Source: Iphione sp. A-MEVVRFRX5 (lineage: Eukaryota). Taken from it: a stretch of DNA of 64,000 nt. Below, piece by piece: positions 1 to 64,000 of the stretch (its first letter is position 1; each line of letters starts with the position of its first letter). Below the pieces are notes generated by a model. That model was not told the DNA's origin. It made no database searches and saw only the letters and a list, made by a program, of their open reading frames with translations. Made by a program: the position numbers and the translations under genes. The DNA is taken from positions 27,776,001 to 27,840,000 of the forward strand of contig OZ320322.1 of the NCBI GenBank assembly GCA_976226885.1. Reading direction: 5' to 3'.

Positions 1-465
1 TGGCAACAATACAAACACAAAATGGTCTGCAGACCGAGTACGTCAGCAACATGACATGTTCTCTGTAGACAAACATTCTGGCGTGTAACCAGAGAAGGAG
101 AACTTTGAGAAGAGAAAACCAGAAGCCTTATTATGGTGTTCTTTAATCATCGCAGGGCAAAGCCTGTGAAGATCCTAGATAAACATATCTTTTAACATGA
201 AAAGCACAGGGAACTGTGGGCAGAACAGGAAAGCCACTATACGGTGTGAACAAGAACGAATACATGTAGTTGTCACGTGCCCTGACAGCTTCGGCATTGG
301 GAGCTGTAGTAATTATCCCGCTTAAACAAGAGAAAAGGTGCAGACCAAATCACACCTGTCTCTCCTGTTATTTTCCAAGGTAGATACTTGGCCTGTTATC
401 ATTGTCCACCTTTGTTGCTCAAGCGTGAGACTGAACTAGTTCACCCAACTTTTGTGCCATCATAC

Positions 466-542
466 TCATCGAACAGGGATAATAACTCCACTCTCGAGAA
501 ATAAAGCTTTGATGATATTGACTTTTTCTTGGATCATGCGAG
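466..542 (-). CDS. Candidate terminal coding exon (ARMIQEKVNIIKALFLESGVIIPVR-stop)
   Basis: Pyrimidine-rich acceptor ttttcttcttctgcaaagtttcag| in phase 1 after D8; 25 codons to TGA. No homology support. Confidence 0.3.
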
Positions 543-791
543 CTGAAACTTTGCAGAAGAAGAAAATGTTAAAGGCCTAGTGGACGGTACATGTACAGCA
601 GATCGTGAGACCACAGGAAAGCTTGAGGCTGGGTGAGGTCGCTTATAATTAAGTATACACATAAAGCGTGGCGCATGGTTGAGACTGTGAGAGCACCGGA
701 GCACATGAGAAGGAGGAGAAGCTATTTTCAACGTTTACGAGATACACCATGGTGCCATAGGGAGTGGCCGATGGTTCAAAGGTCAGCTTAC

Positions 792-1445
792 CACCGACTG
801 GCCGTGGAGGGTCGCTGTTGGGGTCAATGAGGCCCTCCTCTATGAGGTATTGCCTGTACGCTTCATACAGCTGCACATCGTCTACCACGAACTGACCGTA
901 CTTCTCGTACTTCATGTCCGTGTTGGCGCGTCCGATGTAGAGCAGCTTATTGTAATCGTAGATGCCCGTGTACGGCTGGCGCGCGCCACTGCGTGCCACC
1001 TCTTGGTTGTTGGCGTACATGATCAGTCCGTGGTCGGGGTGCCATGTCCACTCCAGCAGGTTCCAGTCGGAGTGGTCAAAGGCTCCGGAGGACACCCTCC
1101 ACACGTGCTCTGGGGTGCGGAATTCGGCCCAGATCTTACCGTCCCGGTAGTAAATGTCATACTCCGTGCTGGAGAACAAGTACATATTGTCTACGAGGTT
1201 CTTGGGCTTGACGCGTGACCTCAGTGTGAATCCTTGCCTGCAGGTGGCCAGATTGCCAGAGCACGAGGTATTCTTACCGGCATTTATGAACTGATTGACT
1301 CCGTCGAGGCCCACTGCATTGCCGATCCAGCCCTGGACATTGGTGGGGCGGTTAAGGGCATAGATATAATGACCACGGTGCTTGTTTTCGTGAACGATTG
1401 TGTTACCTGTTATATGGTCCATGTCAATAATATCTTTTTTAATAT
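792..1445 (-). CDS. Exon: whole domain D8 (DIKKDIIDMD...CSGNLATC...LIDPNSDPPRPVG)
   Basis: Acceptor cctttctttcag|AT ATT and donor GGT G|gtaagc; 654 nt, phase 1 to 1. Confidence 0.93.
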
Positions 1446-1874
1446 CTGAAAGAAAGGTCACCATATAATATGAATTTCGACCACATCATTTCATTTTGGT
1501 TTATAAAAAGATTCGTTCGATTCTCGCTTTAAGCATATATTTTGCTGACCTTAGTCTACGACAAAGAAAGGTTCCGTGCAAACTCAAACGATCCAACATA
1601 TGAACACTTGTTTTAGAACATGTTCTCTCAACGTAAGCATTGTTATTGATCAACAGGTTACAAACAAACCTAGAGTTAATCTACAGATGTATTGATTATG
1701 TGCAATCAAGAGGAATGGTTTATCATGGTTTAGTCAGGTGTGGAGTGCACGTGTGTTTATGTGTTTCTGGACAGCAACAATGTGGCTTGTACTAGACATT
1801 CTATAGAACTGGAGGTGGATGGATTTGTTTTGGATAGGGTTTCGGTTTCCCTTTTCACTTTCAGGAGCTCTTAC

Positions 1875-2525
1875 CAGCAGGTGGCGGGTCGGGGTCAGTG
1901 TCAGGGTTGATTAATCCATCCTTGACAAGGTAGTCTCTCCACGCCTCCCACAGCTGCACGTCGTCCACAGTGAACTGAGCATAGCTCCTTCCCGTGGTAT
2001 CAATGTTGGAACGACCGATGTAGAAGGGCATGTTGTAATTGTAGCTGCGGCGGTTGGTCGTGGGGTTCCTGTCTTGTGCTACCAAGCGCCCGTTGACGTA
2101 CATCTTTAGGCCCTTGGTCGGGTGCCAGGTGTGCTCCAATAGGTTCCAGTTCTGCCTCTGGAAGGCCGCTGTGGACACCGTCCACGTCTTGGTGGGCGTG
2201 TGGAACTCACACCACAGCTTACCGTTTCTGTAGTACACGTCGTACATGTTGCTCGAGTAAAGGTACTGGCCCTCCTGTAGGTTTTTCCCCAGCACCCTTG
2301 AGCGCAGGGTGAAGCCGTGGTGACAGTTGTCCAGGCTGCCATCGCACGAGGAGTTCCCTCCCACGTTGATGTACTGGTTTACACCGTCCAACCTGACGGC
2401 CCCATTGATCCAACCGCGAGTAACCGACGGCCGGTTGAACACGCGGACATAGTGACCCTGGTGCTTATCGTGAGCTACACGATCGCCCACAATACGGTCC
2501 ATATCTATAATGTCTCTTCTTACAT
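1875..2525 (-). CDS. Exon: whole domain D7 (DVRRDIIDMD...CDGSLDNC...LINPDTDPDPPPA)
   Basis: Acceptor cacctctttcag|AT GTA and donor GCT G|gtaaga; 651 nt, phase 1 to 1. Confidence 0.93.
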
Positions 2526-3829
2526 CTGAAAGAGGTGCGAAGAGACAAGGAAAACATGATAGGTCCCAAAACAAGCGAATATTCGGGAAAACAATTGGTT
2601 ATTGAGAAAAATTAAGGAGGAAAAAAACCACAGAGGCCAAACAAGCCAATTGGAACTCTTAATTCTTTAAATACTAAATTAAGGTCCAGGAAGATGTTAC
2701 CTTTTAGGGTTACCATATAGAAATACTCTTTGATACAAAAGTTACTAGGCTACGATTTTTACATATAATTTCGATTCTATTGACTTTAACTATTGAGACG
2801 GACTGAAAATATAATGCGCGCAAATTGATCTTTTATTTTCATATGAAATGAAGCTTCAGCAGAAAGGTACTTCTGACCACCTATGGATTTGCTCAAATCG
2901 CATGCATCTCTAAAGCAAGCATCTCAACTGAAAACTCTCCCTATGCAATTATAACATTTACAATAGGATTTGGTGATCTCTATCCGCCGAAATAGTACAG
3001 TGTATATGGCAACAGTAACTACTGTTTGCCAAAAGCAGTTTCGAGAGTAATACCTGAACGTGGCACGTGTCGTCCAGGACGAAATTATATGGTCACTTTT
3101 TCGACCAATTCGAAAGGGGATTTACAGGCGTCATGTATTTTTATAGAACATTATATTCTAATGGAGCATTCATACGTGCACGTGTGCATACATAATTATA
3201 TAGACGAGCTATAATAGACTTTTTTTGGTAATGACGTTTTCTAAAAGGGAAAATCTCATGCCTAAAAGAAAAAAAAACATTCGCTGTTATCTTACTCCTC
3301 AAAATGCGGCGAAATGTTTGGATGGTATACTTTCATTGGAAAGCCTATAAGATCTTGGATGCGTTAGTGGCGCAAAAGCAAGAGGCAGCCATTAATGACA
3401 AGCAAGAAGAAAGACCCAGCAATAAAAAGGAAAGTAAATCAAAAGGGAAAGCAACTGAATCGATAACGAGCCCAACACCACAACGTATCAGCCACCGTAG
3501 AATTCAACACCTCGAGTGATACAGACACCAGCAGAAACCGAGCAGGAGGAGCAGGGAAAAAAGAGCAAGGCAGTGTTTATCGCGTGAAGTGTCGACGTCA
3601 AATATTGTGAAACTGGCAGGCAATGGAAATAGTAACGATAAAAAAAGACATAAAAATTGTATTATTGACATAGCTAATAATGTGGCGGCACATCTACGCT
3701 GGTCGCAGGCAGTGGCGCCTCCCGTGGTTATTTTTTTTGTTTTTATATACAACGAGTGCATTGATCAAGAAGCGTAGGCGAAGTCATGCACGGACCCCAT
3801 CACGTGGTGGTGGTGGTTGCCGGCCTTAC

Positions 3830-4477
3830 CGCCAGGGGAGGGTTCCTCGTCCGGGTCAATTAGCCGGTTGTCGATAAGAATGTCGCGGTAGGCCTCCCAC
3901 AGCTGCACGTCGTCGACGGTAAAGCGACCGTAGCGCTCGCGCCGCATGTCGGTGTTGGCTCGCCCGACATAGAAGTTCTTCTGCGCGCTGTACGCGCCCC
4001 GGTTGATACTGATAGCCGTGTCGCGAGCCAACTCCTTCCCGTTCACGTACATGTACAGACCCTTCGTCGGGTGCCAGGACCACTCCATGAGGCTCCAGGT
4101 GTCCAGCGGGAAGGCGTTCGACGACACGGACCACTTGTGCGTGGGCGTGCGGAAATCGGCCCAGATTTTGCCGTTCCGGTAGTAGATATCGTAGGCGGCG
4201 CTAGAGAAGAGGTACATGCCCTCCTGAAGCTGGTTGGGCTTAATGCGCGCACGCAGGGTGAAGCCATTGTAACAGCGATCTAGGTTGCCGCGACAGGAGC
4301 AGTTGGGTCCCCCGTTGATGTACTGGTTGATGCCGTTGAGCTGGATGGCACCCCTGATCCAGCCTCGCACCACGTTCGGGCTGTTCATGGCATACACATT
4401 GTGGCCCTGGTGACGATCGTGTTCGACTAGATTGCCAGCAAGGATCTGGTCCATATCAATAATGTCGTGCTTCACAT
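3830..4477 (-). CDS. Exon: whole domain D6 (VKHDIIDMD...CRGNLDRC...LIDPDEEPSPG)
   Basis: Acceptor aatgtcccag|AT GTG and donor GGC G|gtaagg; 648 nt, phase 1 to 1. Confidence 0.92.
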
Positions 4478-5279
4478 CTGGGACATTGCAACGCGCGTTT
4501 GCGGGGCGCCAGATGAGAAGGATCCAGGCCATGGAGAACGAGAAAAAAATAGAACACAAACATGCATTTTGTTCTCTGTCACAATCTACGACATGCATAA
4601 GCATAGGATACAATTATTCCAACTTTAGCACAGGCGCAGCTGCTTTGCCACCCCAAACCGACACTAGGGTGAACTAAAAATGTAATGACAGGCTAGTGGC
4701 GCGGGATGAACTTAAATCAAACGGGCACAAGTTAGGAAACAATATATACATGTTTCCTGATCTTCACTTAACAGCTGCAAAAAAGCAAAGGTAGCGTATA
4801 ACAATGGTTCATTGTATGCCATACAATTGGAATCAATATGACCGTTTTGCTATATATATATGCCTTGAGTCGTCCAAGGTCACTGAAAGAAATGTGAAAA
4901 AGATTTTACACCCAAGTTCACCTGAAGAACATGCGATATGGGAGATACATCAATACTTAACGAAATGTGCATAAAAATGTTCCATCTCATATTGCTTCTT
5001 CACCTAATGTGTACTCAATCCGAGGCATGATCACACTGGGTACCTTCCTGAAACATTGGGGGCGGATAATAGTGTACGGCGAAGTAGCCTTGTTTCCTTG
5101 ACCGTCTTCACCTACTGAGCAATTTTTTTTGGCCTAGAATGCGTTGATTTCGCTCTGAAATAAAAGAAGAAATCCTTAACATCTTTCCTGTCACGCTTCA
5201 GATCTTCTCGGCATAACCGGTATACACGAGCTACCTATGTAACTTCATACTTCTCATTCAAGTGTGCCTTTCTGGTTCT

Positions 5280-5400
5280 ATTTGTCCGTCAGTCCGTTTG
5301 TCCTATTGTCTGTCTGTTCGTGTGTATCTAGTCGTCTCTATCCCTGCAGGTTGTCTGTGCTTGTGCGCGCCTGCCTGTTTGTTTGTCTGTCTGTCTGTAG
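5280..5400. repeat. Degenerate (GTCT)n / (GTTT)n simple repeat in an intron
   Basis: gtctgtct and gtttgtttgtctgtctgtct runs. Confidence 0.7.
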
Positions 5401-5524
5401 CTCTCTATTTCTTCTCATTTTAGTAGCGACTGCGTGTGCCCGTACACAACAAGACAGACATTGAGCTGCCACGTCCAGGTCACACCCACCCTAGAAGCAC
5501 AGTACACAAAGGTGGTCTACTCAC

Positions 5525-5814
5525 GGCTCTGCCACAGGTCGATGAAGTCCTTGTGCGCGTACCACAGTTCCATCTCGTCGATGATGGCGTTAGCGTAGGC
5601 GCCGTTGGTGATGTCCTCGTTGGGCCGGCCCAGGTAGACGGTCCAGTCACTGATGTCCCGCTCCGCATGCGCAGTGGGCGAGCGGTCTTGGCTCACTTCC
5701 CGCCCGTTGATGTACATCTGTAAACCCCGCTGCTCGTGCCATGTTAGTTCCACGTTCTGCCACTGATTGGCGCGGAACAAGGAACTCGAGCATGTCCAGG
5801 TCTTACCGCCCATG
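5525..5814 (-). CDS. Exon: C-terminal part of domain D5 (MGGKTWTC...ELTWHEQRGLQMYING...YLGRPN...IIDEMELW)
   Basis: Acceptor tatctgcag|C ATG and donor AGC C|gtgagt; 290 nt, phase 2 to 1. Confidence 0.9.
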
Positions 5815-6066
5815 CTGCAGATAGATCAGCATGCATTTTGAAAATGTTACAACGTGATTAACGTAATGTAATTTCATGTACATGTACTTGTTTCTTTAAT
5901 ATTCAGCGTGGTTTACAGTATATAAAAATAGTGATTTTATAACGTTAGCAAGCATTTTGGTACTTTAAGACCATTTATGGCCCTATCAACATAACATATT
6001 TTCTAGTCAATTTTAATGACGAAATATAAGGTCATCAATCATACAGCATTATCGGTGCACACTCAC

Positions 6067-6281
6067 CTGAATTTAGCATACAGCCGGCCATTGCTGTAGT
6101 ACATTGAGTAGGGGCCTGAAGAGAGGAAGTACTGGTTATCCCTGAGGTCTTTTGGGAAGATTTGCATCTTCATGGTTATGCCGTGCGGGCACTTTTCTAG
6201 GTTACCAAAGCAGTCAGTTTGGTGGTTACCCATCGTAGTGTACTGGTCGAGTGCTGCATTCATGTCCACTCCGTTGCCAAC
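6067..6281 (-). CDS. Exon: middle part of domain D5 (VGNGVDMN...DCFGNLEKCPHG...LYAKFS)
   Basis: Acceptor cacatgcag|GTT and donor TTC AG|gtgagt; 215 nt, phase 0 to 2; C-x6-C motif. Confidence 0.9.
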
Positions 6282-6662
6282 CTGCATGTGAATTTTTACC
6301 ATAAATTAGAGTTTCACGTACGTCCCGTCCTAACATTATGCCAGGTATATCAAATCATTTGGGGAACCCTGCAGTCCTTCTAGTGCAATGGATATAAGAT
6401 ATCTAGTTATTAGATTTTAACTAGCACAGACTGGCGAAAGTTAAAGTGGCCGTTATCAATATATGTATGAAAATCCAGCACCATCGCCTCCATTCCAACC
6501 TAATTTCTATACATCAATTGAGTTCTCGATTGTGATGTCCATAACCTTCACCCAGACTCCAAAATTAGACAAGATAATTGACTCGAGACTGAACGTACTT
6601 GTAGCTGAGTAGATATCATGTTCAATTCCATATGATACAAAGGTCTCCCTAAAGCCGCCTAC

Positions 6663-6772
6663 CTTGGCTGGTTCCAACTTGGCACCGTTATAAACCAGAA
6701 TACGGAACAACGGGTGACGAATCTCGTTGTCATGCTGTACTTCAAATGGAATGTAAATATGTTCGACCTCCT
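6663..6772 (-). CDS. Exon: first part of domain D5 (EEVEHIYIPFEVQHDNEIRHPLFRILVYNGAKLEPAK)
   Basis: Acceptor gtccttttcag|AG and donor AAG|gtaggc; 110 nt, phase 1 to 0. HPLFRILVYNGAKLEP aligns with D4 HPSIRVDVYGNARLVP. Confidence 0.85.
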
Positions 6773-7386
6773 CTGAAAAGGACATCAGTAGTCTATGTGA
6801 ACTTCCTGTAAATTATACACGCTTATGTTTATTATGCATTTATAATGTTCTAGTACAAGACTATAGAATTTTATAAAACAAACTGTACATTTTAAAATGT
6901 ATAACATGAAACCTGTAAAACGCAGTGCGCATGTATTGAACATTTGCTTTTTAAAAGTCTTAGAATGTCTATCAGTATACATGTATTTCTTTAATAATTA
7001 TACATCTATTCCTTAGAAGTCCATACCAGTTTTAGGAGGGTAACTGCATTCAAACATTTAAAGCATGTTTCCCTTTTCACCATTTTTGTATACATGATGG
7101 TAATGTTTTACAATCGCCTTGAAACATGGAAGCCTGAAGAGACCTTACGGTAATTATTGTGGAGGAAGGCACTTGAGCACACGTTTGCAGGTAGCGAATG
7201 GTGAAATACTATAGGATTGATGAAATTTGTATTTCCATCCAACGAATGATATGTGACGAAACGATCATAACTTCTAATCCCAAGGCTTATAGGGGAACCT
7301 CAGGCTATATCCCTGAACTGAAACGGAGATCAACTGTACCTACTGGGGTTAGCCTTCTGCCGCCACCAGGTGGGGGGGGGACCTAC

Positions 7387-8028
7387 CTCTATCAATATAA
7401 CTGAAAGCAATGAGATCATCACGACGACCTTCCCACATTTCAAACTCATCCACAACAAAGTCGCCATAAGCATAGGCCATGTTCCCGGAAAACCCTGCAT
7501 TGGCTCGTCCCAGGTACACGTGACCAGCGGTATTTGGTGGCATCACTTCCGGTATCATCCTACCGACGGCGTCGCTGGCGACGGCCTCATCGTCGATATA
7601 GACGGCGAGGCCGCCCTGGCGATGCCAGGTGAACTCCAGTAAGTGCCACACATTGAGGGTTAGAGGCGGCAGGTCGGTGGCCCAGTGACGACCCGGTAGG
7701 GTGCAGGTGAGCCTCAGACGGCCGTCCTTGTAGAAGAGATTGGCGCCGTTCGAACCAGTCGAGAGATAGTGCATATTCTCGGCGAACATGGGGAAGCGCA
7801 CCCACAAGGCGCCGGTGACGCCCCGCCGACACAGCAGCAGATTGCCCAGGCAGCTGTCGTTGTGGTCACCCAGGTCCAGGTACTGACTCTCACCGTCCAG
7901 GTATAATGCCTGGGCCACCATGCCTGGCACCAGACGAGCGTTGCCGTACACGTCAACTCGGATTGACGGATGTAGCACGCGACCGTTTTCTATGGAGTCC
8001 ATGGCGAAGAGATAGCGGGTTGGCCGGC
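7387..8028 (-). CDS. Exon: whole domain D4 (GRPTRYLFAMDS...CLGNLLLC...SYIDR)
   Basis: Acceptor tatacgtcag|GC CGG and donor AGA G|gtaggt; 642 nt, phase 1 to 1. Confidence 0.93.
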
Positions 8029-8720
8029 CTGACGTATACAGAACATGCCTTTTTACAGCAGAGACACGGTATGTACAACACGACATGAGGCCTTAGTCGT
8101 CCCTTAGTTGAATTTATCTATCAGAAGGATTCTTTCAGTGGTTGGGGTCGGTGACCAGTATGCGTTTTCGGAATGAATCCAGTAATGCATTTGAACACCG
8201 CTTCATCATCGCTGATAGAAACAAAACTATTTTCCCATGAGAGAAACTATCATTGCCCTGTCCACATCATCTCAGCTTTTCGCGTTAGACTATTAAGTAG
8301 ATAATATGTGCTTATATCTTGTTGAGATTCCATACAGGGTAAAGGGCTTTGTGTCGACATTCTTATCGAAGTTATTTACATATATATTTCAGCTGAGATT
8401 TTCCGGCATGTAGTCGAAACGAGTATCAAAGGAATTTATAGAAGGACCTAAAATGTCTATTGTCCCCCGCCTGCTGTTCAGCCAACTGAAACTAATTGCA
8501 ATACACAAATCTTATCTCCAGAATACCTAAAATCCCACAAAAATAATCCATTTACATGTATCGATGAAGGGAAGAATAACATGCAAAAATCAGTCCATTT
8601 GGCTATAGGTTATTGAAGTTATAACATCAAAGGTGCCGATTCTGCTCTCTCTAATATGGACTTCTTGCATGGAATACCATTTATTTTCACTTTTCATGCA
8701 AGAACACCATGGTAAGGGTT

Positions 8721-9075
8721 GGGAGTTAGCTCAGTTGGTAAGAGTGCTGAATAGCACTGGTCCACTGATTGAGAGACAGATCGAAATCCTGGGCCTGGGA
8801 TCTTTAATCATGACCAGATGGATCTACTATGGCCTCAACCCAGAGTAGTCCATAACTTGTAACAAAGACTGCGGGTGTATAGGATTCTGTCTCCTCTGTA
8901 CAAAAAGACCCCAGAAACCTATTCAAAATAAGAGTAGGCGGTAACTCCGGGTATTCTGGTCTCTCAATTCTGGATAATACATTGTAGTATGCCACTGCAG
9001 GAGGATATGGAAGAACAGCTAAAATGCTAGCTGAATATCTAGTCCCTGGTTAAAGATACAATGAAATGAAAATGG
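8721..9075 (+). mobile_element. tRNA-derived SINE, copy 1 (intron between D3 and D4)
   Basis: Head gggagttagctcagttggtaagag (A box) with a degraded B box; colinear over ~350 bp with 48939-49291; tail of (TGAAA)n type. Confidence 0.85.
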
Positions 9076-10931
9076 AAAAAAACCACAAGGTTGTGACGTA
9101 AGGTCAGATGGTCGACCAGTAGTATTCATAGGTTCCCCGATCTCTATGAGGCGGGGAACAATAACGTAGTCTAGCTTAGATTCTAGCTATAGCCAAACAA
9201 ATTCGATCATCGTAGAAATAACCTTCCCGTCTCTCATGGGAAAAAGTTGCCTCCCACAGTGTAGTTTTCGGCGTTTCATTTTGTAAACATTCCTATCAGT
9301 GTGTGGCATGTGGTGCATTCTTAAATTTATGTAAAGGCCTTACCCTAGCAGCTGTAAGGAAACTTGAGTTAGTCACAGAATTGAAAAGGGAAGCAGGAAT
9401 CAACTTCATCCTTACTTTTCATTTATCATGCCTTAGCGGGAGATGATGATATACATTTGCGTGCCGTACAAGCAGTGGATGCAGCGTTATAACAGCATAT
9501 AACCCTTATCAAATCAGAAGTCGCTGAGTAACTACTTGAAAGTGCTATCAGCGCATCTTAAATCTATTTGGTGGTAAGGAAAAAGGCATTTTCGAAAGCG
9601 GTTGAGGTAAAACATATAGGGGCATAACCTTACCAGATGAATTTAATAGGTTGATATGAATATGGGATTAGTATATCTTGTTTGAATGCTGGTTGCTGAG
9701 TCTCTATCGTTGGTATTGCCTTACAACAACCCAACCATTTAATTCTCCTCTCTATCTCGGATCTAATTTGCTCAAAATCTGGGAACACAAGAGAAAGTCA
9801 GGTTATAAAGTCACTTTCAGTCACAAGGACAGAATTAATATAAAAGCGCCCGAGCTCTAGACCCATTCCTCCTTTAGATATTTGGACTATAAGACCTAGG
9901 CAAACATCCATACTGCATCCCTTCGAAATCCTTCAGACCCGCTCTTAGGCGGGGTGGGCCTAAACAGGCGGAGGGCCAAGCTTCCAAAATGAAAGAGGAT
10001 TTTTGGCAAAGAGGTCACCTGTAGGTTTCTCCATTACCTAAGTACTTGTTTATAGTTGATAAATAAACTGTTTGACATTTAATTTCTTGGGAATGAATGT
10101 TAGCTTCATGCTTCCCTTCCTCATGCTCACACACAATGTCAATATACTAGTGCACGTACTCAAGCTTGTGCTATGCAATAATAAACCGACCCATGGTATT
10201 AATATTTATAAACACGTCTTATTTATACTATTAGTAACGTGCTGAAAATGTGTCCATAAATAATAACTAAACTTAAAATATAAAAGAACAAATACAAAGA
10301 AAATTTCAAAAACGATTTTGTGCTCTATGTACACGGTGCATATTTTTATACAGAGGGGCAATGATAGGTTGACAAACAAAAATGATTATTAGTAAATATT
10401 AGTAGGGCTCTTCTCTACTCACGCCATTAGTTCATTCTACGTTTAGTAGAATCCCAGGGGGATGAAATGTATGTACAAGTCAGGATTAGATTTAGGAGGT
10501 GCTTTCCTGCATGCCGCTTTATGTTACTGTGCCTGAGTATGGTATACATGTATTTGAAATGGAGTAAAATATTTACAAAACGTTTTCACCAAACCAGCAC
10601 TACACCGTAGGAGTATCGAAGGAGGGAGGGGGGAATCCCGTGTGGTGTTGTCCTATGCTGGAAAGAAATTCTACTGACTGTATGTACATCATTGATAGAT
10701 AGTGGCCTACGTAGGTGCCGCCGATGTCTTGTGAGGATAGTTGTTGCAGTGGCAGTGTGTTGGCAGTATGTCTTGCTCTTAGCAGAAACACTGAAAACAA
10801 AACGCCTGTACATGGGTATTGCCTTATATGCGGCAAATCATTTGCAGCTCATAGTATATGCGGGTGGGCTTTCAAGCTAAGGATTTCAGATCTAGAGGTC
10901 CTAGGAGGAGGCTGTCTTGACATTAATTTAC

Positions 10932-11561
10932 CTCGATCCAGGTAACCAAACGCTGTCAAATAGTCCCTATCGACGTAGTAATAAGCCAATTCGTCGAGGG
11001 TGACATTAGAGGTCACGTTCACCACGTCCGGTGTCTCTCCCCGGGCCAGGTACACACCGTTCAGTTTCTTTTGGTATGTGGTCTCCCTCGGTAGCTTTTC
11101 GTTGCTGGTAGCCACTAGCAGTTGGTTCACATACATGGCGATGCCCTTGTCAGGGTGCCAGGAATATTCCACAAAGTACCAGGTCTCGGGGTCGATCTTG
11201 GAGTAGCTCACCCTCCATTGGCGCGTGGAAGTTGCGAAGGAGCAGGTGAGGTTGCCGTCCTCGTACCACATCTTGAGACCGTTCTGGCCTGTAGACATGT
11301 ACTGCCTGCCGTCCTCCAGACTACTGAAACGCACCCACGTGGCGAGCAGGACTCCGAAAGGACAGTAATCCAGGTTTCCCAGGCAGGACTCACGGTGCTC
11401 GCCCAGACTGGCGTACTGACTTGGTTGCATGAACTCGACGGCACCGTTCACTTGGCCCTTCACAACTTGAGGACTGCCCGTCAAGTACATTGAATACTCA
11501 GGGTGGCCGATAGTGGCACCATCTATCGCTTCCATGGGGAACTCATAGCCTGCTGGTCGAC
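10932..11561 (-). CDS. Exon: whole domain D3 (GRPAGYEFPMEA...CLGNLDYC...GYLDRG)
   Basis: Acceptor gcatgcag|GT CGA and donor CGA G|gtaaat; 630 nt, phase 1 to 1. Confidence 0.93.
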
Positions 11562-12598
11562 CTGCATGCGTTATTCACAAATGCTTCGTCAAAACTCACA
11601 CAAGTACTAAGGATAACTCAGGTAGCCCAAACAATGCTACACTCATACAGGGCGGATTTTGGGATAATGTATCTTTGCTCTTCTGATAAATTTATTTCCA
11701 TTCAGGCCCCGCGACTACATATACATATTTAACGAAAATTATACTCTTACTTCATATTACAATCATTCATAAAAATTGCAATAATAATGCAGGTTTCTAT
11801 GGGAAACTTTACCATCCCATAACTCATTTCAATGGACCTATCCCCTATATACTACATGTCATGTGCATAGATGACCTAGTTACAGGCACCCTCAACATTC
11901 CATTGACACCTTAAATGCTATACCTGTCCACTGCTGTAGTTCTGTAAATTCTTCACAGAAAGCTCGCATACCTTGACAAAATAATCCAATATACCTTTGG
12001 TACACATGACCAAAACCATGTCTCCTTACCTATTGTAGTTATAGAGATATGGCTTGAAAAAGAACATTCTCTTTCTTCAAGTCTCTCGTCTCTGTCACAT
12101 GCAGAATGTTTGTTGAGGGAGCCTTTTCATACCCTATGTACCGACTGGCTGTCACTAAAACAGGCCAAGCCCCTTGAAAGAGCAAAACGTGTTGTTGCAT
12201 CGTGCTTTGGGGATGGTTCCATTTACATTCCGACCCATTAACAGAAATATGGCCAGTCTTTAATGTATTCTTGCAGAAACATTCAAAACTACAAACTCTC
12301 CCATAATACAAAAAGTAAACGAGTTCAAGGAGTGGACATAGGCCTACCACAGTGAAATGTTCATGGTGCATCTGCGGGGCCCGCAGATATATACGCTGTC
12401 ATGACCCTTGGCTTTCCTAACGAAATGAAATTGGCAAGTAGAAACGTAAAAGGACATACTACCTTTAAAGGGTAAATAACAAACGCATGGTCCATACAGA
12501 CCTTTGTGCACGTGTCGCCTCTGCTAGTTCCAAGATTTCTATAGTGTCATAATGGTCCAGGGTCTCTGGCTAGACCCGCCGGACCTGACATGACCTAC

Positions 12599-13222
12599 CT
12601 CTGTTGATGAGTCCGAGCGCCAGAGCGCGCGGTCGGTCGACGTATTGGATCTCCACCTCGTCGATGTAGGCCTGTGCATACTTCTCCTCGACCATTGCCG
12701 TGTTGGCGCGGCCAATGTAGAAACGCGACGTTCCCGGCTGGGGACGCCGCATCTCGTAAGTGGCGTCGTGCGCCACCTGCTGGAGATTGGCGTACAGGCG
12801 CGCACCGTCCTCGGGGCTCCACGAGATCTCGAGGAAATACCACGTGTTGCGGACGAAGTCGGGCCACTCCACCTGCCAGTGCTTGTTGCCCTGCTGCAAC
12901 TCTGCAATCAGCTTGTCCTCCTTGTAGTAGACGCGCACGCCGCGCCCACCCGAGTCCAGGTAGTACATGTTGTCCTGGACGTGGAACGAATTGACCCAGA
13001 AGGCGAGCGACAGGCCGTAGTTGCAGCGCTGCAGGTCGCCCAGACAAGCCGAGCCCACGTCGCCGCCGTCAACGTACTCCATGCGGCCATCGAGGCGCAA
13101 TGCGCGGCCCACCTTGCCGCGGATCAGACTCGGGTTACCGTAGATGGTGGCCGTCGTCTTCGAGTCGGGCAGCGACGTGCCTTCCAGCATCTCCATGGGG
13201 AAGTAATACCTAAAGATGGGGC
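12599..13222 (-). CDS. Exon: whole domain D2 (GPIFRYYFPMEML...CLGDLQRC...GLINRG)
   Basis: Acceptor ctcctctcccaccccag|GC and donor AGA G|gtaggt; 624 nt, phase 1 to 1. Confidence 0.93.
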
Positions 13223-13625
13223 CTGGGGTGGGAGAGGAGCAAGTATGTGAGTAAGGCGTGTGCTGTTGCTTGTCGCTATGCTATGTGCACGCATTTATAT
13301 TTATCATAAATTTCAATCATTTGTTGCGACATAAAGCTGTTTTTCATACATGTACATGTATCTGTATAAAAAGGGCTGTTATTTAAGTCGATATGAATAA
13401 TTCATACCTATCTCATACCTATCTGTACCAACCCTGAACACGTAACGGGTAGCGTTTTGTCGAACGCACAAAATACTCCTGCAATCTATATAATTCTTAC
13501 TGGAATGGTGTACAAGGGAAAAAAGAGGTCTGTTAAAATGCAGAATGCTGCTTTTATCACTATAAAATAAGTAAAACATATCCGAGGATTCTTCCTAATA
13601 ACATGGAGGATTCAGTTGCCCTCAC

Positions 13626-14090
13626 CTATTTGTCTGAGTTGCTGTTGACCCCTGTGTGACGACCAGAAGTTTAACTTGTCCATGGCGACGCTCGAGTGCG
13701 CCTGTCTACGCGAGCGTCGTCGATCGCTGCTTCGGCCGTCGTCATTGGGTCGTCCCAGTAAGAACGAGCCAAACTCGTCCTGGTTGGCTTGCGCTGGCGT
13801 CGTCATTTCCGGGTCGGGGTCATGGTCGGCGAGGACGCCGTCGACGTAAAGGCTGAGCCCCTGGCGGATTTCCCAGGTCGCCGCCAGGTGGTACCATCGA
13901 CCTGGAAGTACCTCGTCACTGTGCGCGCGCCACTCCTCACCGTTTTTCCGGCGGAAGCGGAACTCCAGTCTGCCTTTGTTGTAGATCATGGCGACGCCAT
14001 GGGATTTGTTCGTGTGGCCGCCGTTCGAGAGGAAGACCTCCTCGCCGTCTACAGGGTGCTCAAAATTCACCCAGAGGGCAATAGTATAAC
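13626..14090 (-). CDS. Exon: C-terminal part of domain D1 (GYTIALWVNF...GRWYHLAATWEIRQGLSLYVDG...LLGRPN...RRRSRR...)
   Basis: Acceptor gtcgttttag|GT TAT and donor ATA G|gtgagg; 465 nt, phase 1 to 1; continues the D1 fold in frame. Confidence 0.92.
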
Positions 14091-14956
14091 CTAAAACGAC
14101 ACAATATAGAGAGGCAGAGGTTATCGTGAGAGAAAAGACCCTGGCAACTAGATGTGTCTCATACGTTTAAATGTGTGTCCACTTTACGTACATACATATC
14201 ACAGAAAATTCAAACACCTAATGTAAAGGCATTTTTCTCCACTGGAAATATAAATGTTAAGAATACCTCCGCCTAAATATCCATCTATCCATCCAAATAT
14301 AGACATGTACATACGTATACATAGTACGCATATTAAACAGACAGGCGGGCAGAAACAAACAGACAGAAAATTATATGAAAAATAACACCAGCGAACGGTC
14401 ACTCTTCTCAAAATCTATGGCTCTTTGGTATTTCTACCTCACCAAATCTATCTGCTGCGACTTTCAAGTATTTGTATTGTACACATTGTGTAACTGGCAT
14501 GTAGGACATGTCCTATCTTCCGGGTGTAGTTATGTTGATCTCTGTATCCAGAGTCTACATAACATCACCTTCAAGAAAAATTGGAGCAGGATAACTCGTG
14601 CTATACTGAATTTACATTATAACCAACTTGCACTTTGAGCAACTTCGACCTTTCCGCCTCACCACGTGTCACATTTTAAGCCATATCTCCTTCTCTCTCG
14701 ATTTCTCTCTGTCTATCTCTAACGAAAGGAAACGTCTTCAGTCATATTCGAGCGATTTCCTCATCTAGAAAAATGGTATTTATGGTACATGTAATTCTTT
14801 TTCAAACGTGGTTTTTGTGGAGGTCTGATCTAACTAGACGGATGACCCCTTAGGATCATCTACACTTGTAATTTGTTTTTGGCAGACATATTTATCGCTT
14901 GTGTCATAAAAAATCATTTACACGAATATATGCACAAGAAAAAACGGCGTATGTAG

Positions 14957-15088
14957 GTAGCTGTACGAGTTGGTCATGAAGCAAGTTGTCCATGGCATAG
15001 TTAGCTGTTTGAGTTGGTCATGAGCCAAGTTGGCCATAGCATAGTCAGCTGTATGAGTTGGTCATGAGGCAAGTCGCCATGCCATGAG
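14957..15088. repeat. Minisatellite, 3 x ~44 bp
   Basis: Unit approximately TAGCTGTAYGAGTTGGTCATGAGGCAAGTTGGCCATRGCATAG, in the intron splitting D1. Confidence 0.9.
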
Positions 15089-15301
15089 TAACTCATTCTC
15101 ACCATTTGTATTTAGGTATATTAAAGAAAATACTGCAATGGTGACCTTCAGGATAGGTTGGCCTAACGTCAACCCTGATGACTTTTGAGTAGTATTTGTA
15201 GCTGATCTATTGGTCCCTATTATCTGTCGCCGTGAGATTAAGATCATAAACACTACGGGTTTCTTCCAACAGGTTTCAGCCTATTAACTTGAGAATTCGA
15301 C

Positions 15302-15330
15302 CTGTGTACCTGATACTGTGTACCTGATAC
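15302..15330. repeat. Short tandem duplication (ctgtgtacctgata x2)
   Basis: Read directly from sequence. Confidence 0.8.
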
Positions 15331-15754
15331 TAACGTGAGGGTCCGCTACAAGTGGAAAATAATATTTAAAAAAAGAAGCAATCATGTTCATGAAAAAAAA
15401 AACAACACCAAACAGCTACAGCTACACACCTACTTATGGCTCCTGGGGTTCGTTACCCTGCTGCTAAACAGCAAGAGGTCAGGAAAAAAATACTTAATAT
15501 TCTTTCCCCTGACATTGTAGTCTAGGGGTAGATAATTGGATTCGTGCGAGAGCAGTCTGACCAGGGAAGTTGATGCTCTGACGCTGTATACTGTTTGGAA
15601 AAGTATCGACTAATCAACTCTTACAAAGTACAATCCCTTTGGTGATTTGCTTGTAATTTGGATTTAAAAATAACTTTTCATTTTTGTTTCTTTACATGGT
15701 CCTATATACATGTATATCTTTTGATGGTACTCAACTAATAGTGACAATGAGGAC

Positions 15755-15962
15755 CAGTTGGGAGGGGAGCAGTTATTTTAGTGAAGTACCGCCAACTATT
15801 ATTGGCCTTCTGATTTATGTGCTGGATGCTCTTCTACAGTTACTGCTGATCGGTTACCAAAGAATTAATTCTTGGTGAAGTGTATCTGCCTTGTTCTCTA
15901 TCGTTGGTGAAGCGTTATCTGAATTCTTATAGTGAAGCGTTATTGCATATGCCCTGACACTT
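15755..15962. mobile_element. Degraded second copy of the 34944-35164 MITE family
   Basis: Same GTGAAGCGTTA repeats, and the end gtgaagcgttattgcatatgccctgac parallels gtgatacgttattgggtaccccctgac; TIRs eroded, boundaries approximate. Confidence 0.5.
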
Positions 15963-16053
15963 CCCCTTCCCCCTCCCATCCTGTGTGAGGTGCTTAGATC
16001 ACTTCACATTCATACACTCTTCAGATTTCACTGAGGACATGGTTGCCACTCAC

Positions 16054-16269
16054 CGCGGGGGCATTTGTCGAGGTCGCCGAAGCATTCTTGCCGATGGCTG
16101 GGCCCGCTCACCGTCACGTACTGCTCGGGCGTGTGAAGGCGGATGGCGTTGCCCTCGACGCCCGGGATGAGCGTAGGCGCCCCGACGGCGGTGGCATCCA
16201 GGCCGGACGGGTTGACCACCGCCGTGCCCGACAAGATGTCCATCGGCAGCTCGTAGTGGGTGGCGTCAT
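16054..16269 (-). CDS. Exon: N-terminal part of domain D1 (DDATHYELPMDILSG...ECFGDLDKCPRG)
   Basis: Acceptor ttccttccaccag|ATG ACG and donor CGC G|gtgagt; 216 nt, phase 1 to 1; contains the C-x6-C motif. Confidence 0.9.
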
Positions 16270-19200
16270 CTGGTGGAAGGAACGAGAACTAAGTCGTTAG
16301 CATTGGTTCCGATGCGTGACTAGTTGTTGACGGATGACCAGAACACAAACAAGTTGGTAACAGCAGCAAGTACCATCATGGGCGCATTAATACGGTTTAG
16401 CATTAATTAGAAAGAACAGACAGACAGACAAATAACAACAAAGACAGTGTAAAGAGAAGGAGGAAGGGGGAGAGGGGAGAGAGAGTGAGAGAGAAGGAGA
16501 GAGAGAAGTAGGTGGGAGAACAAGAGAGACTGATCATTGAGGAACACTGGAGTATCTGCTACAGCAGGCGAACATCAGCACGAACACAATAGCCTTTTCT
16601 TGCGAGCTAACAACCAGCTTTCCTGACAACGACAGACTTGTTTCCTGCTGGAAGGGGGTCAGCCTCATCAAAATATCAACCAAACCGATCTTTCCATAGA
16701 CCTATCCCAACACGACTGCAAGGGCTATTTGATTAGGCTTAGGTTCAACAGAAGGCTATTCATATACCTGTTGTAATAATTATGACGTTGCGACCAGCAA
16801 CGTTAAGAAAGCTCTATAAGCTACACTGGATAAATCATCTTGTCTTCAGTGGGGTTCGGAAAGGTTCCCCTGAGGGACTAAGCCTTCACGTGTCAGGTTT
16901 CTGTAGATAATGACCATCATTTCTAAAGGTCGCTTGTAACTCTGTTTGAGGATACTGATGGAGTGCATGCCTCACCAGAGAAAGGTAATTGTGGCAGTCT
17001 ACCACGCCTCTTGCATCCATACGTCTCATTTGGTATATAGTTGAGGAGTCTTGGAGCCATTCCATAGTGGATTTCTCCTGCTCCAGCATCCCATACATAG
17101 ATTTCCCCTTCTCCCCCTTCCTTGATGTTTCTTTTAGTGAATAATTGCAGAAACGGTTGGTATGATTCTAATGCTTGGGCCCACCTATACTTTCCCAGCT
17201 GGTGGTTGGAGATAGAAGCAAAGTAAGGGGATTCCCGTCATGCAGGAGTACGGCAACATTCTGTCGGGAGCTGTACGTTGCAGTTACTAACTGCACTTGT
17301 TCGCTGACACATCATGTCAGACCGCCGGAGTACTTCATATTTTACTGAAAAACGTTCTTGTAAGGTCACTGCACATCCATTGGGGGCCCCACAGAAGTAT
17401 TCCGTTAGGGGCCTCACAAAAGCATTCCCTATACATGTACATGTACGTTGTTCTCCCCTGGTGTATCTATTCCTCCTGGAGAAGTAAATATGAACGAACA
17501 ATATTTCAGTGAGAGATGCAACACAAAGTAAGCTGTGTTGTGTGTGAGTTCCAAAGAGATCCATTTAACAGTTTGACAAATATTCCCTAAAATCCTTATT
17601 GTTTGACCATTCTCTCTCCTATACCTCCTCAGGACCAAGAGCCATTTTGTTTATGTGCAATAAGGTGGTGATAAGTATCCAGGAAATTCCTAGATGAATC
17701 AATGATAACTGTTCTAAAAGTGGCATTTTGGCCACAAATAAGAAATACTGGTTCGATGGATCATGTGTAAACTTAAACAAAAATACTTTTCACTGTTTAT
17801 GTAGAGCCTGACACCGTAAAGAGAACTTGACTAAGCTATAGCTCCAGGCACACGAAAATATGGTTATAGGAAAAAAGATCGCAGCCTAATACATGTGATA
17901 CTGGGCTTCAGCTAGGGGTGGATAGAAGTCAATAGCAGTTGTAAAAAGCAGAAATTACCGTCTGTATATAATGGTAATATCTCACCCAAGGTCAAGCCAA
18001 CATCTATTCCGAATACATGTATTCTGAATGTACAGGTCTGTGTATTTCTGCAACACTAGAATATTATTTGGTCCACTTACAGGTCGCTCGCAAATGAAAC
18101 GTTACTGTTTTAGAATGAACAGTATGCAACCAGGAAGAAAAACAACTCCGTGACCTTAGCGGAATATAAGTCCGCTAAATTCTTTTCATTTGGTAACATA
18201 ATGCATTATGTTATACAGTCTAGCTCGACATGTCTGTGTCCCTTTCTGCCAGCTGTGCTAGCAGCATTCCTTTTCGCAGGTTTACAGTGGAAACACTTAC
18301 CAACCGTGCCATCCTAACACTAAAGGAATAGATCTCGTTTTCGTCAGAATATGTCCCATACTTTGGAAGACTTTTTACAAGGCATTGCACAATAGAGTCT
18401 TTCGTCAGCATTAAAAAAATACCATGAAAAATCTGGTAATTTATGAACTTGTATTATAAACAACTGGGAAAGGCTCATGTGTATCCCATCATCTGGAGGA
18501 AGGACCACTAGAGCTCTTTGCTCAGGGAGAGCACCTGTGGCTACCTCTCAAAGCCCAAGGGCAGAGAGAGTGTTTTTCTCATGTCAGTCCGCGGTCTTGA
18601 ATTATGAATGACACAAAGTAAACTTGCTTGCGTATGACAATTAAAAAACACATCACGGCTGAAAGGGAAGTTTTCGGGAATTATATTTTAGTGAAGGCCA
18701 ATTGCAATTAAACGAAATCGCGTCCGTTACAGTTTGCGAACGTCAACTCATGATACAGAACACTTCTCAATGTACAACAGGTGGCCCGTGGTACGGTCTG
18801 GGATGTTGGGGGTGGGGTAATTGGCCTGCTAGCTTTTTATTCTAGACGTCGTTGTTGCAACACTGGCGGACTCCCGTCGATTGGAACCAGTCGGTATATA
18901 GTTAAAAACAAGAATAAAAGAGCTTGCAGGAGGACTGACTCCCAGTGTACCCCCGTGATATTTTGTTCGCCGTCATAACTGTCTCATGTGAGTGCTTACA
19001 GTGAACTTGGTCGAACACTTAACTGGATCCCGAAACAACAAAATTCCAAACTTGTTGTACGTATTGGGTAATATGATCAAGGAGATAAGGTTAGGATGTT
19101 TGTATATTTGAGAACGAACTAAAAGTAAAACTCTCTTCCTTTAAGAGCGAGGCAAAATCACTCGTCCTTTTTGACCTGTCAGTTATTGTCTGTCTTTCTC

Positions 19201-22200
19201 CAGGCTCCACACATCCAGTGAAAAACACGGATGACTCAGACAACACTGGCAAGGACCTCGGACATGACACAGGCCAGGAGGAGTAGGGCCTCTGGAGGCC
19301 CTTAAGGGAAGGCTCCGGACATGTTCAAGTATTATGTTTTAATTACTAACCTTTGGTTTTCTTCTATTTTTATAGGATGTACTGAGACCGCTTAGTGGGC
19401 ACAGGGACAATGAATACTGCCCACGCAGGTAAGGAGTATACTCCTATCAAAAAGTTAAATAAAATGAGGACTGCCACATCATTTTGCAGCAAAACACATG
19501 GGCACTTCTAACCAAGATATGCTGTTCTTCAAGGTAAACGAAGCCCATTGAAAACTGGCAAGCGACACTCTACGGGCTCCAGTGATTTGTATCCAAAGCG
19601 GAAATAAGATTCGAAAAAAAATAAAATAAAACAAGCCTTTGCATATTCATTCTGGACGCACCTTTCGTGGCTGGGGCTGAAAGCCGCCGGCCTCTTTTTA
19701 ACGGCCGTCTAGCCACCGAGGTAAACTGTGTGGAATCCAAAGCAGCGTCTGTTCAGGCGTTGATAAAGAAGGATTCGTGTCTCACATTTCTAAGGCCAGC
19801 GTGCCCCGCGCTGTCTCTACCGTTAACAAAGTGAGCAGCCTCATGTGTGGCAGCGAGATGTGAGGTCTCCAGTCCGGCAGGATTATAGGGTTTGGAAAAG
19901 ATGACGCATATATAGAACTCGTCTAGGCATCTGCTTTTAAAGACATTAGTACCGCATGACATGCACTAGATCAAATACATAGACACAGGTGTGTGTGTGT
20001 GTTCGTGGTGGGGGGGTATTATCCAGGGTTTTGAAATGATGTTTCACCAAGAATTCAGTAGGTAAAATAAAGATTGGCGCTGAGTTTGCTCTACTAGATA
20101 ACGGTCGGTGCTGAATTTTACAGCAGTTGGAGAACAAGGCACTGAAATAAGGGGGGAAATAACATTTAATGCTTAATTAAAATGGCTTTTTAGCACTTCA
20201 CCAGAAAAATTGCCCCCCCCCCCCGATATACCGCGGCTTGTCATGACGAAACAATAGCAGTGTACACTGCATCGAATAGCCATCGTTCAATGTTTTTAAC
20301 AGGGGGCACTCAGGTCATGTCCGATTTATGAAGGCTTTTCTTGAACTCAACGCATGAAGTGCTCGTCATCCCTCTGAACAGAAAACCTTGGGGTCGTTTT
20401 TTTTCAGGATGCACTTTGGAGGTACTGACAGTTTGCACAAACAAGGCGGATGGCCAGTCGGCGATGAGGAGCATCGCCAACAGCGGGGCCAAAAAACCAA
20501 ACAGGCCAGGGTGATTGATAGCCCAACAAAACAGAATCTCTAGCCCTGAAGATGCAGATCCACCCAATCCAAAGTAAATCCTTGACAAGTGACCCAGGCG
20601 ATTGCGTTATTTAATATGTCCGAGCTTTTGGTCGCAACTCTTTTTCGCCCGTCCATACGTTATATGAGCGTACCATCTGTAAGCGGTTGATGATTAGAGC
20701 TTGGGCACAAAAGAAAGGCAAATGCTTGACCGACGTCTCGTTCAAAAGGGTTAATACGAAGGGAAAATGAGAAGCACAGGCCAGAACACCGAGACCTCCA
20801 ATTCCACTGTTGTAAGAACAGAAATAGGAGTACACATGCATTGTAGTGTCAGGACCCGGACAATCCTGAGCCTGCTCCCTCTGAATAGAGTCAATTCAAC
20901 TGACCATTCCAGCGGATCTGTTATCAGATGGACAACAGCTCAGCGGGAATAGCAGTTAGAGGTTGTTCCTCTGGTTGATGTCAAGTTTGTTTAAAACGGA
21001 TCGATGGCTATCTTATAGCGCTACGCACAGACACACCGACGGAGGAAGTGGTGCTAGCCTTGCTTTAAACAATGACGGTGGTCGCCCTCTAATGACAGCA
21101 GGAATAAACCCGTGATCACTAGTTAGTATTATCATCTCAGCAACTCTTGTATTTGCTGGACATCTGTGCTATTATGAAACACGCCCTAAAGGGACAATAG
21201 TTGGATGTAATAACATTCTATTCTTCTCTAATCTATCACCGATGTAGCAGACGGAACAGTACGGATCATAATTTGTAGTATGATTCATAACGCATAATTA
21301 TCGTGTGGCCGAACTCGAAACTGCAAGCTTTATTAACTGGATCACAGGTTGGGGAATATAGCAAGACAGCTTTGTGAATAACCGTGTGCGGTACCAGTTG
21401 TTAGGAACCAGGGTATTTTGAGAGTCATCGGGTGCTTGCTACGTTCTCCACAGGATGCCGGGCCGGCGGTGGGTTCTATTTGTCCATCTCTATCCTTGAA
21501 ATCCTATCGGGATAGAGATGCGACTAGAGTGAGGTCACTGTAAGGTCAAACAGGTCACCTTTGGTGTATTGCCAGGTGAAGTTCGCAGGAGGATCTTGCG
21601 CCGGCTAGCAACTGGTGTACAAGTTTATTTGACAAGCTGCCAGTGTAACACACGCACACATAGCCTACATGCAGCTGGGCGGTGTTCATACAAATTCAAT
21701 TCTTGCCGATGCTGAGGTTTGATAGATTTCTGGATCTACTTGAATGTTTATTTGATCCAAAGGGGAGTTATCATTCGTGCACAGATTAAGATCAGTTTCT
21801 CATGCTTAGTAACTATCCTAATGCGCCGCGACTGATGCTTTTTTTATGCGTCCCCTGATTTACACATTAAGAAACATGTTTACTTTGTCTTGCAGGGCGA
21901 GACAGTACGCTGAATAGGTGTACTTTGACTCCGGACTAAAATCATGACCAGATTGGCTATACCCCTGGTACCAATTCTTAACGGTAGATAGAGATATTGG
22001 TTTAAATTTTGATATGATACGGATAATTTATCGTTTAGCTTGTGTTAAAGTGATGGTTTAAAAGGCGTCGAGTCTTCATGGTGCGTCATTGACACGGATA
22101 TTCAGAATATAAGGATGTTTGTCAGATAAGCGAAGGGAAAAAAGACTAACAGCAAATAAACATACGAGATGGTGAAAAAAAACCGGAACAGTTGCCGCTA

Positions 22201-25200
22201 CAAGGAATGCCGCTCTGTTTCAATAAACTTAGGAAACACAAATGTTCTTGGAAGGAACGTATCGTTGGTTATAAAGGAAAAAATGACCAGTTGTTGCACC
22301 CATACACTGTGCATTCAACAACAACAAGCTTCTGCTTCGAATGTAATCCTGCTTTGTTAAATATCAGTGAGTATAGAGTGAATGTTTTCTGCAGTAAGCG
22401 AATGGTATCGAAATAACCTGGTCTAAAACCCGCAGAGATAACATTAGTGTGTCATGACTACCAGTTACCTGGAACTGTTAGTCAGGAGTAACTGCTTACT
22501 CTCTTCTCTGAAGTTGACACTGTCACCCAGAAAAACGTCAATATGAACCAGATCCTCGAGAGGAACGAACAGAGAAGCAAAGAAAATTACATTATACGAA
22601 GAATCTTTGCGGTTTTTTTGTCAAATCCAAGCCCTGACTTGGTCTTTCTGGTAGTACTTTGGCAGCCGGTTGACATTTTAGTGATATAGAAATGGTTGAA
22701 TTTTAGGGTACACACTTAACTTAGAAATAAAGAAGCAGATTAGACCATGAGACAAACTGGAAATATGTATGGTCAATCTATGATTTGGGAATGGCATAAT
22801 ACCTGTAAACAGTACGTATGAACCAAACGGATATGTATTTATTTCTGGCTACATAGCTCACACCGAGAAGTGCTTTTCCCCCAAGCACACCACTGCCTCT
22901 CAAGTCTACCCTCCATAGTCAGCATATTTTAACACTCGTGACTCACACCAGATGGCGGTCAGAGATTTAAATCCGAAGGCTGGGCGCGAGACCGGGGCAG
23001 CTGAGCCTTGAAAAAGTTCCCGTTCCCATGGCAATAACGTCGGTGACGTTGTAGGTGCTTTCCGGCGATTGGTCACCACACGGTGCGCTTCTAGGGCAGG
23101 AGGCCAGCACAGACTGCCACTGCGGCAAGGCAATGCCTCCCGTATCGTTATGTAGTATTGTATTTGGTGAAAAAAAAGAGGAGGCGGTGGGCCCCATGTC
23201 CCTGTATATAAACACACCCCATGGGAGGCAACCGCAACAACAGCCAGCGAAAAGGCTCAGGTAGGCGGCTTTCCCTTGGTGAACGTTGCCGTTTCCAGTG
23301 TGTTTAGAGGGAATAAACTGTTCATAAACGGCGCCCGGTTCGAGGCAGAGAGGTATCATGCAATGTAGAAGAGACTTGACTATTGTAATAGCATCCTGCC
23401 ATCAAAAATAATGAATATACATGTACTCCCATTACAATGTGCTTGTATTACCACACCCCGTCCTCCTCCTCCAGGGAAATAAATCTAAATGTGGACTCAC
23501 CACTGTATTAATTTTATTTTCGGTAGAGTTGATATATTTTCTTAAAGTAAAGTACATGCATATCACATTGAGGATTTACGAATCAATAGCATAAATTCGC
23601 ATAATTCCTTTGATATTACACAGGCATCCGAGAGGAGCAAGGCAGTGCACTGTTCAAATCGCTCTTACACCAAAACGTATTAATCCTCGTTGAAAGACAA
23701 GACAACGGCTGTAGTTAAAGTCAAACAAAATGATGGCATGCTTCGGTGATCGGTGAACAAAGGAGAGAAATATCGTGGGTCTTGACGCATCCCCTACTGT
23801 GCAACCTTTGCTAACAGGCTACTTTATGATGTGCTGATGGCCAAGGCTCGGAGATGGTAACATCATCTCCGAAACATAAGATGCACCCCTGGAGAAACAG
23901 TTTCCAGTTACCAGATAGAATTCGTGACTAGATATTAACATTTGCATGTATAAATCAAAACAAATAGGTTTGATGCCAAAAAAATAAATGTTTCCGTTAA
24001 TCTCAGCGATACAGTCGATATATCTCTGTCATACATGTTTTCATTGATATGTTACGTCAGATAAGTACATAACTTCTTTGCATTTGGTCCAGGTCTTTGT
24101 CCTACATATCACCTTTGACCGGCTATACTCTATTCACCATCTGAGCCAGTTGGTCTGTGAGCCCCTCCCATAGAGGCCTACCGAATTGCTCTCTGTTTAT
24201 ACAACTCAGGCAGGTGCCCCCTAGCGGACATATAAACAAACTCCTCCTGACGCGTAAGAAGTCCCTGGTTTGGGCCGGCATATGCAGCTGGCTCGATAGA
24301 AGTCAACTGTGGGAAGGTCAACTGGTGGATTGTCAGGCTGACCTCCAATCTTCGAAGCTCTCTGTCACAGAATTGTATCAATCGTCATGAATAGCACCGC
24401 TGTGGAGCACCTATCTCCATAAGACTTTTATAATTATAATGCAGCACTTACGTACAAAGATGAAATCAGACAGGATGTTTAAGTTTTCTATGATAACTTT
24501 TAGGAGAACCTTGTCTTGAATGCCATGGCAAATCGGGTCGGTGAACCAAAATGACGATTTCAAGGGGACAGGAAACGCGATTTTTCGTCTGGCAAAAAGA
24601 CACGTTCATGTAGTTTAGGGCTGATTATAAACTCGTTACTTAATAAGAACACAATGTTTCTCGGCTTTGCCCTCTTGCCTCTGTCTCCAAGAAAGATGCC
24701 TGGATTGCATGGGGAAGCTCATACAGGTGCCTGGATACTATAGGGAAAGAGCCACCGTGGCTCTCCCTGGCCAAAGCCATAAGCTAAGGATGACTTTACA
24801 TGAAAAGTGCCAATCTGGGGGAAGGATCGCTGGCCCGTGTCAACCATCAGAAAGGATCAACCTCCACCGTCCCTGGACGTCACACATTCAGCGCTCATCT
24901 GCTTGTAAGTATTGACACACTTACATCATCTAAATCTCTCAAGCTGTAGGAAGCCTAAAAGCTGTTACGCCGTCTTATGCCACGGGACAAGAAACGCTTT
25001 CCAGCCCGGTGTTGGATTGATACCGGTATACCACGCATACCATTTCTCAACAAGCTGTACATACGTTGTGTTGAAAGTGTTTAATCTCCAAAATAACATA
25101 CTTTAGGCCCTCATAGTGGAGTTGATCATTTTAGTTCTCTTTAAAGGCAACATACTCAACACCCCTTTGTTGTATATTTTAATTACAAAAAGGTGAATCC

Positions 25201-28200
25201 TTTGGAACTGCCCCCCCTGTCCTAGTCATCCTGGTTCTGTGCGAAGTAAATATAAACTATGTGTACACACATAAATCACACGATGTGTACCAAAAGTTGA
25301 AGATGAATGTTACATTAATCTTTTGGATCTGGTATCGAACCCCCATTCCTGTGGCCCAAATGTATGTTTCCAATCGCCTTGTTCTAGCAGAGGTATATCG
25401 CAGAAATGTTACAGAGGGCATTTCATTAAACAAGTAAATATTTTCAATATACAGTATGCTATAGAGCAGAAACCTTCGCCATGAAATACAAGAAAGAATA
25501 TATATATATATCGTAATAATAATATTTATTCACTTCCCCATGTTGTATATATTTTTGGCAAAGGAACTGATGCGAGTCAGTTTTTGGTTGCCCAAACGGT
25601 TATTCGAGCGAATCTTCTCATGGAGACCCATCCATCAGGATATGCTGCTTATTTGTGTCAGAAGTCAAAACGGTAACGAGCTGGAAATGATTCTTACATT
25701 GCAAATGAAAGAGAAGTAATCCTAATTATTCTCCGTGGTTATTGCCAAACCCCGAGCACATTTTACATAAATACACCTTCAACTAGTCTTCCCTATTCTA
25801 ACTCTATCTGAGATATAGGTATCTAACTTCTCCTTTTGATTTGCCAACAGCTACCTAGAAAACCACATCGACGTGACTTTTCATTTTAGGTGGAGAAAGC
25901 TTCATACCTTATTGCACAGTCCATATTTTTTTTATCACTGCCCATACTCGAGTGGCTCAATCATATGGTACAAAGCTCCTCCCATATCTAGGGGCCAAAC
26001 CAATCACGGTCAGACTCAACGCAGATTGGGTCTACCATAAAACATGGGGTTACTATTGTTTTTTGTCATAGTTGGTCCGCAAGCCCCGACGGAAGGCCTG
26101 CGCCTGTCACAATGAGGGCTGGATACATATTGTGTGCTGCTTACAGAAGAAATACGATACATGCATATACATATACAAATACAAATATGGAACGTTCTTG
26201 TACACTCATGTCCCCCCTACCAATTCCTCTCTTTCTTGCCATCGGACTTTGTAATATCGAATAGCAATCACTAACGGTTCATTAAATAAATAGCTGGTTA
26301 AACATCCGTTAAGCCACGTTAGAATGAGACGACTTCATTTCCAATATCAACTGGAAGTACTATGGCCTTTAGACTAGACATTTGTAAGTTTCAATGAAGC
26401 CACGTACCTATTATTGAAATGGGTGAAATTCTAATTGTAACTGTAGTAAACCTAGGATACAAATGGAAATTACCCGAGGACACTATGAAGGACAAACCGC
26501 TATTTGTAGTCTATGTATATGTGAACGCTGGTCCCAACATTCGCTTGGTATTTTGCTTAAAGTAGTGGGATCCCACTACTGAGCCATATCAATGTATAAT
26601 GTCACTTGATAGCTAGATTATCTGAAACGCTCACATCCGTTGCACAATTCACAGTACAGACCTTATTTTTTTGCTCACCCGTGGTGAACTGTCCCGTCAG
26701 TTTTTGTGATTGCAGCGAAAGGATTGGCCGCGACAATTTGCCGGGATCCAATTTCTAAATGACAGGCAATGTTGGTACTGCATGAGTACGCTGGTCGGGT
26801 GGTGAGAGTAATTCAAGTTTGGCTGACAGAGTGGAACGAATATAAAATGAAACAACCAAAGAAAGATGAAACATAAGTCAGCCCATGTCAGGACCATTCT
26901 ATCTCTTTCACTTGTTGACTTACATAGAAGTAAGCCTGGGGACCATAAGGAAGTAGAAGGAACTTAAGTATCCCATTGTTTTGACCAAAAAGGCCAGAAT
27001 GACCAAAGTGGTTTTTGGGGGGTGCGAGGAAATACATGTATTTCAGTTTCCCACATTGGTTACAAATGCTACCAAACAGTAACTATCAGACCTTACTCTC
27101 AACCAAGAGTAATCTTTGGATCCAAAGATACCCTGTAACGGTACTTTCTAGCTAAGAACTAATGTCACCCCTTTTGATCTTCATCAAAAGGATGCCTTGA
27201 ATCTATCTAAATGCATTCTCTAGCTGGCCTGGAGTGCCGAAATTCGTGTTAAAATAAACCACAACTTAGAATCTGTTAGTTGTTTTGCCAAAGGAGGGCA
27301 CTATCCAGGGAATCATCACCCTTTGTTATCAACAAAGCACTGTATTGGCAAAACTATGTCCGATGAAAGGGATGGGACAGTTAGTTGGGTTACATTAGCT
27401 AGCCTTTATCATTAAGAGGCATGGATAGGACGAAGCAAATAAGTACTTTTATACAAGGGTAATTGTTTCCTGGAACAAAACGTTCCAGTGTGTTCTGCTA
27501 TGGGAGTATGTGTTTACATAATCGTGCGGTCATGTATTTGTAAATATGCAGATCCATGGGGAGGATTACTGCGGTGAGTCGGTGAGTGGGCGGATATGTA
27601 GACTGGTCCATCGCTAGATTTTAAAAATGCCGTACCATTTGAGTGACTACAGAGCACCAGCAAGTTTAGCATCTTATAAGTAATGAACTTGAGCCCTAGC
27701 ACTGAGGGAGAACACATTTTGAAGTATAGTATACTCTCTGTGGCTGCACCAGTGAAGAGGGCAAGCCTGTGAAAACACATCCTTTAAAGAGTCCTTTCAA
27801 TTTAATAAGAGGATATTTTGACATCTTAACAGGCCATCGTTTTAATGGTGACTGTTCTGTTGGCGCCCAAGAATGCCCATCTATGAGGGAAGCCTGTCCA
27901 GAAGCCAGTCATATACTAGATAGGAATATTACTGTAAAAGTGAAAACTGTAACGGTGAAAAGATCTCATTATAAATTTTTTTAAATGAGAAGAGATTAGA
28001 CGGAAGAAAAGCTCCCAAGAGATAAAAGTTAAACAGTCAAAGTGAAAGACATAGGTGGGACCACGAAAAGCCTAGCGGAAAATGAGGGAGACCGACACTT
28101 GCATGGAGAGGGGGCGGGTCTTTCAGCTTTACATATAGATGGACCTTGTAGGACCCCTTGGTGCAAGGTTTTTGCGTGTCGTTTTTGTGACCTTTACTGA

Positions 28201-30527
28201 CCCAACCCAGTTGGCGGCCAAAGTTGCTTTGGATACTGAATTCTCTCGCATGAATCACCAGTCGAACTCCCACATATTACACCTAAAGTTGATAACTCTG
28301 TTTCATAAAAGGATATGAATATGTGCTTTGACAAACGTAATTTATGCAGTTAACTCTTATCAACCAGATGGTTTGCACACTTTATAAAATAGACTATGTT
28401 CAGCATGTCTATTTATGGCTAGGTTGTTTTCTGTGGATCACAAAAGAGCGTGCACATACTTTCTGAATCCTATCTACAGTCAGTTAATAGATACTTTCCA
28501 CGACAATGGCTGTCCCTAAACCTAAGTGCATGGACGCTCTTTTCAAAAGCATTCCAAAAAGTAGGAGTAATGCAGTGTATTGAATGAGCTGGTGTTTTTA
28601 TTCGCGACCAGCACCAATTTCATCAGTCGGTAACCTAAGCAAACATTCCCTCCATTATTGTTGTGTATTCATTTGGCATAAACAGTCATATTTTATTATC
28701 ATCTATGTATATTGCATCTCATCCCTTCAAGCAATCGGCCGTATATTCCTCTATAGTAGCCTAATCAGCTCTAGAATGCCCGTGGTTTTTATGAATATTT
28801 CTACCACTGTTCCCAATAATTACTTTGAATAAGGTCTATAAAACTAATGCATCGGCAGTAATCGTCCTGCTCTGACCAGAAACGAACAACTTCTTGTGAT
28901 GTCCTCTGCAGGCGCACAGCAGTACCACCTGGCTGTCTAAAAGAATAACCCTTACTCTATCTTGACCCATAAACCCAAGCAAGGCAGGGGCTCTGGTTTA
29001 TGACCGTTTACACCTCGATGTGTAAAATAACCAACAGAGACGTACGTTTGTGAGACGAGTATGTTGTTGACGCAACTTCATAAATACCAGCCTGGTTGGA
29101 CGCCACAACTTCCCGTTTACACATACTCACACACAGGCAGAGGTCGTGGCATTAGCCTTTACCATACACAGGCTAAGATGCACACCAACAGACACCCATA
29201 CACATACGTCCATACTCACATACACACGCACTGTTCCACAAGGGCAAGTGTGGACGGATGTATAAAAATATTCATATCTATACACATGTACTCATATATA
29301 TAATATGAATCCATTTCTGAGTAGAGCAGCTTTGGGTTCTTTGGCATCCATCGGTGCTTGGTGCGATCAGCGCAACTTAATTACCTCCAGGTGGGGAGAA
29401 GTAGGGATTTCTAGGCAGCTACCTAGAACCAGCCAAGCACAGACCCGCCATCTCTATCTACCAACATTATATAAGCTTCATTCCTACACTGTGGGACTAG
29501 ACTAGGCCTCCTTAACGGCTACTTTGCCAGAAGGCTGCTTGCCAAATTATAGCCTACGATTCAGTGACACATTTCATAAAACTATATGAAGCAGCATGTC
29601 TATTTTTTGTGCCGACTATGAGAACTTGGCTATGAATGAAATTCAGCTACGTCTAGTCATTTCTCAGGACCGACAGTGTGTCCACTAGAAATTGCGACTT
29701 TTGCATGTCCTTATTTCTCATAAAGGAAATTGGATGAATACTTTAAATGATGCTTCATGGAGATCCTCAGACCCTAATTTATGTTTTCTTGTATCGAGTG
29801 TGCACTTTTGTATGAGATATAAATCATATCTACGTTTTTCATGGAAAACCATAGAATTTCAACGTTGACTGTGCAGCTGCAGGCTTACAGAATACGAGAA
29901 AAGAAACGTTCTGTTACAAAATGAGAATGTACTTGTTGACAGAAGATGTGCCATTCTGTACCAATTGAATAATGCATTTTTTAAATGTGTCTCGACACAA
30001 CCTTTCTCATTCGGTGCCAACTACTAACAGCTGTTTGGTAATTGCAATATTGATATATCTTACACCTTCTAGGTTAAACAGTTTCAGCACAGTTTACACA
30101 CAAACGCACATAATTGCACTTTACACACAGTCTTGCATAGGAGACCGAAGTCAGCGACCTTCTATTTCCATCTTGCCGGACAGATCTGGGGCAATGGCAA
30201 ATACAAAAATTGGTATCCCATAAATTCATACCGTTGGCCTTGGTTATGAAAAAATCAAAATCGTAAGCATCGAGAAGGGTATCAAGAATTACGACAGGGT
30301 GGCAATGGTTGGCTTGCTTATGGAACAGCTGCAAAAGTCGAGTAGGATCCCGTCGTTGTCACGGAATAGAAACCATCTCGAGAAGTTAGTTTTCCTCAAT
30401 TCAGAGACTGCTGTAATAAATTTTGAAAAGAGGAGTCAAACAATTTCAAGGGGGGGGGGGGCGGGTAAGTAGGTTCTTCTAGGCGATTGCATCCTCTCGC
30501 TTAGTCGTACCACCCTGGCAAACTTAC

Positions 30528-30612
30528 CCCCATCACCGTTCGCATCCTTCAACCTCCGGCGGCTCGGAAGAGGAACGAGTGGAGGGGTGTCTGTCTTATG
30601 TTCACCAACTGC
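30528..30612 (-). CDS. Candidate upstream exon of the LamG-array gene (AVGEHKTDTPPLVPLPSRRRLKDANGDG)
   Basis: Acceptor tttttcactgtgtttccag| and donor GGG|gtaagt; 85 nt; the only open frame exits in phase 1, matching exon 16269. Could also be UTR or chance. Confidence 0.35.
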
Positions 30613-33600
30613 CTGGAAACACAGTGAAAAACCTTGCCAGGCTAATGGGACATCGGCATCTCGCTGTAAGCATAATCCTGGCGATGTGAGCCTGCTGATA
30701 AGTAAGGGTGCCTACATCCTCACCTAAGTGAAGAGACATTGTGGCCATCCCTGAGCACACAAAAAGAAAGGTGGCATCTCATCGAGACTTAAATGAAAAC
30801 AAAAAATGGGGGGAGGGGAATGTGCAGGTAACACCTGGAACACTGGAATGACGCTTATAAAAAGACTAAGCAACGATGAGCAATCATAGCTTTAGCCATC
30901 TGTGACAAATGAACTTTGGAGTTACCATGGAATACTACGTGCGTCTATCATTGTTATACACGTATAACCCCCAGTTGTAAATATATGCATGTGCATTCTC
31001 TCTGGCATCACGTTCCAACATTACTGATAATGAATACAGATCTGAATCGGACTTTTTCTGGATCCCCTCCAGACTTGCAGAGTGTACTAGCCGTCACCTG
31101 AGAGCATATCCCTGGGCTCTTCTGCATGTGTCAGTGGTAACTTGGTGTATAATAAGGGAGGAGTACCGATATTCCTCGAGTGAATGGGCCATGTGACCTA
31201 CATTCGAAGCCTACACCAAAGTTTCGTCTCATACATAAAAAATGATATATACGTTGAATGTACACAGCGTTTTTGGCAAATAAACAGGACGAGAAGACGA
31301 CTTGCCTGTCTGTACAAATAATATCGGTAACACAGTCGAAAAGAACGGCAAAATGAAATGAAGGAACTTGTCTCGTCGGTCAGACATAATTGACTCCAAC
31401 AACAGAATTAAAACGCCCCCGTCGAACTGATAAAGAACATCTACACAGATGCGTTCGTGACATTATATCTTCTTCAACAAGGTAAAGCATAGATGGAAAT
31501 TTCACGTTTCACTTACAAACAAGTTTCTATGAATTGAGAGTGTATAGAACAGTACTCACACTGATTCCATCCGTTAAAATAACTAGATTCTCTAATCAGC
31601 AGGCTCTAGGTAGAGTACTGATTTACCTGGAGACAGAAAAAGATCAATATTCCACTGTCTTATTGTGTCTACTTTAAATAAACCACACCTTTACGTCAGC
31701 ACAGACGTTTTCTAGACGATCAAAGGAGTTCAGCTGCAATTAAAAAGTGATTCATTCAGAGATGAAGCTCATGGACTACCGAGGGAACAGCATGCCTAAA
31801 ATGGAACGGGGAGATCGCCAAGTTCAACCCAGTATCTTTGTGGGTGGACGAGAGGAGAGCCTGGCGGATCATTCTCTTCACGTCGGTCAGAATTTATGAC
31901 TCAAAACCTAGCACGTGAGGTGAATGTGAAGGTAACCACAAACGGTCTCCTTCAATGGGCTCTTTCTTCGCCCCCAAGTCATCAGCTGCATTCTCCGCAT
32001 GAAAGCAGCAGCTAGGTGTATGCTTTCCAGGTAATCCTTTTTGAAGTTTTTTTTCACATTTGAAGACGTTTGACTAACCTCAAGTCTCGCGCTGAATGTA
32101 GAAGGGGTACAGGCTGCTTGGTTGGCGTCTGTACTTTCAAAGATTGTGATACTAACACACTTTTAACTTACTCCCCAAATGTATGCATGCATTTCTAAAA
32201 TACATGTAATCTAGTAAGATGTTTATTCTAAACTGATACTCATAAAAACAATAGCTAAAGTCAATCTGAAAAAAACTCATCGCCACCATATCTTTCACCT
32301 GTTCTTTCCCAACTGTCATACGTGACAAAACGGTTCATTCTAATTTCTGTGAAGCCAGATTCTTCAAAAACACGAGAGAAAGCACTAAAAAGGATCGGAG
32401 TAATTCATGTGACTGTATATCCCATAAGAGGATTCATATCTGTAAATATTCCCAAAATGAAACAGATTAACTCTGAGCCAAAAACAACGACAGACAACAA
32501 TATTGCAGTTGCAAACACAATTGAAATGCATTTCTCACAACCAGCTGACAATGTTATCAATGTGAAAAGCTACTTCTGATTTAGTCACCATCAATATATC
32601 TGTAACCCTGTATGCCTGGAGGATACTGAGCTGATAGGAAGTACCGCCGATTTAGGTTAGTTTATTTTTATCATATGAAACCGAAGTTGAAGTATAGTTT
32701 TCCAAATTGATACCAGCGGTGTACGAAGTGCATCAGTTATACAGGGCTCATCCGAAAACTGGGGTTCCCCACACAGTCGCTGTGCAGAGCATGCAGGCCA
32801 GCGTTTAGGGACTTTTCTATTTGATCGTTTCACGCGGGCACATGCTGTAACACATACTGCTCAAAACCTCTTACACCCAGAAATTATACTTCAACGATGA
32901 TTCATCGAAGCCCACTTCATGGGGGTTGACACATCATTTCTTGTCGTGTCCAAACTGCAAACCACATGCAACCGACCATGCTTCCAACACACACAAGAAT
33001 ATCAAGACAAAAAGTGCACAGCATAATAAGGAAAATGTACTTGTTGCTGGCGGTGCAAAGAAGTCACATCGAGTTCTTACGAGAGTGCTGCAGGGAGCAA
33101 CAGCTCGACTTTTATGACATCAACAAAAACCCTTTAGATTTAGTACCAGAGACATATGTTCAATTCTGCGGACCTTTAGAAACCCCTTCTTCATTAGACG
33201 ATCTCACTGCACCATACCAATTGATTGCGCCGGTTTGTTTCCACAACAAAAACACATTCCTAATTTCCATCCCTCTGCAATAATAAAACCTAAATGTGGT
33301 TCTTTTTTTAAAGAATGAATGTCGAAGGCATGAAACAAGCTACGTGGCCCAACATCTTCGAAGATAAATAATTTCCTTGTATATTAACCGACAGTAGATT
33401 TCAGGAAATGCGATGTCTTTGCGAGTCTTCAACTGGCATGATGCCCTTGTCGTATCATTCACCTTCCGATTTCTCCCCCCCCCCCCACTCCCCCCCACCT
33501 CCCACAGCTATCAGTAGACTCTACTACCCGTTGCTTGTTCTACACGGCTGTAGCACTTACTGTGGGTCCTGAGTGTAGAGCTGCTTCCGATCAGACAGCC

Positions 33601-34943
33601 CAGGAGGTAGACAATCCAGGGATAGGAGGCCTCCATGGTCGGCTACAGGAGGCCGTAGGAAATCGCCTCGCTCTCTATCTAATCCACTAGTGGTTCTTCG
33701 CTGATATACATCCACAATAATCCATGTATTTGTGATGTGCTAATCCTAAGGTTCGGTTGACCCTGGTGGGTGTATCCCTAACGCATAATAAACAAGTCAC
33801 AGGTCTTCACAGCCTAGATGGGAAACTTGTAAATTTTCCTCCAGGAGCCGAGGTAGTGGTATCCTAGAAGACCTCCAAGTTTCTGTGGGGTAGACGCGAT
33901 ACCGGACGCCGCCTACTACAGAGACTCCAAACGGAGAGCGGAAGAAACGTTAACTCTTTAGTATCTTGGCAGCCGCGTCCCTCCGGCCTTGAAAATAATC
34001 AAGGCCTTATGCTATTAGCGCACTTGGCAATACTACATCGTCATATGAAAGGGCATCACGAATGTAAAGCGTACCCGTTAACAGAGTGCGAATGTAGGTA
34101 TGTAGGAAAGAAATACGTGTTGACAATAGTATTATTTGTGAGTGAGCTGCTCCTGGCCCGTCTCGGCTATGAGCGTGGGCAGCAGCAGGTTGGGGGCTGA
34201 GCGGCTTACGTCTCACCGCATCCTCTACCCACGACTCCCGCCCCCTCAACCTAGCAACCATCATGAACGAGAGGCCAGCCTGGAGCGTTACCTAGTTACC
34301 GCCCGTTCGAGGCGGTAGTTAGCCTACCATCCGTCCATCCATCCTCCTCCTCCTACTCCTCCGTCTCATCCTCCAACCCTTCAGCACCAAAACCCGACTG
34401 TTTCCCGCTAGAACCGCAATCGTTTCCTACGTCCTGAACCGACGAAGTACGCATGTGAACTGTGGAATAAGAGTGTGGGAATTACGGACCTGGGCTTATA
34501 AGGCTTTCAAAGATTCCTGGCATCCCATATTCATCACTGACGTCTAGGAAACGCTGGGGGCAAGAACGCTCTCCTTATTCTTGAAAAAATAAACTACCGG
34601 TAGATTGATTGGCATTGGTGGGTCCTCCGCCTTGAGGTAGGGCTGAAGAACAACTCCTAGTTACTGTTGTTCCCACGAATTATTGATGGCTTTATTGGTA
34701 TTTCCCTCCTCCTATGCTGAGCTTACTGCTATTTCAACCAATGACTCGCATCTTTCTTCGTGTAGACGATCTCTAGAATTCTACTATCTCGAAAGTTGAT
34801 TCTTCTAAACTTCCATAGCTAGCCGAGAAATTCAGATTAGAAGCTGTAAAAGATGACTGCAGAGTTACTGTTGACACAAACTCCATTGTTGAATTCATTA
34901 CACATTTTTTTCGGTAGGCATGAACGAAAGCAACCAGAAGAGA

Positions 34944-35164
34944 CAGGGGGGGTCACCTATTCTGGTAAAGCGTTATTAGCCTTTTTAATTCAACGCTTAT
35001 CGTTATTTGCCTCTTGATTTAAACGCTAAACGTTATTCAGTCGTGTTTGGTGAAGCGTTACCAATGATTTAATTATTGGTGAAGCATTATCTGCTGTTGT
35101 TTTAACCGTTATGGTCACTATGAATTCTTGGTGATACGTTATTGGGTACCCCCTGACCCCCCTG
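34944..35164. mobile_element. hAT-type MITE (~221 bp)
   Basis: TIRs CAGGGGGGGTCA and TGACCCCCCTG; flanking 8-mers agaagaga and tgaagaga (7/8 identical, hAT-length TSD); internal repeats of GGTGAAGCGTTA. Confidence 0.7.
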
Positions 35165-37595
35165 TGAAGAGAAAGGCAGCCTCTGAATGCCATCCAACCT
35201 AACGTCGGGATATCTGGAATCAGTTGGACACCGAAGAGGTACTTACTTCAGGCCATGGAACATCTGTCCTGGCAGAATTTCTGTCAGAAACTCAAGAGAG
35301 AACGGCTTCTGTTATCATGAGACAAGTACCATGGACTGTGCTTGCAGTTCATCACGTAAGGAACCCATTCTTTTCTGAGTAAGACGCTTATCTTCTACCG
35401 AGAGGGAGGAGTCCATTTCATGGTACAGGCACATTCTGGTATTCCTTCAATGAGGAAGAATATATATGATACGCCACGAAATGAAGAGTACAAAACTTGT
35501 GTGTTTCTATCACGAGAATCACATGAGTTCACAGAAAAGTGACGTAGTATAATGTATACCGATAACCCAACAGTGTGCAACCACCCATGCAGATGAAATA
35601 GGATCAGAATCGCTCGTGTCTGAACTGAACGAGCACATCAAAAACTGTTAAATGTAGAACTGTATGAAAGTGATAAATACATGTAATGGTAGGGAAGAAA
35701 AGTAAAGAAAGTGTCAAATACGCAGCTTCTAGTTATTCATGCATAATGTATTTGTTCACCAATACAATTTACTTAACTACTAATCGCTAAAAGTACATAT
35801 CTTTACATAAAAGATACTCCAGTGGCAGAGTCTTTTTGGAAACGTTGACCTTGTTAAGTCGACAAAAAATGTGCTATTTTCAGCTTTCTTGCTCCTCTTG
35901 TCTCTGTCTCTCTGTCCCCCTGTCTCTGTCTCTGGGATTGGGGCATAATGTTACCCAAGGAAAGTAACCACTACTTTTATTAGCTAAAGATACCAAAGCC
36001 TCAGTATTAAAACAACCCTGGCATCTGTAGTCGATATGGTGCCGCAGTTATTGAAAGGTGACTGGCAACTCCACCTAAAATCATTTGTCCTCCATAAACG
36101 ATTACCAACAAAGTGATGTGTTCGACTGCAGGCTTGGAGGAAAAGTGTAAGGAAAGTAGGCCAAAATGACACTCTCCAGCCATGAACGAGGGAAAGCTGT
36201 AGGCATGGCATGTTTATGTACGGCTCTGGTGCTCCTTGGATGCGCAGCCTCAAGGGCTGCTGACTAGGGATAATGTCTGAAACAAACCCTTATACTCCCA
36301 AGTGGCGGCAGACAAATAAACAACGATCCCCAAAACCATTTACATGTACATTCTTTTGCCAGTGTCGTTCTATCCATGAATCACCCATTATAAACAATCT
36401 TCTCGTTTCTGAACAATATAATCTGCACGATACGTGTTTTAATCCGCCTTTCTTTGGTTAACGCCTCATGAAGTTGAGCGACCTGGGCGATCAGGTCTTT
36501 GATCCACGTGGTAAACACCTGGGAGGTGGAGAGCTCTGACCCCGTGAGGATAGGGCCCGAGCTGCTCAGGTGCTACTACTGTACATGTAGCTATTTGCGT
36601 TAACTGCTCTTAGTGTAGCTGTTTTGTGGCTACTTTTTCAGTGTTATTCCTCACTGAACTTTGAAGCACATACCTGTTTGTACCCCATACTAGTTTGTAT
36701 ACTTTTAAGATGAGGATGTTTTTAAATCAGTCAGTTTGGAGGTAGCTTGAAAGATCTTATATAAGGCACGTGGGTGTCTTTATCCAGCTAGTCTCTTTCC
36801 TGGTAAATCCCATAAAATGTAGGAAATAATAAGCTATGAAAACGAGGCAGAATAACTTAACGGCCAAGTCTTTAAGGGTACAGGTACAAGTAACATCCCG
36901 TTTACATTTTACGACTACAACCAGGTCTAAAAGGAGTAATGGCTTTGAAAAAAACGACATATTTGTCTTTTGTGAAACGGTATAAGGGAGCCTCTTTCCT
37001 CAGACCACAGATTACTTTTGGTCTTGGCAGCCTGAGAATGCTACAGGATCCTGTTCTTTCGTGATGAATATTTTGAAGCTAAGTTAAAATACCGTATTTC
37101 CTCTATCCTCCATCTGGCAGTGTCAACAGGCCGGCCGACTGGTCAACCAGCCCTGAAATGATGCAAAGTAACCTGCAATGAAGCACAGCCTGCAACTTCT
37201 TGATTGACCTTTTATTGCAGAAAACGTGTACACAAGCGTAAGTTTGGAACAGACCAAAGATTACGCTGCTGTTGACTCTTTTTATGGCAAAATGTACACT
37301 CTGATCTGGGTCAATCTTTAAATCATCCCTTAACTCTAGGTCATAACTCTGCCTTACTAGGACCAAGTAGTCTATTAGTCCAACAGTATCTTTACACATG
37401 TCCTGTTGATGCCTGTATCTTCTTGTCAGCCAGTTCAACAGATGTCACTCTGTTGCTGTCTTTTTGCCCTGGTACACTGAACTGTACCGAGCTACAATCT
37501 ATTGCAATTAGGGGTTGTTCACATGCATCTTGATTTTTACATTCCGTGTCTGGACATGGGTGCAGATTTTTTTCCAGCCTGCCTTTACTACTATA

Positions 37596-37814
37596 GGCAT
37601 TCACATACATACAGATATTTCCACGTCCGGACGCGGGTGCGGATGTCAAACTGTCTGGGATGGGTTTTGTCCTGACCCGGAGGTGGATTCCATAGAACAC
37701 AATGGTAAAAGACCTGCTATCCTTGTGGAAGCAATTAACAACCCTGTCAGCAGGGAGTATTATCTGCCCACGTCCGGGGACAGATTTTTGGTCCGGTTAT
37801 ATGTGAAAAGCGCC
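37596..37814. mobile_element. Possible PIF/Harbinger-like or TA-targeting MITE
   Basis: Imperfect TIRs ggcattcacata and tatgtgaaaagcgcc, with TA on each flank; internal direct repeat ccacgtccgg. Confidence 0.3.
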
Positions 37815-38116
37815 TAAGTCTAATACCATGCACATACTTATCTGTATGAACCATGCATATGAGTAGCTGCTACCACTTATATCTATGGAATTTACAATAA
37901 ACAATCTTTTCTTCATTGAACTTGTTTTTATCTTATTCCTGTAGAAGCAGCCTAATGATACGACTGCGTTACAAACCCGAGCTTAGGATTGTGTTTGAAT
38001 ACTAATCAGCCTCCGACTTTGGAACGCCAGTGGAAATGGATACGCTCCTGGCTGCTGTATCCCACCAACATCTGCAAATGTGTCCAAGTATGTGTTTATA
38101 CATGTATGTAGTGTGT

Positions 38117-38145
<29 letters not shown>
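38117..38145. repeat. (TG)n microsatellite
   Basis: Read directly from sequence. Confidence 0.95.
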
Positions 38146-38147
<2 letters not shown>

Positions 38148-41100
38148 CTAAGACGCCCCGTCGGACCATCACTTGCCAGTTGATAATTACAACACCTTCC
38201 TCTATATTATCGTTCGGGGAAACGTTCTTTGGCTTATTTGGCTGGGAAGATAGGATGTCACTTGCTATGTAACCGAACACAAAATCATTATGCATCTGAC
38301 ACTGTTATTCTTTGATGATTCGTTTCAGAGGCTGCTGAAATATGTCCTTTCATAAAAAAAAAATTCTAGTTGCAACAACAACAACAAAACAGTCGGGCCG
38401 GTTAGAGTAGATCATCTAACATTGCAGTGACACGTAGTCGACGAAATACGGTAATTGTTATCCGGGTCACTGCTTTCCCCCGGCGACCACCAGAATGGAC
38501 GCGGGGACGGCCCCCTTTAAACAACTGAGGGGACCTGTGGAGCAGAAAGAATGGCGGACCCTGTACGCCGCCTACTACTACTACCACCACCGCCACCATC
38601 AACGGTGGCATGCCTGAAGTTTCCGGCGACCTGTAGGCGATCAATCACCACTGCACTGAGGCAGCATACCTGCGCACTCACCCGCGGTGGTAGACGCTGC
38701 TGCCGAGGGAGATGTCATCACTTTAATTTGTCTACATTGGTAGCAAGGGCCCCCCGATAAGGCCCGCGGTGATTGCAGTATCCTTAAAGGCCGGTAGTAT
38801 AGGTAACTTCGTTGTCGTTGAGAGGTGCATCAGGTGGGGCATGGCATCCAATATTGATAAATAAAAAAAATTAGACGGTCAAGAACGTGTGATAAATTCA
38901 AATGCAACCAACATAAGGAAACCCATTATCCAGATTTAGAAGTGTTGTTCATAAAACCATGACCCGTTAACATCGGGGGATCAGCGTGTAGTTAGAAGGT
39001 TGAATCAAGCCCGTCGTTTTGTCACTATTGGAGTCACTACAGTTTCCCTGTAAATATTAGCACTACCCATCTCCATCACTGAATTGGGGCGTAGTTTTAT
39101 TCAATAGTCACTTTTTGTAATATGACATTTTCCATGCTTTGAAACCTTAATTGGGGTAAATGCAAGAGGAGATCAAACCAAAGTTGCTGAGCACTGCAGT
39201 CAAAGAAAACTGTGGACATTTCTGCACCTACTACTAGTGAAAGGCTATAATATGCTTTTACACACATTATAGCAGACATATTGAAGAATGTATGTAATTA
39301 TGTTATCATACTGTTCGTTGGAAGGACCTTATGATAAGTCATTGAGAAGTGAATAAATGATCTTGAAATCTTGAATGTTTACTGCAAATTTTGAGTTCTT
39401 CCCAAAAGGACCTAAGCTGTGGTGCTTCATAGTTGCTTACGGCAACTCTAGACAGCTTGCTGCTTGTTACTTGAGCACAATGTTTGATATGAGCTTGGGG
39501 CAAAGCTTATAATATCCAAAAGCGATCGATGAATTGCTATTTTGTACCAGCTTCTATCCTTAAAACGGCAGTCACATGACTTTAGCGGTCCTAGAAGCGG
39601 ATGCAGCTGGCCAACACTCTGATGCATCATATATGGGTATCTGTACTCGAAAGCATACCCGTGAGGCGGTGGGTTTCGTTTCTGTTGGTGTCAGAAGTCA
39701 CATACGTTCCTGATCGACTGCGAGCGTACCATGTCGTGACTAAGACGTCGCTGACGTGGGGACCTTTTAACCTTATCACTCCTGCATCGTTAAAGGAGCA
39801 AGCTATCACCTTTCGTAGATCATGTCACCGTATCACGCGATCATCATCGCACCCTGTAAGTCGACAGCATTTGTCTCTCCACCCTCACGTCCCCGTTTCC
39901 TACCTCCCCTCCCTACTTGCAGGTGTCCCCCACCCCTTTGTTGCCACCAATCGAGCCCTTCTCGGAAAGAAAAACGCCAGAAGATCTGTGTCGGCTTGAA
40001 CACTGTACATATCGATACTACATGAAAATATGGGTCTGTCCGTATCCACATTTTTTTGGGTGAAAATAGACCTTTTAACACTGTGAAAAAAGGTCATTAG
40101 CCCACTGTGGCCCCCATTAAGTTACTTGTCCGTAAAAGAAAAATGTAAAACTATTTCTTAACGTGGAAAAACGGCTGGTCATAGCGTCTATCGCTACTTT
40201 TGAACGTTCCTCTTTACATCAGCTCCTCGCCACCTCCTCGTCCTGTAATGATGATGACCTGCCAAGGTCATGCAGGCTCTGGTGTATCATACAAATTCTC
40301 CGTCAGGTGAACAAGACCTGTACTGTTTCCACGGCGACTGTCGTTTCGACAGGTTGCACTACTGGGTTACCCCTGCGGCTGCGAACTCGACAACGAGTTA
40401 AGTAGCTTGGTGGCCTCCCTGACGCAGAAACAGGGGGACAGCCTCAACGGCCTGTTTGTCTTCACTATTGCTGAAGATTTTTTTTTCTCGACGCTAAAAT
40501 GTTCAATATAAAGCAGAATTTACTTGTGATATCCACATAGATGCCATATTTTTTCGTCTGGGTGAATTCGGTGAGAGAGAGATGAGCTGATCTAGTCTGA
40601 ACCTGCCGTAATTATTATACACACCTTCAGGTGCATGTATACAGAGTGCATTGTACACACACAAAACCTTACATTATGAAAAAGGATTTATATCTACGAA
40701 GTGAGTTATCGTTCGATATGGTCTTATTTTAGGAGGTGAGGTTCCATTAGCATAATTATGCTATACTTCAAGGACTAAAGTCCAACATAATGTAGTTTAA
40801 GTTGACCACAAAGTGACTGATGATCCGGCAACCTAATTTACATACATTTCTAAGAAAGGCAGCGCCCACAAAGCTGTGTGATGTGCATAGACCCATCAGG
40901 GCCCCGGACCGGGTGATGCTCTGTTGTTGGGGGACGGTAAACCAAGGCGACGCTTGCTCATCCTGACCGCTGCTGTGATGTACGGGGGTGGTGAGAGCTG
41001 GCGTCGAAAACTCGGTGACACGAGCAAACAACGCTTTGATCCTTCTCCAGAATGACACACATGCCTTCTGATGCTTCGACCTGCGGCTCAACATAGCAGG

Positions 41101-43622
41101 CCCTGCTTGTTTGCACTCCATCCACAGGGTATGTCTTTAGTCTGGCGTATTTGTACGCCATGGTTGTGTGACAAAACGTGCAGAGCATTGAGTCCTCCGG
41201 AGGCCAGAGCCATCAAAACAACTTTGGAGCTCTCCATAAGAGACGAGCTATTGAAATCTGTCACTTCTTCTATTATCGTAGGGTTCTTAACTATTGGGAA
41301 GTATGCGCAACCTTTGTCCAAGAAATTAGTTTACAGTATACCATACGTTTTGTACAACACCATGTGATATCATCCCTGCAGGCCTATGAGAGTATTTTCG
41401 GGCTACTATGGGGGCTGTCATTTAATTAAAATATGCTCTTTAGAATGGTTTTAGATTCCAGGAATCGCTACGCCTCCCACGCACAGTCGGCTTGGGCAAT
41501 CATCGGACCATCATCGGAAATGTGCACATCCTCTCAGACTAAATAGTCCCCAGATAAGTAGGGGATTCAAGCCTAGGGGCCAGGATGTCAGTCAGTTCGG
41601 ACAGACACTCTTCATTTTGTTCACATCCAGAGGCTCCTCCAAACATGCATACAGACACTGCTGAGGCATACACCGCATGATCGCATCTGGCGCCATTCGA
41701 TCTATGCAAACAAGGCTGGGATGTGTCAGCAGCCAATCGAAGGGCAAACTGTGGGTTTTTTTGGTGGCATAACAATTGCATTTACACTTCGATTAATAGT
41801 AGTCCAGCCAACACCTGTCTCTACTAGCTCTTAATTTTCTCCATACGGTGATGCAGTTATGAATGGAAGTGAACACGGCGCATTAAATGTGTATACTGTA
41901 GGTTATCTGTTTACATTGGCTTTCTTTTTACAATAATAGAAAAGATTTCACGTTAAGGACATGTCATAAAGGCGAAACGTAACCCTACATCTCTCTTGAA
42001 TAAAACTCGAAAATCCGTTTTGCTTTCTGATAAAATACCCCCACGTAATTGCTTCAATACAGCACTATGTAAAGTGCGTCTCCTGCTCGAATTTCTACTG
42101 TATACCAGATATTCCTGCAACAGTGAACGGATAACATTGAGCCTAGTAGTGATAAGCTTGGGCTGCATTCAGTTTCACATGTATCCAGATTTCCCTTACA
42201 CTTCTGTTTGTGTATGTAGTGGTCAATTGAAACTTACTGGAGCTTTTACATGCACACAGAGATATACTGTTGCTTTCATTTGCATTTCTCTGAATCAGTC
42301 TGGTATGGTTTTCCTTTGCAAATGCATCCGTATTCCATAAGCTTCTATAGTGAAAGTGACATCTGGTAACCATATGCAACTCATTAACATATGCAATCCA
42401 CAGGGGCGTAGCTACCCTTTTTCGATGCATTTGCCTAACTTTCGTATAGATACATGTGAAACTGGCCTTAAGGAGGAAGACCAAAAAAGATAGTAGCAAA
42501 ACAACCACTGTAGAGACGCTTATAGGGGAAGAAAAAAACCCAAACTGAGACTCCATCCTGTTAGAGTGGAGACACTCCTACCTGTCTGGACGTGACTGCA
42601 GTACTGATTAAGCGGGGGGGGGGATGGGGGATCCGTACTATGTACAACTGGGTAAACGGCTGCATTCCTGTGGTCTGTGACAGGGCAGGCTGACAGTGAT
42701 TGCACATTACACATATATTAGCGATCTCCTCCTACGAGCAAGGCTACGTAATGATGCTGGTGGCTACCACCATGAGGAGGATATGGTGCCACGGTATCCT
42801 CGCTTTATGGGCGGATAATTTGAATAAAAACAGGGCCAATTTTTATTACCCCTCTACCCCACTTCTACATGCATTTTCAAAGCAGTAAAAATCGGGTTAC
42901 ACGGGTTAAATCATGCGGCGACGAACAAATGTATAGTTTATCCTTAATCAAAGGAACATTTGTCATCGTTTTTGAAAGATGTTCTGGACAGGAGGGGTAA
43001 CACACATACTATTTTCCCAGATAATCTGCACCAGTTGATAGCTTGCATGGATAGTAGTGGAAGTTGACCTCCTGGCCCATTATAAGCCTCAGTCTCTCAC
43101 CCATGAGCCATTGTGGATCCTTACCCTCTTTCTAGTAGTGGCTTTCGCGTTTTGTGTATTCCTCACAACAGGTGGAGGCGAACACAGAAACCCCTTGTCC
43201 TTTGGCAAGACGAAGACGGAGCAGAGCATGTGTTGGTGGGCTGTGGCGACGAAACCTGACAGCAAGAACAACCCCGAGAGATACACGTGATATCACGGAG
43301 GGCATACAGGAGCCTGTGTTTTTTTAGCACACCACACACCCACAAGTATGGCCTCTGACCCGTGACCTCTGACCCGAACCGGGGGCTATGTACAGTACGT
43401 TAACTCGGACCTACATGCCTAGCATAAACGTTTGAGTCCAAAAGGAAATGCATTTGGTTTTGTGCTGCTTCTTAACAACAGACTTTATACTGAGATCATA
43501 TTCCGGAAAGTAAGAAATCTAGGCTTGAATGTCATCGCAAATACGACAGTCATATTCGTATGTATATAGCGTACAAGAACGAGGCAGGGAAGAAACACTG
43601 AAGTCTACAGTGGGTTTCAAAC

Positions 43623-43645
43623 TGTGTGTATGTATGTGTGTGTGC

Positions 43646-43703
<58 letters not shown>
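43623..43703. repeat. Compound (TG)n/(GA)28 microsatellite
   Basis: Imperfect TG run, then a perfect GA run at 43648-43703. Confidence 0.97.
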
Positions 43704-43705
<2 letters not shown>

Positions 43706-46463
43706 AGAGGGAGGGAGACGCTATGCACCCAAAATCTAAATCGCGCTGTTGACTTGAAGGAGGAAATACCATATCCGCCACTGGCATGTCAAACTCTTCA
43801 TACCCGAATGGGATATTGTCTATTTTTATTTAGACACAGTGATAGTCATATTATCTTCGACATGACCGGTCAGGTCTGTAGCTTATTCTGATTTGCACGC
43901 GGCGTACAATATCCCAACACACTGTATTCTTTTTAAACTCACATTCAGGAAAATATCCCTTCTATTTTGATTGTAAAGGCTTTCGGGTTTCCCAAGCATG
44001 TTTGCTCTTTCATTGTTATGATAACTGCTTCATCATCCTTACTGTATATCCAGCAGCAGAATATGCACTTGTCTTCTCAAAGTAATAAAGTGGAGAGGAG
44101 TTGGAGACGCCAATTGCATCGACTACGGTTGTATACATATAAACCGTTTAAATCAAGCGTGAATGGTTAAGGCTGTAATAGACGCTTACGGTCCATTATA
44201 CGTAGATCTCGGGAGAAGGGGCGCCAGGCACCCCCGAACAATGATTCACAAAGAACCAAAGGAATTCAACAACGTTTGGTATTGAACTGAGGGGACAGAT
44301 AACATATTGTATCCAACTTCTTGTTATCTCAGTAATGAATATATTATATGTTGTGGTATGGGTATGCCTCCAGCTGGAGCATACAAACCTTATTCTGATT
44401 CATTGGGTCTTTGTCACTGCACAAATATGTAATTACCAGCTCTTGTTCCAACTTGGCTTCCGTTTGTGATTCATCTTGTGTCTTATGCAATTTTCATGCT
44501 AAGAATAAGTTCATTCTGTAAGTTTGTGGCTAAGTTTAGAGCCAGACTTTGTATATAAGGGCTAAGTTTCATTAAATAAAGTACATTAGTTATTTTCTCA
44601 CTGCACTTCAAGAGAGTCACATCCAGCAGAAGTCCTACATTTGGGGTGAGCCACAAACTCTATGTGGACCTTGTTCATACCCCTCGGGGACAGCAGACAT
44701 CTTCATCAGAGACTGGCTCACATTACAATATACATTTTTTTTTCTAAAACATTGCCTGAAGGAAGGTCTGGCCCATGCTCATAGTGGTGTGATTTTAGAA
44801 TCATACATTAATTAGTTTATTTATACATACATTTGGAAATAATATTAAGAAATATGGTGAGAAATGCATAATTTGTGCGTGGAAAAAGGACTATCATTCA
44901 GAAGATTTGATATATGTTGGAATACTTTTTCAAGGCTGAGGAGGAATATGTGTTGGTTATGTAACAGATACCTTATCTGTACTCAAACAAGGAGAACCTC
45001 CCCTCATATCCCAAACTAGTTGCTTGTTTCCATAGAAAAAATGCCAGATAATGCTTGTATATGTATAATTTCATGGTATGCCAGTGTCATGTGGCATTGA
45101 CTCCTGCTCAGATATTCGTCATCATTTGAAAATCAAAAATGATTAGGAATTTCACCAGATTGACTGTTCTAAATATATTTATTTATTGAGTTAATGTTAT
45201 TGTCTTATGTCATATACCCTTGATAGATTGTGTATTATCAACAAACCTACTACGGTATGGAAATACCCCATGTAACATTTTCATATCCTGTTTCTTGTCT
45301 AAACTGCTGCATAGACCGACTTTCGTCTAGATAGCAATCACTTGCACGCGATCGAGACAAATAGACGGCACAATGCTCCAGATCATGTCAGTGGCCCGTA
45401 TACAGGGCTAAGCCAATACATCGTACTTCAGAAAAAAGAACAAATGCTCTTCACTGCAAGCTGACTGAACACACTTCTGCATGCTGCTTTTGAATACCAT
45501 TCATTCATTTACTCTCTTAAAAAGAGTTCTTTTTTTCAGTAACACGCTGTTCAAGACACGGAGCTGATATTGCCTGCCTAAGAACAAAATCATATAAACA
45601 CCAGAGTGGCCAACACTGCAGTTACTTCCAAGTAAAGTAAATGTGAGAAAGATAAAATGAATGGATGCACACGAAACTGCTGTTTTATACGCTGTGCCCA
45701 TCCGGCCTCCTGAATATTTATGGCAGGAACTGTAACCTTAGGACACAACGTAGTTTATCCACTTCATCTTTATCATTAAGATAGCACCCTGGCTGACTGA
45801 AGTCATCCATTGACGTTAAAGCTTGGGGTAGATCATTACAGACCGGGACAATAGAGAGGTACCTGCTTTAGAGCTTTTTGGGCGAGTTTTCTCTAGTTAT
45901 GAACTGTGTCAGGATAAATTATCGAACTTAAACGCTAAAGGAAAGATACCATAAAATAGATTAGACTTGCAAAGTCATAAATCTTTAAAAGAGTTTGGAT
46001 AGCGTGAAAAAGAGCATCAAATTCAATTCCCCAGTAATCGTTCTATTTGCTGAAAGTAGTTAAATGTTAGTCTTTATTGCGCTACGTTATATTTGATGAT
46101 ACCTCTAAGCAAGTACAACTTTTTTCCACTGACACAAGAACATGTACTTAAAAGGCCCTGTCATCATTAACCTTTCGTACACCCCGCACCGTAAACATAA
46201 AGGTATGCTAAGGTGGGCTTACCCCAATGGGTAATACATTTCCTCTAGGCGACATTTTATTTATGCACCATTTATCTCATTTCAAAAGACACACCCAGAC
46301 ACCGCTATGAAATGCTACCATTTGAAAAATATCATCGACTGAATATTCCTCATACACCTCCGTATTACTAGGGGGCACTTGTTATGTTAATAAATCGCCA
46401 GCCTTTTCTTCTAAACACCAAAGCAAATGCGAATGAATCACGACTTGGTCATCACCCAGTGTA

Positions 46464-46687
46464 TTCTGGTGTCACTTGAAATCAGTTTACGGCCCGGTTG
46501 AGTAAAGGCCCTCTATGCAGTGCCAGAATGCCGGTGTAATCCTCAACCAACAGCTGTGACAAGAAGGGACGGATAAGAGGACATGTACTGAATCGTAGTG
46601 AGAAGCCTCAAGAGTCACGCTCCGTTGCAGACAAATAGACTGCACTGCTCACTTCAGGAATGATCTGAATTTCAAGTGACAACAGAA
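46464..46687. mobile_element. Possible MITE / foldback element
   Basis: Inverted repeats ttctggtgtcacttgaaatcag and ctgaatttcaagtgacaacagaa (1 mismatch + 1 indel in 23 nt); no clear TSD. Confidence 0.45.
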
Positions 46688-48441
46688 GATCTTTGACTGA
46701 ACTGCTCACTCAGCGTGGAACAGTTATATCGGTGAGTAGGACCTGGAGACTGAGTAGGTCTATTTATCCCGACAAGTATTCCACACAATTGCCAGGGACA
46801 ATGCGGCCTCGGCCAAACATGCCAAGAGATGGCCTCCATCTACATATGCATTTTGTGTGGATCACAGATAAGTGTCAGTTTAACAGGCCACCAGATATTC
46901 CTATGGACAGACGTCGTTATAAGCAGCACACTTGAACCCTAGAACCGGACCTTCTAAATCTGAAGATGTCTCTTTAGAATGTTGATGACGCTGTGCATTC
47001 TCACACTGAATTCTTTCAAATATATATTCCTGGAGCCTATTGACTAACATATCCGTTTTAAAACTGATGCATTTGTAAGGGATAATGCAAATAATAAACG
47101 AATGGGAACAGGAAAGTTAGTACGTTACCTCTCCATGACGTGGAAGACAATTCTTACCTGCGTTAAGCATTCAGGATGAAAAATATACACATTGGCAGTC
47201 ATTGAAGACCAATAGAGCATAATATGAAACGACTGTCAATTACATATACCTTCAAAGGACTATCCATATCTATATTATTTGCAAACCAATGGTTGCAAAG
47301 TTTACTCTAAATTATATCTAGAGTTGGTGGCAATGTATGAAAAGCAGTACAGATATGCAGCACTTTCAGGTAATTAAAATGAATACATCTATGTAGATAT
47401 TTATATATACATGTCTATACAACATAAGGTTCCTTTCGGTGATATTTTTTTTCGTCTTTCCTTGACAGAGCCAATTATGAACTTTGGTGCTCGTCAACAA
47501 AAAGGATGAACAAAAAACAACGTTCAGGCATGCAATAAGGGAGCTGTTAGGCATCTCTATGTTGTACGAAGTGTTGCTGAAAGTTGGGACCTATGGGTAT
47601 ATACCCTAACGATGTCTCATCAGACATGACCGAGAATTTATATTTGGCATGGAAAGCCATGCTTATTTGTCTTATTAATTGGGTCAGCTCCAGGCCATGC
47701 GCTCTGAGCATGCCCAGAGGTCACCCGCTGTGCGCATGCCCCCCAGATCTCCTAACCCCTCCGGTCCAAACTGATAAGGCCAATATGTCTTCTTGGCAAA
47801 ACGCCAGTGAGCGGTACTACGGCACGGGGAGTCAGAATGACTGCCTTCAAGTCACCATAGAAACATATGGACGCATATAGATGGATCAAAGACGCAACGT
47901 ACAGATTCACTGACAGAATGAAATGTAAAAGGTTGCTCCAATTGACATTGTACATGTACATAATTATCAGTTATGTGGAAGAAACGGTGTACGTGCTCAC
48001 ACATATATCTATATGCAATATGTTTATATATATTTCATTTAAAAGGATCTTTTAAGATGCAAATCCTAAGCAGCAGTAACGGAAATTAAATTTTAGTGCT
48101 CCAGGACGAACACTTTATCAGTGTTGCATTTCCGATGGTTTACGTCACCTCACTTCGTTCTATGACTACTTAATTCACAAATTACGTATAAATTCTAGTT
48201 TGTCACGGTATGTAAATGTGCACCTTATAGGAGCGATTTACTTAAGTGCCATGGCCAACATGGGAGTAAGTTCTCCCAGACGCAGAATGGGAGAATGTCA
48301 CGCTCCCTGTCCACTGCCTTGGTATAAGCACACTTGGTTTGCATCTCTGTAAGGGTCTAAGGTCCCAGTATGTATAGCGGACAAAATGTGAAAAAAAATC
48401 TTTCGGTGCCCTATTTTCGGCTGGTGTGCGGTTGTTTACGG

Positions 48442-48456
48442 AGCGCCACTTGGTGG
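48442..48456 (-). promoter_or_regulatory. CTCF-like motif
   Basis: Minus strand CCACCAAGTGGCGCT versus consensus CCACCAGGTGGCGCT (1 mismatch); motif match only. Confidence 0.3.
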
Positions 48457-48938
48457 TGGCTGGATGAGTCAGGACACAGGCAGGCGATCCTTTTATTTCA
48501 GTTCCTTTTTGTTGAGAACTCTTCTTTTTTAGATGCCACCGGTCCACCTCTAGTGAGAAAAACTGAGCTACTTTGTTTCTGACAGAAAAAATTACTTCTG
48601 TAACGTATAAGTAACTAAACGATGTTGTAAATTAATAAAAAGACCTCCAATACAGGTAGGGATTTCTCAGGTCCCTATATATTCCACGTCTGGTCTCCTG
48701 GGATGTGTAACTGACGACGACTGGGAAGGACCTGCCTACAGACAGTGACATTTAATGGTTCACACAGACGCGAACTCTTAAGTCCTTTTTTTAACAACGT
48801 TTCTTTTCACTGGAAAAATAATAGACCATCGGGCCTTACATATCAAGTTCTTATGTCGTCGACATTTGATCAATTAGAAAAAAAAAATGTATATACAAGG
48901 AAGGATACACCGGATAAACAGAATAAATACTATAGGTG

Positions 48939-49291
48939 GGGAGTTATCTCAGTGGTAGAGCACTGGTCCACTGATTGAGAGGTCGCAGGTTCAATCCCAG
49001 GCTTGGGACTCTTAATTAGGACCAGACAGATTTACTGTAGCCCTAACCCAGAGTGGTCCACAACTCATAAAAAGGCCGTGGATGTATGGGATTCTGTCCC
49101 CTATGCACAAAAACCCCAGAAACCTATTCGAAATAAGAGTAGGGGACAACCCCGGGTATTCTGGTCTCTCAATTCTCAACAATAGATGATAGTATGTTAT
49201 CCCAGGAGGATATGGAAGAGCTCTGTCATGTGATAGAGAATATCTAGTTCCTGGTTAAAGATACAATGAAATGAAAATGAAATGAAATGTA
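48939..49291 (+). mobile_element. tRNA-derived SINE, copy 2, with a central domain resembling Meta/MESC SINEs
   Basis: A box TATCTCAGTGG and B box GGTTCAATCC; (TGAAA)n tail; 7-bp direct repeat ATAGGTG on both flanks (48932-48938, 49292-49298). The core (cccagagtggtccacaactcataaaaaggccgtggatgtat...aagagtagg) recalls the Meta/MESC consensus from memory. Confidence 0.88.
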
Positions 49292-51649
49292 ATAGGTGAT
49301 AGGCAAGACATTCTTAATGGATGGGTAGAGATGACTGCACCGGTACAAGTCCCGGCTGTACACATACTAGGTTGTATTTCTGAGAAAATCTGCTTGGCTG
49401 TTGAATTGGGATGTAGTAAATGGTAATTCTTTTCACTATTCAAAGCAATCATGTCAATGTGTTATTGATGACGTTTACACCGGGGGCTTTAGGCAGTTGT
49501 CGTCGCCAGAGGGGCGGTTTAGGTGCCTGTGATCTCCATGGATTCAGAGGAATTGTGAGATCTCCTTCTTTTGTTTCTCACTTTTTTGTCAAGGCCAACA
49601 GCAATTATCTATGGGAAATTTACATGGCTCTATAGACATGTGTTGCATATATTTGCCAAAAAAGCAGCTTAGTACGTCATTACAGAAATAGAAACAATAA
49701 CGATTCTAAAAGAGTTACTAATTCTTACAGCACTGAACTTAATCCTAAAATTTAAATGAAAATCCATGGATGACACGTGATAAACTGAGCTAATTTGGTT
49801 TCCCTTGGCAATAGCCATACTCCTTAATTTGAAAGTACTTTAAAATCTATATTTTGACTAAAAGTCTGGATAAGACCTAACATGGGTATACCATATTTTA
49901 TTTTGCAACCCTTCTGTGATGGTTTACACTGTTAAATACACACAAATTGCAGCTTAGAGTCTGACAAAGATGAAACTATTTACATCGGAAACACCACCTT
50001 TGTCATCCTTCCTATACATTCTTACAGCTCACTCAGCAATGTTAAGTACAGGTGCAACAAGGCCACATAGCAAGCATCAACAGGTACTACCTCGGACAAA
50101 GAACGTTGTCGGCAAAAAATATGGAGATTTGAATAAAGGAAAACCTATACGGAGCTTTATGATAAACTATCTATTACTTTCATGGAGAGCATCTAGACAG
50201 ACAGTTGACACACACTTAGGAGCCATTCGACATACTTAGAGTGCGACTCCGAGTCTCCATCAGATGACCTGTCATCCTACTCTCTGCAGGCCTGGGTCGG
50301 CCTGTCTGTCGCCTTCGGTAAGTCGCGTACTTTGTATCTGAACCTACATCTAGCTGTTGTATCGTTTTTTTTCGCTTTTCCTGTCGGGTTTCCCTGACGA
50401 CTGGTATTTATTAGTCCGACATGAGTTAAGCATGGCGGGTATGGATAATTTACACCATAATATGATTCTACTTTCAGTGTGATTCAGTCACTTCAAAAGC
50501 TTCGTTTGGTTCTCAATAAATCTGGCCATGCTGTAGATGGCTGTAAACTTTATTTTTTTTCTCTCACCAAGTAGATGCTGCAGGATAGCCTAATCTAGGT
50601 GAACGACCTTCACTGTCGAGTAGTCACTACATCAATTGTGCATTGTACACAACACAATATATCTGCACAATACAATGTCATGCACTTAAAACTCCGATGA
50701 GACATGCCAGGATACCATACAAACATACATGCCTTTATTCCTCATCGTTTACACTGTAGTTGTACAGGCATGCGTACATAGAAACATACAATAAACACAT
50801 CTACATCTAAAGTAGAATGTCACCCGGGTCACTACTGAACTAGGCAGGTAACCCAGGACATCTTGATGGTCCCCATGATACACAATACATAAAAATACCT
50901 CACTAAAAATATATATATATACAATATGTTTATTTCATCACTGGCGAAGAATATTCAATGTTCAAAGGTATATATTGTCCAGCACAAAATAGTTATATGA
51001 ATGATGATGACGATGTTAAGAAAGGTGAAAAAATTATTGTTCTCATATTCCCTATTCTACATTATAATATGTCAATTTAGATAACGATCTTGTCAATTAT
51101 TAAACCCTTAGATACATGGTCGACATTCGGCTTAGGTCTCCTTACTACAGCCTATGAAGCTAGTTAAACCTGAAGCTAGGATGCCAACCTGCTTCAACAC
51201 TTCTATGTTACCTTACAATATCAAAGTTTGAATGGTTAGCGGCTTACTTACATATATACATACATAGGTACGTAAACAACTCTGCATTAAGGACAACCCT
51301 GTGTGGTCCCAGCAGTAGTAGTATGGGAGGGTTTATACTGGATATATATGAATCTATAAAGACTCTTAATGTGTCGTGTTTGTGCAGCTGCAGTATCTAT
51401 AATTCATAATACTGGGGTTAAGGAACAGACAGACTCTACATGTAGATGCATACAAATTAAGGCTACATTGTAAATACAAAAGGCAGGCAGTGGACACATA
51501 ACAATACAGGTCAGTTCGATGTCAAGGATGTAAGTTTAGAAGGACCTATCCGGCCGACCGCGCATGCGCGTGTGGAATGATGAACCGTGCGGAGGTCCCC
51601 CATGTGGGGGCGGTTCACACTAAACAGCGCCAAGCAGCAGTGGGGCAAA

Positions 51650-53250
51650 TGCCGATTGCCCTCCTGGAATGTCTCTGGCACTGTGCGGAATTGGCAGCCA
51701 AGAACACACACAGGTACACACTTTCAGGTGCAGGGACCGACAAACAGGAACTGAATGGCCCACTCCGAAAACACCAAAGCAGAGCGATAGCATATGTGGA
51801 GGAATATTGTATGATAAAACTGCCTATATTCATCTATGGCAAGCAGGACTGTGCCCTCTCTCTCTAAGTAATCTATGACGCCTCGTCGCACAATATTTAG
51901 GGGCTTGATGGCAATTCGCTTGTATATCTATCAGTCGCTCAAGCCGCATAGTGTGCGGTTGCCTTCGTCAAGGTATTTACAGCTTCATGTCAATATTAGG
52001 TTTAACATTCGAACACCAGCAGATGCCGCTTCCATGATGGATCAGGTCCATTCTCCCGGGCGGGGGAGGAAGGCCGAACACGTCTGGCCCCATGTGTCTG
52101 TCGGAGCCAACGACTGGCAGTAGTAAAGACTGACCGCACTGACCTTGCAATGTCCGCCGGAGGTGTCTGCACTGACCTCTAACCGACCTTCGCCTGACTA
52201 CCAACAAAAAAGTCCATCCGAATACAGAACTGAGACAAAGACCCTCCACCAGGTATACACTGAGGTAGCACTCTCCATAACCAGGACAATGTAACCGCGC
52301 CATAACATTAGTAAATGATATATTTCTTTCTCCCAGGAAAACCGTGGGAATAAGGGTTAACTGGGAAAAATAACCTTCCTGTATGAAAAACAAGCAGATT
52401 CCTACTGCGAGAGCTTGCCAATAATGACCTAATGTGCTAATAATAAGTGGATGACTGCCTTCCAAACCCATCACTGGAAGTACATGTACAATGAACTAAA
52501 CTTGACAGTTAAAATAGCATGCATGCAGGCATCAATATACATGTCGCAGTCCGCTCATACCGCGGCCCAGGTTAGGGATTTTAGCTCCTGGCCAAGAAAA
52601 CCATCAGTGTTTGAATATAAAGAGAACGAGGGGAACCGGCACTATTAACAGGGTGGGGGCCCTTGAACTGGTTCGAATACCGTGGGGTACTGAGCTGAGG
52701 GGTACATAGACAGTTTGCATAGGTCAGCAGAACACATCGCTAGCCTTGTGCAGGAGCTGACCCGAAAAACACTGTTTTTTGAATAGTCGTATCCTATAGG
52801 ATATAGTGCAGAGGTCGGTATTGTTATCAAACACTGGCCCCACTGTGCTCCATCATCGTGCTATTGAACAGGTCTAATGGTCGAGTTCTGACTAGGGCGG
52901 AGGCTTCGATTTTATCCCGGTGGAATCATGTAGAGTCTAAAATCTATTATATTAAATGGTTTTTGGCTGATAATATTCAATTGCCATGCAGTTAAACTCT
53001 GTAGTATTGTTAGGCCTACACGGGACTAATTTCAAATATCCTTCACTGAGCATGTTAAGTTAATAATGCTAAAAGGTCAACCTCTAGCCCCCTGGCCATG
53101 GGGATTCCCCATTTAAGTCAGGTGATTTGGTGTTGGTCTCTCTAGCCAAAGTTCTTTCAGGGTTCAATTCCCAGATGGTGCTAGTTCTCCAAAGACTGGA
53201 TAAAACACTACACATATCAACAAGTGATACTGTTCATCTGTACCTCAGAC
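51650..53250 (+). mobile_element. Possible heavily decayed Ty3/Gypsy pol relic
   Basis: Scattered frames give WPTPKTPKQ (51756-51782, like the RT thumb WPTPKTVKQ) and FKSGDLVLV (53112-53138, like the integrase C-terminal region), in pol order; many stops and frameshifts; no YxDD seen. Confidence 0.3.
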
Positions 53251-53589
53251 TAAATGTGACAAGATAATATGGGCACGAAACTTGAAATCTCTATACGTGT
53301 AATTTCATCGCAGAAGCTCATGTTACTTGCACCCAGGGGGACATCAGTTACCAAGGGCATGTCCAGTTCAACGTCTCCCTCCCCTACAGTTAGTCATAGA
53401 CTTGTAATATCTTGGAATAGTCCGTGTGGCTCTGTTGGAGGATGAAACATATACATGTACTACTGAACATGTATGATGGTAATAAGATGACTCTAGAAGA
53501 GGAAGAAAGGTACTCTTTACCCTATTATAGAACCATTTCATATTTAGTTCGTCGATGTGCAGGAGGTTTCAAAAAAGCATATTTCTATA

Positions 53590-53766
53590 CAGTGGAGTCT
53601 TAATTTGCGACCACATTGATTTCCGACCATTCTTAATTTCCGACCATCTGAGATGGGTACCAAAATGCTGATTTACATACATTTGATACATAATTTCCGA
53701 CCAAACTTCCTATTACGACCATTTTGGGCCGGACCCAACCACTGGTTGGAAAGTAAGACTCTACTG
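53590..53766. mobile_element. Tc1/mariner (pogo/Tigger-like) MITE, 177 bp
   Basis: TA|CAGTGGAGTCTTAATTT ... AAAGTAAGACTCTACTG|TA (TIRs 15/17 identical, TA TSD); internal ATTTCCGACCA repeats. Confidence 0.8.
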
Positions 53767-55327
53767 TATATGTTGAAAGAGATTTAGGAATTCCCAAGTT
53801 TCCAAAGTAACCAGCACATGGCGCACATATAGTTACAGAAACTACATTCGGAAGATACACGGGATTCTCTACAGATCACAAACCTTCTGTTCGTCTAATT
53901 TAATAGATGTTGTGAACCGATGACTTAACCCTCATATCTAAACCATTTTTGTTAAGGTAAAGCTTGAGGTACAGATACTTTAAACTTAATGTGTTTTGAA
54001 TGGAAAAAATATTTTTCTTTATGCCAAGAGTAAAGATTGCAACGCACTAGAAACAATGCGTGAGAAAGAAATCCTTATTTACATGCCTGCGAGATAAACG
54101 GAATCTGTGAACACGGAGCTTGATCCGGTCGGGTAGATCTTCGTGTATAGCAAACACTTGTGCACTGGATCAACGAATAATCTACCGGTCAATCGGATAG
54201 GGCAAGCTAATCCTCGATTACTGGATGGTACAAGCTGCAATACCTTTTATCCACACCTTTCGTTATGTTAAAAAAAACACATTACTGAGGATCACACGGG
54301 AGTGATTTCCCTAGAAACGAAGGGAGTTAGTCGTGCGGTTAAGTTACCACATGTGCCGTCAGACCTCGTTACTTAGGAGACTCAAAACTTCAAATTTCTC
54401 AAGTTTTTAAACGTATGGGGTCACAATAACATCGTTCTACAATGAATCACTGTATAATGATCACACTTCAGATAATTCACTCAACCAGACAAGATGTTGG
54501 TAAACATAAACAGATACAAAAGTAGCCATGCAGGTCTGACTATATATGTGTAGGAAGAACTGCCCGGCCTACGTTAGTGCATGCATACGTACAAAGAACA
54601 ACCTGGCCTAAGTACAAGCACATGTACATGTATGTGTGTGAAAAGCTCTCCAGCCTAATGGCGTCCTTCCTCTTGAATTCCTTTTTGTAGAAACTATAAG
54701 GATATCTAGCTAAAGGAGAGGCTTTAGCGCCCCGCTTCTCGGAAGAACTCTAGACTCATCCTCGAGGACCACACAGGACATAGCTGGGTCCTCAATCAGA
54801 GCCGGTGTTCCTCTAGGAGCATTCCGCCAGGTCGTCGCAGCCACTGCAGGATAAAACCGCAGCTTTGTGTACGAATAGACTGAGTCAGATTCTCGCCCAC
54901 ACATAGGGAGGGAGGGGGAAGGGGATTGGTCATCTCTTCCAACCTTTTCCTCCTCCTCCTCCTCTTCCCGTGCCATGTTGCCACCTATGCCAAGACACGA
55001 ACAAGTGAAGCACACCCCCTCCTCTCCATATCGTCTGTTCTCTCCCCTATACATCTGTACGGTGCACCCACCTGCCAGTAACTCATCCATCCGTCCTTGC
55101 CACTACTCAATCATTCATCCACCCATCACACTGTACGACTCCTTCCCCACTGCAGGAGACGGTGAAATTTCTTGGGAAGGGTACAACTCAGATCTCTATA
55201 TTCACGTCGATTTTTAGGTATCTTATTATGCACCCCAGTAAGAACTCGAACGGAAAATATGTCCTTAATATCTTAACAGGATGTGCACATGGACACTTTC
55301 CTCACCTTTCAGGGGAGCCTAACTTAC

Positions 55328-55384
55328 CTTTGTCTAAAAGCGTCGGGTCAGCAATAGTCCTGTCAACTATGACTGATGAACTGT
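55328..55384 (-). CDS. Candidate upstream symmetric exon (DSSSVIVDRTIADPTLLDKG)
   Basis: Acceptor gtgtacctcag| and donor AAA G|gtaagt; 57 nt, phase 1 to 1; end resembles repeat tails VDR...LDRG|gt. Confidence 0.3.
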
Positions 55385-55788
55385 CTGAGGTACACAATAC
55401 ATCAGAGAATTGAAGTCATCTGTATGTCTATGACAATAGTTATCACCGCCGCCCCCACCCACCCACCATCAAAATCCTGTCCGTTGTCTCCAAGTAGAGT
55501 GTGTGAAGTAAAAGTGTATTTTCCAAATTTTGATCACAATTAAACTGCGTTTATCAACTAGAATCAGTCCTCAGTAAACCTGGATTACTAACTCATTGAA
55601 AGGTATTTTCTTTAAAGGTATGGCCATATTGGAGTCAATTTGTTTAGAACTTTTGAAAATTTGAAGTCTCGCTCTCCGCTTCATGTTATGACACGGGATG
55701 TGTGATTTCCATACATACACAAGCTCTCAAGGTGAATTAGGATTCTTCGCCACCGGACAGAAAGAAACAACACGAAGAGGGACAGCAA

Positions 55789-55793
55789 GAGAG

Positions 55794-55826
<33 letters not shown>

Positions 55827-55850
55827 AGAAAGAGAGAGAATGAGAGAGAG
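55789..55850. repeat. (GA)n / poly-G purine tract
   Basis: Read directly from sequence. Confidence 0.9.
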
Positions 55851-58800
55851 ACGGAGGCAGAGATGTGTGTGGGCCAGATTATGGTGGCGATGTGACAATT
55901 TAGCATGACATCATTCAACTTCAGACAGTGTCCCTTATGTTTCTTTACGCTTCTGTGACTTCACCCATGTTTTTGTGGGGCGATAATGGATCACAGCGCA
56001 TGGCAAAGTTGGTTTAAGGATCACAGTACATGATATAGTAATAGACGGAGCGATGCTTGCGCTTGTCTATGGGCTTCTCAAACTGCACATCAATTATATG
56101 TCTATAACTTTAATAAATTTCATTAAACTTAACAAAAGGCGTCAGGGATCAAAACAGGTAACGTGGTAATGAAATACATTCCTATTTATTATTCCTGGTA
56201 ATACATATGTAAACATCAAACATTACTGGTGATTTCTCTTACCATTTTAATCTGACCCTGGATTTAATTATCCAAGTTTTTTTCTATATTTTATAGCAAT
56301 TACATGTAAGACTTTGATACATAAGTTTTCCCTTTTCCTATCTATACTACTATATACGCAGCAATTTAACCCATCAGTGAGTATATGGATGTTATTTGAT
56401 GTAATATTACAAGAAATAGGCTTGTAACTATAACCTTAGTAATTATATATATGGAAATAATAGACAGTAGATCCTCACAGCTAGGGACACTATTGTTTCC
56501 AGGTGAAATTATCCCCATTTAGCGGGTGCCCCTCGTCCTGGATGCTACAACGTGTAGCCAAAATAGGACACGATTCTAACCAAAACTTCCCTCAATCTTA
56601 GGGTGTCCCCATCTTCTGTCCGAAGTCTTGAGATACTACTGTATCCCTCATTGAGAGTAGGATAGGCGATAAAGGGCATATACAGACATAGACATAAACA
56701 AGTCACTGGACCTCTTTTATGGAGAAAGGGATAGTGAGTCTTCACACCACATACATTTAAACGTGTATCTTTCAATAATGAATAACCTGTTTTTTTAGAC
56801 AGGTTGGCACACACACTCCACTGGGTCTCTCGGTCCTTCTCTCTCTCTCTTTTTTTCTTGCTATTTTTAACGCATAAAAAACTGGTAGGCGGCACTCTAC
56901 GGCGCCGTCCTAGCATTATGAACCAATGCCATGGGAGTCTATAAATGAGAGGGTGTCTGTCGTTGTTATTCGATGTGGGGATCCCGGGGCAGTGATGGAC
57001 TCTGGGAGTAAAAGTGGGTGTAAGGTCTGCCACTGTCTCGCCCTCTCCCATTAGTCACACTCTTTAGCGAGAGGTCAAAGGCATAAAACATAATTGTACG
57101 TGGCCCTCATTATCAGGAACGTGTAGGAAAAAATAATCTCGCCATACTGACATATAAAGATAGACAGCCTCGACTTTTCCATATGAATAATATGCGTTTC
57201 GTATTTCAAATAGACGACAGTATCATGTCAGCAAAATGGATCGTATAGGATAAGTTACTGTGGGAAGTTATCATACTAAAGAGTCATGGGCGTTTATACA
57301 GCAGTTTCTTCAACAAAGAAATGAAAAAAGTACTTTGCAAAACTGTATGATTCTAACATATGCAATACACATTAACTACTCTCTAGAAACAATAACTGGG
57401 ACTGTTGCTGAACCTATGCTATATTCTATTATGAGAATATTTGTAACTTCTTGTCTGACGGTCGTGACAATAAATTTGCATGTATTTCATTGGTGTTCTA
57501 CCACGTCTGTAGTAGTGGCAGTGAGATGAACAGGTGATTGGCGTTGACTTTGTCGGGAATTCGAGAATCCCTCAAAATATGAACTTTGTTCCAAGAAGGA
57601 CGATGTTCTGAGTTACTGCTTGATGCTCTCATAGCATTAATCAAGACAACTTCCTTTAACGTGACCAGATGGAATTTCCTTTGGAATTGAGTGAAGAACT
57701 GAAAATTAGAAAATCAAATCATAGCCTTGACAACATTTTGTCCAAGAAGATGGGTATATAGGTAGTCAAGTAAAAATATCTTACATTCATACAATTTTTC
57801 TTTACAGCCTCCAGAAAGCATTCAAGTGTTCACCGGATGTTTTCAATAACAGCCTTACTGAGGTTGCAGTGATAACATGCTTAGAAACTTATAGACTAAA
57901 CGTAGCAATGTAGGTAAACAGAATCAGTCGTGCTCCCCCACCAAGACACTGTTCATGTATACATTTATCTGTATACTGTATTTCCATTCAGAAACAATCA
58001 CTACTCAGTCCTGGACGCACGTTCATTTAGAATACTTACACCGTGCGCAGATCGTCTTTCTCATTTAGTACACTGTAATTCTACAAGGATAACCCCGACA
58101 AACTGTTTCAGTTCAAATGGACCTGCCGCGTGCCATATGGCTCTGCCACATCCCTTTTCCGTCGTTCTAATTTCTACTGATATATTCTGTTGTCAGAGAG
58201 ATTCTCGTGATACACTTATTGTACAATTCGCCTGGTCCAGTGCACTGATTTGTATGTAGAGATGCGACTAGACACTACGTGCATGTCCTGTATGGCACAA
58301 CAGGATCTGGCACTGCGGTCAACCTGGCTCAGAGGCTATATAAAACTAAGCAAGTAAGTGTTAGCCTTGCCACTTACATCATAAACGGAACCAGCTATTG
58401 GCAGGCGATTCGAAGGTGTTGTAGTTTTCACCAAATTCATACTTAAGCCAGTGCTACGCAATTGTAATTAATATTTAAAGCAAGACTATTACCTTCCCAC
58501 TGACGTAAGATGTAGCTGCAGTTACGGATGTGAACCACTTTCACTGGTTCATAGAGGGGACATACAGTTGTATTTTAAGTTAAATACACACCTGTCACAG
58601 TAAGGCTGTTTACAAGGCAGTACATCACTGCTGTGATCGCAGGCATATCGCCTGGTACGTATTTATAGTCGTTCTTTTTTCACTGTACCTCTTGATGAAA
58701 TACATTTTATTGACATGCCTTATCACTGTCCCTAGTAAATACCCATCTGTCTCCCCAAGGCGTCCCCAATGAATGAATGAGAGATAAGCCTTCCATTTGT

Positions 58801-61800
58801 GTGTGGGTGTGTAAGTGCTGGGGAGACGTGTGTGGGTGTGTAAGTAGTGGGCAGGTTGTTGAAGGGAACCCTGCGGCGTCACGCCATAACGCAGACGATC
58901 ACTTTACCACTGCTGGGCAGCCATTCAGGTCATGCTTCTAAACTGCACTCCGCACACATGGATTACCAAACAACTGAGCTCTGTGTAGAGAAAAACTTAC
59001 CTCAGGTGACCGCAGCGGGCTTGGCCACCTGGGCCTGGCATTACAAAGATTTCAGTCAGAGCCCATCCGAATCTATTGCATTGGTTTGCTTGGCATTCCT
59101 GACGTTTGCAGTGAGGGAGTGGGAGGCGAACAGGTCAATGGACGCCCGTTCACCGTTAGGAAGGCTCATTTGGAATGAACAGCGGCGAATTGTTTGAATG
59201 AAATGACCCCCCCCCCCTCCGCCTTTCTGAAAATGACCACGCGGTATGAATCAAATGGAGACCGTTCTAAAAATATGCAGACCATTTGAGATAAATACTG
59301 GGTATTTGCTGGGAACAATTTCCGAAAGGTCGCATGAGAGGGACGATAAGTACCGGGAGGAAAACCTGCCTTCTTCTGTCAACAGCTCGATTTTCGTTGG
59401 AGCCCAGCTGGACGCCAACCTACGATGGACAAAATGTACTTAGAGACGCGTTGATTTATTAAAGCTATCGAAAACCTTTGGCGCAGCTACTGCTGCCAAT
59501 TTGAATGAGTCTGTGTTGACGAGCCGGGGGTTCAAACGACCATGCAATTAATCGAGTAAACGTGTAAAACCGTGGTGTCCCAGTCTGGATGGACAATGAC
59601 TACCAATGAGAAGGATCTTAAGCAGGTGGGAGGTTAAGTACGAGCCTCTTAATGATGGGGTTCATGCTTTTTAATCCCAATTCCCGTTGAGGCTAACGCG
59701 TAAGGTATCTTCAGGAGGTGCTGCTCAGAACAAAGGGGCGGCGGAAGGGGTAAATACACCGCGGTGGTGTGAAGAGGGGATCGGACAATGGCTGAAGGTT
59801 TTCAGCATTACCTTGGCACTGCGCCAAGTGTTGACCTCGTTTTAAACAGGAATGCCTTTAGGATTGCAATCGGCTGGTTATAGCGTTCCGCTTGACTGAT
59901 GTGCCGTTTCTGTCCATGACAAGGGTGTGGGGGGTGCGGTGGGGCGGGGGAGCGCATACCTGGATGCCGTGCTTGATGGCTGTGTGCGGCATACTGAATG
60001 CCATGGGCTGATAATTCATTCTGAACAGCAACATGAACTTTCCACCGACTTCAAAACACACATACCAATCGACTTCATGGGACTGCAAAAGGTCTTCGGT
60101 TCTTTGGTTGTGTACACAGGTCCCCAACGACATACGAAAATATAGGATTCATTGACTACTTGTAGTCATTTTGTTGTCTGCCACAGCATCAAGAGGATTT
60201 ATAGCGAGTTGTCAGAAGTCAGATCACAACTAGTGTTCTGTTAAGTTACTTATTCCAAATATTGTTTCAGTCTGAGTTTCTATCGCACAGGGGAAGTCCC
60301 TGTACGCAATACGGGATCATTTGCATCACAGCTGTCGACTTAGTCACCTGTTCGCTTCTGTACGTACGACAGAAATTCCTGACTGCGGGCAGCAGTTAAT
60401 CATATTTGCAGCGTTTCCCAACAGGTGTTTCTCCGTTTTTAGTTCGGGTTCTGCTCAGTGTTTTTACCTTTAACGACCCACGTAAGACAGGCAACGGGAT
60501 TGGCATTTATGCGAATGCACAAGTCCTCCCTCATCGATTATCCTCTTGTACACTGACAAAACACCCACATATGCCAAAGCCTCCTTTGAGAGGACCGCTG
60601 CTGCGTTTTACAATATATACTAACAGGCCAAAGGCGACCATCACCTAGTCCGCTGGTGGTGCTCACCTACATATGGCAATTCCTGTTGGAGGCAAGCGGC
60701 TCTGACTACGCGCATAATTTTCAGGGGTCAAGTGATGCTTCCACTGTTTCCCCTTGTTAGCCCGACACACACAAGTCAACGTGCGGCTTTCGACTTTGGT
60801 CATCCTCTAGTGTATACACAGGACATGGGAGTTTTAGCCCAGATACTTGAGTGACATATCCATAACTCTTCGCAGGAGAGTGCGGAGTTAGTTATAGGTG
60901 CTGAAATGGGTCGATCTTCCACATACATTCAGTTCACTCGAGCTGAGCTGTGTTGCAGTTGACGCTGCCAATATCGCGTCTGTCCGCCCGTCTCTGTTCA
61001 TTCTGGAAGTTTGTGGGATGTTTGTGTGTCTTGTTCCCATGGTGCACAACCCTGCCTCTAATCGAGTAAGGTTTCATCTCGCGGAGTATCTGAAGAATGA
61101 GCCTGTGGTGTGATGACAGATGTATGCTATCAATATAGTGTTTCAGAGCTGCTATTGCGGAAATACTGCAAACTACATACAAACCATGTACATGATACAC
61201 ATGCGTTATATTTGAAGTTTGACGAATAATTCCATTTTAGGTAAGAACATTTTGTTCTCGGATAATCTTCTCCGTGTCAGATACTGGGATGCATTAATTT
61301 GTCCAGCAGGTTGCTGTGCTTATGAGATTTCCCAAGAGTTCGTCTTTGAATATGAAGGTACTTCTACCACAGGCTTTCTTTGTTTAACTACTTATCGATA
61401 TTGACAATTTGATATGCTTTATTACACTGCTGGGTCGTTTTATAGTGGCGGGGTATCCAGTACGGTTTGTGAAACACATACTAGTACAGAACTATAATTC
61501 TTCCATTATTTTATTCTTATCATATAGGCCTCACCCTACTTGCAAGACGATGTAGGCAATATATCTTATGATGATTGTAAAGACACTTTAGGAGTTATTT
61601 CATCGTTATCATTGACCCTCCACATGGGTACACAAGGATGGGCAGCCAATATTGGCAATAGTAAGAAGACTCGTGAAAGCAACCAGCCGAATTTACCTGC
61701 CCAGGTTAAGATAAACTCCTCCTATATATATGAATGAGGAAAAGCAGCGAGGTATATATGTTTCAAGTGTCTTAAGCATTGGTGACTTAAAAGGAACCTT

Positions 61801-64000
61801 TTCTGCCTCACTCACTATGCTTCAGTGGTTTGGAGTACATCCTTACGCATGAATCGTGTTGACTGATAGGACTAGGCATTGAAACCCGACGGGCTCCAAA
61901 CCGCTGAAGTTCACTCTGAACGCACGGCCTCTTAGCCAAAATGAAAGAACATTACAGAGGTTGCCAGATATTAAATAGACCGTGGTCACATTTTTTTCAA
62001 CAGAGATCGCAGCAGATTCGCAAATTTACGTTCGTGTGAGTTGTGTTTATCGATGGCTTAAACTAATCTAATAGGTGTCTTTCCACTCAATAGAACTTGC
62101 ATCTCTCTCAACCCCTTTTTGCATCTCTCTCCCCTTTTTATCATGCATAGTGTAGACCTATAGTTACGCAATTTCACTTTGTAACTGTAAATCCTCTTAG
62201 GACTAATTTTGCACTGAGAGTCTGGCAAACAGTCGAAGTGATTAAACGATTGCTGTTCTCAGAGATATGCTCGTACGATGCAGATCTGTATTGAGAGACT
62301 GCTGTTGAGATTAGCGACCTGACTACATGTGTATGACGAAGGCCTGTACATGTAGTTAATTAACTACGGTAAGTCCAAGTCATTGGAGTATCCGACGAAT
62401 ATCTGCACTAGTGGTTAGCTTCTGCTGAGCTCAGTGAATTGTCTGTGTACTATCGGCCTGTAAATAGTGCTTGACTGCTGGTGAGTGAGTGGCTTATCTA
62501 TTGAATATAAATCCTTGCTGCTGTAAGTATTGTTGAGCTGCTGGATGAAGTGATTCGTTTTTACCAGTATGAAGTTCTTCTATCATCACTCCTAAATATT
62601 TTACTGGGAAAGCATCGACATTGTTTAATCATATATTAAAAGAAATTCTATGCTATATCGGGTAGGATAGTTTGGCGTTAGCAGAGAAGTTCACTAACTG
62701 ATTCGCAACTGAAATTGAATGGGCGTATAAATTTACAACCAGGTTACTGACGTACAGGGAAAACTCGGGGTTTATAGAACGATGGGAATGAAGCGCCCTG
62801 TCCACTGCCTAGACGCGCCACAGAAAGTAAATTGGCTGCACAACTGGAGATGTTTGTTGAGGGTAAGGAGGTCCAGTGCGGTAAGTTGACTTAGGGTGGA
62901 CGCAAGTCTTCAAGCAACCCTGCTCTGGCAGTTAGCTTTTATTCGCAGCTCGTGCAGCAGGTCACTGTTGTTTGATCTACTGTCAAATGTTTGCTTGAAG
63001 CTCCGCTGCAAAAAGCCGCACCTTCGGACGGTTTGAACCATTAATGAAATTGGCGACTGCAGTAGGTTTAAGACACCTATATGCCGAAAGGAGGATATTA
63101 ATTGAAATGCTCTGCCATAATAAGGACGTGCTAACTAATAACACACCCCAGACACCCCTACGATAAATGAATTGGTTTTTTTCTCTTTTAACGAGTCCTC
63201 TTACACCTTTTTTACGAAGTTGGCTTCATGTATTGACTTTGTGGAAAGAGGCCACTTTTTACGAAACTTTTCAGCAAGAACTTATTGAAATGCTGACATG
63301 TATATTTACTTGGTTGTGTTTTAGTAGAAATAAATACGAGGCCAGTATCATTTAAATTTGTAGACTGTAAAATGTAACATCCTAACGTGTTGATACCAAA
63401 TATAAACATTGAATTCGTAATACTTCCAATAAGCTCATGTTAATTGTAGCATCTGCAAAAATACACTCTTTGACATCAAAACTATATATTTTTTCCCTGT
63501 AAATACCATTTAAGTGTTTATACAGTGCTAGATTCTTTCAAAGAGGTCAATGCATGTATTTTTTTGTTCCTGTATAAAGGAATCTGACCATAACACTTAA
63601 GGACTAATAGCAACAGCAAACGTGCATTAGCTGGTCATACTAGTAATACCCAACTGTATAAATTTTCATTACTTTAACGATATTTGTTCATAAATAAATT
63701 ACGGTGTTCTTTCTCACTACATATGAATCATTAGGTCGAATATAATTGTATTAGTCGAGGGAACCTCTCATCGAGGGACTCTCGGTACTGGGTCACTTTC
63801 TATTCAGAGATAGTGAGCAACTCATAGGCTGGAGCCCCACGGTACAATGTTGGGCGTTGCCACCCTCCGCTACTACTGATCCATTAGCTATGGGCAGATG
63901 ACGAGTGAGTACATTCATTCGACCTGAAGCTATAGAGCGGTTAAAAACACGCCTAAAAGACACACACAAGGAAAGAAAAGAAAGGCCAAAAAGCTGTGAG

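What the first reader, a model, noticed from the sequence alone, without database searches (positions are those of the whole stretch)
792..16269. Giant uncharacterised protein built from at least 8 tandem ConA/LamG-like domains
Seen: 1715 spliced codons made entirely of one ~210-aa repeat, with a conserved C-x6-C disulfide-like motif and W...W-H..G-L.-Y-V-N-G strands. Knowledge: this signature fits the LamG/pentraxin-like fold; the closest family I recall is the N-terminal domain of adhesion GPCR ADGRD1/GPR133, which has one copy. Inference: an 8-fold or larger array suggests a multivalent lectin-like adhesion, matrix, biomineral or immune-recognition protein. I cannot assign it to any named gene.
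Basis: partly seen in the sequence, partly recalled or inferred. Interest (0 to 1): 0.72.

Follow-up and report, generated by a model that had tools for sequence, protein, structure and literature searches.

The report
Neurexin-like PHRED-1 receptor, nine-lectin-domain array
The eight tandem lectin-like domains are real, but they are the middle of a roughly 94-kb gene for a neurexin-derived membrane receptor of the PHRED-1 family, which is already present (mostly unnamed) in molluscs, annelids and flatworms; the only unusual point is that this genome has nine such domains where its relatives have six.

Summary
Eleven minus-strand exons between 792 and 16269 sum to 5145 nt (1715 codons) and encode eight ~210-aa Laminin_G_3 (ConA-like) units. 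Each unit has the C-x6-C motif.

The array is not a stand-alone protein. It sits inside one gene of about 94 kb:
- Exon 1 lies about 6 kb past the window's end. It holds the start codon, a signal peptide, neurexin LNS1 and an EGF-like segment.
- A 53.5-kb intron fills window 16270-64000.
- After the array, left of the window, come a ninth unit, five classical LamG domains with two EGF-like segments (neurexin LNS2-6 plan), one transmembrane helix, a Gly/Ala/Gln-rich tail and WD40 repeats.

The whole gene is collinear with a 4148-aa Owenia fusiformis protein. It has the same domain composition as about 15 mollusc proteins. Its WD40 tail matches flatworm homologues of PHRED-1, a "divergent neurexin-1 homolog" needed for muscle-fibre organisation in planarians.

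All 16 annelid and mollusc long-form proteins checked have exactly six units; flatworm homologues have none. Here unit 6 has become four exons. No RNA data could be obtained, so inclusion of all nine units is inferred. I rate it a new variant of a known family, of modest interest.

The parts
16054..16269 (-). Exon A: N-terminal third of LamG_3 unit 1 (through the C-x6-C motif). Phase-1 acceptor, phase-1 donor.
   Evidence: Splice sites. 57% identical to Owenia P0158 residues 246-319. Unit profile E 7e-13.
13626..14090 (-). Exon B: remainder of LamG_3 unit 1.
   Evidence: Pfam PF13385 E 8.3e-11. 43.6% identical to Owenia residues 319-467. Groups with Owenia unit 1, support 99/95.
12599..13222 (-). 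Exon C: LamG_3 unit 2, a single phase 1-1 exon.
   Evidence: Pfam E 3.4e-12. AlphaFold2 pLDDT 97.1, pTM 0.92. VIA-align Z 19.4 to AbnA domain 4.
10932..11561 (-). Exon D: LamG_3 unit 3, a single phase 1-1 exon.
   Evidence: 39.6% identical to Owenia residues 677-893. Groups with Owenia unit 3, support 99/98. Below the Pfam threshold. Its E 6e-93 against the unit profile is self-recognition, because D was used to build that profile.
7387..8028 (-). Exon E: LamG_3 unit 4, a single phase 1-1 exon.
   Evidence: Pfam E 5e-10. Collinear with Owenia residues 886-1104.
6663..6772 (-). Exon F0: first 110 nt of LamG_3 unit 5 (phase-1 acceptor, phase-0 donor).
Evidence: Splice sites. Its sequence similarity alone is weak.
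6067..6281 (-). Exon F1: middle of unit 5, including the C-x6-C motif (phase 0 to phase 2).
   Evidence: Unit profile E 6e-18. 43% identical to Owenia unit 5, residues 1139-1209.
5525..5814 (-). Exon F2: C-terminal part of unit 5 (phase 2 to phase 1).
   Evidence: Pfam E 1.7e-8. 42% identical to Owenia residues 1214-1300.
3830..4477 (-). Exon G: first of four unit-6-type LamG_3 exons (648 nt, phase 1-1).
   Evidence: Pfam E 4.4e-9. 50-57% identical to H, I and J. The G-J clade is sister to Owenia unit 6, support 99/96.
1875..2525 (-). Exon H: second unit-6-type exon (651 nt, phase 1-1).
   Evidence: Pfam E 5.4e-10.
792..1445 (-). Exon I: third unit-6-type exon (654 nt, phase 1-1). The fourth, J, lies outside the window at G000:C22:27774322-27774963 (L013:8322-8963).
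   Evidence: 70% identical to fragment P0005 from another, unnamed species and groups with it, support 100/99. Its E 2.7e-96 against the unit profile is self-recognition, because I was used to build that profile.
16270..64000 (-). Most of intron 1 (53.5 kb in total). Exon 1 (start codon, signal peptide, LNS1, EGF-like segment) is at L015:5767-6559, which would be window positions 69767-70559.
   Evidence: Exon 1 was found. It has a phase-1 donor that matches exon A. It is 49.6% identical to Owenia residues 16-242. No unit or Pfam match was found in ORFs of this stretch, and no Rfam match.

Best explanation
The finding is the central ectodomain array of one large minus-strand gene (about C22:27752735-27846559, roughly 94 kb). 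The gene encodes a type-I membrane receptor of the lophotrochozoan PHRED-1 family, a neurexin-derived protein.

Deduced order of parts:
1. Signal peptide.
2. LNS1 and an EGF-like segment.
3. Nine Laminin_G_3 (ConA-like jelly-roll) units.
4. A Thr/Pro-rich linker.
5. LNS2, LNS3, EGF, LNS4, LNS5, EGF, LNS6.
6. One transmembrane helix.
7. A Gly/Ala/Gln-rich cytoplasmic segment.
8. WD40 repeats.

In other words, the alpha-neurexin ectodomain plan carries a LamG_3 array inserted between EGF1 and LNS2. The neurexin tail is replaced by a WD40 module.

Units 1-5 are one-to-one orthologues of units 1-5 of the annelid and mollusc proteins. Unit 6 has been multiplied into four exons (G, H, I, J).

Inferred mechanism (not shown): the array is an elongated extracellular stalk that presents several non-equivalent lectin-like binding faces to matrix, glycan or protein ligands. 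The WD40 region recruits cytoplasmic partners. By analogy with planarian PHRED-1, it would then act as a cell-cell or cell-matrix organiser, possibly in muscle.

Because every single-exon unit is a symmetric phase-1 exon whose length is a multiple of three, skipping any of them keeps the reading frame. Array length may therefore vary by splicing.
For: - Exon structure and compatible splice phases run from exon 1 through the array, LamG/EGF exons, the TM exon and the WD40 exons.
- tblastn collinearity is unbroken with Owenia P0158 residues 16-4143, across L015, the window, L013, L011 and L014, all on the minus strand.
- Pfam: PF13385 on six in-window units. PF02210 on the downstream exons and exon 1. 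WD40 on L014 exons.
- Exon 1 aligns to neurexin-1alpha LNS1-EGF1 (chain residues 8-218, E 5e-76). A downstream exon aligns to the start of LNS3. Another aligns to LNS5 (E 1e-74).
- The TM segment has a Kyte-Doolittle mean of 2.05.
- The WD40 region is 35-39% identical to Schistosoma spindalis P0189. The PHRED-1 paper names Schistosoma homologues as family members (10.1101/131789).
- Sixteen annelid or mollusc long-form proteins were checked with the unit profile and each has exactly six units, at residues of about 250-1515. The database's precomputed Pfam lists give LamG_3, LamG and WD40 for all of them.
- Unit tree: positional orthology of units 1-5, and G-J as one clade sister to Owenia unit 6. 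Unit I has a specific orthologue in another species.
- Fold: pLDDT 97.1, ConA-like jelly roll.
Against: - There is no transcript evidence. No RNA run was listed for this organism. That it is one mRNA, and that all nine units are included, rests on splice phase and homology only.
- The planarian PHRED-1 sequence itself was not available. The link to it goes through flatworm homologues and the paper's stated defining architecture.
- Flatworm members lack the LamG_3 array, so the planarian function may not transfer to it.
- The EGF-like segment of exon 1 is not called by Pfam.
- No ligand, Ca2+ site or sugar-binding site was shown for any unit.
- The signal peptide was judged by eye. Its best hydrophobic window scores only 1.34.
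Confidence: 0.82

Rival explanations
1. The four unit-6-type exons (G, H, I, J) are alternative exons, either mutually exclusive or freely skipped. The mature protein would then keep the ancestral six units, and the locus would encode a small repertoire of isoforms rather than a nine-unit protein.
For: - All 16 annelid and mollusc long-form proteins checked have exactly six units.
- G-J are adjacent, of near-equal length (648, 651, 654 and 642 nt), in the same phase (1-1) and 50-57% identical. Together they are sister to a single Owenia unit 6.
- Two Owenia protein models differ by the presence of units 5-6. That is consistent with cassette use of unit exons.
Against: - All four lengths are multiples of three, so joint inclusion stays in frame.
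- The introns between them are 429-1828 nt, so there is no steric block.
- All sites are GT-AG.
- No docking-site or selector-like complementary elements were found.
- Units 1-6 of the relatives are themselves tandem exons that are all included in the gene models.
Confidence: 0.13
2. The array is a separate gene. It would be either a secreted multi-lectin protein or the extracellular part of an adhesion GPCR (ADGRD1-like), merely lying between unrelated neighbouring exons.
For: - The same LamG_3 subtype is found in an Acanthaster adhesion GPCR (P0013, which has GAIN, GPS and 7tm_2), in a Ptychodera EGF_CA/LamG_3 protein (P0019), and in VWD and F5/8-C proteins of molluscs.
Against: - No start codon with a signal peptide and no stop codon exists at either end of the array. 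Both ends are phase-1 splice sites.
- The flanks match, in order, the flanks of the six-unit array in Owenia.
- No GAIN, GPS or 7TM hit was found on any flanking exon tested.
- A profile search of the window and 40 kb to its left found no further units.
Confidence: 0.03
3. The extra unit-6 copies are decaying duplicates (pseudo-exons) without function.
For: They are lineage-specific additions to an otherwise fixed six-unit plan.
Against: - All four keep open frames, intact AG/GT sites and all 20 columns that are invariant in alignment A1 of seven units, including both cysteines and the three tryptophans.
- They have diverged to 50-57% identity without any stop.
- Unit I has a 70%-identical specific orthologue in another species, so the duplication is old and has been retained.
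Confidence: 0.02

Closest known systems
PHRED-1 (Schmidtea mediterranea; Adler and Sanchez Alvarado, bioRxiv 10.1101/131789) and its flatworm homologues (e.g. Schistosoma spindalis P0189)
   Same: Signal peptide, LamG and EGF ectodomain, single TM helix and a conserved intracellular C-terminal WD40 region. Family hits come only from lophotrochozoans. The WD40 exons here are 35-39% identical to Schistosoma.
   Different: Flatworm members have no LamG_3 units (0 found) and more EGF repeats (9 in PHRED-1). Muscle expression and the regeneration phenotype are known only for the planarian.
Owenia fusiformis unnamed proteins (P0158, 4148 aa; P0001 = CAH1790210.1, 3736 aa) and mollusc 'uncharacterized protein LOC...' (Mya arenaria LOC128241470, Ostrea edulis LOC125678424, Mytilus californianus LOC127717737 and others)
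   Same: Owenia is collinear with this gene end to end. The mollusc proteins share the same domain composition and the same unit positions. Units 1-5 are one-to-one orthologues; Owenia identities are 35-58%.
   Different: They carry six LamG_3 units; this gene has nine unit-coding exon sets, with unit 6 in four copies. Owenia instead has extra LNS5-like LamG copies.
Alpha-neurexin (NRXN1-alpha; PDB 3qcw, 3r05, 3poy)
   Same: The order of LNS and EGF modules. Exon 1 corresponds to LNS1-EGF1, and downstream exons to LNS3 and LNS5, with E down to 1e-74 to 5e-76.
   Different: A LamG_3 array lies between EGF1 and LNS2. The cytoplasmic tail is Gly/Ala/Gln-rich plus WD40 and is not the short neurexin tail. 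A separate canonical neurexin-like locus lies on contig C4 at about 88.46-88.77 Mb.
LamG_3/PTX-like modules of adhesion GPCRs
   Same: ConA-like jelly-roll module used in extracellular regions. Z 12.2 to 8b55. The Acanthaster receptor carries at least five tandem units of the same subtype.
   Different: There is no GAIN, GPS or 7TM here. This is a domain-level relation only.

Membership tests
PHRED-1 family (lophotrochozoan neurexin-like LamG/EGF/TM/WD40 receptors) | N-terminal signal sequence | tested here: met
   Exon 1 starts with Met, then a basic stretch, a hydrophobic core and a small-residue cleavage-type motif, followed directly by LNS1. This was judged by inspection and hydropathy only; no dedicated predictor was available.
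PHRED-1 family (lophotrochozoan neurexin-like LamG/EGF/TM/WD40 receptors) | Extracellular Laminin G and EGF-type modules | tested here: met
   PF02210 and PF00054 match exon 1 and four downstream exons. Cys-rich EGF-like exons align to the EGF segments of Owenia. Pfam itself does not call EGF on these short exons.
PHRED-1 family (lophotrochozoan neurexin-like LamG/EGF/TM/WD40 receptors) | Single transmembrane segment between ectodomain and tail | tested here: met
   There is one hydrophobic stretch in exon L011:2574-3489, with a 19-residue Kyte-Doolittle mean of 2.05.
PHRED-1 family (lophotrochozoan neurexin-like LamG/EGF/TM/WD40 receptors) | Conserved intracellular C-terminal WD40 repeats in the same protein | tested here: met
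   PF00400 matches L014:8444-8716 and L014:6735-7115. These exons are 42-58% identical to Owenia and 35-39% to Schistosoma spindalis over the same region. Splice phases from the TM exon onward are compatible (0-0-0). Being on one mRNA is inferred, not observed.
PHRED-1 family (lophotrochozoan neurexin-like LamG/EGF/TM/WD40 receptors) | Muscle expression and a role in muscle-fibre organisation | not testable with these tools
   No RNA run was listed. This function is known only from planarian RNAi (10.1101/131789).
Canonical neurexin | Alpha-neurexin order of LNS and EGF modules | tested here: met
   Exon 1 corresponds to LNS1-EGF1, L013:4477-4908 to the start of LNS3, and L011:7908-8621 to LNS5. 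There are five LamG and two EGF-like segments after the array.
Canonical neurexin | Uninterrupted LNS1-EGF1-LNS2 and a short conserved neurexin cytoplasmic tail | tested here: not met
   Nine LamG_3 units lie between EGF1 and LNS2. The tail is Gly/Ala/Gln-rich plus WD40. A separate neurexin-like locus exists on C4.
Pfam Laminin_G_3 (PF13385, ConA-like clan) | Profile match above the gathering score, and a ConA-like jelly-roll fold | tested here: met
   Six of eight in-window units score 35-47 bits against a cut-off of 27.6. Units D and I are below it but are 30-57% identical to their siblings. The model of unit 2 has pLDDT 97.1, with Z 19.4 to AbnA domain 4 and Z 12-14 to pentraxin and LamG domains.
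Adhesion GPCR (ADGRD1-like) | GAIN/GPS domain and a secretin-type 7TM after the extracellular modules | tested here: not met
   No PF16489, PF01825 or PF00002 match on any flanking exon tested. These families are absent from the 25 of 35 Pfam families listed for the collinear Owenia protein. Only one hydrophobic TM stretch was found.

The most novel reading that the evidence does not exclude
The four tandem unit-6 exons (G, H, I, J) might be used as alternative exons, possibly mutually exclusive. A neurexin-derived receptor would then keep its conserved six-unit array but swap the membrane-proximal lectin-like unit among four 50-57%-identical versions. That would be a small Dscam-like recognition repertoire in a lophotrochozoan adhesion receptor.
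Probability: 0.12. Interest if true: 0.6.

Novelty: new variant of a known kind. Interest (0 to 1): 0.36.

Why it matters
This turns an apparently orphan giant repeat protein into an identifiable gene: a PHRED-1-family, neurexin-derived receptor. It also records something the only functional paper on the family does not mention. Annelid and mollusc members carry a strictly conserved six-unit ConA-like array between EGF1 and LNS2, and flatworm members lack it. In this genome the last unit has expanded to four copies.

The strict position-by-position conservation of the units over a deep split suggests that each unit has its own role. That makes the array a reasonable target for ligand hunting in a family with one known muscle-organising member.

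It is not a new kind of system. Homologous proteins are already in public databases as uncharacterised entries.

Tried and rejected
- RNA evidence: the look-up of sequencing runs listed no run.
Its units group with the annelid Owenia.
- The bacterial promoter/terminator scan is irrelevant to an animal gene.
- Rfam found no match in the window.
- Earlier findings of this scan: nothing near this place or by words.
- ORFs inside intron 1 have no meaningful Pfam match. The only one is a GA-microsatellite artefact hitting DUF3915.
- A search for docking or selector-type complementary elements around G-I found only coding-sequence repeats and short, probably chance, inverted repeats. The intron stretch in front of J beyond the window start was not covered.
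- Sequence search of the unit profile against PDB gave only a bacterial S-layer-domain protein (E 1e-7) and sub-threshold hits. The match of the fold to the lectin-like subdomain of clostridial neurotoxins is a shared ConA-like fold, not a toxin relationship.
- Spliced (joined) models were deliberately not built or searched. Every search was exon by exon by reference, and split units entered alignments and trees as separate pieces.

Full report
**Observation**

The window is G000:C22:27776001-27840000 of a 1.18-Gb, 89-contig animal assembly. On the minus strand between 792 and 16269 there are eleven exons with canonical AG/GT sites: 16054-16269, 13626-14090, 12599-13222, 10932-11561, 7387-8028, 6663-6772, 6067-6281, 5525-5814, 3830-4477, 1875-2525 and 792-1445.

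The exons encode eight units of about 207-217 aa. Five units are single exons with phase-1 boundaries on both sides. Unit 1 is split in two exons and unit 5 in three.

- Pfam Laminin_G_3 (PF13385) is matched above its gathering score by six units, E 1.7e-8 to 3.4e-12.
- Units D and I fall below Pfam. Both were used to build the sibling-unit profile, so their E of about 1e-93 to 1e-96 against it is self-recognition. Their independent support is 30-57% identity to the other units.
- The ninth unit, which was not in the profile, matches it at E 1.6e-77.
- All units keep the C-x6-C pair and three tryptophans.
- The units are 30-36% identical to each other, except G, H, I and the outside unit J, which are 50-57% identical. 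There is no N in the window. This is real, old, in-frame repetition.

**The fold**

An AlphaFold2 model of unit 2, built with an 87-sequence alignment, has mean pLDDT 97.1 and pTM 0.92 and is an all-beta sandwich.

- Foldseek and an independent all-against-representatives alignment both give ConA-like jelly rolls. The best is Z 19.4 to the carbohydrate-binding domain 4 of arabinanase AbnA.
- Next come Z 15-18 to the lectin-like subdomain of clostridial neurotoxin and NTNH proteins.
- Then Z 12-14 to PTX3, sialidase CBM40 lectin domains, laminin, agrin and neurexin LG domains, and the ADGRG4 PTX-like domain.
- These are fold resemblances only. By sequence, PDB offers nothing close.

**The array is only part of a gene**

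Both ends of the array are phase-1 splice sites. Neither is a start or a stop.

To the left of the window:
- A ninth unit (J, L013:8322-8963, phase 1-1).
- A phase-1 exon that opens with a Thr/Pro-rich linker and runs into a classical Laminin G domain.
- Further LamG exons (PF02210) and two Cys-rich EGF-like exons.
- An exon with a single hydrophobic segment (Kyte-Doolittle 2.05) followed by Gly/Ala/Gln-rich sequence.
- After phase-0 junctions, four exons, two of which match Pfam WD40 and related beta-propeller models, and a stop at L014:6735.

To the right:
- A homologue-guided search of the whole genome found exon 1 about 6 kb beyond the window's end. It contains Met, a signal-peptide-like segment, a LamG domain and an EGF-like Cys-rich segment. 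It ends in a phase-1 donor that fits exon A.
- Window 16270-64000 is therefore most of a 53.5-kb first intron. I found nothing else coding or structured in it.

**Relatives**

A profile of seven units was searched against 1.84 billion representative proteins. It gave 4382 hits at E<=1e-3 and 126 at E<=1e-30.

The best hit is a 3736-aa Owenia fusiformis protein. It has LamG, LamG_3 and C-terminal WD40 domains.

I first read that WD40 part as a merged neighbouring gene. The literature corrected this. Planarian PHRED-1, "a divergent neurexin-1 homolog", is defined by exactly this combination: signal sequence, LamG and EGF ectodomain, TM, and intracellular WD40. Homologues are reported only in lophotrochozoans (Schistosoma, Lottia, Octopus, Capitella). 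The protein is expressed in muscle and is required for normal muscle-fibre, pharynx and intestine regeneration (10.1101/131789).

Searches with the C-terminal part of the Owenia protein returned the following:
- Full-length proteins from about 15 mollusc species. The database's precomputed Pfam lists give LamG_3, LamG and WD40 for them.
- Flatworm proteins (Schistosoma spindalis, Spirometra, Mesocestoides) listed with LamG, EGF and WD40.

The longer Owenia isoform (P0158, 4148 aa) is collinear with this locus from residue 16 to residue 4143. It runs across exon 1, all array exons, the LamG/EGF exons, the TM exon and the WD40 exons, at 29-58% identity. The Schistosoma protein matches the WD40 exons at 35-39%.

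In this genome the family's WD40 tail matches best at this locus. Two weak WD40-type hits lie elsewhere.

**Relation to neurexin**

- Exon 1 aligns best to neurexin-1alpha LNS1-EGF1 (chain residues 8-218, E 5e-76).
- One downstream exon aligns to the start of LNS3. Another aligns to LNS5 (E 1e-74).
- With five LamG and two EGF-like segments after the array, the ectodomain follows the alpha-neurexin plan, with the LamG_3 array inserted between EGF1 and LNS2.
- The tail is unlike neurexin's.
- A separate neurexin-like locus, with its own LNS1-EGF exon and widely spaced LamG exons, lies on contig C4.
- So the gene resembles alpha-neurexin in its ectodomain plan but is not the neurexin orthologue.

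**What is unusual here**

With the unit profile, all sixteen annelid and mollusc long-form proteins examined have exactly six units at the same place (residues of about 250-1515). Flatworm homologues and the short scallop paralogues have none.

A maximum-likelihood tree of units shows positional orthology. This gene's units 1-5 fall with units 1-5 of Owenia and the molluscs. Its G, H, I and J form one clade, sister to Owenia unit 6 (support 99/96). In a second tree, unit I pairs with a 70%-identical fragment from another unnamed species at 100/99. At least part of the expansion therefore predates this species and has been kept.

This genome's units group with Owenia rather than with molluscs. 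This hints at an annelid-like source, but the organism was not identified.

**Mechanism**

Shown:
- Domain composition and order.
- Fold of a unit.
- Intact frames and splice sites.
- Collinearity with full-length relatives.

Inferred:
- One mRNA.
- Type-I topology, with the array outside the cell and the WD40 region inside.
- The array as an extended multi-site binding region.
- Possible length variation by skipping of symmetric phase-1 exons. Two Owenia models differ by units 5-6.
- A cell-adhesion or organising role like PHRED-1.

The strict conservation of unit number and order argues that the units are not interchangeable spacers. No ligand or metal site was established.

**Rivals**

- G-J as alternative or mutually exclusive exons is the main live alternative (about 0.13). 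The fixed six-unit plan favours it. In-frame lengths, ordinary introns and the absence of selector-like elements argue against exclusivity.
- A stand-alone lectin gene, an adhesion GPCR, or decaying pseudo-exons are each poorly supported.

**Limits**

- No RNA run could be listed and read laying was not used.
- The planarian PHRED-1 sequence itself was not in reach.
All searches were exon by exon by reference.

**Verdict**

The gene is a PHRED-1-family, neurexin-derived receptor with an expanded (nine instead of six) LamG_3 array. It is a new variant of a known, little-studied family, of modest interest.

Noticed in passing
L016:4321-5127 (+) = G000:C4:88459321-88460127; further LamG exons at C4:88596347-88596988 and C4:88766767-88767384: A second, separate neurexin-like locus. 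Its first exon holds a signal peptide, LNS1 and a Pfam-called EGF. Its LamG exons are spread over more than 300 kb. It is probably the canonical neurexin of this genome.
   Followed up: partly
P0001 residues 1714-2712 (Owenia fusiformis): In Owenia, five consecutive LamG domains all match best to this gene's single LNS5-like exon (L011:7908-8621). Owenia has therefore amplified a classical LamG module, while this genome amplified LamG_3 unit 6.
   Followed up: partly
P0001 versus P0158 (Owenia fusiformis): Two protein models of the same Owenia gene differ by the presence of LamG_3 units 5 and 6. This is consistent with cassette use of the symmetric phase-1 unit exons.
   Followed up: no
P0178 and P0186 (Ylistrum balloti LOC132559439 and LOC132559438); P0183-P0185 (other scallops): Scallops have a long form with six LamG_3 units and a short paralogue of about 2626 aa with none. 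For both Ylistrum proteins the longest contig on record is 392,332 bp, and their LOC numbers are consecutive, so they are probably neighbours. UniRef names the Mizuhopecten short form 'Neurexin-1a'.
   Followed up: partly
P0013 (Acanthaster planci), P0019 (Ptychodera flava), P0010 and P0023 (Ylistrum, Haliotis), P0015, P0016: The same LamG_3 subtype is a mobile module in other marine-invertebrate surface proteins. It occurs in an adhesion GPCR with EGF_CA, GAIN, GPS and 7tm_2 (P0013), in an EGF_CA-rich protein with five tandem units (P0019), in VWD and F5/8-C proteins, in an SRCR/EGF protein, and in one model that begins with an amiloride-sensitive sodium channel segment.
   Followed up: partly
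window 14954-15085: A 44-nt tandem repeat (3 copies, 83% matches) in the intron between the two exons of unit 1.
   Followed up: no
window 43648-43718 and about 38100-38200: A GA microsatellite (36 copies) and a CA-type microsatellite inside intron 1. The GA run produces a spurious ORF that weakly hits DUF3915.
   Followed up: yes
G000:C11:58913040-58913492 (-) (L008): The only other place in the genome with a modest match to a LamG_3 unit of this gene (E 6.6e-7, 24% identity, open frame 327 aa). It was not examined.
   Followed up: no
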